Assembly (NCBI GenBank): GCA_018818405.1
Contig: JAHIRY010000038.1
Location: 35,449-99,448 of the forward strand
Direction: 5' to 3'
DNA: 64,000 bases
Source of the DNA: Patescibacteria group bacterium
Lineage (GTDB): Bacteria; Patescibacteriota; Patescibacteriia; UBA11705; JABHMO01
The notes beneath the pieces were generated by a model, which was not told where the DNA came from, made no database searches, and saw only the letters and a list, made by a program, of their open reading frames with translations. How positions within the stretch are numbered: the first letter of the stretch is position 1; every line of letters starts with the position of its first letter. Of this stretch, positions 1-64,000 are shown piece after piece. The translations under genes were made by a program, and so were the position numbers.

Positions 1-28
1 ATTCATTGACCTTTGCGCGGGAAATTTT

Positions 29-916
29 CTATTTCTTTTCCATCAACGCTTTCACCCAGTCCGGCGGATTTCCGTCGTAGACCTGTCTGAGAGCATCGCC
101 CACCGTCATATCGCCGAGCTCGGCGCGGATTTCTTCCGGCGTCAGCTCGGCAGAGGACAAATCGAGCGAATTTCCCTTTTCCGCGAGATAGTCCGCCAGG
201 TTCTGACCTTCTTCGGTCGAGAGCAAGGCTCGCGCCTCGTCTCTCGACAAAACCAAAACGCCGTCCGGCGACAGTCGCTCTCGCAAAAATGATTTGAAAA
301 TGTCAGCCGCTTCATTGCGCGCCAACTCTTCCTCCTCGGACATTTCTTCATCTTCCTCATCCGAAATAATTTCCGTGAACCACCAGTGATCCGGCGAAGC
401 TGGATCAGGCAGATCTGCCGCAAGGCCGGAGCGCTTCGGTCCGAGAACCGCACAACGCTGCAGAAGTTCTCGCAGTTCAGCATCGCAGGTGAATTTCATT
501 GAAATCTTTTCGCCGAACATCTCCCCCATCGCCAACCGAAATCTCTGCAGACGTTCACGAGCAATCAGCGCCTGCAGGATCTTCTCCTGAAGACGCTCCG
601 CTTGTCGCGGATTCCCGCTCAAAAGCGGAACATCATAGAAATCAGGCGGCGCATCTTTGGCCGATGCCAGAATCATCAAAATATTTTCCTCTTCAACCCG
701 ACAGGATTCCAAGAGGAGACAGGCAATTATCTGACGATCAGACTCTGTCAACTTCGCCATCATTGGCACCGCTTCATCCGGCTGCCACTCAGCCGCATAG
801 CCGAGCGCCAACAAAGCGTCTGACAGGTTGCATGCAAAAATCGCTTTCTCATAAATATCATCAGCACCATTCCAAGAATGAAAAAGATCACAGATCGTCT
901 GTCTCGGACTTTCCAT
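29..916 (-). CDS. hypothetical protein with an acidic EED-rich segment; GC-rich relative to the core. The ORF runs to 943, but an AGGAGG SD sits 5 nt before the internal ATG at 916.
   Basis: 295-304 aa ORF; SD AGGAGG upstream of MESPRQ start; no recognisable domain. Confidence 0.55.
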   Translation of the reverse strand: MESPRQTICDLFHSWNGADDIYEKAIFACNLSDALLALGYAAEWQPDEAVPMMAKLTESDRQIIACLLLESCRVEEENILMILASAKDAPPDFYDVPLLSGNPRQAERLQEKILQALIARERLQRFRLAMGEMFGEKISMKFTCDAELRELLQRCAVLGPKRSGLAADLPDPASPDHWWFTEIISDEEDEEMSEEEELARNEAADIFKSFLRERLSPDGVLVLSRDEARALLSTEEGQNLADYLAEKGNSLDLSSAELTPEEIRAELGDMTVGDALRQVYDGNPPDWVKALMEKK

Positions 917-1031
917 GGGAACCTCCTGTACGCCTGAGAACATATTACAATATCACTAAAAATTATTTTTGTCAATCCATTATCTAAAATTACTTAAAAA
1001 TTACATTTTTAATAAACTGTAAATTCTAACC

Positions 1032-1060
1032 TTGCCAATATTATAAAATTGCGTTAAACT
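1032..1060 (+). promoter_or_regulatory. putative sigma70-like promoter TTGCCA-17-TAAACT for the 1107 gene
   Basis: hexamers seen in sequence; same TAAACT -10 recurs at the rpmA and HAD promoters. Confidence 0.35.
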
Positions 1061-1106
1061 TTCGCTGAGTGTGAATTTCCCACAACAGCGGGCAAGGAGG
1101 TAAACA

Positions 1107-2090
1107 ATGGAAGTCGAACTGTTTCTCGATCAAATTACCAGAGGAATTGAAAGCTACCATGGCGCGAGTCTGCGCCAACTTGATCTTTCAATGCACAAAG
1201 CATTCGATGGCGGTGACGCAGTGCCGGACGAATTGTATGTGGTTGATTTTCCCGGTCTCGGATTGGGACAAGATCTCCTGCTCAACCGCCAACTGTGCGG
1301 CCTGCCTAAACTTCTGAGAATTCAAAAAACAGCGCACACCATGATGAGAACATTCGCGCTGTTTCATCCGGAATTTTTCACCGGTTCGAATCTCTCAGTC
1401 GCACAATTCGTCATTCACTGGGGCGGTCGGCCGATGGATCTGACAATCGCCAACCCGCCGCTGTTCCCGCAGATGATCGATACCTGTCTGCTCAAAATCA
1501 GACGATTTCCACAAGGAGATGATTGGAGAGGAGAACTGCAAGACAAAATCGGCGATTGGTATCAAGACGATCTTTATATCGCGGCTGAAGAATGCTCCGC
1601 ATCCGGCGCGTCATTCGAGTGCTTCGCTGAACTGGCATTTCAGAATCATGTGCCGAAAACGCTGATCGTCTTCCCTGTCTGCTGCAGTCTGGAAGGAATT
1701 CAGCGGCTGCACAAAGTTTGCCTCAAATACAATGTGCGGCTAATCGCTCTGCTCAATTCCGCACTCATCCAAGTAAACCCGATCGGAACAACGCTGCACA
1801 AGACCGATCTCGGTCTTCTGCCGAAAACAGTTGTCACTCGCGAATTTTACGATTTGCTTGATAAGCGATACCAAGGAACTCCGATCTGCTGGGTGGGAGA
1901 CATGGGCGAGAGCATTCACAAAATGCCAAAGCATATTCGAGACATGCTCGCCGATATGCGCAAACTGCAATTTGATCCAAAAAAAGAAAACTGGAAACTC
2001 TGGCCAACCTTCATCAGGGAAGCGCAATTCCAAACAGAACTCCTGCAAAAAGATCCGGAAACATATCGATACTTTCAGGAAATTTTCTAA
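1107..2090 (+). CDS. hypothetical protein (327 aa), GC-rich, divergent from the 29..916 gene
   Basis: strong SD AAGGAGG 7 nt upstream; long ORF; no recognisable domain. Confidence 0.6.
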   Translation: MEVELFLDQITRGIESYHGASLRQLDLSMHKAFDGGDAVPDELYVVDFPGLGLGQDLLLNRQLCGLPKLLRIQKTAHTMMRTFALFHPEFFTGSNLSVAQFVIHWGGRPMDLTIANPPLFPQMIDTCLLKIRRFPQGDDWRGELQDKIGDWYQDDLYIAAEECSASGASFECFAELAFQNHVPKTLIVFPVCCSLEGIQRLHKVCLKYNVRLIALLNSALIQVNPIGTTLHKTDLGLLPKTVVTREFYDLLDKRYQGTPICWVGDMGESIHKMPKHIRDMLADMRKLQFDPKKENWKLWPTFIREAQFQTELLQKDPETYRYFQEIF

Positions 2091-2096
2091 AAAAAA

Positions 2097-2133
2097 ACGG
2101 CGAACCGGAAACCGGTTCGCCGCATTTTTTTAC
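2097..2133. terminator. bidirectional intrinsic terminator between convergent genes
   Basis: A-run, hairpin CGGCGAACCGG-AAA-CCGGTTCGCCG, T-run overlapping the miaA stop. Confidence 0.7.
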
Positions 2134-3047
2134 TTCAAAAATTCCAAAGCTATTTCCTCCGCTTGTTCTTCATTTTTCACCCAATGAATCCGCTCGTCGC
2201 GCCGAAACCAAGTCATCTGGCGCTTCGCGTATCTTCGCGTGTCGCGTTTGATCAGTTCAATCGCTTGTTCCAAAGAATATTTTCCGTTCAAATAATCGCA
2301 AACTTGCCAATAACCGATTCCGGTCATGCTCGGCAAATCGCAGGAATATCCGCCAGCCATTAATTTTTTCACTTCTTCGATCAAACCCGATTCAATCATC
2401 CGGTCAACGCGCTGATTTATTTTCTCATAAAGTTTTTCCCGCGGCGCGCCAACGCCGATTTGCAAAAATTCAAATTCAGAATCAATTTCTTTTTTCATTC
2501 GTTCAAACGGTTTTCCCGTGGCAAAACAAATCTCAGCCGCGCGCGCAACGCGCCGGGGATTTTTTGCGTCAATTTTATTTTCAATTTTCGGATCGATTTT
2601 TTTTATCTCTTCCAAGACGGCCGCAATCCCCTTTTCCTCAATCATTTTCTCAAATTTAATTCTCAATTTCTCATCAAAGCCGCCTCGCAAATCATAATTA
2701 TCTATCAACGCGGAAACATACAATCCGGTTCCGCCGACAATTATCGGCAATTTCATCTGACCGACTTCGCTTATTTGTTTTCGCGCCGATCCGAGCCAAT
2801 CATCCAATGTAGAATTTTCATCCGGCGCAACAACATTCACCAAAAATTCTTCTATTCCGTCAAAAAAATATTTTCCGTTTTTCTCGGTCAGCGGATCTTT
2901 GTTTGTTCCGATATCCATTTCTCGATAAACCTGCCGCGAATCAGCGGAAATCAAAAAACCGTTGAACTTTTTTGCCAGTTCAAGCGCGACTTTTGATTTT
3001 CCAGAGGCTGTCGGCCCGAGTACGACAATGATTTTTATTTTTTTCAT
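2130..3047 (-). CDS. miaA: tRNA dimethylallyltransferase; the ORF extends to 3080, likely start is MKKIKII at 3047
   Basis: P-loop GPTASGKS, DSRQVYREMDIGT and overall MiaA-length match. Confidence 0.85.
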   Translation of the reverse strand: MKKIKIIVVLGPTASGKSKVALELAKKFNGFLISADSRQVYREMDIGTNKDPLTEKNGKYFFDGIEEFLVNVVAPDENSTLDDWLGSARKQISEVGQMKLPIIVGGTGLYVSALIDNYDLRGGFDEKLRIKFEKMIEEKGIAAVLEEIKKIDPKIENKIDAKNPRRVARAAEICFATGKPFERMKKEIDSEFEFLQIGVGAPREKLYEKINQRVDRMIESGLIEEVKKLMAGGYSCDLPSMTGIGYWQVCDYLNGKYSLEQAIELIKRDTRRYAKRQMTWFRRDERIHWVKNEEQAEEIALEFLK

Positions 3048-3258
3048 AATACTTGACCGAAAACACTTCAATCTGCTCATAACGCTAAATTAGCGCTTTA
3101 TTATATCAAAGCAGACAACAAAACATGGAACAATCCAATGTCGAATAAGTATATCTCATTTCTAATATTTTTGGAAGCGATTTGAACAAATATTATTATT
3201 CATAAAATTTTCGTGCTATAATTAACTCGTAAAAATTAATGAATAAACTTGTAAATTT

Positions 3259-3663
3259 ATGATGGGATTCAACGCAAACATTGAAAAAGAAACATTGGAA
3301 AATGAAAATTTCCGCAAAGTTTTGTACACAGCGAAACACAGCCAATTGGTGCTGATGAATTTAAAACCGAATGAAGAAATCGGAATGGAAATCCATGCGG
3401 ACAACGATCAATTCTTCCGTTTTGAAAAAGGCCAAGGGAAATGCGTAATCAACGGCAATGAATATGAAGTCAGCGACGGAAGCGCTGTCATTATTCCCGC
3501 CGGAGCGGAACACAACATAATTAACGCTTCAGATACGGAAGATTTAAAACTCTATACGATTTATTCACCGGCTCATCACAAAGACGGAGTTGTCAGATCC
3601 ACGAAAGAAGAAGCTGAAGCCGAAGGGAATGAAGAAGAATTTGACGGCGTGACAACGGAATAA
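3259..3663 (+). CDS. cupin-fold small protein
   Basis: EIHADNDQ...GAEHNI cupin His motifs, 134 aa. Confidence 0.65.
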   Translation: MMGFNANIEKETLENENFRKVLYTAKHSQLVLMNLKPNEEIGMEIHADNDQFFRFEKGQGKCVINGNEYEVSDGSAVIIPAGAEHNIINASDTEDLKLYTIYSPAHHKDGVVRSTKEEAEAEGNEEEFDGVTTE

Positions 3664-3806
3664 TTTTTAAACTTTTCTTCACCCCAAAAATTGCTTATAA
3701 AATAAAATTTATTAGCTATCACCGTTAACATCTAACAATGCCCCAAAATGAATAAACAAAAAAAGAGGCTCAAAATTGCTGGGAATATTGGGATTGCGAT
3801 ATTGAA

Positions 3807-4040
3807 GTGCGAAAAAAATGCGCCGCCTACACAACTGATTCGGGACGGGAATGCTGGATGCTCGCCGGATCATTTAATAAAGCGCCAAATTGTCCGAAAC
3901 TAAAACAGCATTTCAAAGATTGCTGGGAATGTCCATGGTTTTTGAAAATGAACCCGTCATTCAAAGATGAACCAGCTTCGTCGAGGGAAGAACTGTTCAG
4001 CAGTCTCTGGCGATCGGGAGAAACGCTGGGATCTTATTGA
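3807..4040 (+). CDS. small Cys-rich hypothetical protein (77 aa)
   Basis: ORF in a 430-nt gap; 5 Cys including CWEC; no SD; weak support. Confidence 0.3.
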   Translation: MRKKCAAYTTDSGRECWMLAGSFNKAPNCPKLKQHFKDCWECPWFLKMNPSFKDEPASSREELFSSLWRSGETLGSY

Positions 4041-4097
4041 AAAATAAATCCACATTTCAAAATGTCCGAACCGATTTTTTATAATTTTAAATAATCA

Positions 4098-4817
4098 ATG
4101 TCCATCCTTTACATCACATTGCTCACAATAGGCGCGGCCGCGATCGGAACAATAACCGGATTCGGAACTTCGACAATCATGCTTCCGATCCTGCTTTTGT
4201 TCTTTCCTTTGCATGAAACGCTTCTGCTCGTCGGAATCATCCACGGATTCGGCAATATCTGGAAAATATATTTTTTCAAAAAAGGCCTGCGCTGGAAATT
4301 GATTTTGTTATTCGGAATTCCCGGAATTTTCGCCTCTTACTTGGGCGCGCGAATCGTATTTTCTTTTCCGGAAAAAACACTGTCGCAAATTCTCGGCGGA
4401 TTTTTGGTCGCTTATGTAATTTTTTTATTTTTCAATCCGAAATTCAAAGCGCCGAAAAACAGTATTACCGCAATGGCCGGAGGAACTCTCTCCGGATTGT
4501 TCTCCGGAATTTTCGGAATGGGCGGCGCGGTCAGAAGCGCATTTCTCAGCGCATTTGATCTGCGGAAATCAATCTTCATCGCCACTGCCGGCGCGATCGG
4601 CCTGTTCATCGACACCACGAGAATCGCAACTTATCTGACAAACGGCGCGCGATTGGAAACAAATCTGCTGATCGGACTTTTTATTTTCATTCCCGCTTCT
4701 TTCCTCGGAGCGTTTGTCGCGAAAAAAATCGTATCGCGAATTCCTCAAAATAAATTTCGCATAATTATCACTGCATTTATATTTATCATCGGAATAAAAT
4801 TATTGGTATTCCCATAA
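4098..4817 (+). CDS. TauE/SafE (DUF81) family membrane exporter
   Basis: multi-TM, glycine-rich GFGTSTIM / GMGGAV motifs typical of the family. Confidence 0.75.
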   Translation: MSILYITLLTIGAAAIGTITGFGTSTIMLPILLLFFPLHETLLLVGIIHGFGNIWKIYFFKKGLRWKLILLFGIPGIFASYLGARIVFSFPEKTLSQILGGFLVAYVIFLFFNPKFKAPKNSITAMAGGTLSGLFSGIFGMGGAVRSAFLSAFDLRKSIFIATAGAIGLFIDTTRIATYLTNGARLETNLLIGLFIFIPASFLGAFVAKKIVSRIPQNKFRIIITAFIFIIGIKLLVFP

Positions 4818-4833
4818 AAAATAACGGCAACTT

Positions 4834-5307
4834 ATGAAACCATCAATAAAAAAAGGCTTCAGCTTCGGACTCACTTCCGGCATTATTACCACGCTCGGCT
4901 TGATTGTGGGATTGAATTACAGCACGCATTCGCAAATCGTCGTAATCAGCGGAATTATCGTCATTGCCATCGCTGACGCGCTTTCCGACGCATCCGGCAT
5001 TCATCTCTCCGAAGAATCGGAAAATAAACATTCGACAAAAGAAATCTGGGAATCAACCGTCTCAACATTTTTGTCAAAATTTTTTTTCGCCATAACCTTT
5101 GTAATTCCCTTTTTGCTTTTTTCCCTTTCAACGGCAATGATTATCAGCGTATTCTGGGGATTATTATTAATTTCCATTTTCAGCTTTTATATCGCAAAAC
5201 AAACAAAATCAAGATCATACAAAGTAATCGCCGAACATTTACTTATCGCCATAACGGTTGTCATCGTCACAAAGTTTGTCGGCGCGTGGACGGCAACCCT
5301 TCGTTAA
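4834..5307 (+). CDS. small integral membrane protein, possibly VIT1/CCC1-like
   Basis: GLTSGIITTLGLIVGL resembles the VIT-family N-terminal helix; 3-4 TM. Confidence 0.5.
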   Translation: MKPSIKKGFSFGLTSGIITTLGLIVGLNYSTHSQIVVISGIIVIAIADALSDASGIHLSEESENKHSTKEIWESTVSTFLSKFFFAITFVIPFLLFSLSTAMIISVFWGLLLISIFSFYIAKQTKSRSYKVIAEHLLIAITVVIVTKFVGAWTATLR

Positions 5308-5323
5308 TAAATTATTCTTTCTT

Positions 5324-5761
5324 ATGAATATAAAAAAAATACTGGCGCCAAATTTTTTCTCTCTTCTCGGAATTTTTGCGATTATTGCCGCTTATCTCGC
5401 GATTCCTTTTTCAATGGAACTGAAACAAAAACTTTTTCCCGCCATTGCCGTACTGGCGATTTTATTTTTTCTCCTCGGAATAGCATTGCTTGTCATGACG
5501 ATAAAATCAAAAACAAAAGGCAAACTCAAATTATTTCTTATTTTCACCGGAGCATCGGCAATCGCTTTTCCCGTCAGCGTCATTCTGCACAATGTCATTT
5601 ACGGATTGTTCATTCATTTCTTCGGAGAAAATTTCTGGGGAAACGGCGGAGACGAACCTGTTTTTTTCATTTTGGCGACAATGGTTTGTCCGATAATTTT
5701 TCTCATCGGAGCGATCGGAAGTTCGATTATTTTTTTCAAACAAAATAAAAAATTTTCATAA
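5324..5761 (+). CDS. hypothetical membrane protein; ORF from 5258, likely start is MNIKKIL at 5324
   Basis: hydrophobic ORF; upstream extension overlaps the previous gene. Confidence 0.5.
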   Translation: MNIKKILAPNFFSLLGIFAIIAAYLAIPFSMELKQKLFPAIAVLAILFFLLGIALLVMTIKSKTKGKLKLFLIFTGASAIAFPVSVILHNVIYGLFIHFFGENFWGNGGDEPVFFILATMVCPIIFLIGAIGSSIIFFKQNKKFS

Positions 5762-5807
5762 CACCGCCGTCCCGCTTATCAAATTTTAGAAATAGTTGCA
5801 AACAGCC

Positions 5808-5850
5808 AAAATAAAAAACTCGGACAAATAATTTCCGAGTCTTTTTGTTT
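5808..5850. terminator. bidirectional intrinsic terminator
   Basis: A-run, ACTCGGA-loop-TCCGAGT hairpin, CTTTTTGTTT. Confidence 0.65.
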
Positions 5851-5856
5851 AAAAAA

Positions 5857-7128
5857 TCAAACGATTAAAATCCAAGTCAACGCTTCTTTTATTTTAACAT
5901 TAACAATATCTCCCTTTTTGCAATTTGAATTGTAAATTCTCACGCGCTTCATTTCCCTTGAATTCCCTTCGGCAAAATCTTTTTCCGCTTTATCAATCAA
6001 CACTGAAACTTCTGTTCCCAAATATTTTTGATTCTTTTTCAGCGTGATTTTTTCCATCAGATCTTGCAACTCATGCCAGCGCCGCTTTTTTTCGTCGCGG
6101 GAAACATCGTCTTTCAACTTTGCCGCCACCGTTCCTCTTCTCGGCGAATACATGGCGAGAAAAGCGATATCGAATTTTATTTTCTCATAAAATTTCAAAG
6201 TGTTTTCAAATTGCTCGCGCGTTTCTCCGGGAAATCCGACAATAATGTCAGTGCCGATGGCAATATTCGGTTTGATTTTTCCTAGTTTCAAAATTATATT
6301 CTCATAATCTTCAACCGTGTACTTTCTGTTCATTGCATTCAAAATTTCATTGTCCCCTGATTGCAAAGCCAAATGCAAATAATTCGCCATTTTCGGCAAA
6401 GCCATCGCTGCTATCACTTCATCATTCATGTCCTTCGGATGAGCGGCAACAAATAAAATTCTTTCGATGCCGACTGTTTGATTCACTTCCCAGAGAAGCT
6501 TGGCAAAAGCATGATTGAAAGGATTTTGCTCGGAAAAACTTTCCGCGTCCTCAGGCGAAAAAGAATTTACATTTTGGCCGAGCAATGTTATTTCCTTGCA
6601 TCCGTTCTTTGCCGATTCATTTATTTCCGCCAAAATTTCTTTTATCTTTCTGCTGGATTCCCCGCCTCGAACATAAGGCACCGCGCAATAACTGCAATAA
6701 TTGTCGCAACCTGACATGATCGGAACATTTGATTGAAAATAATTATCATACTTCGGCAAAATATCAAAATAATTTTTACTAATATACAAATTTCTTCCGC
6801 TCAAAAACATTTCCAGTTCATTCAAATTTTTAATATTGAATACAAAATCAAAATTTTTTGACAAACGTTTTCTATCCTCCGGAAGCACGCAGCCGGTGAG
6901 AATGGTTGTCATCTTTTTTTCGTTTCTTTCATTTTCAAACTTTTTCAAAAATCCCCAAATGCGATTGATCGCGGTCTGGCGAACCGAACAAGCGTTGACA
7001 GCAACAATGTCCGCCCGTTCCGCGCTATCAGCCAAACGATAACCCAACCGTTCGAAAACAGCGGCCGCTCGCTCCGAGTCTGACCTGTTCATCTGACAGC
7101 CAAAGGTAATAATATGATATGTTTGCAT
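5857..7128 (-). CDS. miaB: tRNA-i6A37 methylthiotransferase (radical SAM, TRAM domain)
   Basis: TFGCQMN N-terminal MTTase motif, CSYCAVP radical-SAM CxxxCxxC, C-terminal TRAM. Confidence 0.9.
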   Translation of the reverse strand: MQTYHIITFGCQMNRSDSERAAAVFERLGYRLADSAERADIVAVNACSVRQTAINRIWGFLKKFENERNEKKMTTILTGCVLPEDRKRLSKNFDFVFNIKNLNELEMFLSGRNLYISKNYFDILPKYDNYFQSNVPIMSGCDNYCSYCAVPYVRGGESSRKIKEILAEINESAKNGCKEITLLGQNVNSFSPEDAESFSEQNPFNHAFAKLLWEVNQTVGIERILFVAAHPKDMNDEVIAAMALPKMANYLHLALQSGDNEILNAMNRKYTVEDYENIILKLGKIKPNIAIGTDIIVGFPGETREQFENTLKFYEKIKFDIAFLAMYSPRRGTVAAKLKDDVSRDEKKRRWHELQDLMEKITLKKNQKYLGTEVSVLIDKAEKDFAEGNSREMKRVRIYNSNCKKGDIVNVKIKEALTWILIV

Positions 7129-7281
7129 AAAAATTTGACAAAATAAAACATTTATTTCATTGTTTTATCTAATTTTATTTAATTAAATATATCAAATGAA
7201 AAAATAAAATTCAAGCGCCAAGCTCTTCAAAAATCATAAAAAAAATGTTATGATAGGGACATTACTTTCACATGACTTAAT

Positions 7282-7683
7282 ATGATTATCCATTTCTACA
7301 AATTCATCAACAATATTAAATCAAGTCCGGCCAGGAAAAACAAATTGCTTTTGATTTCCACCGGCATTGGCCTCGTACTAAACGGATTGATTTGGGCGTT
7401 AATTCTCCTAAAACTCCGACCGGTCGTGAGCCATCTTCCGGCTGACCAGGCATTCATTCCCCTGCATTACAACATTTATTTGGGAGTTGATTCCTATGGC
7501 CGCTGGGAAAAACTTTTTCTTTTGCCCGGAGCCGGAATATTATTTTGGTTTGTTAATTCCCTGTTCGCGGCGATTTTATTCAGCAAAAAAGAAATTCTCA
7601 GTTATTTTTTATCACTAACCTCAACGATTCTTCAAGTATTTCTATTGATCTCAACTATTTTTATAGTTCTAATTAACATCTAA
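7282..7683 (+). CDS. hypothetical membrane protein
   Basis: 133 aa, 3-4 TM helices, immediately upstream of mraY. Confidence 0.5.
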   Translation: MIIHFYKFINNIKSSPARKNKLLLISTGIGLVLNGLIWALILLKLRPVVSHLPADQAFIPLHYNIYLGVDSYGRWEKLFLLPGAGILFWFVNSLFAAILFSKKEILSYFLSLTSTILQVFLLISTIFIVLINI

Positions 7684-7697
7684 ACAATTTTATAATT

Positions 7698-8747
7698 ATG
7701 GAAACTTCCATTGTATTCAAAATCGGAGTACTTAGCATTTTATCTTTTCTCATAGCTTTTTTTTGCACTCCGTTGCTTTCTCATTTTCTCTATAAATTCA
7801 AACTGGGAAAACAAATTCGCGACGCAAAAGAAACTCCGATTTTTTCCAATTTGCACAAAGAGAAAGAAGGCACGCCGACAATGGGAGGAATTCTGATCTG
7901 GGGAGCGACACTGATTATCGCATTAACATTTTATATTTTGCATTTTTTCTTTCCCGGATCTTTTCTCGGAGATTTGAATTTTCTGACGAGAGGCCAGACG
8001 CTTTTGCCGCTCGGAGCGCTCATCATTGCCGCCATTCTCGGACTTGTTGACGATTATCTGGGAGTAAAAAAAATCGGACCCAAAGGAGGCGGACTGGGAA
8101 TGCTTTACCGGCTCGGACTTTACGCAGTCATCGCTCTTGGCGGCGCTCTCTGGTTTTATTTCAAACTTGGCTGGGATGTTTTCCATGTTCCTTTTGTCGG
8201 AAATTTTGAAATCGGATTTTGGTATCTCCCGCTTTTCATATTTATCATTGTGGCCACCGCTTTTTCCGTCAATGAAACAGACGGACTCGACGGATTGGCC
8301 GGAGGAACATTGGCCACCGCTTTTGCGGCTGAAGGCGCGATCGCTTTTGCGCAGGGAAAATTCGAGCTGGCCGCTTTTTGCGGAGTGATCATGGGAGCTC
8401 TGATCGCTTTTCTCTGGTTCAATATCAATCCCGCCAGATTTTTTATGGGAGACACCGGCGCGATGAGCCTCGGAATCGTGCTCGGTATTATTGCAATGCT
8501 CACAAACACCGCATTGCTCTTGCCGATCATCGGATTTATTTTTGTAATAGAATCATTGTCCGTCATTATTCAAATATTATCAAAAAAAATTCGCGGCAAA
8601 AAAGTTTTTCTATCCGCTCCCATTCACCATCATCTGCAAGCCATCGGCTGGTCGGAAACAAAAATAGTAATGCGTTTCTGGCTGATTTCCTCCATTACCG
8701 CGGTCATCGGCGTTGTAATATTTTTATTGGACAAAGGGTGGTATTAA
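7698..8747 (+). CDS. mraY: phospho-N-acetylmuramoyl-pentapeptide transferase
   Basis: GTPTMGG, DDYLGV, NETDGLDGLA signature motifs. Confidence 0.9.
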   Translation: METSIVFKIGVLSILSFLIAFFCTPLLSHFLYKFKLGKQIRDAKETPIFSNLHKEKEGTPTMGGILIWGATLIIALTFYILHFFFPGSFLGDLNFLTRGQTLLPLGALIIAAILGLVDDYLGVKKIGPKGGGLGMLYRLGLYAVIALGGALWFYFKLGWDVFHVPFVGNFEIGFWYLPLFIFIIVATAFSVNETDGLDGLAGGTLATAFAAEGAIAFAQGKFELAAFCGVIMGALIAFLWFNINPARFFMGDTGAMSLGIVLGIIAMLTNTALLLPIIGFIFVIESLSVIIQILSKKIRGKKVFLSAPIHHHLQAIGWSETKIVMRFWLISSITAVIGVVIFLLDKGWY

Positions 8748-8802
8748 ATAAGCGAGATAAGTTTATCCCGCCCGCGGCGGGGCGAGTTAAGTGTATCATT
8801 CA
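8748..8802. repeat. dispersed repeat family R3, copy 1 (AGCGAGATAAG...GTTAAGTTTATCCCGCCC)
   Basis: shares ~45 nt with 42398-42485 and a partial/inverted copy at 11329-11423. Confidence 0.7.
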
Positions 8803-8869
8803 ATATTCTATATTCTGTCACCTCAAACCCCTAAAATGAAAAAGCTTGCGCCAATGTTAAACGAACAGT

Positions 8870-10207
8870 ATGAAAAAATTTCCCAGTTTCAAAAACAAAA
8901 AAATTCTCATCCTCGGACTCGGTTTGCTCGGACGCGGAATCAAGGATGCTATTTTTTTTGCGGAAAAAGGAGCTGACGTTAGAATTACGGATTTGAAGAC
9001 AGCTGATCAACTGAAAGAATCATTGGAAAAATTGAAAAAATATAATTTTAAATTCACTCTGGGCGAACACAAGGAGCAAGATATTTTGGAAGCTGATCTT
9101 ATTATTCGCAACGCCGCTGTTCCCGCATCTTCCGAATTTTTAAAATTTGCAAAAAAGAAAAAAATTCCGGTTGACATGGATGAATCTTTGTTCGCCGAAT
9201 ATTGTCCTTGTCCGATCATCGGCATTACCGGCACCAGAGGCAAGAGCACCACAACCGCGCTGATCGGAAAAATTTTGCAAAACAATCTGGAATTTTTAAA
9301 AAGAAAAAATGTTTATGTGGCGGGCAACATAAAAGGAGAAGCCACGCTTCCGCTGATCGACAAAGTGACAAAAGATGATTTGGTTGTTCTCGAACTTTCC
9401 AGCTGGCAACTCCAAGGATTCGGCCGAAAAAAAATCAGTCCCCATATTTCGATTGTCACCAATATTTATCCGGATCATCTCAATTCCTACAAAAACATGA
9501 GAGAATACGCCAATGACAAAAAATTTATTTTTCTTTTCCAGAAAAAAAAGGACTTCTGCATTTTGAATGAAAAAAATCCTTACACAAAAAAAATGGGACC
9601 GGAAGTAAAATCAAAATTGATCTGGTTTTCAAAAAAAGATGTGCCAAAAAATTGGAAATTAACAATGCTCGGAAAACATAATTTAGAAAACGCGTCCTCC
9701 GCCATGGCAGTGGGAAAAATTCTCGGACTTTCAAAAAAACAAATGCAATCAAGCATCTCTGAATTTCCCGGTCTGGAACATCGGCTTGAATTTGTAAAAA
9801 AATTGAATAATGTGAACTTTATAAACGACACAACCAGCACCACTCCCATTGCCGGCCAAAAAGCGCTCGAAGCCATTCCCGGACCAATCATTCTCATCGC
9901 CGGCGGCGCGAGCAAAAATTTGATATTAAAAGATTTCGCGAAAACAATAGTAAAAAAAGCGAAAAGCGTTATTCTTCTCGACGGAAATGCCACGGACGCG
10001 CTGGAACGCGATATCAAATATTTTGGCGGCGATCATCTGATCATCGGACGCTTCAACGATTTCAATGAAGCTGTGACGCGAGCGTATGACCATAGCTTGC
10101 CCGGCGATACTATTTTATTGTCTCCCGGTTGCGCCAGTTTTGGATTGTTTGTCAATGAATTTGACCGCGGAGAACAATTCAAAAAAATAGTTAACAAACT
10201 TCAATAA
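8870..10207 (+). CDS. murD: UDP-N-acetylmuramoylalanine--D-glutamate ligase
   Basis: N-terminal Rossmann GLGLLGRG, GITGTRGKSTTT P-loop; stop overlaps the ftsW ATG (TAATG). Confidence 0.9.
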   Translation: MKKFPSFKNKKILILGLGLLGRGIKDAIFFAEKGADVRITDLKTADQLKESLEKLKKYNFKFTLGEHKEQDILEADLIIRNAAVPASSEFLKFAKKKKIPVDMDESLFAEYCPCPIIGITGTRGKSTTTALIGKILQNNLEFLKRKNVYVAGNIKGEATLPLIDKVTKDDLVVLELSSWQLQGFGRKKISPHISIVTNIYPDHLNSYKNMREYANDKKFIFLFQKKKDFCILNEKNPYTKKMGPEVKSKLIWFSKKDVPKNWKLTMLGKHNLENASSAMAVGKILGLSKKQMQSSISEFPGLEHRLEFVKKLNNVNFINDTTSTTPIAGQKALEAIPGPIILIAGGASKNLILKDFAKTIVKKAKSVILLDGNATDALERDIKYFGGDHLIIGRFNDFNEAVTRAYDHSLPGDTILLSPGCASFGLFVNEFDRGEQFKKIVNKLQ

Positions 10208-11328
10208 TGCTTAAATTTAAAAAAACATCAGGCTATCACGCGCCAGATTATGTTTTGATTGCCGCCTTCGGATTACTCGTCTTTCTCGGCATTATCATAT
10301 TGTCTTCCGCCGGAGCTGCCATCGGATATCAAAAATTTTCCGACAGCTATTATCTGGTAAAGCATCAAATATTCTACGGACTTTTGCCGGGAATTGCTTT
10401 GTTTTTTCTTTTCTCGAAAATCAATTATCAAATTTGGAAAAAACTGACGCTTCCACTGCTGGTAATTTCCATTCTTCTGCTCATCATTGTTTTTATTCCC
10501 GGAATCGGCGCTGAATACGGAACAGCGAAAAGCTGGATAAATCTGGGAAATTTTTCTTTTCAGCCGGCAGAGCTGGTAAAGCTGACTTTTTTGCTTTACT
10601 TGGCAACATGGCTGGAAAAAAGAGGAATTTTTGGCGTCAAAGATTTTTATTCCGGATTTTTGCCTTTTTTATTTTTGATCGGCGTGATTTCCATTCTAAT
10701 GCTCTTGCAACCGGACATGGGAACCTTGACAATCATAATTTTCATGTGCATTTCGGTTTTCTTCGCATCCGGCGCAAAATTCAAACATGTCGCTTCATTG
10801 CTCATGGCCGGAGCGCTGGCGATTTATCTGTTGATCGTCAAATCTCCGTATCGCGCGGCGAGGCTAACCACTTTTCTCCATCCGGAGCTCGATCCGCAAG
10901 GAATCGGCTATCATATCAACCAAGCTTTTCTGGCAATCGGATCCGGCGGATTTTTCGGCCGAGGATTCGGACATTCCAGACAAAAATTTCTTTATCTTCC
11001 GGAAGTCACCGGCGATTCCATTTTCGCGGTAATGGCCGAGGAGCTCGGATTTTTCCTCTGTCTGTTAATCGTCGGACTTTACATTTTAATTTTTCTGCGC
11101 GGATTGAATATTGCAAAAAAATCTCCCGATCAATTCGGGAAATTAATTGTAATCGGCGTTCTGAGCTGGATTACCTTTCAATCATTTTTTAACATTTCCT
11201 CAATGCTCGGACTCCTGCCCATGACCGGCGTGCCTCTTCCATTCATCAGCTACGGCGGTTCTGCGCTGGCCGTGGGAATGGCCGCTTTCGGCATTGTCAC
11301 AAATATTTCAAAACAAACGCAAGAGTGA
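10207..11328 (+). CDS. ftsW: SEDS-family peptidoglycan polymerase FtsW/RodA
   Basis: 10-TM SEDS architecture, conserved PEVTGDSIFA and C-terminal GGSA motifs; dcw context. Confidence 0.85.
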   Translation: MLKFKKTSGYHAPDYVLIAAFGLLVFLGIIILSSAGAAIGYQKFSDSYYLVKHQIFYGLLPGIALFFLFSKINYQIWKKLTLPLLVISILLLIIVFIPGIGAEYGTAKSWINLGNFSFQPAELVKLTFLLYLATWLEKRGIFGVKDFYSGFLPFLFLIGVISILMLLQPDMGTLTIIIFMCISVFFASGAKFKHVASLLMAGALAIYLLIVKSPYRAARLTTFLHPELDPQGIGYHINQAFLAIGSGGFFGRGFGHSRQKFLYLPEVTGDSIFAVMAEELGFFLCLLIVGLYILIFLRGLNIAKKSPDQFGKLIVIGVLSWITFQSFFNISSMLGLLPMTGVPLPFISYGGSALAVGMAAFGIVTNISKQTQE

Positions 11329-11423
11329 ACGAAGCGTTAAAGCGAGAAAGCAAGAAAGCAAGTTAAGCTTGTAAGCTCGCGAGCAAAATACGTTAATTCT
11401 TCGTACAATGCTTATCTCGCTAA
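11329..11423. repeat. repeat family R3, copy 2, with an internal inverted AGCGAGATAAGCA arm
   Basis: AGCGAGAAAGCAAGAAAGCAAGTTAAGC ... TGCTTATCTCGCT. Confidence 0.6.
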
Positions 11424-12605
11424 TTACGGCGCCATCTCCCGTAATTTTTTTATTGCCACGGTCAGAGATTTGATAAAAGTATTTACTTCAACTTCAGTAT
11501 TATCTTTTCCCAACGAGATACGAATACTGCCATGCGCCCATTTCGGCTGAACGCCCATGGCGGTCAGCACATGCGACGGTTCCAACGAACCGGATGAACA
11601 CGCGGATCCGGTGGAAACCGCAACGCCATCCATATCGAGAAGCATGAGAATGCTCTCTCCTTCGGCATTTTGAAAACTCACATTGATAATATTCGGCAAT
11701 TGAAATTCTCCTTTGCCGTTGAATCTCACATTTTCGAATTTTTCCAATTCACCGGCAATTTTACTTTTTATTTTTTTTATTTTCTGAATATTTTTTTCCT
11801 GTTCATCAGCCACCAGTTCGACCGCTTTGCCAAGACCGACAATCCCCGGGACATTCAATGTTCCCGGCCGCAAACTGTATTCCTGATGTCCGCCGAAAGC
11901 GAGCGGCTCAAACTTTATTCCTCTTTTTGCAAACAATCCGCCGATTCCTTTCGGTCCGAATATTTTGTGTCCGGAAAAAGAAAGAAAATCAACGCCCAGC
12001 CAATTTACCTGGCAGGGCAAATAATTAAAAGCTTGCACTGCGTCAACATGAAAATAAATCGGCAAACCTTTTTCTCCGCGCCGGTCTCTTTCAACTTTTA
12101 TGATTTCGCTGATTTCTCTGATCGGTTGAATTGATCCGACTTCATTATTGGCGTACATAATGGAAATCAAAACGGTATTCGGCTGAATCAATTCTTTCAA
12201 TTTTTCCAATTTCACAACGCCCGCCGAGTCAACTTCAACAAAACCAGCTTCAATCCCCTCTTTTTTTGAAATCGTTTTAAATACTTCCAAAACAGAAGGA
12301 TGTTCTATTTTCGAAGTGATGATATGCAAATTGTCTTGTGTCTGCAAAAGTGAATTTATAATTCCCTGAATCGCCAAATTATTACTCTCGGTAGCGCCGG
12401 AAGTAAAAATAATTTCCTGCGTTTCACAACTCAAATAATTGGCGATTTTTTCTCTCGCATCATCAATCGCGCTCAGCGCTGATTGTCCCGACGAATGCGC
12501 TGAATTGGGATTGCCGAAATTTTCCTGAAAAAACGGCAACATTTCCTGCAACACGCGAGGATCGACTTTTGTTGTCGCTGAATTATCGTAATAAATTTCT
12601 TTCAT
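11424..12605 (-). CDS. iscS: cysteine desulfurase (NifS/IscS class)
   Basis: PLP-lysine region SGHKIFGPKGIGGL, conserved C-terminal active-site Cys loop. Confidence 0.9.
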   Translation of the reverse strand: MKEIYYDNSATTKVDPRVLQEMLPFFQENFGNPNSAHSSGQSALSAIDDAREKIANYLSCETQEIIFTSGATESNNLAIQGIINSLLQTQDNLHIITSKIEHPSVLEVFKTISKKEGIEAGFVEVDSAGVVKLEKLKELIQPNTVLISIMYANNEVGSIQPIREISEIIKVERDRRGEKGLPIYFHVDAVQAFNYLPCQVNWLGVDFLSFSGHKIFGPKGIGGLFAKRGIKFEPLAFGGHQEYSLRPGTLNVPGIVGLGKAVELVADEQEKNIQKIKKIKSKIAGELEKFENVRFNGKGEFQLPNIINVSFQNAEGESILMLLDMDGVAVSTGSACSSGSLEPSHVLTAMGVQPKWAHGSIRISLGKDNTEVEVNTFIKSLTVAIKKLREMAP

Positions 12606-12641
12606 AAAAATTATTTTTAAAATTCGTGATAAATTTATTTC

Positions 12642-12902
12642 TTATTCCACGGCAATCACTTCCGTCACTTCAGGCACGGCTTTTTTTATTTTCGCTTCTA
12701 CGAAATTTTTCAAAGTAATCGAAGCCATGGGACAATGCTTGCACGCTCCCTGCAAACGCACTTTTACTATTCCATTGTCATCAACTTCGACAAATTCCAA
12801 ATCGCCGCCATCCATCTGAATCGCCGGACGAATTTCTTCTATTACTTTTTTTACATCTTGCAACATAAACAATTTATTATTTTTAAAATTTGTTAATCGC
12901 AT
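12642..12902 (-). CDS. NifU C-terminal-domain (Nfu-type) Fe-S carrier; the start may be the internal MLQDVKK at 12866
   Basis: IRPAIQMDGGDLEFVEV...CKHCPMAS motif. Confidence 0.75.
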   Translation of the reverse strand: MRLTNFKNNKLFMLQDVKKVIEEIRPAIQMDGGDLEFVEVDDNGIVKVRLQGACKHCPMASITLKNFVEAKIKKAVPEVTEVIAVE

Positions 12903-12928
12903 CAGGCGGGTGCAACCCGCCTCTACAT
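12903..12928. repeat. hairpin module R1 (AGGCGGGTGCAACCCGCCTCTACA)
   Basis: identical 25-mer recurs inside the composite repeat at 39262-39286. Confidence 0.7.
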
Positions 12929-12934
12929 TTTTGA

Positions 12935-13330
12935 TTATCTCGCTTTCTCGCTCACCAACAAATAATTTTCAATCGCTTTTTTCAACGCATTCTGCGCCAA
13001 AATGGAACAATGCTGTTTGATCAACGGCACGCCGCCCAATTCTTCCACAATATCTTGTTTTGTAATTTTCATCGCCGAATCCAAGGTTTTTCCTTTTGCC
13101 AAATCTGTCAGAGAAGAAGAGGCGGCAATGGCAGCGGCGCAACCCAAAGTTTCGAATTTGATGTCATCAATGATTTCCTCGCCGGCTTGATTCTTTTTCA
13201 CTTTAATATAAATTTTCATGATATCACCGCATTTGATATTTCCCGCTTCACCGACAGCGTCAGCATCTTTAATTTTTCCCTGATTGTGCGGATTTTTGAA
13301 ATATTCCAATAATTTTTTTGAATACTGCAT
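12935..13330 (-). CDS. iscU: Fe-S cluster scaffold IscU/NifU N-terminal domain
   Basis: three conserved Cys (GNIKCGD, LGCAAA, QHCSILA), 131 aa. Confidence 0.9.
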   Translation of the reverse strand: MQYSKKLLEYFKNPHNQGKIKDADAVGEAGNIKCGDIMKIYIKVKKNQAGEEIIDDIKFETLGCAAAIAASSSLTDLAKGKTLDSAMKITKQDIVEELGGVPLIKQHCSILAQNALKKAIENYLLVSEKAR

Positions 13331-13420
13331 ATTTTGTTGATTAATTAATGAATTTATAAATGCGACTAGCCAATAATTTATTCCAGGCTACATGATTTAC
13401 TGTTCTATTACTGATTTACG

Positions 13421-13540
13421 CAATTTCGAATTTAGGATTTAATTGAATTCTAGGCGCAAGATTTTGCGCCTCTACGAAATTCAAAATTTTAAATTGTGCT
13501 CCCTGCCAAGTGCTCTTTGCTCCCTGCTCATTGCTCGCTG
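13421..13540. repeat. composite structured intergenic repeat, copy 1 (nested hairpins plus CT-rich GCTCCCTGC tail) inserted between iscR and iscU
   Basis: near-identical TTTCGAATTTAGGATTTAATTGAATTCTAGGCGCAAGATTTTGCGCC and TGCTCCCTGC blocks at 39203-39345. Confidence 0.75.
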
Positions 13541-13574
13541 AAACCAAACTTTCAACTAACACTATATTCTAACC

Positions 13575-13964
13575 TCAAATCAACTCCGCCAAACTAATCT
13601 CACCCAATGTTTTTCTGATCTGGCTGTAAAGCTTTGCCCAGACAGGATGAATTTTGCATTTTTTCGAATTGCAATGGATTCCTTTATCCGCGCAAGAAAA
13701 CGGCGCAACAGAACCATCCAAAGCTTCAATCATTTCCAAAACACTGATTTCTTTTGCCGGCCGAGTCAAATAATATCCGCCCTTTGCGCCCAGATCAGCC
13801 CGAATAAGCTCAGCTTTTTTCAGCTGAGCGAACAATCTTTCCAGATAAGCAAGGGAAAGGCCTTCTTCCTTGGCAATCATTGCCAAAGAAACCGGATTTT
13901 CTCCGTTTTTGTCCAGATGCACGATGGCGCGCAATCCGTATTCCGATTTGGTTGAAAATTTCAT
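13575..13964 (-). CDS. iscR: Rrf2-family transcriptional regulator (IscR-like)
   Basis: N-terminal wHTH, C-terminal Cys cluster; heads the iscU-nfu-iscS operon. Confidence 0.8.
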   Translation of the reverse strand: MKFSTKSEYGLRAIVHLDKNGENPVSLAMIAKEEGLSLAYLERLFAQLKKAELIRADLGAKGGYYLTRPAKEISVLEMIEALDGSVAPFSCADKGIHCNSKKCKIHPVWAKLYSQIRKTLGEISLAELI

Positions 13965-13993
13965 AAAACCAACCCTTTTAGTAGGTCTTTGTC

Positions 13994-14021
13994 ATTATAG
14001 CAAAAAAATAAACCTTGTCAA
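13994..14021 (-). promoter_or_regulatory. sigma70-type promoter TTGACA-16-TATAAT for the iscR operon (minus strand)
   Basis: reverse complement of 13994-14021 gives TTGACAaggtttatttttttgcTATAAT about 30 nt upstream of the iscR ATG. Confidence 0.5.
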
Positions 14022-14027
14022 TAAAAA

Positions 14028-14078
14028 AATTCGCCCGGCAACAGTTGTTGCCGGGCTCGGTTTTTTTCTACAGCTCCG
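14028..14078. terminator. intrinsic terminator after prs (bidirectional form)
   Basis: A7, GCCCGGCAACA-GT-TGTTGCCGGGC hairpin, T7. Confidence 0.65.
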
Positions 14079-15081
14079 GATCAATGTCATCATAAAGCTT
14101 GCGCTTGTATGCTTCCAATGAACCGCCATCATGAATGATTTGAATCGCGTCAGCAAAGTATCTCATTGCCGAAAGAACTCGAAGTTTCGGAATTCTCTTT
14201 TCCGCGGGAATGGGAATCGTATCCATGAAAATAACTTCCTTGACCAAAGGATGCTCTTGCAACTTTCTCAAATTTGCCAGATTGGTCAAAACAGGATGCG
14301 TCACCGCGATTCGCAAAGAAGCCAATCCCTGTTCCGCTAAAAAATCGGCGGAAACGAGAATTGTCCCCAAACTCATCGCCTCATCATCAAACATCCAGCC
14401 GTGCTTGCCCTTGACCTCGCCGATCATTGCCACAGGCACCGCCTTTTCCGAGTCATCATAGCGCCGTTTATCAATAATCGCGATCGGAATTTTCAACATG
14501 CTGGCAATGGGACCGGCATGCTTCCCTTCATTGATATCCGGAGCAATAACCACCGAATCGGTCAAATCATAATTGAGAATAATTTCTCGAGAAAAAATTG
14601 CTTTGGAGCGAAGAGTTTCCACTTTGCACTTGCCTTCGTCGAAAAACCCATTTATTTGCAAAAAATGAGGATCCATCAAAAGAACGCCTTGCGCTCCCGC
14701 CTCTTGCAACAAATCCGCAAAAAGTTTGGCTCCGAGAGTTGATCGCGGATGATCCTTTTTGTCGCTTCGAATATATGGCATATACGGAAGAACCGCAATA
14801 ATCCGTTCAGAGCCATTGTCACGCAAAGTTCGAAGAAGACAGAGCAACTCGAGGATATGCTCGCTCACATTCGGCGACTGCGTCTGAATAACGAAACAAG
14901 TAAACCCGCGGACATTTTTTTTGACATCCACCAAAAAATTTCCATTGGAAAACAATTTGATTTGCGGGCTGTCCGGCGGTCCATCTGTCGGCTCTTCCAG
15001 CGGCACGCACAGTTGGCGCGCCACCATTCTGGCAAATTCGATATGCGAACTGCCAGAGAAAAGTCTGATTCCGTGCGACAT
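14068..15081 (-). CDS. prs: ribose-phosphate pyrophosphokinase
   Basis: N-terminal LFSGSS, RIIAVLPYMPY, divergent PRPP loop MFDDEAMSLGT; length 337 aa. Confidence 0.8.
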   Translation of the reverse strand: MSHGIRLFSGSSHIEFARMVARQLCVPLEEPTDGPPDSPQIKLFSNGNFLVDVKKNVRGFTCFVIQTQSPNVSEHILELLCLLRTLRDNGSERIIAVLPYMPYIRSDKKDHPRSTLGAKLFADLLQEAGAQGVLLMDPHFLQINGFFDEGKCKVETLRSKAIFSREIILNYDLTDSVVIAPDINEGKHAGPIASMLKIPIAIIDKRRYDDSEKAVPVAMIGEVKGKHGWMFDDEAMSLGTILVSADFLAEQGLASLRIAVTHPVLTNLANLRKLQEHPLVKEVIFMDTIPIPAEKRIPKLRVLSAMRYFADAIQIIHDGGSLEAYKRKLYDDIDPEL

Positions 15082-15200
15082 GATTTGTCCCTCCTTTTGC
15101 TGCGGAAATCCGCTTAAATTTTAACGCTAATCATTCATCGTGTCAAAAAAAAACGCCCGATTGTGGACAGTTTTGAAAAAATTAAATTAACCACTTATTT

Positions 15201-15331
15201 TACCTGTCAAACGGGGAGGAAAGAGATTGAGAGATTGAGAGATTCAGTAAATGAATAATTTTAGAACTAAAAATTACTCAATCTCTCTATCTCTAAATCT
15301 CTCAGTATCTCAATCCCACCTTCCGTCAAAC
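15201..15331. mobile_element. MITE-like hairpin element (~110 bp) with arms built from GAGATT hexamer repeats, flanked by a 7-bp direct repeat GTCAAAC
   Basis: GAGATTGAGAGATTGAGAGATTCAGTA ... TACTCAATCTCTCTATCTCTAAATCTC inverted arms; GTCAAAC at both ends. Confidence 0.45.
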
Positions 15332-16221
15332 TATTTGGAAATCAACAAAATCCGCTTTTGTCCTTCCAATATTTTCACGGCCTTTTCCGAGTCGCTCAGA
15401 TTAGACTCGTACATGCGGATCGGCGAACCGTTTTTGTCCGGCGGCAAGTCATGAATCGCGTTCATTATAACATCTTGCTTAAATTTAAAACCGTTTCCCT
15501 TTGTGCGAGTGCCCGGATCATTGGTAATAAAATATTTGCCGTCATATCCGCGAATTACCAAATAATGAAAAATCGGCCCGAGGCCGGAATAATACGGTCC
15601 ATTAAGCTCTCTGCCGGCGGTCGGAACAATCACAATCGAATTATCAGCCAATGCTTTTTTAATGGAATCAATGGAAACATCATCTCTTATCTCCGCTTTC
15701 AATCCGAAATATTCTTCAGCCATTTTTTTCGATTCATCCAAAGTCGTATCAGTATATGCTCCGAACATTTTCTTTTCCCACTCAACCAATTTTAAAATTT
15801 CCGTATTTGCAACCGATTCTGAAACTTCTTTTTCTCCCTTAAAATATTTGGCCGCTGAAATCAAGGCCGCTTCTTCGCAAGCTTCCTGATACGGCAATCC
15901 CCAATCGCCGGTCGGAGCTTGAGATACGAAAGGAGCTTTCAAATCCAAACTTTTCGGCAAATCCGATTCATCATCTTGATTCATATTTGCAATATTCGCG
16001 ACAGTTTCTCTGATCGGTTCTGTCACTTTCGCCACGGCTTCAACCGCTTTTTTTACAACAGAAGTTTCCTCTTTTTCCACAGCGACAACCGCGGCTTCTT
16101 CCTTCACTGCGGGAATATTATCAATCTTTGTTTCATTCAAATCAAAATCTGCTTCACTCGTACATCCGGAAAGCAAAAATGCTAAAATTAGAATTCCCAG
16201 GATTGAAATTTCTTTATTCAT
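15331..16221 (-). CDS. lipoprotein with papain-like C39-like peptidase domain (ORF to 16269; likely start is MNKEISIL, lipobox LLSGC)
   Basis: QAPTGDWGLPYQEACEEAAL Gln/Cys block and downstream His/Asn-Asp; signal peptide plus lipobox. Confidence 0.7.
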   Translation of the reverse strand: MNKEISILGILILAFLLSGCTSEADFDLNETKIDNIPAVKEEAAVVAVEKEETSVVKKAVEAVAKVTEPIRETVANIANMNQDDESDLPKSLDLKAPFVSQAPTGDWGLPYQEACEEAALISAAKYFKGEKEVSESVANTEILKLVEWEKKMFGAYTDTTLDESKKMAEEYFGLKAEIRDDVSIDSIKKALADNSIVIVPTAGRELNGPYYSGLGPIFHYLVIRGYDGKYFITNDPGTRTKGNGFKFKQDVIMNAIHDLPPDKNGSPIRMYESNLSDSEKAVKILEGQKRILLISK

Positions 16222-16262
16222 ATTGGATAATATACAACATTTCGTATATTTGCACAAATCGC

Positions 16263-16291
16263 TTGACATTTGGGAATATTTTGGATAAACT
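16263..16291 (+). promoter_or_regulatory. putative promoter TTGACA-17-TAAACT for rpmA
   Basis: hexamers seen 35 nt upstream of rpmA. Confidence 0.4.
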
Positions 16292-16325
16292 GATTAAGCG
16301 ATAAAATAATAATAATTTTAGCGAT

Positions 16326-16607
16326 ATGGCACATAAGAAAGCGGGCGGCAGTACCGCCCTGGGCCGAGACTCTGCCGGACAAAGGCTCGGAATAAAAAAA
16401 TCTGGCGGACAGACGGTAAAATCGGGAAATATCATTGTGCGCCAGAGAGGAACAAAGGTTCATCCCGGTAAAAATGTAATGATCGGCGGCGATGACACGC
16501 TCTTCGCCACATCAGCCGGCAATGTAAAATTCCTGCGCAAAAAAGTCAAAAATTTTACCGGCAAATTGAAAAAACGAATTTTTGTCAGTATTGTAGCGGC
16601 AAAGTAA
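16326..16607 (+). CDS. rpmA: 50S ribosomal protein L27
   Basis: [10 protein letters not shown]...IIVRQRGTK near-universal L27 sequence. Confidence 0.95.
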
Positions 16608-16618
16608 AACTTCTAAAA

Positions 16619-16680
16619 ACAGAGTTAAATCTCTGTTTTTTGTTTGACAAAAAAATGCGGGAGAAAATGTTATTTCTCCC
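16619..16680. terminator. two back-to-back intrinsic terminators, one per strand
   Basis: ACAGAG-TTAAAT-CTCTGT plus T-run for rpmA; A-run plus GCGGGAGA-loop-TCTCCCGC for the minus-strand gene. Confidence 0.6.
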
Positions 16681-16689
16681 GCGTATTAC

Positions 16690-18720
16690 TCATTCAAAGC
16701 ACTGAAAATCCCTGAACCAAATTTCTCCTTCTCCTCGAGGATCGATTTGGCCGGGAATGATATCGATTTCATGATTGCATGAAACATTGGCCGCCCGCCA
16801 ATCATAACAGCTCCATTCATGCGGAGCGATGCAAGCGCAATTGAAATCAATCCACGAATTTCCCCGCAGACAGATCTCATCAATGTCCGAATCGATCACC
16901 GCCGGATTGCCGACCGCGCTCTTGTCCGCGGAATACCACGCATACGCGCGCATTCCCGCCGGACAAGTGATGGTGCAGCGAACCGACAAATCGATTTCAT
17001 CGCTCGCTTCGTTTTCTTCTTCCCGCTCAACTCCTTCATCATCAATCGCTTCTTCCGGCACATTTTCCGCTGATTCAACTTCTTCTTCCGGAGGATTTTC
17101 CAACGCTGGGGATTCTTCTTCAGGCAAAGAAACTTCCTCTTCTTCAACCGGTTCTTCTTCCGACTCCGGTTCTTCATCATCAATCGCTTCTTCCGGCAAA
17201 GATTCTGCCGGTTCTTCCGGAGGATTTTCATTCGGTATTTGAAATTCTTCCTCATCCAGAATCATTGTGCATTGGCCATTGACGCAAGAGCAGTCCGCCG
17301 GACACCAAGATCCGACATCCACCGCTCCATCGCAATCATTGTCCAGTCCGTCGCAAACTTCTTCCGCTCCCGGAAAGATTCGCGCATTGTTGTCATCGCA
17401 ATCGCCTTCTTCAATGCCGGAACCGTCGCCATCCGAATCAGTTGATTCCACCTCGGCAACGCCGGCGACGCTCAGAAGTCCGTCCATCAAACATTGGCTC
17501 GCGCTTTCCATGGAAATCATCTGTCCGAGTGAAGAAACACTCGAATTGAACTGTTCCTCATTTGCGAGCCAATAAACCTGGCGGCTGTATCCCATCAAAT
17601 TGAAAACTTCCCAGCCGTCAAAAGGCATCAATTCTCCATTTCCCGTCACAAAGAAAATCACTCCGCTCCCATAGCCCGGAAGATCGAATGACGGCTTGAT
17701 CAACGTTCCCGCCCGGCTATAGAGAACTCCGCCAAAATTGCAGCGGTTGTAATATTCGGCTCTGGCGACCGGTTCTGCCAGATTGCGGAGCGCTCCGGGA
17801 ATTTTCCATGTATTGAAACTGAATTCCGATGAAAATTGATAGTAAGCGCAAGACTCGCTGTCAGCGCTCTGCCGTTCCATGAGATAAATTCTTGAATTGA
17901 CTTGAAAAACTTCTCTATACGGCTCCCAGGAAATTTCTCCGCCATATTGATAGCAGGAGAGCTCGCGCTGAGAAACCGTCAGAATTCTCTGCCAATCGAA
18001 ATTGTGCGCATTGAAAACATCTTCATCGAAAATCCAAAACGCGCTTCCGCCGATCAGCAGATATACGCGCGGATCACCGGCCACTTTTATCAACGAATCA
18101 TTCGGATGCCAGGAAACCGCATTGTTGTCATCATGGACAACGAGCGCGCTTCTATTGGATGTTCGCCACGAACGGTCAAAATCATCCAATGAATAGCGCA
18201 AAAAAGCGCCGTGCGTTTTTCCCGGATCATGGACAATCAATTCTTCTCCTTCGATGCCGACCGCAACCATGAAATGTCCCAACCTCTGCGGATCCATTTG
18301 GATATTGACTCCGACGATCACCGGATTTCCGGCTGACAATTCATCTCTGATAAAATCAATATTGCTGTTCGCCTGACTGCTGACAAGACTGAACTGGTAA
18401 TAAACCTCCAAAATATCTTTGAGCTGACTGATGGAAGTGACATTTCCGTCGTAATATTCGGCATTTGCCTGAGGAGAAATGTAATCCCAATGGTACAGCC
18501 AATCAACGATGCTCATGGTGTCGCCGGCGGTCGGCTCGAATTGCAGATGGTAGGCCGCAACCATGAGCGCGCTTGTCGGTCCGCAATTCATGTTTTTGTT
18601 CCAATCTCCGGGCGGTGATTGCGGAATGAACGGCGCGCCGTCCAACAACGTTGCTTGCGCTGAGGTTGCTGAAAGCAAAAGACCGATGATGACGGCAAAG
18701 GCGAAAACTTTACGGTTCAT
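16690..18720 (-). CDS. secreted multidomain protein: signal peptide, C39-like peptidase domain, acidic PEE-rich repeats, MopE-like DNDCDG Cys-rich motif, Cys-rich C-terminus
   Basis: QSPPGDWNKNMNCGPTSALMVAAY block; repeats ENPPEE/ESEEEPVEEEE; CDGLDNDCDGAVD; SD CAGGAGAA. Confidence 0.75.
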   Translation of the reverse strand: MNRKVFAFAVIIGLLLSATSAQATLLDGAPFIPQSPPGDWNKNMNCGPTSALMVAAYHLQFEPTAGDTMSIVDWLYHWDYISPQANAEYYDGNVTSISQLKDILEVYYQFSLVSSQANSNIDFIRDELSAGNPVIVGVNIQMDPQRLGHFMVAVGIEGEELIVHDPGKTHGAFLRYSLDDFDRSWRTSNRSALVVHDDNNAVSWHPNDSLIKVAGDPRVYLLIGGSAFWIFDEDVFNAHNFDWQRILTVSQRELSCYQYGGEISWEPYREVFQVNSRIYLMERQSADSESCAYYQFSSEFSFNTWKIPGALRNLAEPVARAEYYNRCNFGGVLYSRAGTLIKPSFDLPGYGSGVIFFVTGNGELMPFDGWEVFNLMGYSRQVYWLANEEQFNSSVSSLGQMISMESASQCLMDGLLSVAGVAEVESTDSDGDGSGIEEGDCDDNNARIFPGAEEVCDGLDNDCDGAVDVGSWCPADCSCVNGQCTMILDEEEFQIPNENPPEEPAESLPEEAIDDEEPESEEEPVEEEEVSLPEEESPALENPPEEEVESAENVPEEAIDDEGVEREEENEASDEIDLSVRCTITCPAGMRAYAWYSADKSAVGNPAVIDSDIDEICLRGNSWIDFNCACIAPHEWSCYDWRAANVSCNHEIDIIPGQIDPRGEGEIWFRDFQCFE

Positions 18721-18753
18721 GGCTATTCTCCTGTTGTCTGTGAGTTTGCCGGG

Positions 18754-19479
18754 TTAAAACCGAAACCAACGAAGAAACGTGTTGAAAACCCGTTTCAATT
18801 CTTCCTGATTCCGGCCGGCGGGAAAAAAGGCAATGTCGTAAATGAAACCGGAACCCTGGACAAAAATTCTCGGTTCTCCGTAATAAATTCCGGAAACCCG
18901 TTTTGCTTGAATTGCGTTCAACTCTTTTCGCACGGGGATGACCAGCTTTTCATGTTCAGTGACAATTCCGCTGTAGATTTCTTCGAAAAATTGATTCCAA
19001 TCAGACACAGTCGTCTGATATACATCCACGCTGATCAAATTGAATTCCGTCGCGTATTTCTCAGAATTCACTTCCACGCTTCCCGACTCTCCGGTAAAAT
19101 AATCCGCCGGCGCCGCGCCTCCCTGAGCAATGAATTTTTCCGTGTCTTTCACTCGGATCGAATAGCGGATGAATTTTCCTCCGCCGCTGTCATTTCCCAG
19201 CAATTCCACTTGCCAACCGGCCGGATACTTGAAATCAAAACGATTGACGGAAAACTGCAGCCAATTGTCAGCCGGAATTGTGTCCGCGGTCAGAGCCGCC
19301 GGAGCGACAGCGTCGCCGAAACGGGTTTGCTTCACTTCTCCCGCTTCCGGCAAAAGCTCTGTCTCGATCTCTTTCTGTTGCCGGCATCCGGCGAGAAAAA
19401 TGAGCGACCAGAAAACGATCACTGTGAAAACCGGCAAATTTTTTTTGAAAGTTGTCATAGCGTTTCTCCTTTTTGCCAA
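18754..19479 (-). CDS. secreted lipoprotein, hypothetical (lipobox LAGC)
   Basis: signal peptide; same operon as the 16690 gene. Confidence 0.6.
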   Translation of the reverse strand: MAKRRNAMTTFKKNLPVFTVIVFWSLIFLAGCRQQKEIETELLPEAGEVKQTRFGDAVAPAALTADTIPADNWLQFSVNRFDFKYPAGWQVELLGNDSGGGKFIRYSIRVKDTEKFIAQGGAAPADYFTGESGSVEVNSEKYATEFNLISVDVYQTTVSDWNQFFEEIYSGIVTEHEKLVIPVRKELNAIQAKRVSGIYYGEPRIFVQGSGFIYDIAFFPAGRNQEELKRVFNTFLRWFRF

Positions 19480-19502
19480 ACAAGTTGTTCAGCTGTTATT
19501 TG

Positions 19503-20159
19503 TTAGTTGCTCCGAGCCAAGGCTCTCCACGGAAATTTATTCATGAGACGATTGACATACGATTGGCTCAAACCTCGGTAAAGCAGAGTCATCTCGTAGG
19601 AAGAACCCTCGCTTTTTGCCATGACGCGAGGCGCGTCCCAATAATGATCTCCGCTCGCATTGAGCAAAGTCACTTCGATTTCTCCGACTTTCGCGACTTC
19701 GTGCGCGCCGGAAAAAGAGGTTCTCAGCATTTTCGATGAATTTACGGAAGCGCCTTCCATTTTTTTGATCAAGAACAAAGAATATTCAGCTGACTTTTTT
19801 CGGCTCTTGTATTCCACCGCGTTCGGTCTGATCAGACAAAACAATGATGACGCTCCGACCTGTTTCACAACATAAATCTGTTTTCCCAAATCCCGCTGTT
19901 GCAGCCACATGACGGGGAAAAGAAAGTTTTGCAATTCAGATTCCTGCCACTGCCGTTCATTGCCGGCAAAAACCGTCGGACTGACATTCTGATCGCGAGG
20001 CAAAATCATATCCGCCTCCGGCGGATCCACTCCTTCCAGAGAAAACCGATCTTCAAAATGCAACTTTCTTCCGATTGTTTTTCCATGGCCTGCGCAGCCA
20101 ATGAAAATCGTTGCAAAAAAAACGAGAGACAAAACCAGCTGAAACTTTTTCATTTCCAT
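19503..20159 (-). CDS. secreted lipoprotein, hypothetical (lipobox FIGC)
   Basis: signal peptide; first gene of a three-gene minus-strand operon. Confidence 0.6.
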   Translation of the reverse strand: MEMKKFQLVLSLVFFATIFIGCAGHGKTIGRKLHFEDRFSLEGVDPPEADMILPRDQNVSPTVFAGNERQWQESELQNFLFPVMWLQQRDLGKQIYVVKQVGASSLFCLIRPNAVEYKSRKKSAEYSLFLIKKMEGASVNSSKMLRTSFSGAHEVAKVGEIEVTLLNASGDHYWDAPRVMAKSEGSSYEMTLLYRGLSQSYVNRLMNKFPWRALARSN

Positions 20160-20392
20160 TCTCCTTGTTCAAAAGGTTGAATTGTCAAAGAACCGAATTC
20201 ATTTCATGCGAACCTCCGTTTCCAAAAAGTCAGTTCAACCATCCCATTTCTCAACTTCATTGTATGGAGGAATCAAGCGCAACCGAAGAAAAATGTTATA
20301 AACACTCGTCAAAAAAATTAAAAATCAAAAATCTCCTTGGTAAAAAGAGATTTTTCTTGTCGAAAGACTTCAACAAAAATCACACAAGCCGA

Positions 20393-20421
20393 TTGACAGT
20401 GGCGTTTTTTACGGTTAAACT
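20393..20421 (+). promoter_or_regulatory. putative promoter TTGACA-16-TTAAAC(T) for the HAD pair
   Basis: hexamers seen 40 nt upstream of the 20460 ATG. Confidence 0.35.
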
Positions 20422-20459
20422 GATGACGTTCGTTCATTTCACAACAAAGGAGGCGCGGT

Positions 20460-21308
20460 ATGACGAAAAGGCTTGTTCTGATTGATATTGATAATACTCT
20501 GGTCAACATTGATCTGGGATTTGACGGCTGTTCCGCCGACCAAATAAAAATCGCCTTGAGAAAAGCGATGTCAAGCGGACTGACGATAGGATTGCATTCG
20601 GATCGCCCCGCATTTGACCTGTTCGCGATTCACAAAAATCTGGGACTGAACGGTCCTATCATTGCGGAAAAAGGAAACATTCTTCACTTTCCTCCCAAAT
20701 GGGACATGGAGCCGAATCAAGATCACCGGTTTCTCATGTTTCAATTTCTAAAGACCGAACTTCTGAATATTCTGCTCACCGAATTTTCCGATATTGATGT
20801 ATTTGTCGGCAAAAATCAGAAAATGTTTCGCTTTCTGGCGCAAAACAGGCCGGCTGAAAATCGCAAAATTGTTCTGATCAATAATTACCGAAAGCTGAGT
20901 TTGGCTTTCAATGTGTGCGAGCAAGATCCTGAATCGGAAAATTTGTGCATGAATTTGGTGGAACAAACAGCCAAGATTATTCGCAACTTGTTCACTGCAA
21001 TCTTTGAACAAGAGCCGACAATAGAAATCTATCCGGCGACCAGAGCTTGCATCATCCATCTCCGCGATTCCCACAAACGCAATTCTCTGCCAAAACTCTT
21101 CAGACAATACGGCGCGGGACACAAAATTATTATGATCGGCGATTCGGCTTTTGATTTTCTCGGCAAAGACATCACTCACTGCGCAGTGGAAAACGCATCC
21201 GCCGAATACAAAGCTCTTTGCAACTTTATCGCGCAAAAAGACAGAACCTGCGGTGTGATTGAATGCCTGAAATGGATTCAACGAGGAGGCCACCATGGAA
21301 AAAGATAA
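20460..21308 (+). CDS. HAD-superfamily phosphatase (HAD-IIB/Cof-like)
   Basis: motif I LIDIDNTL (DxDxT), motif IV IMIGDSAFD; SD AAAGGAGG. Confidence 0.75.
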   Translation: MTKRLVLIDIDNTLVNIDLGFDGCSADQIKIALRKAMSSGLTIGLHSDRPAFDLFAIHKNLGLNGPIIAEKGNILHFPPKWDMEPNQDHRFLMFQFLKTELLNILLTEFSDIDVFVGKNQKMFRFLAQNRPAENRKIVLINNYRKLSLAFNVCEQDPESENLCMNLVEQTAKIIRNLFTAIFEQEPTIEIYPATRACIIHLRDSHKRNSLPKLFRQYGAGHKIIMIGDSAFDFLGKDITHCAVENASAEYKALCNFIAQKDRTCGVIECLKWIQRGGHHGKR

Positions 21309-22128
21309 ATTGATTCTCATTGATGTTGACGGAACATTGACCGACGCCTCGTATCAAATCACCGACTCCGGAATCACAAGAAAAATAATGGAAATGCAGA
21401 AACAAGGCTGGACAATCGGGCTGAACTCGGATACGCCGTTTTCTCGTTTGGAAGCAAGAGCGCGGGCTCTTCATTTGAATGGACTGCTCATCTGCGAGCT
21501 GGGCAACAGCATTCATCAAATCAATCCGACGCAACTGATTTGGGAAGAACGGCACAAAGAATCTTTTGCCGAGCTGAATGAAAGATTTCAAGAGGCTGCC
21601 AAAAAATCATTCCCGGAAATAATTCGCAGAGAAAACGACCTGAAATTTTCCCTCGAACGCTTCCGGAATGAATTGCTCCCACACGGATCCGAAATCTGGA
21701 TATTGCATCATGCATCCCGCCGGCACAGCTTTGCGTTTCAGCTGATAAAAAAAACGCCGAGAGGCGACATTTTCGTTGACAGACTCCTCATTCGACTGGC
21801 CGAATGCGCGCAACGGCTTTTCCTCGAAATTTTCCATAAAGAGCCGCTTGCCGATGTGAATCACAAATACGGGGTCTGCATCCTGCATCACAAAGATTCA
21901 CGCAAATCAAAAGCCGCGGCCGCCGTTTTCGCGATCCTCGGCTATGAAAAAATATATATGATCGGAGACAGCATGTCCGACTTTCTCAATCATCCATGCG
22001 TTGTGCAATGCGCGGTCGGCAATGCCTCAATCGAATACAAACGAGAATGCTCCATTGTTGCCAAAAATCACCTCGCCTCAGGTGTAATCGAATGCCTGGG
22101 GCAAATCAAAGAAATGAAAGACGAATAA
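21295..22128 (+). CDS. HAD-superfamily phosphatase, tandem paralog (overlaps the upstream gene by 14 nt)
   Basis: LIDVDGTL, YMIGDSMSD; colinear similarity to the 20460 protein. Confidence 0.75.
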   Translation: MEKDKLILIDVDGTLTDASYQITDSGITRKIMEMQKQGWTIGLNSDTPFSRLEARARALHLNGLLICELGNSIHQINPTQLIWEERHKESFAELNERFQEAAKKSFPEIIRRENDLKFSLERFRNELLPHGSEIWILHHASRRHSFAFQLIKKTPRGDIFVDRLLIRLAECAQRLFLEIFHKEPLADVNHKYGVCILHHKDSRKSKAAAAVFAILGYEKIYMIGDSMSDFLNHPCVVQCAVGNASIEYKRECSIVAKNHLASGVIECLGQIKEMKDE

Positions 22129-22133
22129 ACAAA

Positions 22134-22170
22134 AAAGCGCCGGACAATGTTCCGCCGCTTTTTCATTTTT
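22134..22170 (+). terminator. intrinsic terminator after the HAD pair
   Basis: AAGCGCCGG-ACAATGTT-CCGCCGCTT, T-run. Confidence 0.6.
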
Positions 22171-22269
22171 CGCTGATATTAAATAAACAAATTTCACGCA
22201 TGATTGACGTAAAAAAATGAAAATGATAAATTTCAAATGGAAATAACCTGCGCACAAGGAGGAAAAAGC

Positions 22270-22923
22270 ATGCGCAATGCGAAATTTGTTCCGGTCATTC
22301 TTTTCTTTGCGGCGACCATGTTCGCCGCTTGCACAGACGAAAATGACAATTCGAAAAAAAAAGCAAGCGAAGGTGAAGCAGAATCGGTCGGCTCGATGAC
22401 AATCATTTCCATGCCGGTGGAAGACGCGGAAATCATTCTCAATGAAGAGGAAACCGGCCACCGCACGCCGCAGACTTTTCACAATCTTTCGCTCGGTCTT
22501 CACCAAATAGAACTGAAACTCGCCGGTCGGCGGCAAGCTGATATTCCGCTGGCGGTTTCTCTGACCGCCAAGGAGGAAGACTCCGATACTCCGCAATTAT
22601 TGAATGTTGAAATTTTCCTGTACCGAGAACTCTCGGGGGGATGGAAAGATGAATCCGGCGCGCGCGTCGAGGCGGAAATGGAAATTGTGACCGAGGAATA
22701 TGAATATCTGTGTCCTGACACGCCGCTCAGCGTTCGCGGATTCGATCCTGTCGGATCGCTCTGCGTGGAAAAAGACGATACGCTCTCACTCTGCAAAACG
22801 CATGACGCGAAATGCGGCGAGCAGTTTGCTCAAGGCAGGATCGCTGATGACGGCAATGTCGTGGAATTCACGGTAGCCGAATCTGAAAAAGTGATTCGCT
22901 ACACCAGACTCCCGACAATGTAA
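22270..22923 (+). CDS. lipoprotein with PEGA-like beta-sandwich domain (ORF from 22237; SD indicates the 22270 start)
   Basis: signal plus lipobox FAAC; MTIISMPVEDAEIILNEEETGHRTPQTF...HQIELKL PEGA-like pattern; paralog of 24046. Confidence 0.7.
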   Translation: MRNAKFVPVILFFAATMFAACTDENDNSKKKASEGEAESVGSMTIISMPVEDAEIILNEEETGHRTPQTFHNLSLGLHQIELKLAGRRQADIPLAVSLTAKEEDSDTPQLLNVEIFLYRELSGGWKDESGARVEAEMEIVTEEYEYLCPDTPLSVRGFDPVGSLCVEKDDTLSLCKTHDAKCGEQFAQGRIADDGNVVEFTVAESEKVIRYTRLPTM

Positions 22924-22954
22924 TCCGCGCGCAAACGCGCAATCAACTGAAAAA

Positions 22955-22990
22955 CCCGCGAACGCGCAGAGCGTCGCGGGAATTTTTTTT
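22955..22990 (+). terminator. intrinsic terminator
   Basis: CCCGCGA-loop-TCGCGGG hairpin, T8. Confidence 0.6.
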
Positions 22991-23030
22991 AAGTGAAACT
23001 ATTTATAAACCTGCGCCCCGATCAGCGAAA

Positions 23031-23250
23031 CTACGACGACAGCAGACTCTGAATCGAGTTCAGAGTGACAGGTGTGGGGCGCGAATTACTAACAATTGCA
23101 ATGAACCTCGAATAGTTGCCACAGTTTCGCAAATACGCAAATGCACAGTTACTCTTACTCCGTCGTCGGCTCTCCCATCGTCACTCTGAACTCGATTCAG
23201 AGTCTGCTTCCGGTTCGCTTAGTCGATTCGCTTACAATGTCGTCATCGCG
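23031..23250. repeat. palindromic repeat family R4, units a (inverted) and b (direct) (core CGTCACTCTGAACTCGATTCAGAGTCT plus ~45-nt tail)
   Basis: 23045-23069 and 23178-23250 are mutually inverted copies; core is itself a 9-bp-stem hairpin. Confidence 0.8.
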
Positions 23251-23267
23251 CAACAACTCACATACCG

Positions 23268-23573
23268 CTAATTCCACGTTGCGCTCAAATCTTCAAAATT
23301 AGGATTTTCCTTTTTTATCAAATCAATTTTCCACGGCCGATGCCATCGCTTCAATTGTTTTTCTCTGGCAATGGCAGAATACACATCCGTAAAATCCTCG
23401 TAATAAACTAATTTTTGTAAACAATAACGAGCGCTGAATGAATTTGGATTGTATTTATTTTTGTGTTCCCACAAACGCCGCTCAACATTGTTCGTCACGC
23501 CAATATAAAAAACCGTATTCCTTGTGTTTGTAATAATATATACATAATAATTACGTTGAACAAATTTTCGCAT
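23268..23573 (-). CDS. small GIY-YIG nuclease (YhbQ/COG2827-like)
   Basis: YVYIITNTRNTVFYIGVTNNVERRLWEH GIY-YIG core; 101 aa; paralog of 33838. Confidence 0.8.
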   Translation of the reverse strand: MRKFVQRNYYVYIITNTRNTVFYIGVTNNVERRLWEHKNKYNPNSFSARYCLQKLVYYEDFTDVYSAIAREKQLKRWHRPWKIDLIKKENPNFEDLSATWN

Positions 23574-23676
23574 ATCATTTTTTAAATCATGCTAACTAAT
23601 ACTTTCAGAATAGCACAATTTTTTTTCGACCGGAATAAACAACGAAACAATCGCGCCTTCGTTCAGCGAAACTTCC

Positions 23677-23905
23677 GACGCTAACAGACTCTGAATCGAG
23701 TTCAGAGTGACGGGGTGCGGCGCGTCGTCTCATCATCATCATGATTATCCTCGTCACTCTGAACTCGATTCAGAGTCTCCCTCCGGTTTCACCTAGTCGG
23801 TTCCGCTACGACAGCGTCCGCCCGCCCCTCCTCATCGTCACTCTGAACTCGATTCAGAGTCTCTTTTCGGTTTCGCTTAGTCGATTCGACTGCAACGGCG
23901 TCGCG
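23677..23905. repeat. repeat family R4, units c (inverted), d and e (direct, tandem)
   Basis: 23677-23712, 23749-23819, 23833-23905 share the CGTCACTCTGAACTCGATTCAGAGTCT core and tail. Confidence 0.8.
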
Positions 23906-24045
23906 AAACATTCGTCTGCCGTGTACAGGCGTCACAAACGCAAACATTCCCGTAAATTTACACGCAACCTTGACAAAAACCAAAGCAAATGATATATTCG
24001 GCATAGAAAGAAATCACATGGCGATTTAAACAAGGAGGTGTAGCC

Positions 24046-24756
24046 ATGAAGACGAGAACCATGTTTCTCTGTGTCCTGTTCCTTTTTTTGACAACCGTAG
24101 CCGCATCCTGCGGCGAAGACCCCACCAACGCGCCGGGCGAAGGCGAAGGCGAAGGCGAAGGCGAGGGTGAAGGCGAGGGCGAAGGCGAAGGCGAGGGCGA
24201 AGGCGAGCAGCTCGGCTCGCTTACCGTCACCTCCGCGCCGCACGACGGCGCGCAGATCATCATGGATGGCGTGGACACCGGATTCGTCACCCCGCACACG
24301 TTCGACGAGATCAGTGTGGGACGGCACGAGGTCGAGCTCAAGCTCGACGGCCGGATCCAGGCCTACATCCCGCAGGAGGTCGTCCTGACCTCCGGCAAGG
24401 AAGACAGCACCGTGCCGCCAAGCGCCACGGCCGAAATCTTTCTGTATCTGGATCTGACGGGAAAATGGTATGAAGCGGAAATAAATCGGACGACCGAAGC
24501 AGTGGTTTTCCCAAGTGCCAGACTCCAACAACCGGAAATCTCCTGCCCAACCACGGAGATGGCGGCAGGCAAATTTCCCCTATACAACACACTGTGCATC
24601 GAGAGAGACGACTCTCTCTCTCTCTGCAAAGACCATGCCAGCGACTGTTATGGAGCCGAAGTCCGCGGCTCCGTTCAGGAAAACGGCACGAAGATCGAAG
24701 TCACAGATTTCTTTTTTTCTCCGCCGAGGGTACTACACTACACTCTGGTGCAGTGA
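24046..24756 (+). CDS. PEGA-domain lipoprotein paralog with (GE)13 low-complexity linker, strikingly GC-rich (~60%)
   Basis: signal plus lipobox AASC; LTVTSAPHDGAQIIMDGVDTGFVTPHTF aligns colinearly with the 22270 protein; SD AAGGAGG. Confidence 0.75.
   Translation: MKTRTMFLCVLFLFLTTVAASCGEDPTNAPGEGEGEGEGEGEGEGEGEGEGEGEQLGSLTVTSAPHDGAQIIMDGVDTGFVTPHTFDEISVGRHEVELKLDGRIQAYIPQEVVLTSGKEDSTVPPSATAEIFLYLDLTGKWYEAEINRTTEAVVFPSARLQQPEISCPTTEMAAGKFPLYNTLCIERDDSLSLCKDHASDCYGAEVRGSVQENGTKIEVTDFFFSPPRVLHYTLVQ
24136..24207 (+). repeat. (GGCGAA/GGCGAG)n hexanucleotide tandem repeat encoding (GE)n
   Basis: about 11-12 tandem hexamers seen directly. Confidence 0.85.
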
Positions 24757-24794
24757 ACTGCTCTATAGTGTAGTAGCATTTGGCCAATCAAAAA

Positions 24795-24826
24795 CTCCCA
24801 CCGTCAAGAACGGTAGGAGTTTTTTT
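24795..24826. terminator. bidirectional intrinsic terminator between convergent genes
   Basis: CTCCCACCGT-CAAGAA-CGGTAGGAG, T7. Confidence 0.65.
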
Positions 24827-24831
24827 AATTG

Positions 24832-27800
24832 CTACGGTAATACTATAATTTTTCCATCGAAAGAAGTCCCCGGCTCTCCGTGCTCATCCAGTGGATCACA
24901 CAATGGAAAATCACCTTCATTATAACACCCATCCGCACCCCCGCACGTCCCATTACACCACCCCCAATTATCCGTCACAATCACCCGCGGAATATACTGG
25001 CAGGCGGGATTGCCTTGGTATGTTGTTCTGCAGTAATTCGGGTCTGCGCCGGCAGTGCCGCAATCCTTCAAAACAGGATCAGACAAATTACAAGTATAAG
25101 TATTATTGTAAGAGAAATACGATTCCATGCATGCATCAGTCGTGTCGCCGAAACGATCATCCTTTTGATCGGAACATTTCCCGGTGAAGAAACATCTGCT
25201 CGGATCGCTTCCCTCTTCACATCGCGGATCGTCAGCATCATAGCACGCGGAATCATCAGAGCAAGCCAGACCGGAAACTCCGTTGCATATTCCCAACGGT
25301 TCATTGGCCGGTCTCTGACATCGAGGCTTATGATTTTGGTACTTTCCATCAACGCCCACTCCCTGAACTCTCTCACCCCAATCGATCGTCACATTTCTTA
25401 TCGGCATCTGATCATCATTCGCCCAAGCATAGAAATTCATTGTCACTGCCAACTGACCATCCAGACTTACAATATCGCCGCTCGTCTGTCCGCGAATGGT
25501 CATCGTATTGGGAATAGCGCCATACAAAACATTTCCTTTCGCGTCAGACCTGCCACTGGGTATTGCGGCCGCAATCATCGGAACACCGACTTTTTGCTCA
25601 TTACTGATATCCCAAATTTTATTAGGATTATTCAAGTAGCCTATTCCATCGGCATTGCTCGGAATGTTAATAATATTTGAGCAGGATGCGCTCGGATCGC
25701 TTTTCATTTCCGGAGGATTTGTCGCGACCACTTCTTTTAGAATAACCGTGCCGACATACCCAAATGGAGTATGCTCATATTTTTCTATTGGGCAACTATT
25801 ATTCTCCAATGTCCTGCCGACATAACATTCCGCAGATATTTCCTGCTGTGCAAAGTTATAACTGTCTATGAAAAGCCAATGTTCTGCCAAAATGCTCCGA
25901 TCAGCTTTCTGCCATATGCAATTCGCCTCATTGCGTTCAATATTTGGCAAATTGGCAGTGCAATAAACACGATTTCCAGCATTGCCGACTACCGGAGCGG
26001 TATTCACACATTCGGTATCCCAGAAGCAAGGATTGCCGGAATTCGCTCCCGATTGATTATTGCAATGGCGAAGAGTAAGAATATTGCATTCCAACGGATA
26101 TTGAGCGGTTGTACAAACATTTGAATCACTGGTGCAAGACAATCCGTTTATTTCAGGATGAATGCTGGTGCAGGTTTTTTCTTCAATATTTTGAATTTTC
26201 ATTTCGTAATAAGTCTTTGCCGCAGCAAAATACTTTTTCAAAGCATCAATACTTTGATAAACAATTCCGCCCTCAGGATAGTTCTCTTCCTGATTGCACC
26301 CAGCACCCAAAAATAAATTGTAAATAGTCTCGCCAATACCGCCCGTCAATGCCAAGGCTCCAAGCGGATTGCACTTTGGCTGATCAGGAATTTGAACGGA
26401 TTTATAAATTTCATTAGTAAATGCTTTGTTTTTTCCATTCTCATCGGATACTCCGACAGCAGTATCACAGCTTTGCTTTGATATTTCGCCGATCGCCGCA
26501 TTCGTATTGCCGGCTGCATCCTTGTACCAGCCAGCCGATTGATCAGCGGGCATATTTATCGGTTTACATTGATATGTCATTTTAAACCAATCTTCATCCT
26601 CTAGGCTACACTCATCTGTAGCGCCATCATGGTCGAATATACCGCCATCATGTTCGAATGAATTCGCTCCGCCGATATTATAATTCTTATCACAACTGGG
26701 ACGTTCAAACTTCTCGCCACCGCAATCTCTGGTCCAACAAGATGCTGTATTTCCAATGCCTCCAAACGGATCAGTATTCGCATTAATTGTTCCGGCTGAA
26801 ACATTGGAGCTTCCCACCAAGCGATCCCATAATTTGTCCGCTGTCCACCGAGTATAAACATTTGGATTGCCGCTCACGCAAGCGGAACCGTTTCCATCGC
26901 ATTCTATTCCGGCAGTACTGGAAGCTAGGCCGGCCGGCAAACAATTTTCACGAACTTCTTTTGTTTCTCCATTACACGCATCCAGAGCCCCTCCATCGCA
27001 ATCCCTATACCCTTCTTCCGTTTGATTATAATTCTGTCTCTTTTCCCAATTACTGCTTTTCAGACAATAGTAAGGACTGCCATCGCTAAATCCATAATCT
27101 TGCGGCCAGAAGCCGGCGGAATCATATTGATTCTGCAAATCCTGCAATCCGGCCAACGCTTCCGTCGGATACCAAGTAATGCAAGGATGTTCTTCTTGTT
27201 TGTTATTTTTCGGCAGACTGATGTCCTCTTGCAGACAATATCCTTCCCAGCCATGATAATCTATGGCAGTGCCTTTCTTTTTCATGCATAACCCCGGTTC
27301 ATTTCCTTTTGAGATAGGTTTTGAAGAATTGAGAGAACACTGGATAGAAGAACACATTGTTTTATTATTTATCTTTACCATGGGAGAACTATCAATTTGC
27401 GGATAATCAAAATCATCGCACTGACATTGAATATCAGGTGAATCCTGACAAAAGCCTTGTTCCGGATCTGCTGGCGAATATAATTCTGTTTTCGGCACAT
27501 ATTTTGTGATCGCCCCACCACCATATTGAACCTCTCGATAATAACAACCGTAGTCTTCATTTTTATTAATTTCCGCAAAATCCACATCCAGCCAAGAAAT
27601 ATTCGCGTTTACGTATAAATCAGTGCCTGCAATACCGGCTGGAAACGGCGAATCATCCTTCGGATAAGCACGGCATTCCGGAGCTGCAGCTTCTTGAAAT
27701 GTTCTTTCTGATTCCGAGGTCTGCACACAAATTCCACTCAAACATCGACAATTTTCTCCGCTTGGATTTGCAACAGTACAAGCATCCGTGCAATCACTAT

Positions 27801-30800
27801 CCTGTTCACAAGAGGTATCGGTTAATTGATTTACCAATCTAAAATCTTTTTCTTTATAAACTTGCCCGCGAACTTCTTCACAACTAACGACTGCCTCAAT
27901 CCTGCAAATATTGCCTAAGGAAATGCAGTTTCGTCCTCCGCTACAATCATCGGCTGCTTCGCAACGGCCATATTCTCTTTCTCCACCGCAATAACTTCCG
28001 CAATCAGCATCCGTGGAACACAACCCTTCGTTCGGATTACCAAAACAATATTGTTGACCGCAATCATTGTCATTCACACAAAGATTGCCTGAAGTTACTC
28101 CTCCGCATCTCTTGTCCGGTTCAACCCCGCGTCCCTGCCTCAAATCAAAAGAATTATAAAAATTTACCGGCGCCATATCCGGAATCGCCATTCCGGTATA
28201 ATCGAGCGAAGACCAGCTGACATTTCTATTCTGATAACCGTCAGTTTCATCCGTTCCCTTCAAAGGTTTGTTCAATGACAATAAATTATTATTATCTTCA
28301 CCGACAATGAAATGCGCGCACTTCAATGTATCTTCCGCCGGACTGAGCTTGTCGCAAACTCCGACATCATCGCAAACCTCAATATATTTATTTTTATTCG
28401 AATCCCACGCCCAGTGACTGGACTTGCAATCGTACCAAGCCGCGCATTCGCGATCGCGGACGACTTTTACTATGGAATTCGCATCATTTTTTGAAGCAAT
28501 CAATTCAAATGTACAGGCAATCTGTCTATCAGTACATGTATTAATCTGCTCGGCGCGCGCTTCTCCTGCGCAAGTCAAATAATCTTTTTCAGCATTCACA
28601 CAAGATTCGACTTTTTTACAATAATCATCTTCAGTACAATCACCCACCCGCCCCAGAGCATAACTATCAAACGTCGAAGCATTCTTTGGCGGAACAGCAC
28701 TTTGTTTATCATTTCCTTCAAAATATGTTAAATATCCCTGCCATTTCAAATCAGGTTCGCCATTGGCATTTAACATAGAGGTATCATTCATCAAAATACA
28801 ACCTTCTTTACGACTGACATCTGAACAGGAAGTCTTGTCTATGTCTTCATTATTAACATAATAATAAGCTTTTCCTTTGTCTGACAAAGTTTTATCAGTG
28901 GGATCCACGAACGCGGTGCACAAATCCGCGCTTGACTTGCAGATACCGGCCCAGCCTGAGAAATCTTCATCATTTATTCGAATAATCTGCGAATTTCCAT
29001 CTTCATAATAATTCTTTGTCTCGCATAGTACATCCGGATCATTATCATTCAGTTTCTTTTTGAACCATCCAAATATACTCTCAGAACCTTGCTGAGCTTT
29101 TCTGTATTCGCAAGTTTTATCACCCGGATCCTTAAAATAATAAGTTTCACCTTTTACTCCCTTGAATTCCTCACATCTCAAATCACTATTAGCGCACAGA
29201 GGACTGTTCTCACTATCAAAAGTATCAGGATCCAGTTTGTAAAATACATTGTTCCATTTGTCCTGGGATGGAATATAATTCCCCTCAGCATCCACCATCA
29301 AAGTCGGCAATCCCAGAGCCGTACAACCCTTTTCCGTGTTTTTACATTGTTTATCTTTTGTGTTAACGAGATAAATCAATGAATCTTTTTCTATTTCTTG
29401 AAGGTAGCAGACACCATCGTTCCAATTTCCATCCAAATAACCACACATGTTTTCATAAGTCTGTGAAAGAGCGGGAGGTTCACCGCCAACCTTTGCACGA
29501 ACTTGGAATGTACATGCTTGCAAATTTTCATTCACAACGGCTGCAGTTCCCGGTATCTGGAAAAAATTATTCGTTGGAACTGCCTCCCATTTACTCATAT
29601 AAGAGGAACACAATTCAACATTCAACGGAATTTTCTTGTATCCTTGTTCAAATGGAGACGAACTGTTCTTCGTATCAATCATCGTCTCGCAACCGACCTT
29701 GTCAGCCGAACAGATATTGGTAAAGTTTTTCAGATAATGAGTATTCTTGCCGCTGTCGCGATATTCGCGGCAACCCAGCTGAGCTTGCGGAATTTGTCTG
29801 TCAGCTTCATTTGCCGGAGTATGGGTCAGCTCATTGTCGCAGATCGCCGGAGTACTCCATGAATTTTTGATTAAATATTTGAGATCATTTACTTTTGTGA
29901 TTTTGAAATTGTCGATGTAAAAAGTTCTTTCGCACTGGGACGCGCGTATGCCTATAACACCGGAGGCATAAGTCTCATCCACACTCAAATTAAAAGTATG
30001 AAACTGCCAATCAGCATTAACCGTGCCGTCACCCAATAAAAATTTTCGATCTCCGGTGTTTATATTTTCAACCGGCCTCACATCAACATTGAAATTCGTG
30101 GGATCGCCTTTGATCCAAAAAGAAACAACATAATCACCGACTGCTGATAAAAGCGCATTTTTTGTATATATTCTTGGTGATTCAACACAACTCAATCCCT
30201 CAATCCCGTTAACAGACTCTATTTCAGTCTTCTCTTCCACCATTAAATACTGCCCATCCGCTTGTGTCGTAAGCGACATTGGACTTCCTTGCAAACTAGT
30301 TACCTCTCCGGTCGCAAAATTATTCTCATAAACAATTTCCTCATCACCGCTGAAATTGCCTTTGTATTCTCTGCAGCCGGCGGCAGGCGCTGAACATTTC
30401 TTGCCTTCGCCCGGAATTGCCATGAAAACGCATTCGCCAGTGTTCCACTGCCCCTGCCTCAGTTCGCATTGAGCCTGATCCGCGTATTGCAATGTTCGGC
30501 GATAAGGATGACAATTTTCCGAACAAGTCAGAGTCTTTGAATACAAACGATAAGAAACTCTGCCGGCATCATCGTAAAATTCACGGCAGTCGGGATTTGA
30601 TTTTACAGCGAATATTTCCGCGTTGCACCGGGTTAGATTTTCTTCCTCTGCAATCGTCATTGCCGGAGCATTTCCTCCGAGTTCTTTTTTCAATACATAA
30701 TTCTGCAATTGATAACCGGAAACTCCGCCTCCGACCCAAGTATAATAATTGGCGCACTGAGCCTCGCCCTCGGGAAGTTTCTGGCATTGCCTCAATTCGG

Positions 30801-33753
30801 AATAATATTCTTTTGATTCTCCGCCTCGCGACAATTCATCCAGATTGGTAAATTCATCGCATCCGGCGCTGGCCGCGCTGCAAGTTTTTGCAGTATTCGG
30901 CATGAAATAAAGCGGAAACTCTCCATTTTCAAAATAAGTTTTCGACTGGTTGAATGTCGCATAGCCAGCGCATTGCTGAGGACAATAATCCGCGAATCCG
31001 GCAACGCCGTTGATAGCGCGTCCGCGATCAGTCGGCGTGAAATTCTGACAGCCGACATCTTCGGCAGAACAAAGTCCGGCAAAATCAGAACAGCCTTTGT
31101 TTTTCTCGGTTTTTACCGCATCATCGGAAACATCAATATCAGCCTCAGTCTTCGGCCTGCCATAATCCGCCTCTTCAATTGTATTGTAGCAACCCAAATA
31201 TTCAGGCGCTTTTTTCACATAAACAACATTCTGGCTGGCATATTCATTGAATTCATGCATTTCGGAAATTGCCGGCAGAGAAAGTTCCTCAACCATTACA
31301 TTGTCCACGATCGCGTCTCCGCCGGCCACAGCCAATTGAAATTGCAACTTGTCAAGTACGATTGGATTCGCTCCGGTCGATACTTTCACTTGCCAAATTT
31401 TATAAATTTTTTCCCAGCTGTCCGTTGCTGTCGCCGCTGTAATATCTTTATTGGCAACAGCTGACATGGCCAATCCATCTGCATCGGGAGCAACCAATTC
31501 GATCACTGCCGACGCATTGGCCTGTTTCTTTTTCACAAACCCGGAAACCGCAAAATATCGGGCTGTTTTCTTTGGCGCGATTTCAATATTCGGAATAATT
31601 AAATTTTCCAAAGCGGCTAATTTAACGGCCGCTCCTCCTTCATAAGACTCGGAAACCACATTTTTCCCGCCCGCCCAGCCGGTGACAATGTTCGTTGATT
31701 GCAATTCATCAATTCTCCCTGAAAAAATTTCAAAATCTCCGTTTACCACCAGATTCGTTCCCAATCCGCTCGCTGTTTTCACAAATCTCGTGCAACCCTC
31801 TTGATTCGGATTGCATTGCGCGTTTTCGATATTTTTATTCAATAAAATTTTTGAAGCATCCGCGTCCACCCAATTCCAAGAATTATCCGCCAATATTTTC
31901 TCAGTGCTGTACCACTTGCAACCCGCGTTCGTCGCGTCGCAAACCGATCGATCGACAGTGTTCATCACCAAATTAACGGATTTTCCCTTCCTCATCTGCA
32001 AAGAACGGCAACTGTCATAAACGCCCGAACATTCATCTCCGCCCAATCGGAAAACATTTTTCTCAGCCGCGCAATATCCCCAGGAAAGACACTTGCCCTT
32101 TGCATCAGTGCGCACACAGCTCGGCATATCAACGCAGACTTCAGCTCGAGTGTTCGAACCCGCGTCAATCAACAATGGTCCGTTAACCAACGCATTGCAT
32201 TGCGTTGCCGGATATTTCAAAATCCAATTCGGATCAATCAACTGCCTGAATTTATAACCCGCGTCATTTGGATTAGTTTGATTGAATTGACTGATTACAT
32301 AATTCAATGAGACAACTTCTTCCGAACCAACCTGACTGGCGGCAAGCTCCCAGCCGATTGGAATTATTCTCGCTGTTCTCAGTTTCACCAAATTGGAATA
32401 ACAAAAACCGTATTGATAGCAATCGGCATTGGAATTTCTCGCATCATACTTTCCGATCAAACGGCGCTTGCCGTCAATCAGTCCCTGATCAATGGCCTCC
32501 TGCACTGACAGCGGCTTGTCCTGAGTTGAACGGCGAACAGCATCGGCAAACGCATTATCCATGACGCAATTGTTTATCTGCCTTGTCCGGGGACAAGAGG
32601 TATATTCAGTCAATAAATCAATTTGCTTGGTGGAATAAGTGAAATTAACCTGCTTTATTTTTATTACGTCTTTTTCCACCTGCTTTTTCGTATCAAACAT
32701 ATTGTCAGCCGGCTGATAACTCTCCGAAGTTTGCACCAATCCCTTTTCAAAAAACTTCTTGCTCATGAAGTCAACAAATCCTTTTGAAATAAAAGTATTA
32801 ACAAAAGCGCCGATTACCGATTCCGGTATATCGGAAATCACATAACTGGCCGGTTCCATTTCAGTATTCTTCGCCTCGGTAATTGCTTGCAGTTCGTTTG
32901 TCATGTGTCCGCGCAAAAGGAAAGAAGGCGTTTTTATAATATCGCCACTCAGACTGGTTATCGCCTTTGCTCCTAAATTTTCCGTTCTTTGCTTTTCTTC
33001 CGCCATGCTTGTAATGCGCTGTTGTCTCTGCAATTCATCTTCCATTGTCAGATACATCCCGATGTCAGAACTTTTGCGATCAAACTTCACTTCAATGATT
33101 CTCTGCAATGCGATAAGAGTACCGGCGGCCGGATTATCAGAAATATTATCAGCTGTTCGTTTAACATCCTCGACAAATGATTCCCAATTATCTAACAAAT
33201 TACTTAAAGAACAATCCGGTTTTACCCTTGTTTTATCTTTTAGATATTGATTATCCAAACCAATAACGATTTTCAATTTTACATCAGCTCCGGGATCGCA
33301 AATATCAAATCCCAAATCATCCCAAAATACATCTCTGACATAGGTAATGAATGTCGCTGCCGTGTAATCCATTATATCCTGCTTGAATTTTTCCCACGAC
33401 TGAGTGTAAAACATCGGTCCCTCGCCCTTGTCGCCGGTAGTGACAAAATTATAATATTGAGACGCCGCTGTTTGCGCCAGAAAAACCATAGTATTGCGCA
33501 AAGTAATGGCTGCGGATAAAATCAATGCTTTCTGCAAACGATTTTCCACATTTTTTTGAGTTTTATCAACCGTTTTCTCAATGTTGCGCTTGACTTCAAA
33601 ACCCATATCCTGCGCATTTTTAGCGGGATCAATGACCGGCAATTCAGCGCGAGCCTCTCGCGGGAACAACATGCCGGCAGCAATGAAATTTGAAAACGCA
33701 AAACAAAACACCAAAATCGCGATTGATATTTTTTTGTTTTTATTTAAAGTCAT
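24832..33753 (-). CDS. giant (2973 aa) Cys-rich secreted/surface protein with CBM4/9-like beta-sandwich segments
   Basis: uninterrupted 8.9-kb ORF; N-terminal signal/TM; many Cys; NGDFE...GW CBM-like blocks. Confidence 0.85.
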   Translation of the reverse strand: MTLNKNKKISIAILVFCFAFSNFIAAGMLFPREARAELPVIDPAKNAQDMGFEVKRNIEKTVDKTQKNVENRLQKALILSAAITLRNTMVFLAQTAASQYYNFVTTGDKGEGPMFYTQSWEKFKQDIMDYTAATFITYVRDVFWDDLGFDICDPGADVKLKIVIGLDNQYLKDKTRVKPDCSLSNLLDNWESFVEDVKRTADNISDNPAAGTLIALQRIIEVKFDRKSSDIGMYLTMEDELQRQQRITSMAEEKQRTENLGAKAITSLSGDIIKTPSFLLRGHMTNELQAITEAKNTEMEPASYVISDIPESVIGAFVNTFISKGFVDFMSKKFFEKGLVQTSESYQPADNMFDTKKQVEKDVIKIKQVNFTYSTKQIDLLTEYTSCPRTRQINNCVMDNAFADAVRRSTQDKPLSVQEAIDQGLIDGKRRLIGKYDARNSNADCYQYGFCYSNLVKLRTARIIPIGWELAASQVGSEEVVSLNYVISQFNQTNPNDAGYKFRQLIDPNWILKYPATQCNALVNGPLLIDAGSNTRAEVCVDMPSCVRTDAKGKCLSWGYCAAEKNVFRLGGDECSGVYDSCRSLQMRKGKSVNLVMNTVDRSVCDATNAGCKWYSTEKILADNSWNWVDADASKILLNKNIENAQCNPNQEGCTRFVKTASGLGTNLVVNGDFEIFSGRIDELQSTNIVTGWAGGKNVVSESYEGGAAVKLAALENLIIPNIEIAPKKTARYFAVSGFVKKKQANASAVIELVAPDADGLAMSAVANKDITAATATDSWEKIYKIWQVKVSTGANPIVLDKLQFQLAVAGGDAIVDNVMVEELSLPAISEMHEFNEYASQNVVYVKKAPEYLGCYNTIEEADYGRPKTEADIDVSDDAVKTEKNKGCSDFAGLCSAEDVGCQNFTPTDRGRAINGVAGFADYCPQQCAGYATFNQSKTYFENGEFPLYFMPNTAKTCSAASAGCDEFTNLDELSRGGESKEYYSELRQCQKLPEGEAQCANYYTWVGGGVSGYQLQNYVLKKELGGNAPAMTIAEEENLTRCNAEIFAVKSNPDCREFYDDAGRVSYRLYSKTLTCSENCHPYRRTLQYADQAQCELRQGQWNTGECVFMAIPGEGKKCSAPAAGCREYKGNFSGDEEIVYENNFATGEVTSLQGSPMSLTTQADGQYLMVEEKTEIESVNGIEGLSCVESPRIYTKNALLSAVGDYVVSFWIKGDPTNFNVDVRPVENINTGDRKFLLGDGTVNADWQFHTFNLSVDETYASGVIGIRASQCERTFYIDNFKITKVNDLKYLIKNSWSTPAICDNELTHTPANEADRQIPQAQLGCREYRDSGKNTHYLKNFTNICSADKVGCETMIDTKNSSSPFEQGYKKIPLNVELCSSYMSKWEAVPTNNFFQIPGTAAVVNENLQACTFQVRAKVGGEPPALSQTYENMCGYLDGNWNDGVCYLQEIEKDSLIYLVNTKDKQCKNTEKGCTALGLPTLMVDAEGNYIPSQDKWNNVFYKLDPDTFDSENSPLCANSDLRCEEFKGVKGETYYFKDPGDKTCEYRKAQQGSESIFGWFKKKLNDNDPDVLCETKNYYEDGNSQIIRINDEDFSGWAGICKSSADLCTAFVDPTDKTLSDKGKAYYYVNNEDIDKTSCSDVSRKEGCILMNDTSMLNANGEPDLKWQGYLTYFEGNDKQSAVPPKNASTFDSYALGRVGDCTEDDYCKKVESCVNAEKDYLTCAGEARAEQINTCTDRQIACTFELIASKNDANSIVKVVRDRECAAWYDCKSSHWAWDSNKNKYIEVCDDVGVCDKLSPAEDTLKCAHFIVGEDNNNLLSLNKPLKGTDETDGYQNRNVSWSSLDYTGMAIPDMAPVNFYNSFDLRQGRGVEPDKRCGGVTSGNLCVNDNDCGQQYCFGNPNEGLCSTDADCGSYCGGEREYGRCEAADDCSGGRNCISLGNICRIEAVVSCEEVRGQVYKEKDFRLVNQLTDTSCEQDSDCTDACTVANPSGENCRCLSGICVQTSESERTFQEAAAPECRAYPKDDSPFPAGIAGTDLYVNANISWLDVDFAEINKNEDYGCYYREVQYGGGAITKYVPKTELYSPADPEQGFCQDSPDIQCQCDDFDYPQIDSSPMVKINNKTMCSSIQCSLNSSKPISKGNEPGLCMKKKGTAIDYHGWEGYCLQEDISLPKNNKQEEHPCITWYPTEALAGLQDLQNQYDSAGFWPQDYGFSDGSPYYCLKSSNWEKRQNYNQTEEGYRDCDGGALDACNGETKEVRENCLPAGLASSTAGIECDGNGSACVSGNPNVYTRWTADKLWDRLVGSSNVSAGTINANTDPFGGIGNTASCWTRDCGGEKFERPSCDKNYNIGGANSFEHDGGIFDHDGATDECSLEDEDWFKMTYQCKPINMPADQSAGWYKDAAGNTNAAIGEISKQSCDTAVGVSDENGKNKAFTNEIYKSVQIPDQPKCNPLGALALTGGIGETIYNLFLGAGCNQEENYPEGGIVYQSIDALKKYFAAAKTYYEMKIQNIEEKTCTSIHPEINGLSCTSDSNVCTTAQYPLECNILTLRHCNNQSGANSGNPCFWDTECVNTAPVVGNAGNRVYCTANLPNIERNEANCIWQKADRSILAEHWLFIDSYNFAQQEISAECYVGRTLENNSCPIEKYEHTPFGYVGTVILKEVVATNPPEMKSDPSASCSNIINIPSNADGIGYLNNPNKIWDISNEQKVGVPMIAAAIPSGRSDAKGNVLYGAIPNTMTIRGQTSGDIVSLDGQLAVTMNFYAWANDDQMPIRNVTIDWGERVQGVGVDGKYQNHKPRCQRPANEPLGICNGVSGLACSDDSACYDADDPRCEEGSDPSRCFFTGKCSDQKDDRFGDTTDACMESYFSYNNTYTCNLSDPVLKDCGTAGADPNYCRTTYQGNPACQYIPRVIVTDNWGWCNGTCGGADGCYNEGDFPLCDPLDEHGEPGTSFDGKIIVLP

Positions 33754-33781
33754 TTGATTTTATATTTATGATTTTATTAAT

Positions 33782-33860
33782 GTCGCACTTCGACAAGCTC
33801 AGTGTGACAGGGGGGGGGAAGCGCCCCCTCTCACTTGTCAGGCTGAGCCTGCCGAAGCCC
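33782..33860. repeat. repeat family R5 (inverted unit, G9/C5 hairpin, partial direct unit), downstream of the GIY-YIG gene
   Basis: GTCGCACTTCGACAAGCTCAGTGTGAC, AGGGGGGGGGAAGCGCCCCCT, CTGAGCCTGCCGAAG. Confidence 0.75.
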
Positions 33861-34143
33861 CGTTCGACAACTCCTTCAATCTTTCAATATTCCCCTCAAT
33901 TAATGCAACTTTCTTTCTGCGGCTCCAACCTTTTATTTGTTTTTCTCTGGCGATCGCGTCATTCACATAATAATGTTCTTCCGCATATACCAATCGAACC
34001 GGCCGCCGCGAATATGTATAACTTTTTTCGCTTATTCCCAAATTATGTTCATCCAGCCTTCGTTCAATATTATTTGTTATTCCCGTATACAAACTCCGAT
34101 CGCTGCATTCAACTATATAAACCGTGTATATCTTTCTAAACAT
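33838..34143 (-). CDS. small GIY-YIG nuclease, second paralog (ORF to 34167; likely start is MFRKIY at 34143)
   Basis: YTVYIVECSDRSLYTGITNNIERRLDEH GIY-YIG core; C-terminus is read through the R5 repeat. Confidence 0.8.
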   Translation of the reverse strand: MFRKIYTVYIVECSDRSLYTGITNNIERRLDEHNLGISEKSYTYSRRPVRLVYAEEHYYVNDAIAREKQIKGWSRRKKVALIEGNIERLKELSNGASAGSA

Positions 34144-34160
34144 TTGCAATAAACTTTTAT

Positions 34161-34311
34161 GTCGCACTTCGGCAGGCTCAGTGTGACATGAATTTAACTG
34201 TCACACTGAGGCTAAAAGCCTGTCCCGAGTCGCATCGAGCGGAAGCGTGCTATCATCGTCATCGCAATAACTGTCACACTGAGCCTGCCGAAGTGCCGCT
34301 TCGCTTAACAC
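34161..34311. repeat. repeat family R5: one inverted and two direct units (GTCACACTGAGCCTGCCGAAGTGC...TTCGCTTAACAC)
   Basis: 34161-34187 (inverted), 34200-34222, 34273-34311; 11-bp stem between the first two. Confidence 0.8.
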
Positions 34312-35162
34312 TAATCCCCCTGCTTCGCCTGTTCCAACGCGTCCAAATACATCTGCTTCAAAGTCGCATCATCGAATTCCTGCAACATTGATTCCTCTAC
34401 GCCCTGATCCAACAACAACTGTTTTATTTCCGCTACCGACAAATTTTCCGGAGCCGTTGTCGGCGATCCGTTCATTGAATCCTGCAAATCCGGATTATCT
34501 TTCAATGTTTGTTTGTATGCTTCGAGAATTGTCGCGTCATCGATCGCGTCAACTTGTTCTCTGGTAAAATTTCCCGAGCTGACCAAAATCTCGCGCAATT
34601 GCGCCGGCGAAATATTGTCAACATTCACTTCAGCGGTTGAACTTTGTTCCGCTGCCGCTTCACCGGTTGAACTGCGGAAACATTCCTGTCCGAGCGGACA
34701 ATTCGGATCTTCTCCTTTTGAAATTTCATCAAAATCGGAAATTCCATCACTGTCGCTGTCAGCCAAATACGGACTTGTTTCATAGACATACATTTCATCA
34801 AAATCATTTATCTGATCGCTGTCAGTGTCTTTGCCTTTTAAAACCGCCGGATCTTCATCGGCCGGATCAGTTGTTTGTTGTGAATTTGCTTGCGTATCCG
34901 TTGTTTTTCCGCCGATCAATGGAAATGGAATTGAAAGCGCTCTGGTAATTTGAATAAATCCCAGCGCAATTATGCTCAATCCGATAAACCCAATAAAAAT
35001 CAAAGCAACTTTTTGATTGCGTTTCAACGCTTCAGGCAAAATAAAATTTTCTTTATTCCCATCAAGTTTTTCTCCGAGAGAATTGCCTTCCGCGATAATC
35101 TCATTGCCGTTTTCATTATTTAAATCATTCAGCTCATCTTTCTCCGGCTGATTTTCATACAT
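34311..35162 (-). CDS. single-pass membrane protein with thrombospondin-type-3-like Ca-binding repeats
   Basis: TM helix ALIFIGFIGLSIIALGF; DSDSDGISDFDE, DTDSDQINDFDE motifs. Confidence 0.65.
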   Translation of the reverse strand: MYENQPEKDELNDLNNENGNEIIAEGNSLGEKLDGNKENFILPEALKRNQKVALIFIGFIGLSIIALGFIQITRALSIPFPLIGGKTTDTQANSQQTTDPADEDPAVLKGKDTDSDQINDFDEMYVYETSPYLADSDSDGISDFDEISKGEDPNCPLGQECFRSSTGEAAAEQSSTAEVNVDNISPAQLREILVSSGNFTREQVDAIDDATILEAYKQTLKDNPDLQDSMNGSPTTAPENLSVAEIKQLLLDQGVEESMLQEFDDATLKQMYLDALEQAKQGD

Positions 35163-35295
35163 AGTCTATTGGTAATTTTTCTATGTTAATTATACCACAA
35201 GAAAGCTCTTTCCCCAAAGGGAAAGTGGATAAAATATTTAAACTCGAAAAATTAAAAAATCTTATTTTTACAAACAAAATTTTTGAATGGCAAAT

Positions 35296-36138
35296 TCACC
35301 ATTTTAAATTCCGCGCCAAGAAAATCCAGTCTTCCACTGACAATTCCTGCGCGCGAACCGTCTCCTTCAAACCCAACTCGTGAAAAACGCTGAGAATCTT
35401 CAAAAGAGGAATATTCAATTTTTCCGCCAGATTGCTCTTTAAAAGTTTTCGCTTCGCGCCAAAACCCGCGCGCGCTATTTCAAAAAGCCGCGTTGAATCA
35501 ATATTATATTTATCGGAACGAATCCGACCGAGTCTGATCACCGCGCTTTCCACTTTCGGTACGGGAAAAAAACAATTGTGGCTGACGGAAAAAAGAATCT
35601 TCGGCTCGCAGGAAAAACGGACAGCCAATGACAGCAAATTCATATCGCCCGCGCGCGCCAAAATCCGCTGAGCCACTTCCTTTTGAATCATGAGAATCAT
35701 TTCTTCCGGCGGATAATCGCATTCCAAAAATCGTCTGATGAAATTGCTCGTAATATTGTAAGGCAAATTGGCGACAATCTTGTACGGTTTTCCGCCAAAC
35801 TCTTTCTTTATCTCAGCCATCGGTATTTTCAAAATATCAATGTTTTTTATTTTTAAATTTTCATATTTCTTTCCCAATTCTTCGGCCAAAACATCTGACA
35901 ATTTTTTGTCTTTTTCCACCGCGAGAACATGGCCGGTCCGCTCCGCCAGCTCAGCTGTCAAAAATCCGAGGCCCGGTCCGACTTCCAGCACATTGACGGT
36001 CTTTTTTAATTCCGCCGAATTGATAATTTTCTTCAATATATTTTTATCAATCAAAAAATTCTGGCTGAAATATTTTTTCGGCATCAATTGATATTTTTCC
36101 AATAATTCGAATATCTCTTGTTTCATTTTGAATAACAA
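35296..36138 (-). CDS. rsmA: 16S rRNA (adenine1518/1519-N6)-dimethyltransferase
   Basis: FSQNFLID, LEVGPGLGFLT SAM motif, NLPYNIT. Confidence 0.85.
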   Translation of the reverse strand: MLFKMKQEIFELLEKYQLMPKKYFSQNFLIDKNILKKIINSAELKKTVNVLEVGPGLGFLTAELAERTGHVLAVEKDKKLSDVLAEELGKKYENLKIKNIDILKIPMAEIKKEFGGKPYKIVANLPYNITSNFIRRFLECDYPPEEMILMIQKEVAQRILARAGDMNLLSLAVRFSCEPKILFSVSHNCFFPVPKVESAVIRLGRIRSDKYNIDSTRLFEIARAGFGAKRKLLKSNLAEKLNIPLLKILSVFHELGLKETVRAQELSVEDWIFLARNLKW

Positions 36139-36180
36139 AAATTATTTGTAATATTCCGCCGTCATCCGAAACAATCCGTT

Positions 36181-36238
36181 CGGAAATGTGGAATTGTAAG
36201 GGTTCAACATGTTGAACCCTTACAATTCCACATTTCCG
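36181..36238. repeat. 58-bp perfect palindrome (29-bp arms) between prfB and rsmA
   Basis: CGGAAATGTGGAATTGTAAGGGTTCAACA|TGTTGAACCCTTACAATTCCACATTTCCG verified base by base. Confidence 0.9.
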
Positions 36239-36262
36239 CAATTCCGTTATAATTCAACGTCC

Positions 36263-37357
36263 CTATTTTACGATGCTGCGCAAATACGATTCCATTAGCG
36301 GCATCAATTCTCCATCCAAAACCGCGTCAACATCAGTTGCTTCAAATCCGGTTCGATGATCTTTTACCAATTTGTAAGGATGAATCACATACGATCGCGC
36401 CTGATTTCCCCAGGCGGCTTCCGTGTATTCGCCGCGCAATTTTTGCCGTTCTTCTTCATGCTCGGCTTCAAAATATTTTTGCAATTTTGATTTCAAAACT
36501 TTCATTGCCGTTTCCTTGTTTTGCAATTGCGATCTTTCATTCTGACAGCTGACAACGATTTTTGTCGGCAGATGCGTTATTCTCACCGCCGAATCAGTCT
36601 TGTTCACTCCCTGCCCTCCGTGTCCGCCCGCCCTGAAAGTATCAATCCGCAAATCATTCGGATCGATTTCAATTTCTTTCAATTCTTCCACCATTGGCAA
36701 AACTTCAACCAAGGCAAAAGAAGTATGCCTCATCTTTTCCGCGTCAAAAGGAGAAATGCGCACCAATCGATGAACGCCGTTTTCGCTTTTGAAATAACCG
36801 TAACTGTTTTTTCCCGACACTTCAAACAAAACGCTTTTTATTCCAGCCTCTCCGCCGGATGAGATCGTGATTATTTTCGAATTCCAATTTCGCTTTTCAC
36901 AAAACCGCAAATACATTCTCAAGATCATTTCCGCCCAATCCTGCGCGTCTGTTCCGCCGGCTCCGGCATGAATGGCAACAATGCAATCGCCGCGATCGTA
37001 TTTTCCCTGAAACAACAAATCGATTTCCAGCTCATCAAATCTTTTTTCCAATCGGCCAAGCTGTTCTTCAATTTCTTTTTGCAGATTAACTTCCCTGTCT
37101 TCCTTGTCCATTTGCGCCAATTCTTCCAGATCTTTTATTTCATTTTTCATTTTTTCCCAATTTTCGATTTCCTGCTCAAAATCACTCGCCTCTTGACTCA
37201 CTTGTTTTGCTCGAGACTGATCGCTCCAAAATCCGGGCCGGCTCATTTGTTCTTGCAATTCAATGATTCTCTGTCTTTTTTCATCAATTCGAATAAGTTG
37301 CCAGACTTTTTGCAGGCGGTCTTTCAATTCTCCAATTTTTATTATTGTTTCATTCAC
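36263..37357 (-). CDS. prfB: peptide chain release factor 2, single uninterrupted ORF (no programmed +1 frameshift)
   Basis: SPF tripeptide, GGQ motif (GGHGGQGVNKT), RF2-specific N-terminus. Confidence 0.9.
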   Translation of the reverse strand: MNETIIKIGELKDRLQKVWQLIRIDEKRQRIIELQEQMSRPGFWSDQSRAKQVSQEASDFEQEIENWEKMKNEIKDLEELAQMDKEDREVNLQKEIEEQLGRLEKRFDELEIDLLFQGKYDRGDCIVAIHAGAGGTDAQDWAEMILRMYLRFCEKRNWNSKIITISSGGEAGIKSVLFEVSGKNSYGYFKSENGVHRLVRISPFDAEKMRHTSFALVEVLPMVEELKEIEIDPNDLRIDTFRAGGHGGQGVNKTDSAVRITHLPTKIVVSCQNERSQLQNKETAMKVLKSKLQKYFEAEHEEERQKLRGEYTEAAWGNQARSYVIHPYKLVKDHRTGFEATDVDAVLDGELMPLMESYLRSIVK

Positions 37358-37371
37358 AATATTTTTTCGTG

Positions 37372-38598
37372 TTATTGATTATCCTCCCGTTCAGCCAATT
37401 TAACTTTCAATGTTTTTTCCGCGTCTTTGTGAAAAATTTTCAAAGTAATTTCATCGCCCGGTTTGAATTTTGCGATAAAACCGACAAGCGAGTGTTCATG
37501 ATCAATCTTCTCGCCGTTTATTTCCAAAATAATGTCATTTTCCTCGATTCCCGCTTTTTCCGCCGGACTGCCGGGAACAATGGCAACACTGTCATCTCCA
37601 TCGCCGCGAACAATCAGCGCGCCGTATTCATATTTCAAATTTTCGCTTCTTGCCAATTCTTCATTGATTCCCGCATAACGCACACCCAGCCACGGCCGAA
37701 CGATTCTCCCAAAGGTTTTCACGCTTTCAATAACATTCTTCGCCTGATTTATCGGAATGGCAAAGCCGAGTGACTGACCGCCGTTGTTTACCGCCGTATT
37801 GATTCCAATAACCTGACCGGCAATATTCAAAAGAGGACCGCCGGAATTTCCCGGATTTATCGCCGCGTCCGTCTGCAAAGCTTCTTCAATCACCTCTGAA
37901 AAACCTCTGCCATCACCGGCAATGATCCGCCGATTGATTCCGCTTATGACCCCGCGAGTAACGGTATTTCTATATTCATCCAACGCATTGCCAATGGCAA
38001 TGGCTGTTTGTCCGATTTCAATTTTGTCAGAATCGCCAATATCGATCACCGGCAAATCATTGGCGTCAATTTTCAAAATGGCAAGATCGTAAACCGCGTC
38101 GCGGCCAAGAACCTTGGCTTCAAATTTTTTTCCGTCATTGAACACAACCGAATATTCCGCGTCAGGATCTGCCACCACATGTCTATTTGTCACAATCAAT
38201 CCGTCACTGCCGACAACAAAACCCGAACCTCCGCCAATCGCTTGCTTTTCCCCGTCGGCGCTCGGCTGTTGAAAATCATTTCCGAAAAAATCAAACGCAT
38301 CCGGTCCGGTCATATTGAAAACATTATTCACTTCTTTTGTGACAAGAATACTGACAACGGACGGAGAAACTTTTTTCACCACATCAATAGTGGAAGATTC
38401 TTCTGAAACTTCATAAACTTTCTTTTGGCCGGTAATCTGCTGAGTCAGATCATTTTCCAAAAATTTCTGTCCCCAAGAACTTCGCTCCAAATACGGCTTG
38501 ATAAAAAAAGAACCGCAAGCGCCGCCAAAAGCGCCGACAATCAAACTCACGATAACCAACATGGCGAACAATCCGCGAAAATCTTGTTTTGTCTTCAT
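37372..38598 (-). CDS. htrA: HtrA/DegP-family serine protease with PDZ domain, N-terminal TM anchor
   Basis: catalytic-His region GSGFVVGSDGLIVTNRHVV; GNSGGPLLN catalytic Ser motif; C-terminal PDZ. Confidence 0.85.
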   Translation of the reverse strand: MKTKQDFRGLFAMLVIVSLIVGAFGGACGSFFIKPYLERSSWGQKFLENDLTQQITGQKKVYEVSEESSTIDVVKKVSPSVVSILVTKEVNNVFNMTGPDAFDFFGNDFQQPSADGEKQAIGGGSGFVVGSDGLIVTNRHVVADPDAEYSVVFNDGKKFEAKVLGRDAVYDLAILKIDANDLPVIDIGDSDKIEIGQTAIAIGNALDEYRNTVTRGVISGINRRIIAGDGRGFSEVIEEALQTDAAINPGNSGGPLLNIAGQVIGINTAVNNGGQSLGFAIPINQAKNVIESVKTFGRIVRPWLGVRYAGINEELARSENLKYEYGALIVRGDGDDSVAIVPGSPAEKAGIEENDIILEINGEKIDHEHSLVGFIAKFKPGDEITLKIFHKDAEKTLKVKLAEREDNQ

Positions 38599-38752
38599 AT
38601 TTTTTTGCTCAAGAAACCGCTGATAAATATTTTTTTACACGAATTTTTTTATAAATTCCTTCATTCCGCCCGGCAAAAGAAAAAAAACTCGATTGAAAAA
38701 AATTTTTCAGAAGCTTCCCTACAAGTTAAAAATTTTTATTTGCTCATTATAC

Positions 38753-38785
38753 CAAAAAAAATACTGTTTCAAAACAGTATTTCTT
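38753..38785 (-). terminator. intrinsic terminator for the 38793 gene
   Basis: ATACTGTTT-CAA-AACAGTAT hairpin with adjacent A-run (U-run on the minus strand). Confidence 0.45.
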
Positions 38786-38792
38786 ATATTTC

Positions 38793-39062
38793 TCATTGGC
38801 CTAAAAAACCCTTCAAAAAATCACCCGGCACGCTCGAGCCGCCGCCAATATTCCCCATTAATTGTTTGTAGGTTTCAATCGCTTCGCGCAAAATCGGAAC
38901 CGCGTACAAAATGGCCAAAACCACCGGAACAATAATTATGACAAGCTTGATAATGCTGAAAATCTGCGACCACAAAATATACCGCTGAGTCCGAACCATC
39001 ATTTTGTGGATTCCTTTTGAATATTCCAAATTCTGACGCAACAACTTTTTTATTTCCTCCAT
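38793..39062 (-). CDS. small hypothetical membrane protein
   Basis: 89 aa, one TM helix; located downstream of the composite repeat. Confidence 0.45.
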   Translation of the reverse strand: MEEIKKLLRQNLEYSKGIHKMMVRTQRYILWSQIFSIIKLVIIIVPVVLAILYAVPILREAIETYKQLMGNIGGGSSVPGDFLKGFLGQ

Positions 39063-39202
39063 ATTATATTTTTATTTCGAATTTCATTTTGAGGTCGCTA
39101 ATTTACCGCCGCAGCGTGCGGGGTTCCGCTCGCAGCGGGACGAATGTCACAAATATTACGAATTATCCTTTGCAACTAAAAAATTTATAATTTATTATTT
39201 TA

Positions 39203-39345
39203 GTATTTCGAATTTAGAATTTTATTTAATTGAATTCCAGGCGCAAGATTTTGCGCCGGATTAGGCGGGTGCAACCCGCCTCTACAAAAATTGTTACATG
39301 CTTCATGTTATGTGCTCCTTGCTCCCTGCTCCTTTCTCCCTGCCA
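39203..39345. repeat. composite structured intergenic repeat, copy 2 (includes the R1 hairpin module)
   Basis: same blocks as 13421-13540 plus the AGGCGGGTGCAACCCGCCTCTACA module. Confidence 0.75.
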
Positions 39346-39348
39346 ACG

Positions 39349-40035
39349 CTACCGAACCCTGCAAACCCCGAACCAATCTTCAAATTTCCGACAGATTTCC
39401 TGCAATTGTCTTTTCGTATAAATATTCTCACTGATAAAATCCATATTTACCAGCTTTACCGCCGGACGGAATTGCTGGAGAAAAAATTTGTCAGCGCCTT
39501 TTACCTGCTCCGCCATTGCGACAATGTCATCTTCGGAATGAAGGCGCGGCAAAACAGTGGAACGAAATTCATGAGGCAATCCGCTCTCTTTTATTATTAT
39601 AACACTTTTCTTGATTGAATCTAAATCAACTTTGCGGCCGATAATTTGCGGATACTTTTCCCACGGAAATTTTATATCCATCGCCAGATAATCAACCAGC
39701 TTTGCCTTTACAAGATTTTCCAACACTTCCGGCCGGCTGCCGTTGGTGTCGATTTTTATGAGATAATCCAAATCTTTTAATTTTCCGACAAAAGAAATCA
39801 GATCATTCTGCACTGTCGGCTCTCCGCCGGTAATGCAAACCGCGTCAGTCAAATTTTTTCTTTTTTTCAAAAAATTCAAAACCGTTGACACCGGAATCAC
39901 CCGCGAAATTCCCTTGACAATTTCCGGATTATGACAAAAAGAGCAGCGAAAATTACACCCGATGGTGAAGATTGTCGCTGCCACTTTGTCCGGATAATCA
40001 ATGAGAGTTGTCTTCTGGAGTCCCCCGATTAACAT
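39349..40035 (-). CDS. nrdG: anaerobic ribonucleotide reductase activating protein (radical SAM)
   Basis: CNFRCSFCHNPE CxxxCxxC radical-SAM cluster; adjacent to nrdD. Confidence 0.8.
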   Translation of the reverse strand: MLIGGLQKTTLIDYPDKVAATIFTIGCNFRCSFCHNPEIVKGISRVIPVSTVLNFLKKRKNLTDAVCITGGEPTVQNDLISFVGKLKDLDYLIKIDTNGSRPEVLENLVKAKLVDYLAMDIKFPWEKYPQIIGRKVDLDSIKKSVIIIKESGLPHEFRSTVLPRLHSEDDIVAMAEQVKGADKFFLQQFRPAVKLVNMDFISENIYTKRQLQEICRKFEDWFGVCRVR

Positions 40036-40110
40036 TTGATTTCAATTAATCCAATCGAGTATTTAACGCGATTTTAAAAACAAAGAATTATAACAGATTA
40101 AACTTTTTAT

Positions 40111-40254
40111 CTATTTATTCAACATGCGGCTGAATGTTTTTCTGTCGCCGAATTCAGCTTTTTTTCCGTCATTCCACCGCTGAATCGGACTCAAGTATCC
40201 GACAACCCGTGAATAAACCTCGCATTTTTGTCTCTCAAGTTTTCTTGCTGCCAT
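40111..40254 (-). CDS. standalone 47-aa glycyl-radical domain ORF (the C-terminal tail missing from NrdD)
   Basis: MAARKLERQKCEVYSRVVGYLSPIQRWNDGKKAEFGDRKTFSRMLNK; RVxGYL glycyl-radical motif and downstream N.GK..E..R as in NrdD C-termini; not in the ORF track because it is under 60 aa. Confidence 0.6.
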   Translation of the reverse strand: MAARKLERQKCEVYSRVVGYLSPIQRWNDGKKAEFGDRKTFSRMLNK

Positions 40255-40300
40255 AATTTTTTTCATTTTATTTTTATTAAATTAAATTCTTTTTTTCGCT

Positions 40301-42367
40301 TTATTGAAATTGCTTTACTTCATTCGCCAGCAGAATATTCTCCGCATATCCCATTTCTTCGTCGCATGTCGGACAATATTCATATTCTCCTTCCAGATAT
40401 CCATGAATCGGACAAACGCTGAATGTGGGAGTAATGGTAAAATACGGCAAACGGAAATTTTCCGCGATTTTCCGAACCAATGCTTTTGTGCTCTCGGCCG
40501 ACGGCAGGCTCTCGCCGACAAATCCGTGCAAAACCGTTCCGCCGGTATAGCGCGTCTGCAATTCATCTTGCAATCTCAACGCTTCGAAAATATCATCAGT
40601 GTAATTCACCGGCAGATGAGTGGAATTCGTATAATACGGCGCAGCGCCGGTATTTTTGCACGCTTGTTCATTGGCAACGACAATTTCCGGATATTTTTCC
40701 TTGTCCAATCGGGCGAAACGATAAGAAGTTCCTTCAGCCGGAGTTGCTTCCAGATTGAAAAGCTCATTGCTGGCATTCTGATAATCCATCAGCCGCTCGC
40801 GCATGAAATCCAATAATTGCATTGCGAATTTGTGTCCTTCCGGAGCGGCGATATTTTCTCCCAACAAATTCAAGCAAGCTTCATTCGCGCCATTCAGTCC
40901 GATGGTATTGAAATGATTTTTCCAATATTCGCCGAAACGTTCCTTGATCCCGGTCAGATAATGTCTGGAATACGGATACAGACCGCCGTCAATGAATTTT
41001 TCCAAAATTCCGCGCTTCACTTTCAAGCTGTCTCTCGCCAGATCCATGAGTCTTGCCAATTGTTCAAAAAATTCTTCTTTTGTTTTCGACAAATATCCGA
41101 GCCGAGCCAAATTGATAGTCACAACTCCGATCGAGCCGGTCAGCGGATTGGCGCCGAAAAGTCCGCCTCCTCTTTTTCTCAATTCCCTATTGTCCAGACG
41201 CAGTCGGCAACACATGCTTCGCGCATCTTCCGGCGACATGTCGCTGTTGATAAAATTTGAAAAATACGGAATTCCGTATTTCGCGGTCATTCCCATTATT
41301 TTTTCAATAATCGGCGCTTCCCAATTCCAATCTTTGCTCACATTGTAAGTCGGAATCGGCCAGCTCAGAACTCTGCCCTTGCGATCGCCCTCGGTCATTA
41401 CTTCTATAAACGCCTGATTGAACATGTCCATTTCAACTTGATATTCGCCGTAAGTTTCATTTTGCGGTTCGCCGCCGATGAGAACTTGTTCATTCGCCAG
41501 ATTGCTAGGAACGAACAGATCCAGCGTCACATTGGTAAACGGAGTTTGAAAACCCACGCGCGTCGGCACATTCATATTGAAGAGGAACATTTGCACTTGC
41601 TGTTTCACCTGATCGTAATTCAAATTGTCATAACGGATAAACGGCGCGACCAAAGTATCCAAATTCGAAACAGCCTGCGCTCCTGCCGCCTCGCCCTGCA
41701 ATGTATAGAAAAAATTTACCAATTGGCTGAGAGCGGTTGTCAAATGTTTCGGCGGTTTGCTCTCCACTTTTCCGCGCACTCCGCCAAATCCGCGCAACAT
41801 CAAATCCTGCAAATCCCAACCGCAACAATATGGCGCCAGAAGTTGAAGATCATGAATATGAAAATCGCCCTGCACATGCGCGTCTCTGATTTCCGGAGAA
41901 TAAACTTTGTTCAGCCAATAATTCGTACTGATTGTAGATGCAACATAATTGTTCAATCCCTGAAGAGAATAATCCATGTTGCTGTTTTCGCGCACTTTCC
42001 AGTCCAACTGTTTCAAATATCCCTCCATCAATTCATCGGAATTTATCATGTTCTGAATATCGCGCATTTTCGAATGCTGATCGCGATATATGATGTAATA
42101 CTTTGCAACTCGCAACAGTTTGCTTTCGATTAAAATATTTTCAACAATATCCTGAATCTCTTCAACCGCGGGAATTGATCTCTCATGAAATTTTTTGTTC
42201 AATGTCTCAACCACCAAATCCGATAATGCCTCGGCTTTTTCCCGGTCAGGCTCGCCGGCCGCACGCATTGATTTAAAAATAGCCAATACTATTTTTTCCT
42301 GATCAAAATCAACGATTCGGTCGTCTCTTTTTCTTATTTGAATGATTTTGTTGGCAGAATAGGTCAT
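40301..42367 (-). CDS. nrdD: anaerobic ribonucleoside-triphosphate reductase, class III, truncated before the glycyl-radical loop
   Basis: N-terminal ATP-cone; class-III core; C-terminal CPIH...CPTC Zn-ribbon remnant, then stop; no RVxGY in this ORF. Confidence 0.9.
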   Translation of the reverse strand: MTYSANKIIQIRKRDDRIVDFDQEKIVLAIFKSMRAAGEPDREKAEALSDLVVETLNKKFHERSIPAVEEIQDIVENILIESKLLRVAKYYIIYRDQHSKMRDIQNMINSDELMEGYLKQLDWKVRENSNMDYSLQGLNNYVASTISTNYWLNKVYSPEIRDAHVQGDFHIHDLQLLAPYCCGWDLQDLMLRGFGGVRGKVESKPPKHLTTALSQLVNFFYTLQGEAAGAQAVSNLDTLVAPFIRYDNLNYDQVKQQVQMFLFNMNVPTRVGFQTPFTNVTLDLFVPSNLANEQVLIGGEPQNETYGEYQVEMDMFNQAFIEVMTEGDRKGRVLSWPIPTYNVSKDWNWEAPIIEKIMGMTAKYGIPYFSNFINSDMSPEDARSMCCRLRLDNRELRKRGGGLFGANPLTGSIGVVTINLARLGYLSKTKEEFFEQLARLMDLARDSLKVKRGILEKFIDGGLYPYSRHYLTGIKERFGEYWKNHFNTIGLNGANEACLNLLGENIAAPEGHKFAMQLLDFMRERLMDYQNASNELFNLEATPAEGTSYRFARLDKEKYPEIVVANEQACKNTGAAPYYTNSTHLPVNYTDDIFEALRLQDELQTRYTGGTVLHGFVGESLPSAESTKALVRKIAENFRLPYFTITPTFSVCPIHGYLEGEYEYCPTCDEEMGYAENILLANEVKQFQ

Positions 42368-42397
42368 AATTACTGACTAATAAAAATTAAATAATGG

Positions 42398-42485
42398 TAA
42401 GATAGTAAGCGAGATAAGCAAGAAAGAGAGATAAGCAAGTTAAGTTTATCCCGCCCTCGGTGGAACGAGTTAAGTTATAATTCGC
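42398..42485. repeat. repeat family R3, copy 3
   Basis: AGCGAGATAAGCAAGAAAGAGAGATAAGCAAGTTAAGTTTATCCCGCCCTCGG...GAGTTAAGT. Confidence 0.7.
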
Positions 42486-42766
42486 AATTATTCCTACAAG
42501 CTAAACAGCTACAACTTTTACAAATTAAAAAAAGATAGCCCCGCAAGCATATAAATCATCTCCATATGCTTAACTACATTATACGCCAATTGCAATGTCA
42601 CGGCAACTTACCGAATATTAAATTTTTTCACCTAAAAATCAGAAAAATTAAGTGTCGCCAAATTTTCAGGGAAATGCATTCTTTGTACTGTGGATAAATA
42701 AAAACTCGATTCATCTATTACAAAACCCGGACAATTGCCCGGGTTTAAACTATTTTAAAGTTTATT

Positions 42767-44080
42767 TTACATCATTTTTCGTCGAATAAATGCCGGGATT
42801 TCCAGATCTTCATCATCATTTGAAAGCAAATCATCATTTGAAGAATTCGACTCCTCCTGTTTATATCTGCTAAAATCATCCAACTGCGGCGGTTGTTGCC
42901 TCGGTTGTTGTTGCGGTTGTTGCTGAGGTTGCGGTTGCTGTTGCGGCTGTTGCGCCGGTTTTTCCGGCCGGCGGAAATCAAACAACGGTCGTTCTTCTTC
43001 CCGTTCCTTTGGCGCCGGAATCGGTTCTTCGCGAGGACGGATAGGAGCCGCAAAAAAATTCGGCGTTGGCTGTACCGGCTGAGAATTGGAATTTATTTTC
43101 GGAACAGATGAGAACGAAGCGGGAGATTTTTCATCAAATCCGGTTGCCACCACAGTCACTTTTATCTGCTCCTTTAAATTTTCATCAATAACCGCGCCAA
43201 AAATGATTCTCGCGTCATTGTCAGCTGATTCTGTGATTGTCTTTGCCGCTTCGCTCACTTCATACATAGACAAATCCGGTCCACCGGTGACTGTAAACAA
43301 TATTCCTTTCGCGCCTTCTATGGAAATTTCCAAAAGAGGACTGGCGATCGCGGCTCGCGCCGCTTCGACCGCGCGATCATCACCGCCCGCTTCGCCGATT
43401 CCCATGAGCGCTGAACCGCTGTTTTCCAAAATTGTTCTTAAATCAGCAAAATCAATATTGATCAAACCGGGCAGAGTGATCAATTCGGAAATTCCTTGCA
43501 CACCCTGACGCAGAACTTCATCCATAACCATGAAAGCCTCGATGAGCGGAGTTTTTTTGTCTATAATCTGCCAAATCTGATCATTGGGAATTGTTATCAA
43601 AGTATCCACTTTTCCTTTGAACTCTTTTAATGCTTCTTCCGCGATTTTCTTTCGCGGCGCGCCTTCAAATGAAAACGGTCTGGTCACTACCGCGATTGTA
43701 AGAGCTCCGATCTCTCTGGCAACTTCCGCGATCTTCGGTCCTGCGCCGGAACCTGTTCCTCCGCCCGCCCCGCATGTAATAAAAACCAGATCAGCGCCTT
43801 CCAATGCTTCTTTAATTTCCATTTGCGATTCTTCGGCCGCTTTTCTACCGATACTCGGGTTCATGCCAGCGCCCAATCCTCGGGTCGTCCCCTTTCCGAT
43901 GTGAATTTTATTTCCAGCCAAATTTGCATAGAGAGCTTGCAAATCATCATCCACAACAATAAATTCAACCCCTTTAATGCGAGATTGAATCATTCGATTA
44001 ATTGACGCTCCGCCAGCCCCTCCCACGCCCACTACCTTGATTCTGGCAAATGTTTGTATTTCCGGTTTTACTTCTGGCAT
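42767..44080 (-). CDS. ftsZ: cell division GTPase FtsZ with Q/P-rich C-terminal linker
   Basis: GVGGAGGASIN, tubulin signature GGGTGSG, C-terminal QQPQ repeats. Confidence 0.95.
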   Translation of the reverse strand: MPEVKPEIQTFARIKVVGVGGAGGASINRMIQSRIKGVEFIVVDDDLQALYANLAGNKIHIGKGTTRGLGAGMNPSIGRKAAEESQMEIKEALEGADLVFITCGAGGGTGSGAGPKIAEVAREIGALTIAVVTRPFSFEGAPRKKIAEEALKEFKGKVDTLITIPNDQIWQIIDKKTPLIEAFMVMDEVLRQGVQGISELITLPGLINIDFADLRTILENSGSALMGIGEAGGDDRAVEAARAAIASPLLEISIEGAKGILFTVTGGPDLSMYEVSEAAKTITESADNDARIIFGAVIDENLKEQIKVTVVATGFDEKSPASFSSVPKINSNSQPVQPTPNFFAAPIRPREEPIPAPKEREEERPLFDFRRPEKPAQQPQQQPQPQQQPQQQPRQQPPQLDDFSRYKQEESNSSNDDLLSNDDEDLEIPAFIRRKMM

Positions 44081-44154
44081 ATCATCGGCAGTTAATGTTA
44101 TTCATACAAAAAGACTTTTCAATTCCTCGATTTAATTATTTAATCATATTATTC

Positions 44155-45405
44155 TTATGAAATCAAATGCTTGAACCAATTTTTTATTTTGTCGGAAGTT
44201 TCTCTGACTGACATGAATTTATTGGAAAAATTAAATCGTCCGCCGCCTTTTTCATTCAACACATTATATCCCCACATCACCAGGCCCAAGGCCGTTGCGA
44301 ATGACAAATCATTCACCTTGTCAACCGCGGTATTGAATCTTCGGCTCACGCCGAGAGAAACCGGCAGCATTGATTTCTTTTTGCCCACTTCTATAATTCC
44401 GGGCAATTTCGCTCCGCCTCCGATCAACATTATCCCGGCAGGCAAGAGTCCGCTGCGATTTATTTTCTGCAATTCTCCGTCTATTTTTTCAAAAATCTCT
44501 TCTGTTCTCGCTTCAATTATTTCAGCAATATATTTTTTTGAAAAAGTTTGATCATCGCCGCCGAAATCGCGCAGATTTATTTCCACTCCCTTGTCAAAAA
44601 CACCGGGGATTGAATGCCCGACTTCCAATTTGATGCGCTCGGCAACATCAAGCGATGTCTGAAGTCCGATCGCCAGATCAGCTGTAATATGATCCGAACC
44701 AAGCGGCAAAACCGCGACATGAATCACATCGCCTTCTTCAAAAACGATTATTTTTGTTGTTGACGCTCCGATATCAACCAATGCAACGCCCAATTCTCGC
44801 TGTCGGACAGAAAGAACCGCTTCCGCTGCCGCCAAAAAAGACAGCACCAAATCATTGATATCCAAACCGGTGCGATAAATTCCTTTTGTTAAATTTTTAA
44901 TATGAGAGCTGAGTCCGCGCACTACCTGAGTGGATACTTCCAGCCGAATTCCCGACATTCCGATGGGATCTTTGATACCGATCTGATTGTCAATGGAAAA
45001 AGTCTTTGGAATTACATGCAAAACTTCATAATTTACCGGAGCCGCCACCGAGCGCGCGGCTTCTATTACTCTCTCAACGTCATTTTCCTGAATTTCTCCG
45101 CTGGTTCTGGAAATCGCGATCACGCCATTGCTTTCCTGAGAATTGATATGAGTTCCTCCCAATCCGACCCAAGCATTTTCAATCGGAAGGCCGATCATTC
45201 GTTCGGCTTTTTCCAAACAAGCGGAAATACTGGAAACCGCGTCTTCAATACTAACAACCGAGCCTTTGTTCAGGCCGGCTGACGGGACTTCCACCACGCC
45301 AATGATATTCAATTGTTCGGCTTCACTGTTCTTTGTGATTTGCCCTACCACTATACGAACATTGGCAGAGCCAACATCCAAGCCGGTTATTATATGTTCT
45401 GCCAT
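44155..45405 (-). CDS. ftsA: cell division protein FtsA
   Basis: actin-fold ITGLDVGS start; adjacent to ftsZ. Confidence 0.9.
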   Translation of the reverse strand: MAEHIITGLDVGSANVRIVVGQITKNSEAEQLNIIGVVEVPSAGLNKGSVVSIEDAVSSISACLEKAERMIGLPIENAWVGLGGTHINSQESNGVIAISRTSGEIQENDVERVIEAARSVAAPVNYEVLHVIPKTFSIDNQIGIKDPIGMSGIRLEVSTQVVRGLSSHIKNLTKGIYRTGLDINDLVLSFLAAAEAVLSVRQRELGVALVDIGASTTKIIVFEEGDVIHVAVLPLGSDHITADLAIGLQTSLDVAERIKLEVGHSIPGVFDKGVEINLRDFGGDDQTFSKKYIAEIIEARTEEIFEKIDGELQKINRSGLLPAGIMLIGGGAKLPGIIEVGKKKSMLPVSLGVSRRFNTAVDKVNDLSFATALGLVMWGYNVLNEKGGGRFNFSNKFMSVRETSDKIKNWFKHLIS

Positions 45406-45596
45406 AAATAATGAATGTACAAAACTAATAGTAAAAACTATCTTTTTGTCGTTTTTTTGTTTTATTTTTGTTTTTTATCATGAATCCCGCTCGATCGCGA
45501 GCTGGATGCTAATACCAGTATAGAATAATTTTTAAAAAACTCCAACTAACAAATTTATTCACATGAACAAAAAGTTATGTGAATTCGAGCAATTTT

Positions 45597-45956
45597 CTAG
45601 TTCAAAAAATACGGAACAAATATAAGCAAAGCAATCGCCGCGCTCGCCATTGCGGAAACCAGAACAACCGCTGACATAATATCCTTTATTTCTCCTACAT
45701 ATTCATGCAGTCGAGGCTTGAACATATCCACAAGCCGTTCAAATGCGGTGTTTAACATTTCCAGAATAATCACTGCCGCGATCATCAAAATTATCAGGCA
45801 CCATTGCCACAACTTTATCTGCAAATACACTGACAAAAAAACCACAACCATGGTCGCAATCAATTGAAGACGGAAATTCTGTTCCTTTTTCACCAAAAAA
45901 GAAAAACCTCGGAAAGCGAACTTAAAACTCCGCGCCAATCGCTTTAAATTAATCAT
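45597..45956 (-). CDS. dgkA: diacylglycerol/undecaprenol kinase, DgkA family
   Basis: ILEMLNTAFERLVD and KDIMSAVVL match the DgkA core; 3 TM; overlaps ybeY by 8 nt. Confidence 0.75.
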   Translation of the reverse strand: MINLKRLARSFKFAFRGFSFLVKKEQNFRLQLIATMVVVFLSVYLQIKLWQWCLIILMIAAVIILEMLNTAFERLVDMFKPRLHEYVGEIKDIMSAVVLVSAMASAAIALLIFVPYFLN

Positions 45957-46371
45957 AAAATAATTTTAATATTTTTTTCTCCAGCGCTTCCATTTTTTCA
46001 GCTTCCGTCTCTTTTTCATGATCATAACCGAGCAAATGCAGATAACCGTGAAGCGCCAATCGCGCCAATTCATCGGTCAATCCGTTTTCAGCCTGGCGTT
46101 TTGCCCGGCTCGGACTGATAATAATCTCGCCCAGCGGTTCTTCCGGCAATTCAGCGCTCGGCTCTCCGCAAAAAGACAAAACATCGGTCGCCTTGTCTTT
46201 CTTCCTGTAAATGCGATTCAACTTCTTGATCTGATAATCGGAAACCAACGCAAGAGAGATCAACTGTTTCTTGTTAATTTTCAATAATTTTTGCGCTAAA
46301 CTCAATAAATCATTCAATTGCTTTTTCGGCGCTCTAAATTTTGTCTGATTATTTATTTCCAGTATTATCAT
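45949..46371 (-). CDS. ybeY: rRNA maturation endoribonuclease YbeY
   Basis: HGYLHLLGYDHE zinc motif. Confidence 0.85.
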   Translation of the reverse strand: MIILEINNQTKFRAPKKQLNDLLSLAQKLLKINKKQLISLALVSDYQIKKLNRIYRKKDKATDVLSFCGEPSAELPEEPLGEIIISPSRAKRQAENGLTDELARLALHGYLHLLGYDHEKETEAEKMEALEKKILKLFYD

Positions 46372-46397
46372 AATTCATCAGTCTTTCGGCAATAATA

Positions 46398-47486
46398 TTA
46401 TTTCGTCAAAAATTGAAAACTGTTTACAATCATGCCAAACAATGCCGGAAAATCAGCTGTTTCCTTCAGACCGATATTATAATTGATAATGTAAACTGTG
46501 TCCTCTTTTGCCAGATAAACGGTAAAAGCATCCGGACTTTCGATCACTGTCAATTTTTCAGTTGTGGTATAGGATTTCAAATCGGATTTGTTTACATCCG
46601 GAGCTTTTTCCAGATACCAATCTTCCAGACTTTGCTCCGGCGCTTTTTCCGACATCAGAACATTTACAAATTCATTGCGCGCTGAAGTGATCATAACATC
46701 TCGACCGGCTTCATCCACAGCATTCAAAAGCCATGTGGACGGATACAAGAGACTATAACCCCATTGTTCATTTGTATATAATTTCACAAAATCTTTTTCC
46801 GACAACATGACAGCTGTCGCGTCAATCGGGCTGTAAAGATTTTTCAATTCACCTCCATCCGGATAACCATCGCCGTCAGTGTCTGACAATCCCGCGTTAG
46901 TTCCGATTAAATTTTCCTCAACATCAGTCAATCCGTCTTTGTCAGTATCAAGACTGCCAACCATGGAAAGAGCTGTTTGGCGAATTTTAGATGGATCAAA
47001 TGCTTCTATTTCCGGAATTTCCTCTTCCGCAACTTCAGTTTCAACTACCGGAATCTCCGTAATTGCGACTTCCTCTTCCGGAACAACAGGAACTTCAACT
47101 GCCGGCGCGGCCGGCGCTTCGCCCAACTGCGGAGTCACTGCCGGAGCCGGTGTTTGCATGCTTTGATACAAGAGCCAGGCAGAACCGGCGACAAGCACAA
47201 CCAAAATTATTATCACAATGATTGTCAATCCTTTTTTACCGCCCTTCTTTTCTCCGGCCGGAGCGGCAACATTTCCCGAAACGCCGGCAGATGTTTTTAC
47301 TCCTTGATAATATTCCATTGGCATGGTGTGAATAACTTCCGCGCCAACAGGTTCAGCGGTTTTAACAGGAGCGCTCGCTTCCATCGGTTGAGCCGGTGCA
47401 ACGGGCGGCGGAGGCGCGGCAACTTGCGGTGCCGGAACTGCGGCCGGCGTCGGTTGATTTTGTTTTGGTGTCAAATCATCGAACAT
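46398..47486 (-). CDS. membrane protein: P/A-rich N-terminus, single TM, thrombospondin-type-3 repeats (ORF to 47516; start taken at MFDD)
   Basis: DTDKDGLTDVEE, DTDGDGYPDGGE; paralog of 47694, which also starts MFDD. Confidence 0.65.
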   Translation of the reverse strand: MFDDLTPKQNQPTPAAVPAPQVAAPPPPVAPAQPMEASAPVKTAEPVGAEVIHTMPMEYYQGVKTSAGVSGNVAAPAGEKKGGKKGLTIIVIIILVVLVAGSAWLLYQSMQTPAPAVTPQLGEAPAAPAVEVPVVPEEEVAITEIPVVETEVAEEEIPEIEAFDPSKIRQTALSMVGSLDTDKDGLTDVEENLIGTNAGLSDTDGDGYPDGGELKNLYSPIDATAVMLSEKDFVKLYTNEQWGYSLLYPSTWLLNAVDEAGRDVMITSARNEFVNVLMSEKAPEQSLEDWYLEKAPDVNKSDLKSYTTTEKLTVIESPDAFTVYLAKEDTVYIINYNIGLKETADFPALFGMIVNSFQFLTK

Positions 47487-47526
47487 ACAATATTTAAAAT
47501 AAAAATTAATTCGCAATGAATTTTTA

Positions 47527-47669
47527 TCGTTTCATGGCGGTGTAGAGACGCATTGCAATGCGTCGCTACATCGCCATGAAGCGATGACGGCGGCGTGTGT
47601 TTTGTCGCGACAATATACGGCGCGGCGGTAAGTAGCGGCGGGTCTAGACCCGCCGCTACTTACCGCCGC
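47527..47669. repeat. GC-rich nested palindromes: a 9-bp outer stem enclosing an 18-bp perfect palindrome, plus a separate 48-bp perfect palindrome
   Basis: TTCATGGCG...GACGCATTGCAATGCGTC...CGCCATGAA; GCGGCGGTAAGTAGCGGCGGGTCT|AGACCCGCCGCTACTTACCGCCGC. Confidence 0.85.
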
Positions 47670-47693
47670 TACACATTTTCAAAAAATAAACAA

Positions 47694-48464
47694 TTACAAT
47701 TTCCCCGGACCATTCGGATTATAACCGCCGTCCACCTCGTCGCCATCGCTGTAAGTATCTTTGTCAGTATCAGGATCCAGCGGATTTGTTTTGTGAACTT
47801 TTACTTCATCATAATCAGACAAACCGTCTCCGTCAGTATCAACAACTTTTTCATCTGTTTTCAATTCCATTTCTTCAGCATCAGTCAGTCCGTCTCCGTC
47901 AGTATCAAGACTATCATTGGTCGGCGCAACATTCGCCTCCACCGGTTTTGGAATTTCAACCGCAGGCGTCGGAGTCGGCTTTGCGGGCGCCGGTTCTATT
48001 GTTTCTTTTATAACTTGCACATTTTGATCGACAATGACAAAAGGATTTTTTTCTCCTTCCAAGCGCGCCGATATAAATCCATACAAAACATAACCCGAAG
48101 CGCCGAGCAATATTAAAAGCAATACAAGCACGGCAATCCATTTCACTTTTCCGGGACTTGACGGCGCGGGCATTGCCGGCTGAGTCGGCATATTTGCCGC
48201 TGGCGGAGAAACCGGAGCCGACGGTTTAATGTTTTCATAAATATCAACAACTTTTTGTTCGCCTGTCGGTGCCGGGTTCAATGGTTGTTGCATCGGAGCC
48301 GAAACATTCGGCGCGGGCGCAACCGGCGGAGGCGTTGGAACCGCGGGTTGCGGTACGGAAGCTGGAACCATTGGTTGAGGAGCCGGAGCCGGCGGAGTTG
48401 TTGATTGCGGAGCCGGAACAGCTGGCTGAGTCGGCGCACTTGATTGCGATTGATCATCAAACAT
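47694..48464 (-). CDS. membrane protein with P-rich N-terminus, TM helix and thrombospondin-type-3 repeats
   Basis: DTDGDGLTDAEE, DTDGDGLSDYDE, DPDTDKDTYSDGDE. Confidence 0.65.
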   Translation of the reverse strand: MFDDQSQSSAPTQPAVPAPQSTTPPAPAPQPMVPASVPQPAVPTPPPVAPAPNVSAPMQQPLNPAPTGEQKVVDIYENIKPSAPVSPPAANMPTQPAMPAPSSPGKVKWIAVLVLLLILLGASGYVLYGFISARLEGEKNPFVIVDQNVQVIKETIEPAPAKPTPTPAVEIPKPVEANVAPTNDSLDTDGDGLTDAEEMELKTDEKVVDTDGDGLSDYDEVKVHKTNPLDPDTDKDTYSDGDEVDGGYNPNGPGKL

Positions 48465-48488
48465 AATATTTTTCTATTATCGATTTAA

Positions 48489-51400
48489 TTATTTACACAC
48501 AGGGAAAGCAAGCCCCGGCACAACACTGTAATTGTAAGTATAACCGTCGGAGTTTGTTTCCAATCGATATTTCAATTCATAACAATTTTGCAAGCCTGAA
48601 GCGGAAGCTTTGTATGAATAAACCGGATGATCGGTTTCATGCCCGGCGTAAATATTGGCAAAAAGCTGATTACTGCTATTATAACATGTTTCGCCGTTAT
48701 AGCCTTGGGCGCAGTTGACGCAGGCAAATCCCGGAACAGCGCATTGATAACTCAAATCCGGACATTTCAAAATCGGAGTTTCGTCCTCGACCGAGCAAAT
48801 TTCACCGGTATAATCGCCGCTCTCCGCCGGTGTTTCCCATTTGAAATGATTCTCCGGATCTCTCGGCAATTCCGCGCCGAGTTCCCGACCCAATTCTCCC
48901 TGCCATGACGGCCAAACGCTGAATGTTTGTCCGCGGACATAAGATCCCGATTCGAGCATTGGGACTTTATTTCCATGAGCATTCTTGTAATTTTCCAGAT
49001 AAATTCTCATCAAAACCATGTCGCTGATTCTCTTTGTATCGCGAATGATTTGCGATTTGTCCGGATCAGAGCTCGCGTCGCGGTTCAGATTGAACTTGAT
49101 GTATTTCACCATTTGGCTGTAAATGTTCATTGTTTCCGCGCCGGAATTTCGGGAATAACCCAGCAAATAAATATTATTGTAAACCGTCTTGTTAGCGGAA
49201 ATATTGGCCGCTGAAATATAAATGCTCGAACCGTCCTGCGCCGCAGCATAACAATTTCCCTGAAGATCGCAATCCACTTCCACTTTTGAAGTGCTCGCAG
49301 CCGGATTCGGCGCATAATTCTGATACCACACATCAGGCGGCAATGCTTCCGGATTTTCATAAATTCTGAGAGAAATAACATCAGCTGACGGAATTCCGTC
49401 CGGAGTGAAGAAATATTGCGCCAAGAGTTTCGGCTCCTCAGCCGGATCATCGGCGGAAACGCATTTTTTGTCATCCGGAAAATCAATCAATCCGTTTCGA
49501 TCATTGTCAATTCCGTCTCTGCATTGATTCTCGGATTGAAGACGCACTTGCTCTGCCGCCGCTCCCACATCCGAGCCGAATTGGCTGAACAGATTTACAT
49601 AATTAAATGAACCGCCAGAACAATGATCATCTCCGGTACAAACGCCGATCGCGTTTTGCTGATCATCGGAATTTTTCAAATTATGTTCAAAATCAAGATG
49701 AACAATCAAATTCGGATCATTCTGATCAGTTAAAACATATTGATTTGCAATTATCTCTCCGGTTGTTCTTGCCGTTTTCCAAATTCTAAAATCTTCCAAA
49801 TACCCGTTCAAGCCTCTATCCGGAGTTCCAAAAGATGAACCCACATAAATATCTTTATTCTGAGAAACGCCAGCTACAGGAAAGCTGGAAGCAGCAAAAT
49901 TGCTTCTTTCTCCATCAATAAAAATCTGATACTGCAATCCTCCCGGATGTTCTCCGTCATAAACGACCGAAATTGCATGATACCCTGCAGAAACCGATTG
50001 CGTTGTCTGCAATTTGATGGAATTTAACTGACCATATCTCAGATTCCAATAAACTTTGTTTACCAATCGACCATTTTCCTGAATCGGAAACAAACCAATC
50101 AAAATCTGCGGACATCCTCCGGGAACGGCAGCTTCACAATTGAGATTTTTCGTAAAAATCGGTTGAAACACTTGCCCCGACGGCTCCGGCACATATATCA
50201 GTGATTCAATAGTCCACGGTTTGCTGAAATCTGAAAAGTCCAATTTATTTTGCAAAGCGTCGGTATATGGAATTCGCAATTTATCGTTTTGATCAAATTT
50301 AATGGCAAATCTGTTCGGCGGGATTGCCACTGCCGGCGATTCTTTCAATTTCGGCAGATCATCCGTCGTGTCATTTCCTTCGCCGAAATCGCGGCAGTAG
50401 AAGAGACCGACATTATATTCTTTTTCATTCAGATGAACCGGTACTTTTGTTCCCGTTCCGGTTTCATATTCCAACAAATCCCATTTATCCTCTTCAAAAT
50501 GTTCCGGCGACCATGGATTCTCGCAAATCATCATTTCTATTGTTGCCGCGCCTTCGACAAATGCTCCGGTCGAATCAGCGGAATTAACATCAGCGCAAAC
50601 GCAATTTTCCGCGCCTTCCGCACAGGCGACCGCCGGATCCTGCGTCGCGTCGCGGCATACGCGGCGAATCTCGCCCAGAAAACCGCCTTGGTCAAGGCCC
50701 AATTTGTCAACCGTTATCACCGCTTTCGCGTGAATCTGAGTTTCTCCGTTTTTCGCCGTTGTTGTCACTTTAACCTCGTTTTTATTCTTTTTATCAGATC
50801 CGTTCTGCACAACATTGCAAACTTCCTCATCCTGTCCTTCCACCGCTTCCATCGAACAAATTTTCCCGACAATGGAAGAATCATCGGTTCTCCATTCCCA
50901 GCGCCAATCATAAACTCCGGGAATTGCCTGAATCAAATTTCCTTTGCTCTTGGCGATTGCCCTGTAATCTTCCACATGATCCTGATCGAGAATCAATCGG
51001 TAATCAGGATCCAGACTCACCTGATCGAGCTTGCAAACTTCATTGCCGGTTGAAAATTGAGTGGTGAATTGTCCCAAAACATCGCCGCAAATATTGGTCA
51101 TGTCATCCATTACAACCAAGATTTGTTTTCCGGCGGGCAGAGCTTGTTTCGGAGTAATCATAATGGCGGTTCTTCTGTCAGCCGGATTTTGCTCGCCCGT
51201 GCTCTCAACCGAAACATTATCTATCTCAATACGGCACAAATAAGCTTCCTGCGCAAATGTCACTTTTGCCAATAAATTCTTCAGCGCCAATTTCAATCTC
51301 TGGAAAAATCCCATGGCAGTCTCCGCCGGACATGCCTCTGCGCTCAAATAAAATAATTTTATATTTGTTGAAATATTTTGCTCTCCGATTTTCTTGTTGA

Positions 51401-54400
51401 ACGGAATATAAATCAATGCATTCCGGCAAACACCCGCCGAATTTCTAGCCGGAACTATGTTATTCACATCCATGCGAATATCCGGAGACACGCATTGTCT
51501 GTCGCGAAAAGTCAATTCCGTTGTTCCTGTTTTTGAAATCGGATTATCGCCCGTTTCAGTGCCGGTGGCGCTGATATCGGTGCTGTCCTGCGCATAATGC
51601 TTTTCCGGATCATACAAATTCAGAATATCAATATTGCCGACAACCGTTGCCGACTGATACGGACTCTGACCGATGGACTGACCGCCCGGCTCGCATTGAT
51701 CATCCTCTCCGCTTCCAACAATTCCATCTCCGCAGGCAGAGCCGGCTTCAACCGATGAACCTTGATTCAGACATTTTCCATTGCAATATGAAGGAAATCG
51801 ACAGACGCATCCCTGATCAACGCCATAGACGCAACCGGAACCATCGGCTTTTTTGCATTCTGACTCGCATTCTTCATTTCCATCAATCGTTCCATTTCCG
51901 CAACAATTCTCCGTCACCGCGCCGATACAGCTCGTAAATCCTCTCCACAAACATCTTTCATTGCAATCCGGATTGTCAGCCAATGAACAGACACAGCCCT
52001 GAACTCCGTAAGCGCAAGCTGAATTATTGGCGTTTTTACAAATGGCTTCGCATTCTTCTCCGCCTTCCAGCTCTCCGTTGCCGCAGAGCGCTGACGCCGC
52101 CGGCTCTCCTTTTTTATATTTTGAACCTTCATTTAAACATTTGTTCGAACAACCGTCTCCATTGGAAGTATTGCCGTCATCGCAATCTTCGCCTTCTTCC
52201 ACTATTCCATTGCCGCAGACAAATCCGGCAGCGGTTCCCGCTTTCAAACAACCGGCAGTGCAAGCAGGATCCTTTGCCACGCAAACGCAACCTGCATCTT
52301 CATCTTCCGGGTCGCAGGCTTCGCCATCTTTCAAGAATTGACAAGCGAAATCGCATTCTTCCGTATATGCAATATCTTCGATCGAATAAGTTCCGTCTTC
52401 CCTGCCGTTGCCGCAACATTTTTCATTTTCCGCTCCGGTGCAAAGATTCGGCACCGCCTCGCGCAAACAGTTGGCGGAACAACCGTCTCCATTGGCAATG
52501 TTATCAATTACATCGCATTCTTCACCGCTTTCCCTGATCCCGTTTCCGCAAACCGATGCCAAAGAACCGCTGCCTCTGGACAAACATTTGTCAGTGCAAA
52601 ATTCCGGCAACCCCAAATGATAAAGCGTATCGGAAATTGTCGCCACATTCGGCTTGCCGCTCATCCATGCCCAAGTATAATCATATTGATTCAAAATCTG
52701 TCCCTCCGGATCGCAAGCATCCGGCGCGCTCCTCGGCAGAGCTGAATATGAGATTCTCTGTTCCTTCGTCTCGCTGAGATAACTCTGAGGCATGACTGAA
52801 ACCGAATTGATCCGGCATTTCTCTTCTGTATTTTTTGTTTTGAAAACCCAGCTGAACGAGTCCGTTGTTCCTTGTTCCGCTAGCGCGGTGCTGTAATTCA
52901 AACCTGTCAGATCGACTCCGCTCGCACTCTGAGTATTTCCGGAGATTACCACTCGATAAAATTTGTTCGGCAGTAATTCGTTGCTCGGATTTACAGTCAA
53001 TCGGTTGGTCAGTTTTCCCTCTGCGTCCAATTCGAATTGATAATTCGGAATACTTCCCGCCAAATCAACTTCATCAAAAGTGACGCAATCGGCGCCCGCT
53101 CTGCAGGCAAACAATTTAACATTATCCGTATTCAAGGTTTCAGACCCGTCGACAGCAACATTAATCAAACTTGAAGATTTCATCTGAATATTGAAATCAG
53201 CGCCAAAACCGGCATTAATGCACGCTTCATCGCAAGCCGGAAAATATGAAACCACTTTCGGATCAGCGAATTTTATTTCCAGTTGCGCGTCCTTTGAAAC
53301 ATTGCCGGCAGTACGGAAAATCATTGAATCGGTCGCGATGGTTGCGTATGCTCGCACTCCGACAAGTTCATCAACGGTTGTTTCCAAATTTACCGGATTC
53401 GCTTTTGCCTCGGCTGACAATCCGAAAATTCCAATATCTTTTCGCAATCCATCTTCATCGAATGCGTTTCTCTGGAATGAAACTCGCTCGCTGTTCTCCC
53501 GCGGATCATTCGCCGTCCAGCGCCAATTTTCATCCATTAGCGAAATATCCTGGCACTGATATTGTCCGGAAACCATGAAAGATTCCGTGTCATCCAGTGA
53601 ATCAATCAAACCTTTGATCGGCTTCATCAACAATGTATCGGCAGAACACAATTCCGGCAAAGTTCTGAATTGCCATGAATAATCTCTGGGCATGAATTCT
53701 CCTTTTTCTGTCGCAATACCGTCCGCGCCTCCTTTTATTTCAACTTTATACAATGTATTTTTGAACAAATTGGCGTAAAATCTTGGACCCTCCGCTATCG
53801 GAGCCGCTCCGCCCTTAAACAAAGACTTATTCAAAGTTCTGGCCAAATGAAATTCAGTCAACTGTTTTCCGGAAACTTCACACTCGCAATTCGGCGTTCC
53901 GGCGGCGCAAGAACTTCCGTTTCTGAGACAAACGGCAGATTCATTGGTCGTGCCGATATCATTCGGATCAATCGCCCCGACCGGCTGAGTAATGCAATTC
54001 TCTTCGCACTTGTCCAGATCGCATTGGCCGAGATCAACGGTGCAAGTGCAGGCAGCGGAAGTTTCAACGCATTCTTCACTTTTATTTTCCTCGCATCTCA
54101 GCGTACGCAGAGGATACTCGCATTTTTTTATCGTAATATTATTATTCAATGTCGCTGAATTGATAATCATGTTAAAAGTTCCGGAAATCATTCCATTCGG
54201 ACAAGCGTCAATAGAACCTCTGAACGGCGAAGGCGATTGCGGCAAATATCCGCGAGTGCAGGATCGCTCCAATATTTTCGGGACTTTCGGCAAGGAGCCG
54301 GTGCTCACAATCCAGGCAAACTCAGAATCAGCGCCCTCTGCCGGAGCAACGCATCCGTCTGCAAGGTTTGCGCAAATTCCGGTTGCGCAACATATTCTTC

Positions 54401-56957
54401 CTTCACCGCAACTTTCTCCGCTGCAACTGCCGACAGTAAAATGAACTTCATTGCTTTTCTGCGCATTATCATTATTCTCAACATAAACTTTTCCGGAAAC
54501 CGCTTCAGCCGGAATACGCGCTTTCTTAATGGCAGTGTTAGCCCAAGCCGCAGTTTCAGTCACCTCAATTCCCGGATCATCAGCCACTCCTGTTTTGGCA
54601 AATTTAAGTGTGTAATTCGCTTTCGCTCCGAAATTTTGTCCGCTCAAATCCACCAAAATTCCTCGCGGACCATTGTCCGGAGAAATAGAACAAATCGCCG
54701 GACCGGCAGACTCTTCATTTACCGCCAAATTCTTCGGTTCACTGCGAACAGCATCGGAAGTCACCAGCACAACGCCGTAAGTTCCGGCCGGCAGAGTATC
54801 GGAAATTTTTACTTTTACCTCAGAATCATTCCAGCTGTTATTCTCACAACCAAGGCCGGCATTCGTTTTTTCTCCAGCCGCATCCAACAATTCCACCCAG
54901 CCGACTTTTGTTCCGAAATTTTCTCCGCTCAGAGTAATAATTTGTCCTTGTGGCGCCGGACTCGGCGAAATTTCTTTTATTTCCGGCAAATTCTCCAACA
55001 CGGAAATTCTGAAACGAACCGGATTGCTCACAATAAAAGTGCAGACGCAACCGTCTGTTCCTTTTTCACATTCTTTATTATCAACATTAATGCAACGCTC
55101 GCCCTGGCTGACGGAAACATTTACCAACCCTGATTTTAAATTCGGAATTTGTATTTTTGTAATTCTATCTCTAGTCCATTGCGCGCCAGCTGACAACTGC
55201 GTGGGATTTTCTCCGAAATAAACGCGATATTCCGCCGCGCCCGGATCATTGGACGAACCAAAATTGGTTCCGTTCGCCACGACGCTCTGTCTCAGATCGC
55301 CGGCCAGACAATTGGAGCACTCCGCTCCTTCGCAAACGCAATCTTCCCGCGCAACCGAGCACAATCCCGGATATGTCAGCGTTTCATTTATTACAAAATC
55401 TTTTTTCCACCCGCGATCATTTATTGTGTCATCATATTTATTGTCCTTGTTTACAATTTTAATCGGACCGTCGGTCGCGCCTTCCGGCACTTTTGCGATC
55501 ACTTGCCGGTCAGACCAAGCGAAATTATCAGCGCAGCCCATTTCCGCTTCAATATAAACCGGATTATTGTCACTATCAAGTCCGCCGGTAAAATAAACTT
55601 TGCTTGTTCCGGCGACAAAATTTTTAAATCCCGAACCGTAGACGGAAACCAGATTTCCCGTTGCGCTCTCATCGGGCGTCACATTTGTAATTACCGGCAA
55701 AGCAATACATTTATTCGGTTCATCAACGCCTTGCTCGGCGCAATAATATCCGCTCGCGCAATCAACATCATCGCGGCAAGCGCCGTCGCAAGCTCCGCAC
55801 TCGGCTCGTCCGCAAACAGCGACTCCGTCTTCAAAACATGATTCAGGCAAAACTTTCACTCTTATTTGCTTTGTCGCGGAATGATCATCCACATCATCAG
55901 CCTTTGCTTCCAGAGTATGCATTCCTATTGCCAGATCCGCCGTGTCCCATTCAAAGGAAGATTCTCTCGGCGTGGCTCCGTCTTTGCCTTCTTCTGCGAC
56001 CAGCTCGCCGTCAGCGGAAAATGAAATCGCGCTAATGCCCGAATCATCGACAGCCGAAATATTCATATCAACAAAATCATTGACAGAAACCTTGGCTCCG
56101 TCCAGCGGCGAAGTGAAACTGACTTGCGGCGCGGTGACATCAACATTTTCACCGGTTGTAAAATCCGATCGGCACACACTGCCGGGAGCGCAAGACAATC
56201 CCTTTCCGCCGGTCGATTTTATTTCCGTCGGAACAAGAGAGACCGAATATTCGGTATTCGCGCCAAAACATTTTAAATTATCATTCGGCGCCGGACATTT
56301 TTCAGATGGAGTAAATACAACTTTACTGCCAATGACCACAAAATCGCCGGCAACCGCATTACCCTCTTTGTCAATTATCTTTACTGTTTGATCATTAATT
56401 GTTCGAGAATTTACGGTCGAAGAAAAATTGATGCGGACTTTTACATTTCGCACTTTCAATTCAGTACTCGGCGAAATGGATCGTCCGACAAAAGATCGGA
56501 CATTAGCGACTTGCAAACCGCCGATCGGCGCCGCGCCTTGAATTTCAACTCCCGGTCCGGCCTGCAAACCGGTTGCTTCTGACAATCGGCTGATAACAAA
56601 AGATGTAATCGCGTAAGCTGAAAAAACAATTGCCAAACCGATAAAAGAATTGATTAAAATTTTCTTTGCTTTCGCCACTTTCGCCTCTTCTCCTCCGCTC
56701 GTCATGTAAACAAAGCCGCCGTACAAAACCAAAACAATCGCGATCACGCCGACAAAACCGAGAATAATTCTGATAATATTGCCGATCGTCACGCGCAGAT
56801 CAACTCCGGCTGAAAGTCCGGTCGCCTCGCCCACTGTTTCCACTCCCAGATCCGGCGCCTGAGCAAACACTCCGCTTGCAAATGAAAATCCGCTGACAAT
56901 TATGAAGAATATTATCAGCCATTTAATCAATTTTTTTATTTTTCCTTCGTTAAACAT
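48489..56957 (-). CDS. giant (2822 aa) surface protein: pilin-like two-helix N-terminal anchor, Myxococcus-type Cys-rich repeats, LamG/ConA-like domain
   Basis: N-terminus YMTSGGEEAKVAKAKK between two TM helices; repeats CGNGxxExGEECDxxxxxxGDGCSxxC; GYLEDFRIWKTARTTGEI LamG_3-like. Confidence 0.85.
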   Translation of the reverse strand: MFNEGKIKKLIKWLIIFFIIVSGFSFASGVFAQAPDLGVETVGEATGLSAGVDLRVTIGNIIRIILGFVGVIAIVLVLYGGFVYMTSGGEEAKVAKAKKILINSFIGLAIVFSAYAITSFVISRLSEATGLQAGPGVEIQGAAPIGGLQVANVRSFVGRSISPSTELKVRNVKVRINFSSTVNSRTINDQTVKIIDKEGNAVAGDFVVIGSKVVFTPSEKCPAPNDNLKCFGANTEYSVSLVPTEIKSTGGKGLSCAPGSVCRSDFTTGENVDVTAPQVSFTSPLDGAKVSVNDFVDMNISAVDDSGISAISFSADGELVAEEGKDGATPRESSFEWDTADLAIGMHTLEAKADDVDDHSATKQIRVKVLPESCFEDGVAVCGRAECGACDGACRDDVDCASGYYCAEQGVDEPNKCIALPVITNVTPDESATGNLVSVYGSGFKNFVAGTSKVYFTGGLDSDNNPVYIEAEMGCADNFAWSDRQVIAKVPEGATDGPIKIVNKDNKYDDTINDRGWKKDFVINETLTYPGLCSVAREDCVCEGAECSNCLAGDLRQSVVANGTNFGSSNDPGAAEYRVYFGENPTQLSAGAQWTRDRITKIQIPNLKSGLVNVSVSQGERCINVDNKECEKGTDGCVCTFIVSNPVRFRISVLENLPEIKEISPSPAPQGQIITLSGENFGTKVGWVELLDAAGEKTNAGLGCENNSWNDSEVKVKISDTLPAGTYGVVLVTSDAVRSEPKNLAVNEESAGPAICSISPDNGPRGILVDLSGQNFGAKANYTLKFAKTGVADDPGIEVTETAAWANTAIKKARIPAEAVSGKVYVENNDNAQKSNEVHFTVGSCSGESCGEGRICCATGICANLADGCVAPAEGADSEFAWIVSTGSLPKVPKILERSCTRGYLPQSPSPFRGSIDACPNGMISGTFNMIINSATLNNNITIKKCEYPLRTLRCEENKSEECVETSAACTCTVDLGQCDLDKCEENCITQPVGAIDPNDIGTTNESAVCLRNGSSCAAGTPNCECEVSGKQLTEFHLARTLNKSLFKGGAAPIAEGPRFYANLFKNTLYKVEIKGGADGIATEKGEFMPRDYSWQFRTLPELCSADTLLMKPIKGLIDSLDDTESFMVSGQYQCQDISLMDENWRWTANDPRENSERVSFQRNAFDEDGLRKDIGIFGLSAEAKANPVNLETTVDELVGVRAYATIATDSMIFRTAGNVSKDAQLEIKFADPKVVSYFPACDEACINAGFGADFNIQMKSSSLINVAVDGSETLNTDNVKLFACRAGADCVTFDEVDLAGSIPNYQFELDAEGKLTNRLTVNPSNELLPNKFYRVVISGNTQSASGVDLTGLNYSTALAEQGTTDSFSWVFKTKNTEEKCRINSVSVMPQSYLSETKEQRISYSALPRSAPDACDPEGQILNQYDYTWAWMSGKPNVATISDTLYHLGLPEFCTDKCLSRGSGSLASVCGNGIRESGEECDVIDNIANGDGCSANCLREAVPNLCTGAENEKCCGNGREDGTYSIEDIAYTEECDFACQFLKDGEACDPEDEDAGCVCVAKDPACTAGCLKAGTAAGFVCGNGIVEEGEDCDDGNTSNGDGCSNKCLNEGSKYKKGEPAASALCGNGELEGGEECEAICKNANNSACAYGVQGCVCSLADNPDCNERCLWRGFTSCIGAVTENCCGNGTIDGNEECESECKKADGSGCVYGVDQGCVCRFPSYCNGKCLNQGSSVEAGSACGDGIVGSGEDDQCEPGGQSIGQSPYQSATVVGNIDILNLYDPEKHYAQDSTDISATGTETGDNPISKTGTTELTFRDRQCVSPDIRMDVNNIVPARNSAGVCRNALIYIPFNKKIGEQNISTNIKLFYLSAEACPAETAMGFFQRLKLALKNLLAKVTFAQEAYLCRIEIDNVSVESTGEQNPADRRTAIMITPKQALPAGKQILVVMDDMTNICGDVLGQFTTQFSTGNEVCKLDQVSLDPDYRLILDQDHVEDYRAIAKSKGNLIQAIPGVYDWRWEWRTDDSSIVGKICSMEAVEGQDEEVCNVVQNGSDKKNKNEVKVTTTAKNGETQIHAKAVITVDKLGLDQGGFLGEIRRVCRDATQDPAVACAEGAENCVCADVNSADSTGAFVEGAATIEMMICENPWSPEHFEEDKWDLLEYETGTGTKVPVHLNEKEYNVGLFYCRDFGEGNDTTDDLPKLKESPAVAIPPNRFAIKFDQNDKLRIPYTDALQNKLDFSDFSKPWTIESLIYVPEPSGQVFQPIFTKNLNCEAAVPGGCPQILIGLFPIQENGRLVNKVYWNLRYGQLNSIKLQTTQSVSAGYHAISVVYDGEHPGGLQYQIFIDGERSNFAASSFPVAGVSQNKDIYVGSSFGTPDRGLNGYLEDFRIWKTARTTGEIIANQYVLTDQNDPNLIVHLDFEHNLKNSDDQQNAIGVCTGDDHCSGGSFNYVNLFSQFGSDVGAAAEQVRLQSENQCRDGIDNDRNGLIDFPDDKKCVSADDPAEEPKLLAQYFFTPDGIPSADVISLRIYENPEALPPDVWYQNYAPNPAASTSKVEVDCDLQGNCYAAAQDGSSIYISAANISANKTVYNNIYLLGYSRNSGAETMNIYSQMVKYIKFNLNRDASSDPDKSQIIRDTKRISDMVLMRIYLENYKNAHGNKVPMLESGSYVRGQTFSVWPSWQGELGRELGAELPRDPENHFKWETPAESGDYTGEICSVEDETPILKCPDLSYQCAVPGFACVNCAQGYNGETCYNSSNQLFANIYAGHETDHPVYSYKASASGLQNCYELKYRLETNSDGYTYNYSVVPGLAFPVCK

Positions 56958-56984
56958 TTTATTTTTATTTTAAATTTTTTCCTT

Positions 56985-58916
56985 TTACTCCGCGCTCGGA
57001 AGAGGACAAGAATCCGCCGACACCTTTTGCAATGGGAAATTCGCTTCGTTCAAATTCGGACAACAAGAAGTTCCCGATCCCGCATCCGTGCAGTCAGCAA
57101 ACGATTTTGTCGGACTGAAACAATTTTGTCTGGAATCCCGCACCGTTGATTTGATAATCGGCGTATATTTCGGCGAAGCATTCGCAGTCTCCGGACTGAA
57201 CGCGCCATGATTAATTTCAATCTTAGCATCATCAACTTCACCGTCAGCCGTTTCTCCCAGATTCGCGTCAAACCAAGAAGTAAAATCTTCTCCAATCAAA
57301 GCAACCTCCCGATCAACCGATTCCGCGTCCAATCCTTCATTGAAAGTCGCAGACAAAATAACATTTACCGGCAATGAATCGCTGGCATTGTTCGGTTCAA
57401 GCAATGTAATCCAAGGCGGAGTCAAATCAAGCGAATCGCCGGTTTTGAATTTCCATTGAAAATCATCGGTGAGCGGACCGTCGCATTTATCATTAGCATT
57501 TCCATCCAGAGAATTTCCCGCCATATCCATAATTCCCGTGCCCGGAGTGCCCAGACAGCCTTCGATCAAATCAGCTGCCAATGCTTTGCCGGTAATTTCA
57601 ACATTGCTCGGCAAGCAAAATACCGGCTCGCCGCAAGAATTTTCTTGCACTCCCTCGCACGGAGTATTGCTGATAAACTGAATTGTTTTATAACTATTGA
57701 TTCCGACTTTCCAGTCGCCGGGAATATGATTTGTTTCACAATCATCTTTTGCATGATCCGGACCGAAGAGCTGCGCTTCATTGTCATTGTCAGCCGCATT
57801 GCACACCTGCTCCTGGCTCAACGGAGGAATCACCGGTTCATTGAAATTTATTGAAACTATTTGATTCAAATACACATAACCTTGTTTGTCCAACGCTCTA
57901 TCGCTCACATCAGGATATTCATGATCAGCCGGCACAACCGAACGAATCTGCGGCGGAATATTGTCAATGGTCGTGTTTGTCAGAAATCTCCATTTGTAAT
58001 CAGGCGTTGCCAGATTAAAAATGCTTTGGCCGTCCGATCCTTCTCTCAGAATTCCGGAGGTTAACTGAACAATATAAGAAACTTCATTTTCCGAACTGCC
58101 CATATGTTCATTGGCGCTTTGGCCGTACGGATTGAAAATAATTGTCCTGTGATCAGCGGTAATCATCGCATAACCGGGAACTTGTAATTCCGCGTTGCCC
58201 GGAACTTCCTTGCAATCCATCATTTTTTCTTCCGCGCACCCGAAAACCTTGAATGATTCGGTCAGCGAACCGCATATTCTTCCATCCGCCATTGCCGGAC
58301 ATGGATAAGCCGCGTTCGCAGATCCGATGACAGACGCCGGATCAACCGGCAAACGAAATGTCACAAGAATCATTGAATTGCGCGGCACTCCGGTCTGCTC
58401 GGGCAATGGATAATGGCTCTGAATCACCGAGCCGAAAGCTCCGCCTGATAAACTTACTCCCGGTCCGCCTCGTCCGGCGATTGTAACTCCGCCTCCGCCA
58501 CCGCCCGCGCCGACCAATCTATTGACAACAAAAGAAACGATCGCGTAAGCGGAAAAAATTATTACCAATCCTATGGCTCCGTTTATCATCCATTTTTTTG
58601 CTTTTTCCACCTTGGCCGGCTCTCCTCCGCTGGTCATGTAAAGCGCGCCCGCATACATGACAATGATTATCGCGATCGCGCCGACAAAACCGAGCGCGAT
58701 TTTGATAATATTTCCAATAATTACTCTGGGATCCTGCGCCGTGAGTATCGTTTGCTCGCCCACCGCAGTCAGTCCGGCTGTAATCTCAGACTCCGCCGCT
58801 TGCGCGTGAACCGAAACCGGCGAAAATAAAAAAATCGCCAAAACAAATATAAAACAACCGGCAGTTATCTTGATTATAAAATCCAACTGATTTGATTTTA
58901 TTTTGTTTGGCATCAA
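56985..58916 (-). CDS. 643-aa membrane/surface protein sharing the same N-terminal pilin-like anchor, then a Gly-rich linker
   Basis: DPRVIIGNIIKIALGFVGAIAIIIVMYAGALYMTSGGEPAKVEKAKKWMINGAIGLVIIFSAYAIVSFV aligns with the N-terminus of the 2822-aa protein. Confidence 0.75.
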   Translation of the reverse strand: MMPNKIKSNQLDFIIKITAGCFIFVLAIFLFSPVSVHAQAAESEITAGLTAVGEQTILTAQDPRVIIGNIIKIALGFVGAIAIIIVMYAGALYMTSGGEPAKVEKAKKWMINGAIGLVIIFSAYAIVSFVVNRLVGAGGGGGGVTIAGRGGPGVSLSGGAFGSVIQSHYPLPEQTGVPRNSMILVTFRLPVDPASVIGSANAAYPCPAMADGRICGSLTESFKVFGCAEEKMMDCKEVPGNAELQVPGYAMITADHRTIIFNPYGQSANEHMGSSENEVSYIVQLTSGILREGSDGQSIFNLATPDYKWRFLTNTTIDNIPPQIRSVVPADHEYPDVSDRALDKQGYVYLNQIVSINFNEPVIPPLSQEQVCNAADNDNEAQLFGPDHAKDDCETNHIPGDWKVGINSYKTIQFISNTPCEGVQENSCGEPVFCLPSNVEITGKALAADLIEGCLGTPGTGIMDMAGNSLDGNANDKCDGPLTDDFQWKFKTGDSLDLTPPWITLLEPNNASDSLPVNVILSATFNEGLDAESVDREVALIGEDFTSWFDANLGETADGEVDDAKIEINHGAFSPETANASPKYTPIIKSTVRDSRQNCFSPTKSFADCTDAGSGTSCCPNLNEANFPLQKVSADSCPLPSAE

Positions 58917-59008
58917 TTCCTCGCTGTCCTGTATTTACAGAACGGAATTATTTTTTATTTTTCTTTTAACAACTCTGCTTTTTTTATTTCACTAATTCTT
59001 CCAATGAT

Positions 59009-59470
59009 TTATCTCTCTATAATTTCTTTCACAATACCGCTCACAGTATTTCCATCCGCTTTTCCTTTTAATTCTTTCATTGCCGCTGACATTGCTTTGC
59101 CGAAATTTTTTCTGTCTTCTTCCGGCAAATTTTGAATCGCCGCCTCCGCCAGCGCTCTGACTTCTTCGACCGGCGCTTCATCCGGCAAAAAATCTTGCAG
59201 GATTTCGATTTCCGCTTTTTCTTTGTCAGCCAATTCCCTGCGTCCGCCTTGTTCAAAAGCCACAACAGATTCATTGCGCTTTTTTATTTCATTGCGAACG
59301 ATGGAAACAAAATCCTCCTCTGTCAATTCCCGCTTCAGCTCAATGGATTTATTTTTCAATCCGGCTTTCAGCATGCGCAGAGTATCTATCGTCAGACTGT
59401 CTTTCTTTTTTAATGCCTCGGTAAAAACCGCGTCAATTTCTTTGAATGATTTCATAAGATAATTATACAA
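59009..59470 (-). CDS. yqeY: GatB/YqeY-domain protein (the start may be MKSFKE at 59455)
   Basis: YqeY-like helical protein; conserved rpsU-yqeY neighbourhood. Confidence 0.7.
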   Translation of the reverse strand: MYNYLMKSFKEIDAVFTEALKKKDSLTIDTLRMLKAGLKNKSIELKRELTEEDFVSIVRNEIKKRNESVVAFEQGGRRELADKEKAEIEILQDFLPDEAPVEEVRALAEAAIQNLPEEDRKNFGKAMSAAMKELKGKADGNTVSGIVKEIIER

Positions 59471-59496
59471 TATTTTATTAAAAATGAGAATCCACA

Positions 59497-59621
59497 GGCA
59501 GCGGCGGAGAATTAAGATTAAGATTAAGGAGAAAAATTAAGGAAATAAAAATCCAAGCCCTAATTCTTAATCTTATCCTTATCCCTAATTCTTTCACCGC
59601 AACGGCGCCGGCGGAGAATCG
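59497..59621. mobile_element. second hexamer-repeat hairpin element (TAAGAT-type arms) flanked by an 11-bp direct repeat CGGCGGAGAAT
   Basis: GAGAATTAAGATTAAGATTAAGGAG ... CTAATTCTTAATCTTATCCTTATCCC; direct repeats at 59503-59513 and 59609-59619. Confidence 0.4.
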
Positions 59622-59739
59622 AAAACATTTCATCCGATCGCCGGCCGTACGGAACAAAAATCTTTGTTCCCCGTTTTCATTAAAAAAATTTTAAATTATT
59701 CATAAATAAAATATCAACGCAACATCCCGCGCAAAATAA

Positions 59740-59768
59740 AAAAATTCCGCAAACTGCGGAATTTTTTG
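59740..59768 (-). terminator. intrinsic terminator after rpsU
   Basis: AATTCCGCA-AAC-TGCGGAATT with flanking A/T runs. Confidence 0.7.
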
Positions 59769-59781
59769 AATGAATTCGAAT

Positions 59782-60024
59782 TTAATATCGTCGTCTTCGC
59801 TGCGGTTCTTCCGGCAATCGGCCGATCTTTTTCATGTATTCATGCGTTTCCCGTTTTTCTTTTTTCACGAGAGCGCTCTTCCGGCGCATGTTTCGATTGA
59901 CATCGCCCTTGAAAAAACGAATCTTCTTCGCCTGCAACAGCAAACCGCTCTGCATCAGCCGCTTGTTAAAGCGCCGAATAAAAGCTTCAAAAGTTTCGCC
60001 TTTTTTTCTCTTTGAATAAACCAT
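59782..60024 (-). CDS. rpsU: 30S ribosomal protein S21 (ORF to 60066; the SD GAAGGAG indicates the MVYSK start)
   Basis: IRRFNKRLMQSGLL...AKKIRFF, C-terminal RRRRY. Confidence 0.9.
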   Translation of the reverse strand: MVYSKRKKGETFEAFIRRFNKRLMQSGLLLQAKKIRFFKGDVNRNMRRKSALVKKEKRETHEYMKKIGRLPEEPQRRRRY

Positions 60025-60067
60025 TGTTTCGACTCCTTCTAGTAAAAATTTAATTATATTAACCACC

Positions 60068-60185
60068 CGTCACACTGAGCCTGCCGAAGTGCGCATTCGC
60101 CTAAAACGCCATCACCGCCCGTCACGCTGAGCCTGCCGAAGCACGCTCTTCTCTGTCACGCTGAGCCTGCCGAAGCGCACCTTCA
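60068..60185. repeat. three direct R5 units (GTCAC[A/G]CTGAGCCTGCCGAAG...TTCGCCTAAAAC), remote from any GIY-YIG gene
   Basis: units at 60068, 60121, 60157; same family as 33782-34311. Confidence 0.8.
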
Positions 60186-60236
60186 CTTAAACGTCGCCCA
60201 CATATTACCGCAAACATTCACTTCCGTCAAGATCCC

Positions 60237-61574
60237 CTATTTCTTCAACTTTTTCTTCAACTCAGCCACCACTCTCTTCGCGTTCACCACTTCCTGAATT
60301 CCGCTCTCCATGTCGCGCAAAATAACGGTTCCCTCTATCACTTCCTTTTGTCCGAGAATCAACACGAATTTCGCGCCGAGCTTTATCGCCGTATCCAGCT
60401 GAGCTTTCAGCGCGCCTTTTGTGAGATTTGCTCTGACTGAAAAATTTTCCTTGCGCAAAGCTTCAAAAAATGAAAAAGTCTTTTGTCTCGCCTGCTCGCT
60501 GATCTGAGCGACAAACACATCCGGCGCCGGCAAATTTGGAATTTCGCATTTGTTCACTTTCATCCGGCTGATCACTCGTTCGATTCCCATTGTAAATCCC
60601 GCGGCCGGCGTAGCTATTCCGCCCAACATTTGAATCAGATAATCGTAACGCCCGCCTCCGGCCAATGACAGCCGCGCGCTCTCGTCTTCGCCTTCTTTCT
60701 TTTCTTGTTTTTCCAGCGGATGAATTTCAAAAACCGTTTTCGTATAATAATCGAATGTTCTCAAAAGCGTTGGATCCAGCTTGTAGGGAATTTTCAATTC
60801 ATCCAAATATTCCAAAACCTTGAACAAATGATTGCGGCAATCATCGCACAACCAATCCATTGTTTGCGGAGCGTCTTCTTTCAATTTAACGCATTTGACG
60901 CTCTTGCAAATTAAAAATTTCATGGGATCTCTTGTCATCCTCTTTCGGCAATCCAGACAAACCGCGCCTCTTTTTGATTTTAAATATCCGCCCAGCGCTT
61001 TTGCGTATTCCACGCGGCAGCTCGCGCATCCGATGCTGTTCAGTCTGATCTCCGAATCAAGTCCGAAATTTTTCAATAAATAATGTCCGATAATAATCAA
61101 TTCCGCGTCAACCGCCGGCGACTTGTCTCCGATAATTTCAAAACCGACCTGAGTGAACTGGCGCAACTTTCCGGCATCGACTTTTCCCCGCCTGAACATC
61201 GGGCCGCAATAATAAAGTTTAATCGGCTGAGGCTGATTGTCCATATTATGATCAATATAAGCTCGGCAAGTCGACGCTGTTCCTTCCGGCCGCAACGCCA
61301 CTTTTTCTCCCTTGTCAATGAAATGAAAAATTTCTTTTTCCACAATGCCTCCTTGCTTGAAAAGAGTATGATTGAACAATTCATATTTTTCGAGGAGCGG
61401 AGTACGCATTAATCTGAAACTGTAATCGCGCACAACTTTTTTTATTTGTCCCTCCACAAAATCCCAATATTTTTCTTCAGGCGGAAGCACATCTTTCATC
61501 CCTCTTAACAAGGGCGGAGTTTTGATCACTTTTATTTCTTCCTGAGGCTGTTCTTCTTTTTTTCTTCGAGGCAT
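60237..61574 (-). CDS. hisS: histidine--tRNA ligase
   Basis: class-II motifs, LRGMKD N-terminus, GGGRYD motif 3. Confidence 0.9.
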   Translation of the reverse strand: MPRRKKEEQPQEEIKVIKTPPLLRGMKDVLPPEEKYWDFVEGQIKKVVRDYSFRLMRTPLLEKYELFNHTLFKQGGIVEKEIFHFIDKGEKVALRPEGTASTCRAYIDHNMDNQPQPIKLYYCGPMFRRGKVDAGKLRQFTQVGFEIIGDKSPAVDAELIIIGHYLLKNFGLDSEIRLNSIGCASCRVEYAKALGGYLKSKRGAVCLDCRKRMTRDPMKFLICKSVKCVKLKEDAPQTMDWLCDDCRNHLFKVLEYLDELKIPYKLDPTLLRTFDYYTKTVFEIHPLEKQEKKEGEDESARLSLAGGGRYDYLIQMLGGIATPAAGFTMGIERVISRMKVNKCEIPNLPAPDVFVAQISEQARQKTFSFFEALRKENFSVRANLTKGALKAQLDTAIKLGAKFVLILGQKEVIEGTVILRDMESGIQEVVNAKRVVAELKKKLKK

Positions 61575-61607
61575 ATTTTTTTAATTCAAAAATTATAAAA
61601 GAAATTT

Positions 61608-62255
61608 CTAATTGTTTTCAACGGTTATTCCATAATCAACTTCCGGAAAAACGGTCAATCGCCAGATCGGCCAGCCGCGCAACCAGACTTTGCCGACGAT
61701 AAGTTCGCGATTGAGCGGACCGAAACTTCGGGAATCCAAACTGAATTCTCTGTTATCGCCCATAACATAATATTCGTTTTTATTCAATTCCCATGTCTTG
61801 GGACCGCCCAGATGCAGACCTTCCGGCAAATATGCGCTCTCATCTATCATAAACTTTTTTCCTTCCAGAGTATAAATATAAATATGCTCATCAACTATTT
61901 CTATTTTTTCGCCCGGCAATCCTACAATTCTTTTAATAAAATATTGGCTCGGATCTTTCGGATAACGAAAAACCACAATATCTCCTCTGTTCGGCTCGCC
62001 GATGGGGACTATTTGTCCGTCGCTGAAAGGAATCTTCAAACCATAACTTATTTCATTGATAATCAAATATTCATTGTCATAAAAACTGGGCTCCATTGAC
62101 GCGCCCTTGACATAAAACGGTTTTATCAGAAAATATCGCACCGGTAAAATTATCATCAGTGAAATAACCACCACCTTTAACAAATCCCAAACAAAATGTA
62201 TGACTTTTTGCATTGGCGTTAATTCTTCGAAATAATCTCTTTCATCAAAATCCAT
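61608..62255 (-). CDS. lepB: signal peptidase I
   Basis: GASMEPSF catalytic Ser box, GDNREFSLDSR box E. Confidence 0.85.
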   Translation of the reverse strand: MDFDERDYFEELTPMQKVIHFVWDLLKVVVISLMIILPVRYFLIKPFYVKGASMEPSFYDNEYLIINEISYGLKIPFSDGQIVPIGEPNRGDIVVFRYPKDPSQYFIKRIVGLPGEKIEIVDEHIYIYTLEGKKFMIDESAYLPEGLHLGGPKTWELNKNEYYVMGDNREFSLDSRSFGPLNRELIVGKVWLRGWPIWRLTVFPEVDYGITVENN

Positions 62256-62588
62256 AAGCTTTGAATAAATATTCCATTCAATTATTTTAAAATAAAAATA
62301 TAAACTGTTCTTTTTCTAAAATCACGTTTTCGATCTCGATTTTCTTCATGCGCAAACTTCCGAAAATCTCTCAAATTTTTTTCATAAAAAAACCAATCGA
62401 ACCTCGAGCAACAGAACATTTACCGGAGATTCCAATACAAACGGAATTATATCATTGCAATCTTTTTTGGGCAAGAGCAATGCTTGTCAGATGAGTAATA
62501 TTGTTATATAATAAGGCGGTATATGGAATAACTTTCATACAGCGCATTGTTTTATTTGAAAATGGCTGTTTTTTATAATAATCATTTT

Positions 62589-64000
62589 ATGTTCGATAAA
62601 TCAAATAATCCGAAAGAAGAAGATATTGAACTTTCAAAAACAAGAATCAATCTGCTTTCAGCGGACTCAAATACCGGCCCGCGAAGCGCTAAAATATGGG
62701 GCGTCGGCAAATTCGTGCTCTATCTCACTGTCATCTGCTTTATCGCTTTTTTGGTTTTCTCCTATCAAGTGCTCCTGACCGGCAGCAGCATCACGGAAAT
62801 GTTTAATGGAAAACTGAATATTTTCAAACAATTGAACACTTGGGCCGGAGAATCCGGCAAATTGCAAGGAGAAGTTGACGATCGCGTCAACATTATACTT
62901 TCAGGAATGGGCGGACCCGGACATGACGGACCGTATTTGACAGACACTATCATTATTGCCAGCATTCAGCCGTCAACAAAAAGAATCTCTTTTATTTCCG
63001 TTCCGCGAGACTTGCTGGTGGAAATTCCCGGCTACGGCTGGTGGAAAATAAACAATGCCAACGCTCTGGGAGAACAAAAAAGCGAGGGACAAGGCGGAGC
63101 ATTATTAAAAGAAGTCATCCAGCGAACATTTGACATGCCCATTCATTATTATGTGCGAGTTGATTTTTCCGGATTTGAAAAAATTATTGATGATCTGCAA
63201 GGCGTGAGAGTTTATGTTGACAGGAGTTTCATTGACTACCAATTTCCGGCTGATGATTACAAATATCAAGTCGTTTCATTTGAACAAGGCTGGCACACCA
63301 TGGACGGAAAAGAAGCGCTGGAATTCGCCCGCTCCAGACACGGAAACAATGGCGAAGGATCTGACTTTGCCAGAAGCAAACGCCAGCAAAAAATATTGCA
63401 GGCTGCAAAAGAAAAAATATTTTCTTATAATTTTCTGCTCAATCCCGCGAAGATAAGCAGTCTGACAAAAGAACTGGCCAATCATCTCACCACCGACCTG
63501 GAACCTTGGGAAGTCATAAAACTGGCGACTCTGCTGGAAAAATGCGACACGGAAAATATTCTGAGCGGAGTTCTGGACGACAGTCCCGGCGGTTATCTCT
63601 ACGCGAATGTGGTAAATTCAGCCTATGTGCTCGAACCGAGAGGCGGAGATTTTTCAGAAATTCAAGCGATGGCAAAAAATATTTTCAACGAACAAACCAA
63701 AATCACTGAAAAGAAAATCGTTAATCTGGAAATCAGAAACGGAACGGTTATCCCCGGACTGGCATCGCGCAATGCGGAAGAAGTGAAACTCTTGGGTTAT
63801 CGAGTGCTGAACCTCAGCAACGCGCCGGAACAAACATATCAAGAAACCGTTATTTATAAATTATCAAAACATGACCTGCCTGAAGAAACAAAATTTCTGG
63901 CAGACAAATACGCAACAACAATTACCGCGGAATCAATACCCGACTGGATAAATGAAACAGCCGCGCCTGACATTGATTTCATAATAATTCTCGGGAAAAA
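62589..64000 (+). CDS. LytR-CpsA-Psr (LCP) family protein, partial; continues past the window end
   Basis: TM anchor, ILSGMGGPGHDGPYLTDTIIIASI...SVPRDL LCP core, C-terminal LytR_C-like region; no stop before 64000. Confidence 0.8.
   Translation, partial: MFDKSNNPKEEDIELSKTRINLLSADSNTGPRSAKIWGVGKFVLYLTVICFIAFLVFSYQVLLTGSSITEMFNGKLNIFKQLNTWAGESGKLQGEVDDRVNIILSGMGGPGHDGPYLTDTIIIASIQPSTKRISFISVPRDLLVEIPGYGWWKINNANALGEQKSEGQGGALLKEVIQRTFDMPIHYYVRVDFSGFEKIIDDLQGVRVYVDRSFIDYQFPADDYKYQVVSFEQGWHTMDGKEALEFARSRHGNNGEGSDFARSKRQQKILQAAKEKIFSYNFLLNPAKISSLTKELANHLTTDLEPWEVIKLATLLEKCDTENILSGVLDDSPGGYLYANVVNSAYVLEPRGGDFSEIQAMAKNIFNEQTKITEKKIVNLEIRNGTVIPGLASRNAEEVKLLGYRVLNLSNAPEQTYQETVIYKLSKHDLPEETKFLADKYATTITAESIPDWINETAAPDIDFIIILGK

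Follow-up and report, generated by a model that had tools for sequence, protein, structure and literature searches.

What a 58-bp perfect palindrome is doing in the spacer between prfB and rsmA of a Patescibacterium, and how it came to be there, is the question raised by this locus. The first-pass annotation held that palindromes of this length are rarely neutral, and it offered as candidates the operator of a dimeric regulator, an RNA processing or stability hairpin between two translation-related genes, and a recombination or cruciform site; just another REP family, with degenerate copies across the genome, was named as the outcome that would remove any locus-specific function. The organism belongs to the CPR and is positioned near Kuenenbacteria and Falkowbacteria. 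A search of the literature for perfect palindromes in Patescibacteria returned nothing relevant; one paper, PMC8565304, names the group only in its reference list. Throughout, the window refers to the whole stretch of DNA that was analyzed, which is 64,000 nucleotides in length, and the palindrome is called P1.

Structure and genomic setting of P1

P1 occupies exactly positions 36181-36238 of the window and has the sequence CGGAAATGTGGAATTGTAAGGGTTCAACA|TGTTGAACCCTTACAATTCCACATTTCCG, in which two 29-bp arms meet with zero mismatches and zero spacer, as the first-pass annotation had described. Its claim that such a structure lies far beyond chance also holds, as the longest zero-loop palindrome had a mean arm length of 8.45 bp and a maximum of 11 bp when the window was shuffled 100 times with its dinucleotide composition preserved, and ~3e-13 palindromes with arms of at least 29 bp are expected under the window shuffle model. 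The possibility that P1 is an assembly artefact was considered and ruled out, as an ENA assembly (L001; MEGAHIT, k=141) contains it in identical form, bordered on each side by unique sequence; this assembly spans P1 and matches the window at 100% identity across 13.6 kb. Assembly at k=141 implies that P1 plus its flanks must exist whole in the reads, although L001 and the window assembly possibly derive from one and the same sample. A Logan assembly of the same strain (L002) is likewise 100% identical to the window.

Several smaller features are nested within or overlap the palindrome. Its inner core is the 28-bp sequence GTAA-GGGTTCAACA|TGTTGAACCC-TTAC (36196-36223), which has the ‘double foot’ geometry discussed below, with both feet reading GTAA and not GTAG. 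A second, outer foot, GTGG (36188-36191, plus strand), pairs with CCAC (36228-36231, plus strand), the complement located by the foot scan; this pair is positioned 7 bases outside the inner foot and conforms to the pattern GT[AG]G...C[TC]AC with an 18-nt half-stem. At the prfB-side edge of P1, three tandem 8-mers on the minus strand (CGGAATTG CGGAAATG TGGAATTG; 36223-36246) straddle the boundary, with two units inside the palindrome and one outside, and the array runs beyond P1 on the prfB side only, not on the rsmA side. A near-direct repeat, CAATCCGTT and CAATTCCGTT, immediately flanks P1; it is part of this local array and, in a test for MITE-like insertion, does not constitute a clean target-site duplication; the same test found no flanking duplication at the other long palindromes of the window. 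The smaller CCGAA...TTCGG hairpin that had been described as preceding P1 does exist on the plus strand (36166-36183, arms 36166-36170 and 36179-36183), but it is merely a 5-bp stem with an 8-nt loop that overlaps P1 by 3 nt and is missing from the centroid fold. A stem of this size is expected by chance, and we do not count it within the P1 element.

P1 is extragenic and lies within the 136-nt spacer between two minus-strand genes. Upstream in the direction of transcription is prfB (36263-37357; stop codon TAG at 36265-36263), which encodes the 364-residue release factor 2 and contains PCRF and RF-1 domains. Downstream is rsmA/ksgA (35296-36126), which encodes the 16S rRNA adenine dimethyltransferase and contains the RrnaAD (KsgA/RsmA) methyltransferase domain. 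The gene names given in the first-pass annotation are therefore correct, as judged by these domains and by the homologues of P1's upstream ORF, which carry the name RF2 in their source databases. The best identity of this genome's RF2 to any other database protein is no higher than 72-73%. The ATG at 36126 was used as the start of rsmA; one gene caller favors the ATG at 36087. Read along the minus strand, the order is thus the prfB stop codon, 24 nt, P1, 54 nt, and the rsmA ATG at 36126.

When folded as RNA, P1 forms a 27-bp stem closed by a 4-nt loop, and the spacer RNA (166 nt folded) has a predicted energy of -58.9 kcal/mol (z = -9.6 against shuffles). Like a Rho-independent terminator, P1 gives the sense transcript a stable hairpin shortly past a stop codon; however, terminators usually combine a stem of 5-15 bp with a T-run, whereas the P1 stem measures 27-29 bp and has no T-run within 0-2 nt on either strand. 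A terminator scan was also silent at 36181-36238, which agrees with the earlier view that P1 is not a canonical intrinsic terminator. Canonical bidirectional terminators with the A-run/stem/T-run layout are found elsewhere in the window, at 2088-2132 and 59739-59767. No promoter-like or terminator-like site was predicted in the prfB-rsmA spacer, and no regulator gene adjoins P1 among the neighboring genes. Searches of the window against Rfam returned zero matches at gathering thresholds, and a permissive search retrieved generic miRNA-precursor models only, with scores of 21-39 bits as compared to gathering scores of 70-249.

The prfB-rsmA junction in related genomes

If P1 served prfB or rsmA, a comparable structure might be expected at the same junction in relatives. 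The comparison set consisted of 80 prfB loci from species-representative genomes plus the three closest relatives, and at every locus the 110 nt downstream of the prfB stop codon were folded. No recurrent strong hairpin was found 3' of prfB among these ~80 relatives; the sole relative with a hairpin after prfB (L040) has a canonical A-run/T-run terminator. The usual gene order in relatives is htrA, prfB, variable content, rsmA and a conserved hypothetical gene, and the distance from prfB to rsmA is often 0.6-8.7 kb, filled by other genes. In the closest relatives (L085, L087 and L005), prfB and rsmA are about 2-9 kb apart, with an island of 3.7-8.7 kb at the position of P1, and the interval carries genes for PGA_cap, an NAD-dependent epimerase, an MFS transporter and others, all of which are absent from the window. 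In more distant relatives, tsaC (Sua5/YrdC) occupies the interval, and in two genomes (L032 and L044) prfB directly abuts rsmA, with a hairpin-free spacer of 47-60 nt. P1 is lineage-specific and located at a synteny breakpoint.

The lack of conservation at the junction, together with the synteny breakpoint, weighs against the idea that a conserved regulatory connection joins prfB to rsmA. Conservation at orthologous junctions had been named in the first-pass annotation as a check on function, and the ~80 relatives contain no comparable structure; its locus-specific roles (as operator, as a processing signal dedicated to prfB/rsmA, or as recombination site) consequently gain no comparative support. 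Based on these sequence comparisons, P1 is most likely not a conserved regulator of either prfB or rsmA.

Searches for further copies of P1 and for a transposase

Additional copies of P1 were sought at several scales. The 64-kb window contains no second copy of the P1 arm, of its core or of a 16-mer at up to 3 mismatches, so the genome search for copies suggested by the first-pass annotation came back empty over this interval. Approximate matching across every fetched locus, which together amount to 1.4 Mb of related sequence, found nothing P1-like, and a 20-mer scan of public metagenome contigs gave two unrelated chance matches in a collection that evidently does not include the source contig. 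No RayT-like ORF was detected in the window by tblastn. The motif YGGAAWTG, which is over-represented in the window, was examined separately and set aside, as it is a common coding-strand word and does not define a family of sites.

Double-foot REP elements in the window and in CPR relatives

The window contains two further long palindromes, whose overall sequences are unrelated to that of P1. P3 (47622-47669) is a 48-bp perfect palindrome with the core GTAG-CGGCGGGTCT|AGACCCGCCG-CTAC at 47632-47659, and P2 (47526-47585) is a 60-bp palindrome with 3 mismatches and the core GTAG-AGACGCATTG|CAATGCGTCG-CTAC at 47542-47569. They are 36 nt apart in one spacer with minus-strand genes on either side, a tandem clustering that resembles a BIME, and P3, like P1, begins 24 nt past the stop codon of its upstream minus-strand gene. 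P2 and P3 share the sequence GGCGGT(AA)GTAGCG(G/A)CG and diverge further in. Both adopt the form GTAG-N20-CTAC, in which the center of symmetry is 10 nt from the GTAG, and the same form is present in seven of the related loci: L085 and L090 (two copies each), L018, L040, L055, L013 and L092.

The prominence of GTAG was assessed by scanning 1.40 Mb (the window and related loci) for palindromes headed by each of the 256 possible 4-mers, in the arrangement X-N19..21-rc(X) with perfect stems. The GTAG head gave 9 matches representing 8 distinct sequences. The sole head to exceed it was AAAA, with 13 matches, which are canonical bidirectional terminators, and every other head that is not A-rich gave at most 2.

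Four of the related loci (L013, L018, L055 and L092) carry the GTAG...CTAC palindrome in frame within a Y1_Tnp (PF01797) gene, where the HUH motif lies on one side of it and the catalytic tyrosine on the other. In an alignment of these proteins it corresponds to a variable insert, R(G/D)GV(T/S/I)P(P/S)L(Q/R), the peptide that such a palindrome encodes. The in-gene palindromes use three different frames relative to GTAG, which indicates that the element operates at the level of DNA. Certain source databases label these Y1_Tnp proteins ‘REP element-mobilizing transposase RayT’. L090 carries a pair of GTAG palindromes at a distance of 2 kb from its RayT gene, and one of the pair (12251-12297) has the nested feet GTAG-GGTTTT-GTAG. 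The two copies in L085 have an identical 28-bp core, whereas their extensions differ in length (12 bp versus 4 bp) and in sequence, each being perfectly palindromic. Across the class in CPR genomes, the inner stems differ in sequence, even inside one genome.

This geometry matches a published description. REPs are recognized by a GT[AG]G tetranucleotide located 0-2 nt from the foot of a hairpin, whose stem has G or C at 3 or more of its first 4 basal bases or a G+C content of at least 50% (PMC6006769). The cognates of TnpA_REP subclass 2.4 include ‘double foot’ REPs, which begin 5' with GT[AG]G and close 3' with C[TC]AC (Quentin et al. 2018, PMC6006769), and in this subclass REPs also occur in frame inside the gene (PMC6006769). 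The in-frame REPs in RayT genes were initially taken as a new observation, and that claim was dropped since they are already described for subclass 2.4. Given the GTAG geometry and the subclass 2.4 description, P2, P3 and the elements of the relatives are, as judged from their sequences, double-foot REPs of a known kind, and they are found here in Patescibacteria and Melainabacteria. Xer/dif-like and protelomerase sites were considered for palindromes of this type, with their 28-bp cores and perfect symmetry, and were rejected, as the palindromes of a single genome differ from one another and are linked to RayT.

Relationship of P1 to the double-foot REP class

P1 resembles these elements in several respects. 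It is an extragenic hairpin with a 4-nt foot at both ends and a fully paired stem, as are the double-foot REPs, and it is symmetric through its center, as are nearly all members of the class. Its inner foot is located at exactly the class offset, 10 nt from the center, but reads GTAA/TTAC and so departs from the published GT[AG]G foot at position 4. The foot is followed by GGG, as it is in L085 (GTAGGGAAC), L040 (GTAGGGGCG), L055 (GTAGGGACA) and L092 (GTAGGGGCG). The inner stem starts GGGT, which agrees with the published requirement for G or C at the base of the stem, and in this register P1 has a stem of 8-9 bp and a self-complementary loop of 2-4 nt. In the outer register, the stem is 16-17 bp in length with a loop of 2-4 nt, and the GTGG/CCAC pair formally fits the GT[AG]G/C[TC]AC definition, but the stem starts AATT and has a G+C content of 33% as compared to the published value of at least 50%. 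For both registers, these dimensions fall within the REP criterion that was used here, which is a fully paired basal stem of 7-20 nt and a loop of 2-5 nt. P1 is alone among the palindromes in 1.4 Mb in having a GTGG double foot, which could be chance, as a GT[AG]G is expected somewhere in ~20% of 29-nt arms. The nesting of GTGG and GTAA in P1 recalls the nested feet of L090 and the GTAA-GTAG arrangement in P3.

Other features separate P1 from the class. Published REP head variants comprise GYAG, GYRG, GTRG, GTMG and GTGG and do not include GTAA (PMC3733652), and in the enzymes that have been tested cleavage depends critically on position 4 of the head (PMC8266576). No enrichment of one-mismatch GTAG variants is seen at the class offset, as 2 were found among ~30 non-GTAG palindromes where ~1.4 are expected, and such variants are therefore unusable as statistical support for membership. 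At 58 bp and perfect, P1 is also longer than REPs, which typically measure 20-40 bp. High copy number is typical of classical REPs, whose families consist of near-identical copies, unlike the CPR class members with their differing inner stems. REPs number several to hundreds of related copies per genome, and P1 is single-copy in 64 kb, in a window that contains no cognate RayT. REPINs and BIMEs resemble P1 in forming long hairpins, built from inverted REP units, where genes end (Bertels & Rainey 2011, PMC3116915; Nunvar et al. 2010, PMC2817692), and their mobilization is thought to be due to a single-copy RayT (PMC3116915; PMC2817692). However, a REPIN consists of two REPs and a spacer and is present in tens to hundreds of copies per genome, whereas P1 is spacer-free and no second copy of it was found.

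Taken together, the offset of the foot, the adjoining GGG and the symmetry lead us to infer that P1 is probably a member of the double-foot REP class, a judgment that we place close to even. The REP family that the first-pass annotation had mentioned as a refutation of locus-specific function is thus the best-supported scenario, given that double-foot REPs are present 11 kb away; the multiple copies that it envisaged are the part that did not materialize, as P1 has no second copy in 64 kb.

Proposed origin and growth of P1

The reading that we favor, to which we assign about half of our confidence, is that P1 is a variant or fossil REP that has been extended outward and kept perfect by copying at the level of DNA. 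According to this model, which is drawn by analogy from characterized REP/TnpA_REP systems, an element of the P1 type would fold into a hairpin when its DNA is single-stranded, for example on the lagging-strand template, and its 4-nt foot and stem would be recognized by a Y1 HUH transposase similar to RayT/TnpA_REP subclass 2.4 that is presumed to be encoded elsewhere in the genome. An enzyme of the RayT type would seed such hairpin elements in spacers that tolerate them, and loss of the island between prfB and rsmA would have freed spacer at the prfB end, where P1 is located. The arms would then have grown outward, from the 28-bp core to 58 bp, with their identity maintained, and the likely process is arm-to-arm copying, whether through a template switch or through fold-back synthesis. 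Such copying could also have mirrored the G-to-A change of the foot (GTAA) in both arms. With a GTAA foot, P1 would probably be a poor substrate for the transposase, hence its description as a fossil or variant.

Arm copying would explain the perfection of P1, its self-complementary center and its mirrored foot mutation. The 8-mer array crosses the prfB-side edge only, which suggests that the outer arm on the prfB side came first and that its inverted copy forms the outer arm on the rsmA side. Template switching is a documented route by which inverted repeats are homogenized and extended (PMC7202029, PMC5941160, PMC13100816), and such quasipalindrome correction can account for the identity of the arms, the outward growth seen in the L085 copies and the mirrored foot mutation. 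It is, however, a mutational process and not a family of elements, and it leaves a foot motif at a fixed offset unexplained.

P1 may also have consequences for RNA. Transcripts that read out of prfB would carry a perfect hairpin of 27-29 bp beginning 24 nt past the stop codon, and this hairpin may act as a barrier to 3'-to-5' exonucleases or serve as a target for RNase III cleavage, partly uncoupling prfB from rsmA. By analogy with classical REPs, the stability of the prfB mRNA or read-through into rsmA may thus be modulated by P1, as a side effect rather than through a conserved function.

Alternative explanations for P1

Template switching could also have produced P1 with no REP ancestry at all. 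Here, a template switch during replication, with copying of the U-turn or fold-back kind, would have made an inverted second copy of 29 bp from beyond the 3' end of prfB where the island had been lost, and the palindrome would be recent and essentially neutral. Such an origin in situ would be compatible with the perfect symmetry of P1 through its center and its unique sequence, with its location exactly at the synteny breakpoint, and with the 8-mer array that crosses one edge only; moreover, symmetric non-GTAG palindromes with arms of 14-25 bp are sporadic in CPR loci, and the homogenizing and extending action of template switching on inverted repeats is on record (PMC5941160, PMC7202029, PMC13100816). 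It nevertheless leaves unexplained why a GTAG-like foot and GGG are found at the class-specific offset and why an outer GTGG is present, and double-foot REPs that have been extended in a similar manner are demonstrable in this very genome. We regard an origin in situ as unlikely, though as the strongest of the rival explanations. A quite unlikely explanation, in our estimation, is that P1 has been selected as an RNA hairpin, whether as a terminator that lacks a U-tract, a stabilizer of the 3' end of the prfB mRNA or a processing site at which RNase III would uncouple the two genes. P1 is present in the sense transcript 24 nt past the prfB stop codon and its fold is extremely stable, P3 likewise starts 24 nt past a stop, and a perfect duplex of 27-29 bp is long enough to be a substrate of RNase III. 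However, the junction hairpin is not conserved in relatives, and an RNA function needs neither perfect DNA symmetry nor a self-complementary loop, whereas P1 makes no use of the tolerance for G-U pairs. The mismatches in P2 provide weak evidence in the same direction, as 2 of the 3 would be C-A on the mRNA-sense strand. In addition, this genome uses canonical terminators elsewhere, and there is no promoter-like site between P1 and rsmA.

Two explanations invoke proteins that would act on P1 as DNA. The reading as a site-specific recombinase or nuclease target at which the gene block between prfB and rsmA was gained or lost, or as a scar of island loss, draws on the 0.6-8.7 kb of variable genes that relatives hold at the position of P1, and on three genes with palindromic or inverted-repeat borders: an inserted orphan (lipoprotein-like) gene in L085 that is bounded by two identical palindromes, a NERD/UPF0102 gene in L090 that is flanked by two GTAG palindromes, and an inserted GIY-YIG gene in the window that is flanked by inverted-repeat elements. 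On the other hand, the island boundaries in L085 and L087 lack such palindromes, the three long palindromes of the window all differ, so that no single recombinase site is evident, and the cargo gene of L085 is an orphan (a search of 5.8 billion proteins yielded no homologue of its 202-residue product), so that its mobility is not demonstrable. We accordingly give a recombination site or scar little credence. Even less can be said for P1 as the operator of a dimeric transcription factor, LexA or another, that controls rsmA. Its two-fold symmetry and its location upstream of rsmA would suit such a role, but 58 bp far exceeds the size of the operators that are known, P1 is neither overlapped nor followed by a promoter-like site, the palindrome is unconserved and adjoins no regulator gene, and its half-site is not found before other genes in the 64 kb; an operator is thus highly improbable. 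An extended variant or fossil REP remains the reading on which the following is based.

Implications for Patescibacteria

For the prfB/rsmA locus itself, the palindrome is of little importance, and P1 is best read as tolerated ‘weather’ of the spacer and not as a control element. A wider role than that of selfish repeats is conceivable, in which double-foot REPs of the streamlined CPR genomes mark, or perhaps even mediate, the gain and loss of small gene cassettes and P1 is a solo site left after excision of an island; we consider this improbable. The cassette reading draws on three cases, which are the orphan gene of L085, the nuclease-like gene of L090 and the GIY-YIG gene of the window. If it were true, excision mediated by RayT or by the hairpins would have removed the PGA_cap-epimerase-MFS island from between prfB and rsmA. 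The proposed hairpin-bounded cassettes would be somewhat like integron attC sites, with the difference that they would be driven by a Y1 HUH enzyme.

The class to which P2 and P3 belong has a broader significance that is modest but of practical use. GTAG double-foot REPs, together with RayT genes that contain a REP in frame, were earlier reported from Cyanobacteria, Bacteroidetes and scattered other phyla, and they now extend to Patescibacteria, where the copies are diverse in sequence, unusually long, perfectly symmetric and apparently growing outward. The REP reading offers a simple explanation for long perfect palindromes that are encountered when CPR assemblies are annotated, and these elements provide a small natural data set on the growth of palindromes and the homogenization of their arms in genomes with reduced repair capacity.

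Gene content of the prfB-rsmA slot

The slot between the minus-strand genes prfB and rsmA, in which the reported 58-bp palindrome lies, was compared between the window (36127-36262) and the corresponding loci of its closest relative (L085, 11096-14891) and of another close relative (L087, 11126-19800). In the closest relatives PGA_cap, epimerase, MFS and further envelope/glycosylation genes are located between prfB and rsmA and are missing from the window lineage. In more distant relatives the slot is occupied by tsaC. The prfB-rsmA slot is a hotspot for variation in gene content. Many bacterial prfB genes have a programmed +1 frameshift site; prfB in the window (36263-37357) is one uninterrupted ORF of 364 aa with a GTG start, and no sign of such a site was found within it.

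Further palindromes in the window and in related genomes

Two further palindromes, P2 (window 47526-47585; 60 bp, 3 mismatches) and P3 (window 47622-47669; 48 bp, perfect), are 36 nt apart between two minus-strand genes for TSP3-repeat proteins. At the core of each is a ‘double foot’ REP of the form GTAG-N20-CTAC, and the two have GGCGGT(AA)GTAGCG(G/A)CG in common. P3 starts 24 nt past the stop codon of its upstream gene, a spacing identical to that of the reported palindrome.

In L085, an insertion of ~0.9 kb between htrA and prfB has a perfect palindrome at either end (9036-9087 and 9918-9953); the two have the 28-bp core GTAGGGAACGGTCGCGACCGTTCCCTAC in common and differ in their perfect extensions. 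The insertion contains an opposite-strand, lipoprotein-like orphan gene of 202 aa, for which zero homologues were found among 5.8 billion proteins. In L090, a Patescibacteria contig, a nuclease-like NERD/UPF0102 gene (119 aa) is located between a nested double-foot palindrome (GTAG-GGTTTT-GTAG-...; 12251-12297) and a second GTAG palindrome (12827-12854), with a RayT gene 2 kb away.

Close to the centre of several unrelated CPR palindromes is GG(C/T)TCAAC(C/A), which occurs in L069 (14882-14911), L056 (17980-18008), L070 (18972-19001) and the core of the reported palindrome (window 36196-36223); GGCTCAACC is identical in L069 and L056. The shared sequence may define a second class of motif or may reflect chance (about 0.03 after rough multiple-comparison correction).

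Dispersed repeats and giant ORFs in the window

A 23-nt repeat, CTTCGGCAGGCTCAGTGTGACAG, is dispersed through the window in seven copies (regions 33788-33857, 34167-34293 and 60067-60175). A small minus-strand GIY-YIG gene (33838..34167), itself an insertion relative to L085, is flanked by two long hairpins, each built from an inverted pair of the repeat and followed by TGCGACAT; three tandem copies are present in the rpsU (S21) leader. The minus strand also carries two giant ORFs, at 24832-33753 (2973 aa), which has no recorded Pfam family, and 48489-56957 (2822 aa).

RayT genes and their palindromes

The layout of the saccharibacterial locus L067 resembles a classical REPtron (4542-4592, 4663-5115, 5263-5316, 1499-1547): palindromes of inverted GCGGGTTCGACCCGC units lie on both sides of a RayT-like ORF, and a third copy is found 3 kb off. 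In the RayT-like Y1 transposase genes of L013 (14111-14677), L018 (11737-12273), L055 (18295-18813) and L092 (10001-10573), from Patescibacteria and one Melainabacterium, the stretch from the HUH motif to the Tyr motif contains an in-frame GTAG...CTAC palindrome. Three different reading frames relative to GTAG are used across these genes, and the encoded peptides are of the R(G/D)GV.P.L type. In-frame REP palindromes within the transposase gene are known for TnpA_REP subclass 2.4 (PMC6006769), and their extension to the CPR appears to be new.

Follow-up and report, generated by a model that had tools for sequence, protein, structure and literature searches.

Introduction

Glycyl-radical enzymes have been described as bearing their radical at the C-terminal end of the catalytic polypeptide. 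Single-chain class III ribonucleotide reductases (RNRs) of the PRK08270/TIGR02487 type, known as NrdD, unite on one polypeptide an ATP-cone, a catalytic barrel with the SMCCRL motif, a C-x2-H...C-x2-C zinc ribbon and an RVVGY...WNxGKxxE radical tail, and are encoded adjacent to the NrdG2 activase. The locus analysed here, located in a 64-kb stretch of DNA (the window), contains each of these elements, but its radical tail is encoded by a gene of its own.

Small stand-alone proteins with a glycyl-radical loop are represented by GrcA/YfiD and T4 Y06I, the autonomous spare parts of PFL, and the 47-aa product of a small ORF in this locus is a protein of the same kind. GrcA/YfiD docks into a large catalytic chain without a functional loop (PMC8683613), and a 2026 review restricts the known spare-part proteins to those of formate lyases (PMC13450708). 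Both GrcA/YfiD and the 47-aa peptide are presumably activated by the activase of the parent enzyme. However, GrcA is a 127-aa PFL homologue that coexists with intact PFL and rescues it only after oxygen cleavage, whereas split-NrdD peptides are 41–60 aa long and belong to PF13597 instead of being PFL homologues, and the peptide studied here is the sole loop for its body, no intact NrdD being encoded in the 64-kb window. The analogy with GrcA/YfiD drawn in a first-pass annotation of this DNA thus holds as a possible working mode but not as an identity, since the peptide is obligate, NrdD-derived and devoid of a zinc ribbon of its own.

Fission is also known from other RNR classes. The catalytic chain of the split class II RNR NrdJa/NrdJb (e.g., in Pseudomonas aeruginosa) is likewise encoded in two adjacent ORFs, with the second chain, NrdJb, forming a C-terminal functional module associated with a zinc finger (PMC9669993; PMC4520616). 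In contrast to the present locus, in which the zinc ribbon stays on the body and just ~47 aa with the radical site are detached, NrdJa/NrdJb belongs to another class with another cofactor, and NrdJb is a large folded domain with a zinc finger and reducing cysteines. The pieces of the class I NrdA of Aeromonas phage Aeh1 reassemble non-covalently (PMC3045599), but that split was caused by, and contains, the mobE homing endonuclease gene, whereas here a 46-nt gap without a mobile element separates the two parts, spacers in other split loci are likewise short, and the split, far from being limited to one phage, is old and widely distributed. A search of the openly accessible literature turned up no account of a split NrdD. 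The locus very probably encodes a class III RNR that is naturally divided into two obligate chains, with the glycyl radical on a ~5-kDa subunit.

Organization of the locus

The features of the locus are the following:

42578–42606, minus strand: promoter-like site upstream of nrdD (TTGCCG, 17 nt, TATAAT)
40301–42367, minus strand: nrdD body, 688 aa, with ATP-cone, 10-stranded barrel and zinc ribbon and without a glycyl-radical loop
42071–42343, minus strand: ATP-cone domain, aa 9–99 (PF03477, E 1.1e-18)
41201–41218, minus strand: finger-loop motif SMCCRL, aa 384–389, with the predicted catalytic cysteine(s) (translation and alignment)
40364–40414, minus strand: predicted zinc ribbon CPIHGYLEGEYEYCPTC, aa 652–668, entirely inside the nrdD body
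40304–40363, minus strand: acidic, split-specific C-terminal tail DEEMGYAENILLANEVKQFQ, aa 669–688, followed by the stop codon at 40301–40303
40255–40300, minus strand: spacer from the nrdD stop to the small-ORF start, 46 nt, A+T-rich and homopolymer-rich
40111–40254, minus strand: small ORF, 47 aa plus stop, with a basic leader MAARKLERQK and then CEVYSRVVGYLSPIQRWNDGKKAEFGDRKTF; predicted glycyl-radical subunit
40198–40200, minus strand: Gly19 codon of the small ORF, predicted radical site, the glycine being invariant in both alignments
39349–40035, minus strand: nrdG, radical-SAM activase, 228 aa, starting 75 nt downstream of the small ORF

The spacer holds stops in all three frames, as the first-pass annotation had stated, and it is conserved neither in length nor in sequence relative to the closest relative (L010), in which it measures 103 nt. 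An Rfam search of the spacer gave no match and no intron, and at the break point there is no homing endonuclease, intron or intein, the 46 nt containing no ORF. The nrdG gene is indeed the immediate downstream neighbour: its product matches TIGR02495 NrdG2 with 209 bits (cut-off 131) and also Pfam Radical_SAM. The three genes likely form an operon starting at the site at 42578–42606, which taken alone matches 10 of 12 consensus positions in a region where promoter-like sites are no more numerous than in shuffled sequence. The sole minus-strand terminator-like site is weak and lies inside the nrdD coding sequence (40597–40611), and none occurs in either intergenic gap (nrdD/small ORF, small ORF/nrdG). 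No recognisable Shine-Dalgarno sequence is present at the small ORF, nrdD or nrdG of the window.

The catalytic body

The 688-aa product belongs to the NrdD catalytic alpha/beta-barrel family, scoring above the curated cut-offs of Pfam NRDD (PF13597; E 3e-179; 597.7 bits, cut-off 26.2), NCBIfam PRK08270 (1026.5 bits, cut-off 548; covering 3–656 of 684 positions) and TIGR02487 (514 bits, cut-off 326). It had been described as an NrdD without the RVxGY loop, and this is borne out: the body spans positions 1–532 of the 562 of Pfam NRDD and has no RVxGY on the barrel's own polypeptide. The chain by itself thus lacks this motif, but the two-ORF system has it, because it sits on the 47-aa ORF. Otherwise the body is 56–63% identical to fused NrdDs and retains every alignment-invariant column of the fused enzymes, and it shows no decay. 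In an alignment of 61 sequences, 60 of them fused, the invariant columns include the finger-loop residues S384, M385, C386, C387, R388 and L389 as well as C652, P653, H655, G656, Y657, C665, P666 and C668 of the ribbon. The CPIH...CPTC segment, which had been taken for a zinc-ribbon remnant, is actually the normal C-P-x-H-G-Y...C-P-x-C ribbon of this NrdD subfamily, with an invariant His; it would form the C-terminal two-knuckle zinc site and aligns with the zinc-site region CLDCGY...CPKCG in the NrdD of P. copri (PMC11226230). A completion of this zinc site by the invariant Cys of the peptide, together with three ligands from the body, was considered and is disfavoured by the invariance of the CPxH His, by the replacement of the peptide Cys by Ala in the Thermotogae/Acetothermia split type and by Thr in several fused enzymes, and by the lack of covariation between the His/Cys state of the knuckle and the peptide Cys.

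The first-pass annotation had the body ending at the ribbon, but it continues into the 20-aa acidic tail. The motif D-x-E-[ILM]-G-Y is common to most split bodies and missing from fused ones, and the net charge of the first 12 tail residues is negative in all 30 split loci compared, while the leader of the small protein is positive in 26 of the 30.

The glycyl-radical piece

The small ORF was correctly recognised as the radical-bearing Gly loop of NrdD: it corresponds to positions 531–562 of the 562 of Pfam NRDD (E 5e-10) and to 649–682 of the 684 of PRK08270. With the body covering 1–532, the two ORFs are exactly complementary. PF13597 NRDD is the only Pfam match of the small ORF, Gly_radical giving none at E <= 0.1. 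An alternative upstream in-frame ATG at 40266 would yield a 51-aa product, but the second ATG is the only start conserved in the closest relative, which supports 47 aa, and the identical NCBI protein (P0001) is also 47 aa long. The segment CEVYSRVVGY is encoded at 40195–40224 (minus strand). Among the best 120 of the 541 protein clusters retrieved with the small ORF, 119 have the GY pair and 119 have a Cys 8 residues ahead of the Gly. Compared with the closest relative, the small ORF has a pN of 0.09 and a pS of about 1.0 (synonymous sites being saturated), and it is under purifying selection.

A structure was modelled with AF2 on the concatenated body and peptide as a single chain, using an alignment of fused homologues (pLDDT 79, pTM 0.77). 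In this concatenated chain the peptide adopts the canonical Gly hairpin and helix. Structures of class III RNRs (9D3X, 8P23, 4U3E, 1H79) match the model at E 1e-29. The split-specific tail and leader are modelled with low confidence (pLDDT 53–70), the acidic tail as a short helix. Modelling from the single sequence of the concatenated pair was unusable (pLDDT 33).

Distribution of the split

The split was sought in related genomes and found. The best 120 clusters from the small-ORF search are all 41–80 aa long, and among 1.84 billion representatives searched exhaustively with HMMER the best 150 matches are all 47–123 aa. In 80 species-representative genome loci, a detached short tail is present in 34 and a fused one in 41. 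The order nrdD-tail-nrdG occurs in 25 of the 80 and nrdD-nrdG-tail in seven, including cultured Halanaerobium saccharolyticum, while two have orphan tails; in L011 the tail is unlinked to nrdD. Identical small ORFs recur in independent assemblies, P0102 in 45 collection blocks and P0118 in 35 (24 contigs read for each). A phage search gave just three weak matches, inside genes annotated as full NrdD.

Body-tail gaps range from -29 to +194 nt, and from 720 to 840 nt where nrdG intervenes, and all three relative frames are found among split loci. Many small ORFs have their own aaGGAGG 6–9 nt upstream, by which they are predicted to be separately translated. In fused relatives CPxC is followed by a 2–8 aa linker and then by CEVYSRVVGY, which places the break at a domain boundary. 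Both forms have almost the same core motif in the tail; split bodies have in addition an acidic 12–77-aa tail and split peptides a basic 5–15-aa leader, neither of which is found in fused proteins. In an NJ tree that is without bootstrap support and star-like at depth, close relatives, CPR members among them, are a mixture of fused and split forms. The split is conserved across phyla, in bacteria and archaea, and under selection. The proposal of a genuine two-piece NrdD is strongly supported by this conservation, by the varied gene orders and spacers, by the small ORFs' own ribosome-binding sites and by purifying selection.

A separate family of ~113 aa, exemplified by L031 and L082, consists of stand-alone NrdD-type radical domains with their own zinc ribbon and glycine loop, and some other genomes encode both such a domain and an intact NrdD (L082; L022 with L051). 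True frameshift artefacts also occur in some assemblies (L026 and L085), with overlapping frames and no added tail or leader.

Alternative explanations

Neutral gene fission, in which the two chains would act exactly as the fused enzyme, with no advantage and no exchange of the peptide in vivo, is the strongest competitor, although rather unlikely. Tight binding of the tail inside the barrel would make the split tolerable, and this explanation accommodates the interspersion of fused and split forms, the near equality of their tail core motif and the tolerance of other RNR classes for fission (NrdJa/NrdJb, PMC9669993; phage Aeh1 NrdA, PMC3045599). However, a split persisting over very deep divergences, in bacteria and archaea, and in several gene orders, with conserved split-specific acidic tails and basic leaders, is less expected of a neutral change. 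Moreover, the existence of the independent stand-alone family suggests that detachability itself is selected.

It is very unlikely that the small ORF is a GrcA-like spare for another, intact NrdD, with the truncated body being inactive or otherwise employed. Stand-alone domains do occur alongside intact NrdD elsewhere, and the view of this genome extends over 64 kb. Nevertheless, the small ORF lies in an operon between a loop-less but fully conserved body and nrdG, no second NrdD is encoded in the window, and the spare-like family has its own zinc ribbon, which the 47-aa peptide has not. In addition, small CPR genomes seldom keep paralogous RNRs.

Even less probable is the production of a single chain after all by programmed frameshifting, ribosome hopping, an intron or protein trans-splicing. 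T4 nrdD carries a group I intron, which offers a precedent, and the invariant Cys at the start of the conserved core might conceivably serve as a +1 extein nucleophile. However, the same Cys in fused relatives identifies it as ancestral, and tail and leader together amount to ~20–35 aa, far below the size of a split intein, and split-intein trans-splicing is rejected on these grounds. Frameshifting, hopping and introns are in turn contradicted by the geometry of the junctions (all three relative frames, variable gaps, nrdG between the two parts in seven loci, an unlinked tail in L011, own SD sequences and start codons of the small ORFs) and by the absence of an Rfam intron.

A pseudogene or an assembly or sequencing artefact, i.e., a short insertion or error breaking nrdD in one genome only, as the first-pass annotation had offered as an alternative, deserves hardly any credence: for all the A+T- and homopolymer-rich composition of the spacer and the genuine frameshift artefacts known from L026 and L085, which differ in having overlapping frames and no added tail or leader, it is refuted by the recurrence of the split in hundreds of independent assemblies and a cultured isolate, the stops in all three frames of the spacer, the purifying selection on the small ORF and the retention of all invariant residues in the body.

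Proposed mechanism

In the two-chain class III RNR proposed here, the ancestral nrdD would have been broken in the short linker between the C-terminal zinc ribbon and the glycyl-radical loop. ATP-cone, zinc ribbon and the catalytic barrel that houses the finger-loop cysteines would remain on the 688-aa large chain, while the separately translated 47-aa chain would bring the whole radical loop (RVVGY) and the following WNxGKxxE helix. Judging from homology, the Gly hairpin of the small chain would insert into the barrel of the large one, as the covalent tail does in fused relatives; NrdG would abstract the H-atom of the Gly to generate the radical on the small chain, and this radical would start catalysis via the finger-loop Cys. 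The acidic tail of the body and the basic leader of the peptide probably form a non-covalent clasp in place of the lost link. Being the sole glycine loop for its nrdD body, the small protein would be obligate and no spare.

The likely pay-off is cheap replacement after oxygen damage, easier activation by NrdG, or both. NrdD is cleaved by oxygen at the Gly radical (PMC3019208), so that only a ~5-kDa peptide would have to be replaced versus an 80-kDa enzyme, and by analogy the small subunit may act as a replaceable part. In fused NrdD the glycyl-radical domain is mobile as a unit (PMC11226230), and a peptide that moves freely could be an easier activase substrate than a loop that needs to swing out of the barrel. 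More tentatively, the ~47-aa protein might be a diffusible, exchangeable radical cofactor that is activated by NrdG while free, loaded into the body and replaced after oxygen cleavage, a possibility somewhat against the odds.

Implications

If the exchangeable-cofactor proposal is true, the ~47-aa protein would be the smallest glycyl-radical protein in nature and part of the first glycyl-radical enzyme with two obligate chains, matching the "spare part for other GREs" on which the field has speculated; together with the ~113-aa family near intact NrdDs, detachable radical modules of class III RNR would have evolved at least twice. A radical peptide of 41–60 aa would be the minimal natural substrate of a GRE activase. 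The split system also suits the long-standing question of how a glycine deep inside the barrel becomes accessible to the activase, a free peptide being open to synthesis, isotope labelling and trapping on NrdG, and it would directly test the economy of oxygen damage, i.e., the sacrifice of a 5-kDa piece versus an 80-kDa enzyme. Automated pipelines call the 47-aa ORF a full reductase or hypothetical and may score the body as truncated, and metabolic reconstructions for genomes of CPR, DPANN, Synergistota and Halanaerobiales can be skewed by such mislabelling. Because cultured Halanaerobium saccharolyticum carries the split, experiments are feasible.

A split class III ribonucleotide reductase locus

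The window very probably encodes a real, conserved and apparently undescribed two-chain class III ribonucleotide reductase (RNR), in which the glycyl radical resides on a peptide of about 47 amino acids. Its three ORFs are co-directional, and the small chain, which is conserved, under selection and separately translated, supplies an NrdD body of full conservation with its sole radical glycine, beside the activase gene.

Features of the class III RNR locus in the window
40301-42367, minus strand: nrdD body, 688 aa, with ATP-cone; Pfam NRDD profile positions 1-532 of 562 (E 3e-179)
40111-40254 (47 aa) or 40111-40266 (51 aa), minus strand: small ORF; Pfam NRDD positions 531-562 of 562 (E 5e-10)
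40195-40224, minus strand: CEVYSRVVGY motif in the translated small ORF
39349-40035, minus strand: nrdG, 228 aa, NrdG2 (TIGR02495)

The complementary coverage of Pfam NRDD, and likewise of NCBIfam PRK08270 (body 3-656 and small ORF 649-682 of 684), bears out the first-pass annotation, which had placed the radical loop outside the 688-aa ORF; the stops it had reported in all frames of the spacer are indeed present in all three frames of the 46 nt between nrdD and the small ORF. An Rfam scan of this region matched no family, introns included, and no second NrdD or second tail occurs within the 64-kb window. All columns invariant in fused enzymes, which have the loop on the same chain as the NrdD barrel, are kept in the body, including the SMCCRL finger loop. 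The CPIH...CPTC motif, formerly read as a remnant, represents the zinc ribbon typical of this NrdD subfamily (its His does not vary across 61 aligned sequences), and the body does not end directly after it but continues for 20 further acidic residues. Upstream of nrdD, directly downstream of a promoter-like site, lies an inverted repeat, AAGCATAT-N11-ATATGCTT (42545-42571, minus strand), which may be an operator. The gene directly upstream of nrdD is nrdR in related loci and ftsZ in the window.

Break point, predicted structure and proposed mechanism

Fused relatives of the same subfamily, 56-63% identical to the window pair over the full length, show the order TPTFS-[IV]-CPxHGY..GEH..CPxC, then 2-8 residues, then [C/T]EVYSRVVGY, which places the fission in the short linker between zinc ribbon and glycine loop; the ribbon is retained on the body. 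Two elements of the split form are absent from fused genes: a body tail, usually with D-x-E-[ILM]-G-Y at its start, whose first 12 residues carry a net negative charge in 30 of 30 loci, and a peptide leader with R-[QT]-[KRP]-C at its end, whose net charge is positive in 26 of the 30. It is plausible that this acidic tail and basic leader stand in for the lost covalent link.

An AF2 model of the concatenated pair made without an alignment was meaningless and was discarded. With 60 fused homologues, the fold of the model (pLDDT 79, pTM 0.77) corresponds to experimental class III RNR structures from S. thermophilus, P. copri, T. maritima and T4 (E 1e-29 to 1e-20). The peptide part is modelled as a beta-hairpin (strands 700-705 and 708-711) that turns at Gly707 and leads into a helix (717-724), with pLDDT of about 70-79, an arrangement that corresponds to the canonical glycyl-radical element. 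The tail and leader found only in split genes are modelled as short helices of low confidence (53-70).

By homology and from the literature, the peptide hairpin would fill the NrdD barrel as in fused enzymes, NrdG would make the radical on the peptide, and the radical would then move to the finger-loop Cys. The glycyl-radical domain of P. copri NrdD is a highly mobile unit comprising a zinc site, then a buried loop and then a surface tail (PMC11226230). NrdD is cleaved by oxygen at the radical glycine (PMC3019208), and in pyruvate formate-lyase (PFL) a damaged loop can be replaced by a separate small protein (PMC8683613). A detached loop might allow cheap repair and easier access of the activase, and we tentatively consider the small peptide a possible replaceable cofactor. 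The main rival to such a functional advantage is a neutral fission that was simply tolerated, which has a modest probability.

Distribution, selection and origin

A search with the small ORF returned 541 clusters, of which the best 120 are all 41-80 aa long, with a median of 50. Their sources are Patescibacteria, Synergistales and DPANN archaea, and contigs of 0.6-2.9 Mb carry some of them; one cluster, annotated by NCBI in 'Patescibacteria group bacterium', is 100% identical. When 1.84 billion representatives were searched exhaustively with HMMER, there were 2646 matches, the best 150 all of 47-123 aa. The same split, sought in related genomes, was found as detached tails in many loci and in several gene orders.

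Arrangements in a census of 80 species-representative genome loci
nrdD-tail-nrdG: 25/80
nrdD-nrdG-tail: 7/80, including cultured Halanaerobium saccharolyticum MA284_T2
orphan small ORFs: 2/80
longer stand-alone tail proteins: 3/80
obvious frameshift artefacts: 2/80
fused: 41/80

Body and tail are separated by -29 to +194 nt, or by 720-840 nt with nrdG between, as exemplified by a 4-nt overlap of the small ORF with the nrdD stop in an archaeon (L004), a 27-nt gap in L007 and the order nrdD, nrdG, small ORF on a 2.95-Mb contig (L001). All three relative reading frames are found across loci, and in many cases the small ORF is preceded, at 6-9 nt, by an aaGGAGG of its own. Between the window and its closest relative, L010, the great majority of changes in the small ORF are synonymous (pS ~1.0, pN 0.09), and the spacers (46 nt in the window, 103 nt in L010) share neither length nor sequence. 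This recurrence, junction geometry and purifying pattern rule out the pseudogene or assembly artefact that the first-pass annotation had entertained. Because only the second of two candidate start ATGs is conserved in L010, the 47-aa product is favored over that of 51 aa. In contrast to the conserved fission, two loci (L026, L085) have nrdD broken into overlapping frames without added tail, leader or start signal, and these look like sequencing frameshifts.

In a neighbor-joining tree of NrdD bodies, which is without bootstrap support and star-like at depth, split genes form coherent clades: two of CPR, one including the window; one of Synergistota, Bacillota and Halanaerobiales with the order nrdD-nrdG-tail; and further groups of DPANN archaea and of Thermotogae and Acetothermia. 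Fused clades, including fused CPR lineages, are interspersed among them. Since the D-x-E-[ILM]-G-Y tail is common to several clades, the sequences hint at common descent combined with horizontal transfer.

In a Falkowbacteria locus (L011, 4001-4126, plus strand, 334-kb contig), one of the two orphans of the census, the small ORF is flanked by mraZ-rsmH and an ftsL-like gene. This arrangement is unlinked, since no nrdD, nrdG or other RNR gene occurs within 4 kb on either side. In DPANN locus L004 (2435-10126), the split RNR sits in a compact dNTP-synthesis cluster of nrdR, nrdD, small ORF, nrdG, DUF1653, two dCMP deaminase-like genes, dCTP deaminase, ThyX and thioredoxin.

Known systems and related variants

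By sequence, the window system is a class III RNR in all respects but one, the defining location of the radical motif on a single chain. Divided RNRs have been recorded in class II (NrdJa/b) and in a single phage class I gene; in the openly accessible literature, we found no description of a split class III RNR. The peptide is already in databases, apparently unrecognized as a separate subunit, since the identical 47-aa protein (P0001) is annotated by NCBI as 'anaerobic ribonucleoside-triphosphate reductase'. The proposed analogy with GrcA/YfiD, the autonomous glycyl-radical spare part of PFL, holds insofar as the peptide is an autonomous mini-protein bearing the radical site. However, it does not extend to family membership, as the peptide lacks PFL homology, serves as an obligate part and not as a spare, and is not accompanied by an intact parent loop. 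Further spare parts beyond GrcA appear only as speculation in the GrcA paper (PMC8683613).

A candidate for a true GrcA-like spare part of class III RNR is a distinct stand-alone family of about 86-120 aa, with its own CxxC...CxxC zinc ribbon and an NrdD-type glycine loop (CEVYSRVVGY...WNxGK). A search with it gave 936 matches, the best 120 all of 97-154 aa and mostly from Desulfobacterales.

Members of the stand-alone zinc-ribbon and loop family
L031, 3752-4114, plus strand: among unrelated genes
L082, 4175-4435, plus strand: between a complete fused nrdD and nrdG
L022 and L062: C-terminal part of the matched ORF; L022 is from the same MAG as fused NrdD L051

Other variants concern the split genes themselves. 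In Thermotogae/Acetothermia (L015, L016, L018, L021; junction near 3930-3965), the small ORF and the end of nrdD overlap by 20-29 nt. The small ORF there begins with TTG, preceded by a strong GGAGG, and encodes a conserved leader of 26 aa (KLNYKEDxDGNLILEDGxxIP...); before EVYSR it has Ala where Cys is otherwise nearly invariant. The nrdD bodies of L012, L013, L037, L042, L055 and L069 contain inserts of ~300 aa at alignment positions ~275 or ~390, which are probably inteins because the flanks are otherwise collinear. Finally, the small ORFs of L007, L012, L013, L027 and L038 have Phe instead of the usual Tyr after the radical glycine (RVVGF/RIVGF), a substitution seen in one of the best 120 of the 541 clusters.

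Follow-up and report, generated by a model that had tools for sequence, protein, structure and literature searches.

Two GC-rich palindromes, which we call P1 and P2, lie side by side within the 207-nt spacer that separates two minus-strand TSP3-repeat genes in a 64,000-nucleotide stretch of DNA from a Patescibacteria group bacterium (the window). We propose that P1 and P2 are probably two neighbouring copies from a family of GTAG-tagged REP-like elements that is specific to this lineage, and that together they make up a heterodimeric, BIME-like cluster. A REP-like element had been among the possibilities raised in the original prediction, and the presence of a GTAG head, a GC-rich stem and sequence-related copies elsewhere in the genome or population bears it out. 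The elements would constitute a REP family that is new for its phylum, from which we found no described REP, and that includes an unusual perfect-palindrome variant.

P2 (47622-47669, no strand assigned) is a perfect 48-bp palindrome with a central spacer of zero length and, as predicted, with 24-bp arms, GCGGCGGTAAGTAGCGGCGGGTCT and AGACCCGCCGCTACTTACCGCCGC. Its core (47632-47659) reads GTAG-C-GGCGGGT-CTAG-ACCCGCC-G-CTAC and represents a double-tagged type-A REP-like hairpin. In the outer arms of P2, GCGGCGGTAA and TTACCGCCGC, the tag and the half-stem are repeated with a 13-nt period, the outer arm on the minus strand being GTAGCGGCGG-TAA-GTAGCGGCGGG. P1 (47526-47585, no strand assigned) had been described as a 9-bp outer stem enclosing a perfect 18-bp palindrome. 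Both parts are present, with the stem formed by TTCATGGCG (47531-47539) and CGCCATGAA (47572-47580) and the palindrome, GACGCATTGCAATGCGTC, located at 47547-47564, and the symmetry extends further, to a 60-bp near-palindrome with 30-nt arms that display 90% complementarity. The P1 core (47542-47569), GTAG-A-GACGCAT-TGCA-ATGCGTC-G-CTAC, is a type-B REP-like hairpin with a single mismatch, which falls at the N position. The two elements score almost alike against the covariance model of the family, R1 (35.3 bits for P1; 35.1 bits, E = 4.5e-8, for P2). The 36-nt spacer between them (47586-47621, no strand assigned) is GC-rich, carries the motif GACGGCGGCG and contains a weak palindrome at 47597-47618. 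P1, this spacer and P2 form a BIME-like cluster.

The symmetry of this locus is far beyond chance expectation. The P2 21-mer, GCGGCGGTAAGTAGCGGCGGG, was absent from every shuffle of the window, even when three mismatches were allowed, and single-strand folding gave z = -9.1 for P2 and z = -7.3 for P1. The entire 207-nt spacer, folded as RNA, has a free energy of -95.9 kcal/mol versus -54.4 ± 4.0 kcal/mol for its shuffles (z = -10.4). Palindromes tend to break assemblies, and P2 is a point where short-read assemblies stop: a Logan contig (L003) agrees with the locus up to its own end, which is located 6 nt beyond the P2 centre. As this contig agrees to its end and an independent ENA assembly (L001) has an identical P1/P2 locus sequence, the palindromes are not a one-off assembly artefact.

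Taken as a whole, P2 is unique, because the 21-mer has no second copy in the window at up to three mismatches and is matched by none of 185,579 species genomes and by nothing in the JGI metagenomes; the full 48-bp sequence likewise has no exact copy in the window or in either of these collections. A search with the exact 21-mer, which had been put forward as a check, thus returned no other copy, though the family does appear when the core and the short form are used. Indeed, the family becomes visible only through its short form, GTAGAGGCGGGTTGCACCCGCC, and through the 28-bp core that its members conserve. The 10-mer GCGGCGGTAA from the outer arm is not significantly enriched (seven occurrences with at most one mismatch, 3.8 expected), and the P1 18-mer has one weak intragenic match, with three mismatches, which we took as chance.

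All members of the family share one architecture. Each has a 5′ GTAG head (rarely GTAA), followed by one variable base, a GC-rich stem of 7-9 bp and a loop of 3-4 nt; the core spans 27-28 nt, and its stem comprises 8 bp, or 12 bp when the tags are paired. In the short forms, this head and stem are combined with an asymmetric loop of 3-4 nt, CTAC is missing, and a single side bears the tag. P1, P2 and a 58-bp element described below are symmetrised forms that carry the tag on both strands, as a base-paired GTAG...CTAC. The 28-bp unit of these long forms can be written as GTAG-N-stem(7)-4-nt centre-stem′-N′-CTAC, where the centre is self-complementary (CTAG, TGCA or CATG). In P1, P2, the 58-bp element and the long forms on three metagenomic contigs (L017, L020, L024), GTAG, replaced by GTAA once, begins at a fixed distance of 14 nt from the symmetry centre, and the perfect palindrome of the long forms extends 4-15 bp beyond the tags into sequence that is specific to each copy.

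Model R1 detects six elements in the window (E ≤ 1.4e-6) and nothing further below E = 0.005. One type-A short element, GTAG-AGGCGGGT-TGC-ACCCGCCT (12900-12926, minus strand, 30.1 bits), is located 8 nt past the NifU stop codon, and another (39259-39285, minus strand, 32.7 bits) is located 63 nt past the NrdG stop codon. These two elements share an identical 23-mer, GTAGAGGCGGGTTGCACCCGCCT (12904-12926 and 39263-39285), in each case just downstream of a minus-strand gene. A type-B short element, GTAG-AGGCGCAA-AATC-TTGCGCCT (13448-13475, minus strand, 31.8 bits), lies between the Rrf2 and NifU genes. The type-C long element (36181-36238, no strand assigned, 30.6 bits) is a perfect 58-bp palindrome with the core GTAA-G-GGTTCAA-CATG-TTGAACC-C-TTAC, which begins 24 nt past the RF-1 stop codon and stops 54 nt short of the KsgA gene. 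The two further copies of the P2 inner part, GGCGGGT-loop-ACCCGCC, that the window contains are those within the 23-mer shared by the two type-A short elements.

The NrdG-associated element is followed by an untagged type-B-like hairpin (39240-39262), and both are found within a mosaic module of ~250 bp. The half-site related to P2 that had been reported at 39101-39118, CGCTAATTTACCGCCGC, is in fact located at 39097-39113; it is no half of P2 and belongs to a different repeated intergenic module. The gap at 38.6-39.35 kb was also considered as a dnaA/oriC region, a reading that we rejected on account of its neighbours (NrdG, a small membrane protein and HtrA). A module of this gap is also found upstream of dnaA on contig L020. 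Hairpin repeats of another kind, tagged with CGTC or TGTC, flank two small GIY-YIG nuclease genes (23044-23862 and 33785-34296), and an exact-protein look-up of the GIY-YIG gene returned its own locus only.

Three additional R1 elements are present in 13 kb of same-genome DNA past the ends of the window, which brings the density to nine elements in 77 kb, or one in roughly every 8.6 kb. Should the genome measure ~1 Mb, an extrapolation from these 77 kb would give a total of roughly 100 copies. The same model finds no element in 119 kb of DNA from 13 related genera. A reading of the elements as uptake sequences was rejected because this density is too low. All members are intergenic, and most are located just 3′ of a gene, usually at a distance of 8-100 nt from the upstream stop codon. 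The same-genome intergenic loci all (7/7) fall between co-directional genes, at 8-126 nt from the upstream stop codon; the co-directional location is weak evidence, because nearly all window genes share one strand.

GTAG is rare in this genome, with 72 occurrences on both strands of 128 kb (observed/expected ratio of 0.15), and yet it heads five of the ~104 hairpin loci in the window, which was not chosen for the motif, versus an expectation of ~0.06. The five loci are P1, P2 and the short forms whose heads are at 12926, 13475 and 39285, while the 58-bp element is headed by GTAA. The GTAG head spans stem types A and B, and type C has GTAA in the window and GTAG on contig L024. In an alignment of 13 distinct members, 98% of the cells of the 8-bp stem are paired and both sides change in seven of the eight pairs; none of the shuffled and slid controls came near this level of covariation.

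Further members were found in the metagenome Ga0180007. The exact 22-mer of the short form has 10 occurrences on nine contigs, all of them from this metagenome, which also contains a contig 100% identical to positions 1-2622 of the window. The tetranucleotide usage of the nine contigs correlates with that of the window at 0.89-0.97 (0.96 for the contig identical to the window start and 0.28-0.87 for other genera), and the contigs have no genes in common with the window. Considering (i) the window-like tetranucleotide usage and (ii) the absence of shared genes, the Ga0180007 contigs, L017-L025 among them, appear to be further stretches of this genome, or else to come from very close relatives, an assignment that for L017-L025 is made from composition only.

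On these contigs, each type of long element has a counterpart. Two relatives of P2, a perfect 50-bp palindrome at L020 12639-12688 and a perfect 36-bp palindrome at L017 1478-1513, carry the core GTAGTGGCGGGTCTAGACCCGCCACTAC, which differs from that of P2 by a compensatory C>T / G>A change. The relative of P1 at L020 12443-12490 is a perfect 48-bp palindrome with the core GTAGAGGCGCATTGCAATGCGCCTCTAC that overlaps the dnaN stop codon. For the 58-bp element, the counterpart is a perfect 54-bp palindrome at L024 13327-13380, which has a GTAG tag and the core GTAGGGGTTCAACATGTTGAACCCCTAC. The outer arms are wholly unlike between copies, with GCGGCGGTAA in P2 of the window, CGGATTTATGA on L020 and AAAG on L017. 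Clusters recur as well: L017 has three elements, L022 and L027 have two each, and the type-B long and type-A long pair that follows dnaN on L020 repeats the pairing of P1 with P2.

The family cores are found after dnaN, nifU, nrdG and RF-1, near gatB and upstream of pth, and these contexts bear on the possibility that P1 and P2 are targets of a protein at the DNA level. Such a target could be an operator bound by a dimeric regulator of the downstream TSP3 gene, a site of cruciform formation or of recombination (dif, attC, oriT or protelomerase-like) or an origin-type hairpin, the last variant being linked to the neighbouring genes with T4SS-pilin domains. The symmetry that runs through the centre of the palindromes (TCTAGA, TTGCAA), which RNA folding does not need, and the location of P1 44 nt upstream of a start codon speak for this idea. 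We nevertheless regard it as highly improbable, as the same cores occur at many housekeeping loci and are confined neither to this operon nor to any mobile element, the genes next to the palindromes include no recombinase, relaxase or regulator, and at 48-60 bp they are far longer than an operator. The dif, attC, oriT and protelomerase-site readings were rejected for the many housekeeping contexts and for the absence of a cognate enzyme gene nearby.

In the minus-strand transcript, P2 is predicted to form a perfect 22-bp hairpin of about -40 kcal/mol that starts 24 nt past the upstream stop codon, and P1 is predicted to form a second strong hairpin that ends 44 nt before the next ATG. An alternative is that P1 and P2 are ordinary intrinsic terminators that evolved in place after the upstream TSP3 gene, the resemblance of their hairpins to others being convergence on GC-rich stems. 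The short distance between the stop codon and P2 is what this explanation expects, and the A- and T-runs that flank the elements at L020 12443-12490, L017 1478-1513 and L024 13327-13380 are reminiscent of bidirectional terminators. P1 and P2, however, have no U-tract on either relevant side (the minus strand continues with GCCGTATATTG after P2 and with ACGATAAAAAT after P1), and a terminator scan calls neither. The genome has at least six canonical terminators with an A-tract/hairpin/T-tract organization, and these contain stems of 10-13 bp and asymmetric, non-palindromic loops, whereas stems of 22-27 perfect base pairs go far beyond the needs of termination. Furthermore, the gene contexts in which identical 22-23-mers recur are unrelated, and three unrelated stem sequences have the rare GTAG head in common, both of which point to dispersal and not to convergence. 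We therefore consider the terminator explanation unlikely.

As REP-like elements, P1 and P2 would most likely serve as a barrier to 3′ exonucleases, as a partial terminator or attenuator, or as an RNase III site. With any such role at the RNA level, the upstream message would be more stable and expression of the two TSP3 genes, which in some relatives are only 11 nt apart, would be uncoupled; we infer that P1 and P2 most likely act as decoupling transcript hairpins. The terminator or insulator role named in the original prediction would be a plausible function at this level. Intercistronic roles of this kind, in which the message is stabilised or expression uncoupled, have been described or proposed for REPs in enterobacterial operons.

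The gene pair that surrounds the palindromes is older than the palindromes appear to be. The upstream gene (47694-48464, minus strand) encodes a 256-aa protein with a Pro-rich N-terminus, one TM segment and bacterial TSP3 repeats (TSP3_bac, E = 2e-13). The downstream gene (46398-47486, minus strand, ATG at 47486-47484) encodes a 362-aa protein with a TSP3-like repeat and a conserved C-terminal domain. The genes around P1 and P2 almost all lie on the minus strand: the 256-aa TSP3 gene is preceded by the genes of two very large proteins that contain T4SS-pilin and Ig-like domains, and the 362-aa gene is followed, in this order, by those for YbeY, diacylglycerol kinase, FtsA, FtsZ and NrdD. The window has a GC content of 43.6%, which does not agree with the AT-rich genome assumed originally, and a tRNA search of it found none. 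As the homologues of the 362-aa protein, which are ~50% identical at most, come from Parcubacteria, Falkowbacteria and Kuenenbacteria, the host is a member of the Patescibacteria (CPR), here assigned to the Parcubacteria.

The two TSP3 genes had been taken for duplicated paralogs. The only parts that their products have in common are the TSP3 repeats, which are 58% identical over 38 aa, and an MFDD/Pro-rich N-terminus, and a recent duplication is not what the relatives suggest: in the 13 related genera retrieved via the downstream 362-aa protein, the short-plus-long TSP3 gene pair is kept in 12. The genes are thus an old tandem pair and not the product of a recent duplication, and they were probably co-transcribed. 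The orthologous spacers of the pair in the related genera are 11-216 nt long and mostly AT-rich, and they fold at 0 to -0.26 kcal/mol per nt, compared to -0.46 kcal/mol per nt in the window. None of the spacers from the 13 genera contains a long palindrome or an R1 match, and the conservation in relatives that had been suggested as a check is therefore absent at the orthologous position. Because the spacers of the relatives are short, weakly structured and free of long palindromes, P1 and P2 are a lineage-specific insertion, added to an old gene pair.

This comparison also weighs on a group of explanations in which P1 and P2 are a structured cis-regulatory or small RNA (for instance, the 5′ leader of the downstream gene), the scar of a local duplication or an artefact of assembly. 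The predicted fold is indeed very strong, and assembly L003 does stop inside the palindrome. Against a conserved regulatory RNA (the original prediction had named a structured RNA as one option), Rfam 15 has no match in the window at gathering thresholds and gives only sub-threshold matches to generic miRNA hairpins on both strands, the orthologous spacer is unconserved in 13 genera, and the structure is strand-symmetric. An artefact is contradicted by the identical ENA assembly, and the related copies found elsewhere argue against both a scar and an artefact. We assign very little probability to any of these explanations.

The perfect inverted arms and the multi-copy core of the family could also be those of a non-autonomous mobile element, namely a MITE or IS remnant that consists solely of its two terminal inverted repeats (TIRs), or a doublet of the REPIN type that is mobilised as one unit. 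In TIRs and REPINs, the termini are the conserved part. Here, it is the centre that is conserved and not the ends, with outer arms that differ between P2 and its relatives at L020 12639-12688 and L017 1478-1513. As neither a target-site duplication nor a direct repeat surrounds P1 or P2 and no transposase is encoded nearby, a mobile element of this type is distinctly unlikely.

The REP-like elements themselves would probably have spread with the help of a nuclease that recognises single-strand hairpins, be it of the RAYT (HUH Y1) kind or another enzyme. A tblastn search of the window and the family loci, which make up a minority of the genome, with E. coli RayT (NC_000913.3) gave one weak and spurious match, to FolD, and a scan for the RAYT/Y1 motif Y..NP in the same minority of the genome found none. 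The perfect palindromes call for a second process. As selection at the RNA level needs neither a self-complementary loop nor 22-27 perfect pairs, we infer that the elements may have been symmetrised at the DNA level, where the collapse of inverted (head-to-head) dimers or hairpin-templated strand switching would perfect and extend the palindromes; these two routes are suggested by outer arms that are perfect and yet copy-specific. The correction of quasipalindromes by intrastrand template switching is known from the Ripley model and from E. coli studies. It would account both for the perfection that runs through the centre and for the perfect locus-specific outer arms, but it is a mutational mechanism and not an element family. 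A more far-reaching version, in which an active, RAYT-independent REP system turns single-tagged REPs into double-tagged palindromes by hairpin-templated strand switching or with a hairpin nuclease and goes on to lengthen them to perfect palindromes of 36-58 bp with locus-specific arms, and in which GIY-YIG is a possible partner of the CGTC-type REPs, is tentative and, in our estimation, rather doubtful.

CPR genomes are roughly 1 Mb in size and are usually described as streamlined and repeat-poor, and REPs are known from Proteobacteria above all and, beyond these, from a few other phyla. A REP family that is present at an E. coli-like density and accompanied by mosaic modules would show that dispersed hairpin repeats are tolerated, or put to use, in CPR genomes. 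Such a family would furthermore provide markers for strain typing and explain why short-read assemblies break at particular intergenic sites. The long, perfect, double-tagged palindromes would offer a natural system for examining how palindromes are perfected and tolerated under a minimal repair repertoire.

Among known systems, the closest counterpart of P1 and P2 is found in GTAG-tagged REPs, which are defined by a GT(A/G)G head placed directly before a GC-rich palindrome with 2-4 interrupting bases (Nunvar 2010, PMC2817692). The published REPs of H. parasuis, GTAGGGTGGGTCTTGACCCACC, and S. maltophilia, TGTAGAGCCGAGCCCATGCTCGGCT (PMC2817692), closely resemble GTAGAGGCGGGTTGCACCCGCCT of the window. 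A survey of 24 GTAG families described stems of 6-13 bp, short loops and sub-families with compensatory changes, as well as frequent dimers and clusters; the elements mostly lie between ORFs that are unidirectional or convergent, near the 3′ end of the upstream one (Di Nocera 2013, PMC3733652). The elements described here share with GTAG-tagged REPs (i) the 5′ GT(A/G)G head, to which a perfect, GC-rich stem (7-9 bp) with a loop of 3-4 nt is directly joined, (ii) sub-families with compensatory stem changes, (iii) an extragenic location between unidirectional genes, near the 3′ end of the upstream ORF, and (iv) an organization into singletons, dimers and clusters, with several families per genome. 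The copy number of REPs, classically above 100, ranges in publications from a few to several hundred. Some REP-bearing strains have no RAYT (PMC3733652).

The differences concern the host and the symmetry. The 2013 survey found REPs in eight phyla, and Patescibacteria/CPR, the host phylum here, are absent from its list (PMC3733652); our literature search for REPs in this phylum found no report. The tag of GTAG-tagged REPs is classically unpaired, whereas in P1 and P2 it pairs with the CTAC of the opposite arm. GTAG-tagged REPs are usually 20-40 bp long, compared to 48-60 bp for the palindromes P1 and P2, and a perfect double-tagged form of 36-58 bp with copy-specific arms is not described in the literature that we examined. 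Intrinsic terminators resemble P1 and P2 in having a GC-rich hairpin soon past a stop codon, and some members of the family elsewhere are accompanied by A- and T-tracts; P1 and P2 differ from them in lacking a U-tract, in having stems of 2-3 times the length found in the genome's canonical terminators, and in belonging to a dispersed sequence family with a conserved tag. A REPIN or HH dimer consists of two complete inverted hairpins and a spacer, whereas each long palindrome here is a single hairpin that carries both tags. With BIMEs and REP dimers, the locus shares the presence of two REP types in one spacer, as P1 is of type B and P2 of type A. The REPs here are also accompanied by additional repeated motifs, namely GGAGCAR runs, AAGCGAGATAAG / CTTAACTCGC and TTCGTAA repeats, but the spacing and these accessory motifs are unrelated to those of enterobacterial BIMEs.

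The stretch between the RF-1 and KsgA genes carries a 58-bp perfect palindrome (36181-36238), 24 nt 3′ of the former and 54 nt 5′ of the latter, whose two 29-nt arms abut without a spacer around the core GTAAGGGTTCAACA|TGTTGAACCCTTAC. This palindrome is a member of the same REP-like family as P1 and P2, the GC-rich palindromes between the two TSP3-repeat genes, and its GTAG-tagged relative lies inside a 54-bp perfect palindrome on the metagenome contig L024 (13327-13380). On a second such contig, L020, positions 9400-12700 cover the rnpA/yidD–dnaA–dnaN region, either of this genome or of a close relative's. A type-B long and a type-A long palindrome are found there directly 3′ of dnaN, a pairing equal to that of P1 and P2 in the window.

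The L020 region also contains, upstream of dnaA, a copy of an intergenic module of mosaic structure, roughly 250 bp long, that is repeated directly 5′ of the ATG of unrelated genes, namely those for a small membrane protein and HtrA, pth, dnaA, and glyA. Its copies are located at 39093-39345 of the window (minus strand), L028 1560-1790, L020 9460-9650, L025 950-1390, and L023 680-990. The module is built from runs of GGAGCAR, a conserved 30-mer, a GTAG-tagged short REP, a second hairpin, an AT-rich stretch, one to three tandem copies of the hairpin CCCCGCACGCTGCGGYGG, and TTCGTAA repeats, in this order, and a promoter or leader may lie within it. The motif near 39100, which the original prediction took for a related half-site, is part of the window copy of this module.

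A second set of intergenic repeats consists of the motifs AAGCGAGATAAG / GAGTTAAGC (complement CTTAACTCGC) and occurs at 8747-8792, 12935-12960, and 42406-42478 of the window and at L027 4200-4370, being also common to L019 and L020. It often adjoins REP-like hairpins or a CCCGCC...GGCGGG hairpin. At 15222-15315 and 59513-59581, intergenic inverted structures are formed by the simple repeats (GAGATT)n and (TAAGAT)n and the complements of each.

Across the whole window, two palindromic tetranucleotides, ACGT and CTAG, are far rarer than expected. ACGT is found 44 times on both strands, giving observed/expected ratios of 0.09 from base composition and 0.34 from a Markov model, and CTAG is found 28 times (ratio of 0.06), with one of these rare sites forming the center of P2. 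This scarcity may reflect the avoidance of restriction sites.

In public short-read assemblies of the source organism, contigs tend to begin or stop at these palindromes or repeat clusters, or beside them; examples are the end of the Logan contig L003 (window position 47640), the start of L030 (near 23950), the end of L020, and the start of L024. These elements break up assemblies, and MAGs probably under-represent them.

Two genes for GIY-YIG nucleases are each enclosed by hairpins. The first, a stand-alone gene on the minus strand (23268-23573), encodes 101 amino acids and matches the Pfam family with E = 1.4e-16. It is bracketed, within 23044-23862, by five copies of a hairpin of the form CGTC-ACTCTGAA-CTCGA-TTCAGAGT-CT, one of which carries TGTC in place of the CGTC tag; two of the copies, at 23179-23206 and 23685-23712, face each other across the gene as a perfect inverted repeat of 28 nt. 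The cassette is flanked by a pair of PEGA-domain paralogues (22237-22923 and 24046-24756). The second gene (33865-34128, minus strand), whose product is 40% identical to the first, is bracketed within 33785-34296 by its own hairpin-forming inverted repeats, GCACTTCGRCARGCTCAGTGTGACA / TGTCACACTGAGCCTGCCGAAGYGC, with the tag TGTC. As both nuclease genes are flanked by tagged palindromes, this arrangement suggests small mobile cassettes. The CGTC-tagged hairpin fits the published architecture of CGTC-type REPs, a class described as having no dedicated transposase.

Follow-up and report, generated by a model that had tools for sequence, protein, structure and literature searches.

Two large genes, here called MID and GIANT, lie next to each other in the stretch of Patescibacteria DNA analysed in this work (64,000 nt; hereafter the window). 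As described in an earlier note on this DNA, the two ORFs are adjacent and co-oriented; both are on the minus strand with 27 nt between them, and their frames are open without interruption across 642 and 2822 codons, respectively (Table 1). The same note gave 643 aa for the smaller protein. An ORF of that size does exist, with a TTG at 58916 as its first codon, but the likely start is the ATG at 58913, which is preceded by a GAGGA ribosome-binding site and yields the 642-aa version of the public record (ENA contig; NCBI MBU1132415.1).

The pair is present at 36 of the 79 loci from related GTDB species and in many metagenome clusters. An artefact, either an assembly chimera or a small-pilin gene read through into a surface-protein gene, has nothing in its favour except that errors of this kind are generally frequent in MAGs. 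It is effectively refuted by the open frames, by the identical MID product recorded in NCBI, JGI/IMG and ENA (the gene was read on the ENA contig), and by the recurrence of the architecture in 36 independent species-level genomes.

Table 1. MID, GIANT and their conserved downstream neighbours, with positions in the window.
Feature	Residues (aa)	Position	Strand	Description or basis
MID	642 in total	56985..58913	-	Putative modular VirB2-like pilin; PF18895 + Big_5; NCBI MBU1132415.1, named 'pilin'
MID signal peptide	1-39	58797..58913	-	Sequence; hydrophobic segment 9-40
MID pilin hairpin	62-134	58512..58730	-	Helix 1, SGGE turn in K-rich loop, helix 2
MID Gly-rich flexible linker	135-153	58455..58511	-	Sequence; pLDDT <50 at 136-153
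MID ectodomain	154-642	56988..58454	-	Three Ig-like (Big_5-type) beta domains, 16 Cys
GIANT	2822 in total	48489..56957	-	Putative modular VirB2-like pilin; NCBI MBU1132414.1, 'hypothetical protein'
GIANT signal peptide	1-34	56856..56957	-	Sequence; hydrophobic segment 9-34
GIANT pilin hairpin	about 54-126	56580..56798	-	Pfam stretch 57-121; MID alignment; hydrophobic segments 54-89, 99-123
GIANT N-terminal stalk	about 131-950	54108..56567	-	Big_5, Big_7, TIG/IPT Ig-like domains
GIANT Cys-rich 'myxo' repeats	about 1470-1700	51858..52550	-	TIGR02232 E 1.7e-13; DUF4215; motif scan
GIANT LamG/ConA-like lectin-type domain	2301-2402	49752..50057	-	PF13385
GIANT conserved C-terminal domain	2480-2822	48492..49520	-	Giant orthologues only
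Single-pass membrane protein	256 in total	47694..48464	-	Pro-rich N-terminus, C-terminal TSP3 (Ca-binding type) repeats
Single-pass membrane protein	372 in total	46398..47516	-	TSP3-type repeat below Pfam cut-off; PsbP-like C-terminal part

A distinctive characteristic of both proteins is the N-terminal module, in which a signal peptide precedes two hydrophobic helices. These three hydrophobic segments are the only ones in each protein and all lie inside the first 135 aa. In a BLASTP comparison of MID with GIANT, the N-termini give the single strong match (77 of 149 residues identical, 52%, E 2e-31), with 70% identity in the hairpin core. The similarity is far above chance, although 'almost identical', the wording of the earlier note, is too strong. 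The loop reads YMTSGGE(E/P)AKV(A/E)KAKK in both proteins, exactly as claimed; in MID, its net charge is +2, and that of the flanking N-terminal extension is -3. In the AF2 model of MID (pLDDT 85.9), a hairpin of helices at residues 62-94 and 99-134 (pLDDT about 84-90) is followed by a disordered linker and Ig-like domains. In a sequence scan, neither protein showed an LPxTG motif or a signal peptide of class III.

Profile searches place the module in PF18895 (T4SS_pilin), which comprises the VirB2-like pilins of Patescibacteria. MID scores 44.2 bits and GIANT 35.8, both above the Pfam gathering score of 26.6. The T4SS-pilin or VirB2-like N-terminus suspected earlier is therefore borne out, and the module does not fall into some unrelated family of signal anchors. 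The first 130 aa or so make up a full member of the family, such as the free pilins of Southlakia epibionticum and other CPR (PMC10633639, PMC12102498), with which they share the signal peptide, a short acidic extension, the two hydrophobic helices and an MT(S/A)GG(D/E)xxKVxKAKK loop. Free pilins are about 120-170 aa long and end just past helix 2, whereas proteins of the MID/GIANT type add 500 to >3,300 residues, predicted to be extracellular. Aligned with stand-alone pilins of 124-145 aa, the fusion point falls exactly where the free pilins stop, and the fused hairpin retains all family-invariant residues and the loop motif. An HMM made from free array pilins only scores the fused modules at means of 115.8-118.5 bits, compared with a mean of 113.2 for free pilins held out from it.

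The match to the classical TrbC/VirB2/TraA pilins (PF04956; F, RP4, Ti) is weaker. The predicted layout agrees: in both groups, a Sec signal peptide leads into a hairpin of two helices whose connecting loop is basic. In contrast, the PF04956 match is sub-threshold in MID (22.6 bits against a cut-off of 27.9, E 1.2e-4) and absent from GIANT in the Pfam search, and the organism is a monoderm. The NCBIfam 'pilin-like conjugal transfer protein' model gives sub-threshold matches in both proteins, and no sequence match was found between the modules and solved pilins. Head-to-tail cyclisation of the VirB2/TrbC style would be possible only if the fused C-terminal part were first removed.

Everything after helix 2 looks extracellular. 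In MID, the Gly-rich run that the earlier note took for a linker is disordered in the AF2 model at residues 136-153. The Cys-containing globular part beyond it is resolved into three beta-rich Ig-like (Big_5-type) domains, with pLDDT >90 over most of their length; the best Foldseek matches are tandem Ig-like domains of L,D-transpeptidases. The disordered, flexible linker after helix 2 could point to a pro-protein, in which the pilin unit would be a pro-region for export and tethering, and the ectodomain would be cleaved, for example in this linker, and released. Maturation of RP4 TrbC includes C-terminal processing, which such cleavage would mirror. Shedding of this kind is very improbable, as a similar Gly linker is missing from GIANT, the pair is not specifically linked to any protease gene (the upstream LepB is a housekeeping member of a conserved cluster), and a conserved cleavage site is not marked anywhere in the sequences.

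The Pfam domains of GIANT are PF18895, Big_5, Big_7, two TIG and Laminin_G_3, in addition to TIGR02232. Its N-terminal stalk is conserved among orthologous giants (conservation profile) and matches, weakly, an IPT-like domain of CGTase in the PDB. The Myxococcus-type Cys-rich repeats and the LamG/ConA-like domain recognized earlier are both confirmed, the former by TIGR02232 and by four copies of CGNGxxExGEEC(D/E) at residues 1470-1698, the latter by PF13385 (32.8 bits; cut-off 27.6). When 33 related large ORFs were compared, only about 2-3 of them covered the LamG region. All 122 Cys of the protein fall within the ectodomain. The C-terminal domain has no Pfam family match even at E<=1, is found by jackhmmer in giants of related loci only, and gives an unreliable AF2 model (pLDDT 41.5). 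Across species, the giants range from 1,724 to >3,460 aa and vary widely in module content, and at two loci (L013 and L038) the giant is broken into two ORFs. The window also encodes a second giant protein (24832-33753, 2973 aa), which has a signal peptide only and no pilin-type anchor.

Pair-carrying loci that can be classified belong to the class ABY1. The ectodomains are orthologous across them, and the genes keep a fixed order: LepB-HisRS-S21-YqeY-MID-GIANT-two TSP3 membrane proteins-YbeY-FtsA-FtsZ. Both TSP3-type membrane proteins are conserved neighbours downstream of GIANT. The 256-aa protein starts 24 nt after GIANT, has homologues at the same position in L015, L021, L028, L032 and L046, and may have a role in a pilin-adhesin system. 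This neighbourhood of housekeeping and cell division genes, in which ybeY, dgkA, ftsA and ftsZ are near the pair, raises the question of whether the two proteins form an envelope or S-layer-like scaffold, tethered by membrane-oligomerising hairpins, rather than host-specific adhesins. One conserved locus with fixed synteny and two neighbours with repeats of the Ca-binding type would suit a scaffold, as would Big_5, an Ig domain of the SbsA type known from S-layer proteins. Such a role is nevertheless unlikely. The Pfam search found no SLH or other wall-binding domain in the pair, the structural match of the MID ectodomain to SbsB was not significant (Foldseek), and the variable length and modules of the giants, their split ORFs and the rarity of LamG are more typical of adhesins.

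The reading that we favour takes MID and GIANT as modular VirB2-type pilins, in which an adhesive ectodomain is grafted C-terminally onto a full PF18895 unit, and which co-assemble onto a T4SS fibre. We give it a probability of about 0.45. In the principal alternative, the hairpin has been co-opted as a static two-helix membrane anchor, and the ectodomains project through the wall independently of any T4SS. With its Ig-like domains, an ectodomain some 2,700 aa long could plausibly span the distance from membrane to surface. A mere anchor should keep hydrophobicity rather than sequence, yet in MID the hairpin is better conserved than any other part (identity to the window protein averages 57%, compared with 41% in the ectodomain), preserves the invariant residues and loop motif of its family, and scores like a bona fide free pilin. 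The hairpins of MID and GIANT also co-vary: their mean identity is 65% within one genome and 51% between orthologues, and the same-genome pair is the more alike in 88% of comparisons. Identical-codon use in same-genome hairpins is mildly raised (51% vs 41%), which argues for co-variation or old conversion and not for recent gene conversion. On the other side, the similarity of the fused modules to the free pilins of the same genome is only weakly elevated, a point against the favoured reading. Moreover, the same hairpin is found C-terminally in other proteins and in 6-17 tandem copies within one polypeptide; this reuse would suit a general membrane module no less than a pilus subunit.

Part of the genomic context favours the anchor over the pilin reading. 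T4SS machinery and free pilin genes are absent from the 64-kb window and do not adjoin the pair at any locus. Unlike free pilins, MID and GIANT occur as a single conserved pair inside a cluster of core housekeeping genes, located away from the free-pilin arrays and neither arrayed nor adjacent to virB4. The arrays themselves offer little machinery nearby: no VirB4 lies within 10 kb of the L052 array, and the other array loci of the clade have few large Walker-A ORFs. Among four ABY1 genomes with an orthologous pair, a published census lists VirB4 for three, in line with modular pilins; in the draft genome L027, which carries the pair too, it lists VirB4 as absent, in line with an anchor (PMC12102498 Table S1). 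In Patescibacteria as a whole, VirB2-like pilins and VirB4 are widespread (PMC12102498) and the pilin array of the Southlakia T4SS cluster is essential (PMC10633639); a VirB2-type pilus is raised in the literature consulted as a possibility only. On balance we consider a static anchor somewhat less probable than modular pilins, and the best reading of the display is that the adhesins are either membrane-tethered or loaded on a T4SS-associated fibre.

If the proteins are modular pilins, the following steps can be envisaged. After Sec export, signal peptidase I would cleave behind AQA in both proteins, as suggested by the AxA motif. The two helices would enter the membrane as a hairpin with the K-rich loop in the cytoplasm and both ends outward, a topology suggested by the charge distribution and by the known topology of VirB2/TraA. 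With both ends outward, the ectodomain would lie outside the single membrane and extend past the wall: in MID, the Gly linker and three Ig-like domains, and in GIANT, about 2,700 aa comprising the Ig/TIG stalk, the disulfide-rich repeats, the LamG lectin-like domain and the conserved C-terminal head. Since the hairpins retain every conserved feature of free pilins, they may co-assemble with each other and with the free VirB2-like pilins of the genome. Adhesive modules would thereby be placed on any fibre that the Patescibacteria T4SS builds, most plausibly at its tip, and could mediate attachment to host or partner cells. A role as adhesin or lectin would agree with the domains present and with the outward topology predicted.

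Other systems combine some of these elements. In Streptococcus sanguinis, another monoderm, PilB (vWA module) and PilC (Ig-like and ConA-like lectin) are proposed to form a tip complex (PMC9934059); they too are two pilins with C-terminal adhesive modules that include Ig-like and ConA/LamG-type lectin domains (PMC8179133, PMC9934059). PilB and PilC belong to an unrelated filament superfamily with class III signal peptides, a single long alpha1 helix and T4P machinery, whereas MID and GIANT have a type I signal peptide, a VirB2-type hairpin and ectodomains up to about 5 times larger. The resemblance is one of analogy, not homology. PrgB (pCF10) and the VirB5 tip adhesin have the same proposed role, that of a T4SS adhesin for target-cell contact, but neither is a pilin fusion: PrgB is anchored by LPxTG and sortase, and VirB5 is a separate soluble subunit. 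No PrgB-type adhesin was detected in Patescibacteria (PMC12102498), and the conserved pair may supply the attachment proteins so far missing from these ultra-small cells (CPR), which depend on a host. The giant surface proteins of Vampirococcus lugosii (PMC8080830) are similarly very large, membrane-associated, rich in adhesion domains and thought to recognise the host; the passages of that paper devoted to them do not mention a pilin-type anchor.

The fusion of a pilin to an ectodomain is unmentioned in Wang 2023 (PMC10633639) and Quinonero-Coronel 2025 (PMC12102498), and no description of it was found in the literature. To that extent the earlier view that the architecture is not a described one stands. 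The proteins themselves are widespread, however, and members are already named automatically by NCBI as 'pilin', 'TrbC/VirB2 family protein' or 'Ig-like domain-containing protein'.

MID and GIANT are adjacent paralogues, each with a full VirB2-like pilin unit to which a large, module-rich region is fused. They correspond to two long minus-strand open reading frames (ORFs) separated by 27 nt. The smaller frame encodes 643 aa if read from a TTG; the gene most likely starts at an ATG behind a GAGGA ribosome-binding site, giving the 642-aa product referred to here as MID. This product is present on the public ENA contig and in NCBI as MBU1132415.1, where it is named 'pilin [Patescibacteria group bacterium]', and GIANT is MBU1132414.1, a 'hypothetical protein'; the public gene calls differ from the 643-aa and 2822-aa frames in start codon. 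BLASTP between the two proteins yields a single strong alignment, restricted to the N-termini (52% identity over 149 residues, E 2e-31), and identity in the hairpin core reaches 70%. The ORF positions and this alignment confirm what the earlier note had observed, namely adjacent co-oriented proteins with a common N-terminal module. The 64-kb window is ordinary chromosome, with genes for MraY, MurD, FtsW, NrdD, RF-2, HtrA and similar proteins, and neither scans of the window for tRNA genes and Rfam families nor a search for tandem DNA repeats in the region gave anything relevant.

The shared module has a signal peptide followed by a hairpin of two hydrophobic helices joined by a short basic loop, which is the layout of the PF18895 (T4SS_pilin) family. 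By hydropathy, each protein has exactly three hydrophobic segments, all inside the first 135 residues. The loop carries a net charge of +2 and the mature N-terminal extension a net charge of -3, in accord with the positive-inside rule. Therefore, it is reasoned that the loop is cytoplasmic and both ends are outside, and this predicted N-out/C-out topology would result in surface display of the ectodomains; that these are shed instead is very improbable.

Both proteins score above the PF18895 gathering threshold of 26.6 bits (MID 44.2 bits, GIANT 35.8 bits). With PF04956 (TrbC/VirB2; threshold 27.9 bits), MID falls below the threshold (22.6 bits, E 1.2e-4) and GIANT is not listed; both give sub-threshold matches to the NCBIfam model 'pilin-like conjugal transfer protein', and neither has detectable sequence similarity to structurally solved conjugative pilins. 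A typical PF18895 pilin is about 120–170 aa long, ends shortly after helix 2, and lies in an array or near virB4. The stand-alone relatives P0001–P0004 from our sequence searches are 124–145 aa long, a size that MID and GIANT far exceed, and the two are therefore a variant architecture. Alignment with these homologues shows that the module equals one entire small pilin and that the fusion starts where the free pilin ends. Within the 64-kb window there is no VirB4, VirB6, VirD4 or other T4SS gene and no further pilin module, and small pilins are absent from almost every pair locus (a locus with both MID and GIANT) examined. For a family-specific comparison, a hidden Markov model (HMM) was trained solely on free small pilins from half of the array loci, with the remaining free pilins held out. 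The mean scores are 115.8 bits for MID modules, 118.5 bits for GIANT modules, and 113.2 bits for the held-out free pilins; since the fused modules score like the latter, they are undegraded members of the pilin family. The guess of T4SS-pilin homology in the earlier note is thus supported by both the Pfam and the HMM scores. MID and GIANT are modular VirB2-type pilins inside the known Patescibacteria pilin family.

Coordinates of the features discussed (window positions unless a locus is named; residues counted in the protein concerned)
Feature	Nucleotides (strand)	Residues	Remark
MID, longest frame	56985-58916(-)	643 aa	from TTG
MID, most likely start	58913(-)	642 aa	ATG
GIANT	48489-56957(-)	2822 aa	
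Signal peptide, MID and GIANT		N-terminal	ends in AQA
Helix 1, loop, helix 2, MID and GIANT			loop (Y)MTSGGE(E/P)AKV(A/E)KAKK
Pilin hairpin, MID	58512-58730(-)		
Pilin hairpin, GIANT	56580-56798(-)		
PF18895 match, MID		65-130	
PF18895 match, GIANT		57-121	
Helices of MID model		62-94 and 99-134	
Gly-rich linker of MID model		136-153	disordered
C-terminal domain of GIANT	48492-49520(-)	2480-2822	
Two membrane proteins downstream of GIANT	46398-48464(-)		single-pass
S21-like ORF	59739-60024(-), terminator-like hairpin included	80 aa	
Terminator-like hairpin	59767-59739		13-bp stem
Second giant	24832-33753(-)	2973 aa	
Smaller Peptidase_C39_2-like protein	15331-16269(-)		
Larger Peptidase_C39_2-like protein	16690-18720(-)	676 aa	
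C-terminal-hairpin proteins of array locus L052	L052:5130-6488; L052:7883-8887		reverse fusion order
Type IV pilin of locus L027	L027:2271-2750(-)		CPR

The family is very large. A word-index homologue search with the 138-aa module gave 4 matches, and at E<=1e-3 an exhaustive profile search gave 78,349 cluster representatives, the best-scoring of which are mostly proteins of the type of P0005, P0007 and P0008. P0005 (555 aa) and P0007 (820 aa) are 'poly-pilins', in which one signal peptide is followed by 6 and 8 tandem VirB2-like hairpins, respectively, and internal signal peptides are absent; P0008 (1775 aa) has 17 matched stretches. Such chains may be cut into individual pilins or may span the membrane many times.

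The AF2 model of MID (70-sequence alignment; pLDDT 85.9, pTM 0.77) places the two helices and the linker ahead of three confident beta-rich domains, one of which matches Pfam Big_5. In Foldseek, the best PDB matches of the model are tandem Ig-like domains of L,D-transpeptidases, and as a structure-based look at pilin identity the search with the whole model returned Ig-like domain matches only, which do not bear on membership of the pilin family. GIANT contains Big_5, Big_7, at least two TIG/IPT and Laminin_G_3 domains, with weak Big_5 signals in three segments that have no other annotation. Its 'myxo' repeats (TIGR02232) reach 50.1 bits in two stretches (E 1.7e-13, cut-off 20.8 bits), there are four CGNG...EEC(D/E) Cys-rich copies, and none of the 122 cysteines lies before residue 221. 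Coverage by related large ORFs peaks at about aa 1–950, 1200–1750 and 2500–2710; only about 2–3 of the 33 large ORFs compared cover the LamG region, and two species have the giant divided between two ORFs. The Ig/TIG, Cys-rich and LamG content points to a putative adhesive role, and the idea of the earlier note, a pilin-anchored adhesin or lectin system used for attachment, is plausible.

The last 343 residues of GIANT match no Pfam family, even at E<=1. A word search with this C-terminal domain gave 4 homologues, and homologues occur only in giant ORFs of related loci, in all 20 matched loci. Its AF2 model is unreliable (pLDDT 41.5). The domain has a predicted long helix, IIRDTKRISDMVLMRIYLENYKNAHGNKVP, resembling, at the level of a motif only, the ARDAKRxxD...LxxYxxDNxGSYP stretch behind the N-terminal helix of the type IV pilin of L027.

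A scan with the module over one genome per GTDB species gave 79 loci. The arrangement of the window, a mid-size protein followed by a giant, both with an N-terminal pilin module, recurs in 36 of them, almost none with a small pilin nearby. In these pair loci the mid-size protein has 641–1109 aa and the giant, often cut by the 10-kb flank, 1,724 to >3,460 aa. The ectodomains still match their counterparts across loci after removal of the first 140 residues; the two proteins are paralogues of ancient origin whose ectodomains are orthologous. The gene order is fixed: LepB, HisRS, an 80-aa S21-like ORF, YqeY, MID, GIANT, two TSP3-repeat membrane proteins, YbeY, (DgkA), FtsA and FtsZ. The arrangement is vertically conserved across many compared related (ABY1-type) species genomes, and the chance that the pair is an artefact is negligible. 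The earlier note had called a pilin-anchored adhesin or lectin system of this kind not a described architecture. No paper describing the fusion was found, and papers on giant CPR or Omnitrophota proteins describe no pilin-type anchor; the architecture is nevertheless common among the loci, and the automatic annotation already reads 'pilin'.

Nearly all taxon-named loci are from Patescibacteria MAGs (Buchanan-, Magasanik-, Falkow- and Uhrbacteria and unnamed 'Parcubacteria'), and all four pair-carrying genomes that could be matched to Table S1 of PMC12102498 belong to the GTDB class ABY1. Many of the other loci carry the bulk label 'uncultured Gammaproteobacteria', which is evidently wrong. For example, contigs of L002, L003, L012, L017 and others are titled 'uncultured Gammaproteobacteria bacterium', and these labels look wrong because gene content and synteny match Patescibacteria. 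An array locus, L041, bears the title 'Candidatus Nanoarchaeia archaeon'.

The S21-like ORF is present in nearly all pair loci and has a weak match to ribosomal protein S21 (E 0.0016). A strong terminator-like hairpin follows it and a promoter-like site lies upstream of yqeY, and for these two reasons YqeY, MID and GIANT may form one transcription unit. The two membrane proteins, both with long Pro-rich N-terminal regions, keep their place directly downstream of GIANT in other species. TSP3 repeats (thrombospondin type 3, Ca-binding-type) lie in the C-terminal part of the first, and the second contains a TSP3-type repeat that scores below the Pfam cut-off and ends in a PsbP-like part.

Another 33 loci are arrays of 3–13 pilin-module genes, mostly small free pilins, and both locus types can share one genome (L010 and L052; L012 and L022). 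Some array-locus proteins of 200–450 aa have the hairpin at the C-terminus, in the reverse fusion order, as in L052 and similarly in L017, L029, L034, L051 and L053–L055. The two in L052 lie on either side of a gene for a solute-binding protein (SBP_bac_1/8), a position at which ORFs of similar size recur in other arrays. The flanks of the L052 array hold type IV pilin-like (N_methyl) genes, the solute-binding protein and glycosyltransferases. No T4SS ATPase was found within 10 kb of the free-pilin arrays, VirB4 near the L052 array included, and the other array loci have few large ORFs with a Walker-A motif.

The hairpin is the best conserved part of the MID orthologues, with a mean identity to the window protein of 57% versus 41% for the ectodomain, and of 52% versus 33% among the more distant half of the aligned sequences. 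Within one genome, the MID and GIANT hairpins share a mean 65% identity, compared with 51–52% for orthologues between genomes, and the same-genome pair is more alike in 88% of comparisons. Substitutions specific to a lineage are visibly common to both modules of one genome. Recent gene conversion was considered as the source of this likeness. Identical residues use identical codons in only 51% of cases within genomes versus 41% between them; the increase is slight, so recent conversion does not explain the likeness. Old conversion, or co-variation under a common constraint, fits the sequences better. Between fused modules and free pilins from one genome, similarity is only weakly elevated. The nearest neighbour of a fused module is another fused module in 64 of 68 cases, and a neighbour-joining tree of about 90 columns does not resolve a clean fused-module clade. 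The conservation and the within-genome likeness may indicate that the hairpin does more than serve as an anchor.

VirB4 and VirB2-like pilins occur across Patescibacteria, the latter in arrays of 2–11 genes (Quinonero-Coronel et al. 2025, PMC12102498). The same study reports that adhesins such as PrgB were undetected in Patescibacteria and that ABY1 T4SS loci often contain comF, recG and radA, and it makes no mention of pilin fusions; of the four pair-carrying genomes that could be matched in its Table S1, L005, L013 and L025 are marked VirB4-positive and L027 VirB4-negative. Wang et al. 2023 (PMC10633639) found the pilin series of the T4SS cluster to be essential in Ca. Southlakia; in the only genetically tractable species, epibiotic growth depends on the T4SS and its VirB2-like pilin array, both essential (PMC10633639). 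A 2025 review considers a pilus made by the Patescibacteria T4SS an 'intriguing possibility', and no demonstration of T4SS-dependent filament polymerisation by any PF18895 member was found in the literature consulted.

Our main reading, to which we give a rough probability of 0.45, is that the two hairpins would co-assemble with each other and with free pilins. The adhesive modules would thereby sit on the fibre associated with the T4SS, and their bulk makes its tip the probable place. The main rival, a real but smaller chance, is that the hairpin is a static membrane anchor independent of the T4SS. The housekeeping location of the pair and the reuse of the hairpin in other fusion types, poly-hairpin proteins included, speak for such an anchor; the signs from hairpin conservation and co-variation point towards co-assembly. 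A more specific form of the co-assembly reading is less likely than not: that MID and GIANT are T4SS adhesins of Patescibacteria, the first modular VirB2-type pilins, forming a VirB4-loaded priming or tip complex of a monoderm conjugative-type pilus. If it were true, giant lectin/Ig adhesins would be covalently part of the fibre and set the host specificity of the episymbiont, and the within-genome co-variation of the hairpins would reflect direct packing of MID against GIANT.

The closest conceptual precedent is the modular type IV pilins PilB and PilC of Streptococcus sanguinis, a monoderm, in which PilB (vWA module) and PilC (Ig-like and ConA-like lectin modules) have been modelled as an adhesive tip complex. 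In MID and GIANT a full pilin unit likewise precedes C-terminal Ig-like, Cys-rich and LamG modules, and the likeness is one of design only. Unlike type IV pilins, neither protein has a class III signal peptide or methylation motif (G|FTLIE) in its first 80 aa, and neither matches Pfam N_methyl. They also differ from PrgB-type sortase-anchored T4SS adhesins in that they lack both an LP.[TSA]G motif and a hydrophobic segment at the C-terminus. Big_5 is shared with SbsA-type S-layer proteins, which would suit a role as envelope scaffold; no SLH or other wall-binding family was found in MID or GIANT and the structural match to SbsB is not significant, and we regard such a role as improbable.

A large part of bacterial diversity belongs to the Patescibacteria (CPR), which apparently live attached to other microbes. 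A conserved pair in which a pilin unit is covalently joined to Ig-like, disulfide-rich and lectin-like ectodomains offers a testable candidate for a contact-making component, and it would carry the 'modular pilin' principle over from type IV pili to pilins of the conjugation type. If it serves only as an anchor, the hairpin would still be a specific membrane tether for giant surface proteins, seen in ABY1-type lineages. The conserved hairpin and the fixed synteny offer a handle for finding such proteins in metagenomes.

Other proteins of the window deserve mention. A second giant, very Cys-rich and with a signal peptide, lacks the pilin module and matches no Pfam family above threshold. Two Peptidase_C39_2-like proteins are also encoded, the larger of which carries a MopE-type putative metal-binding motif; a DNDxNG motif at about aa 2480 of GIANT is similar to it.
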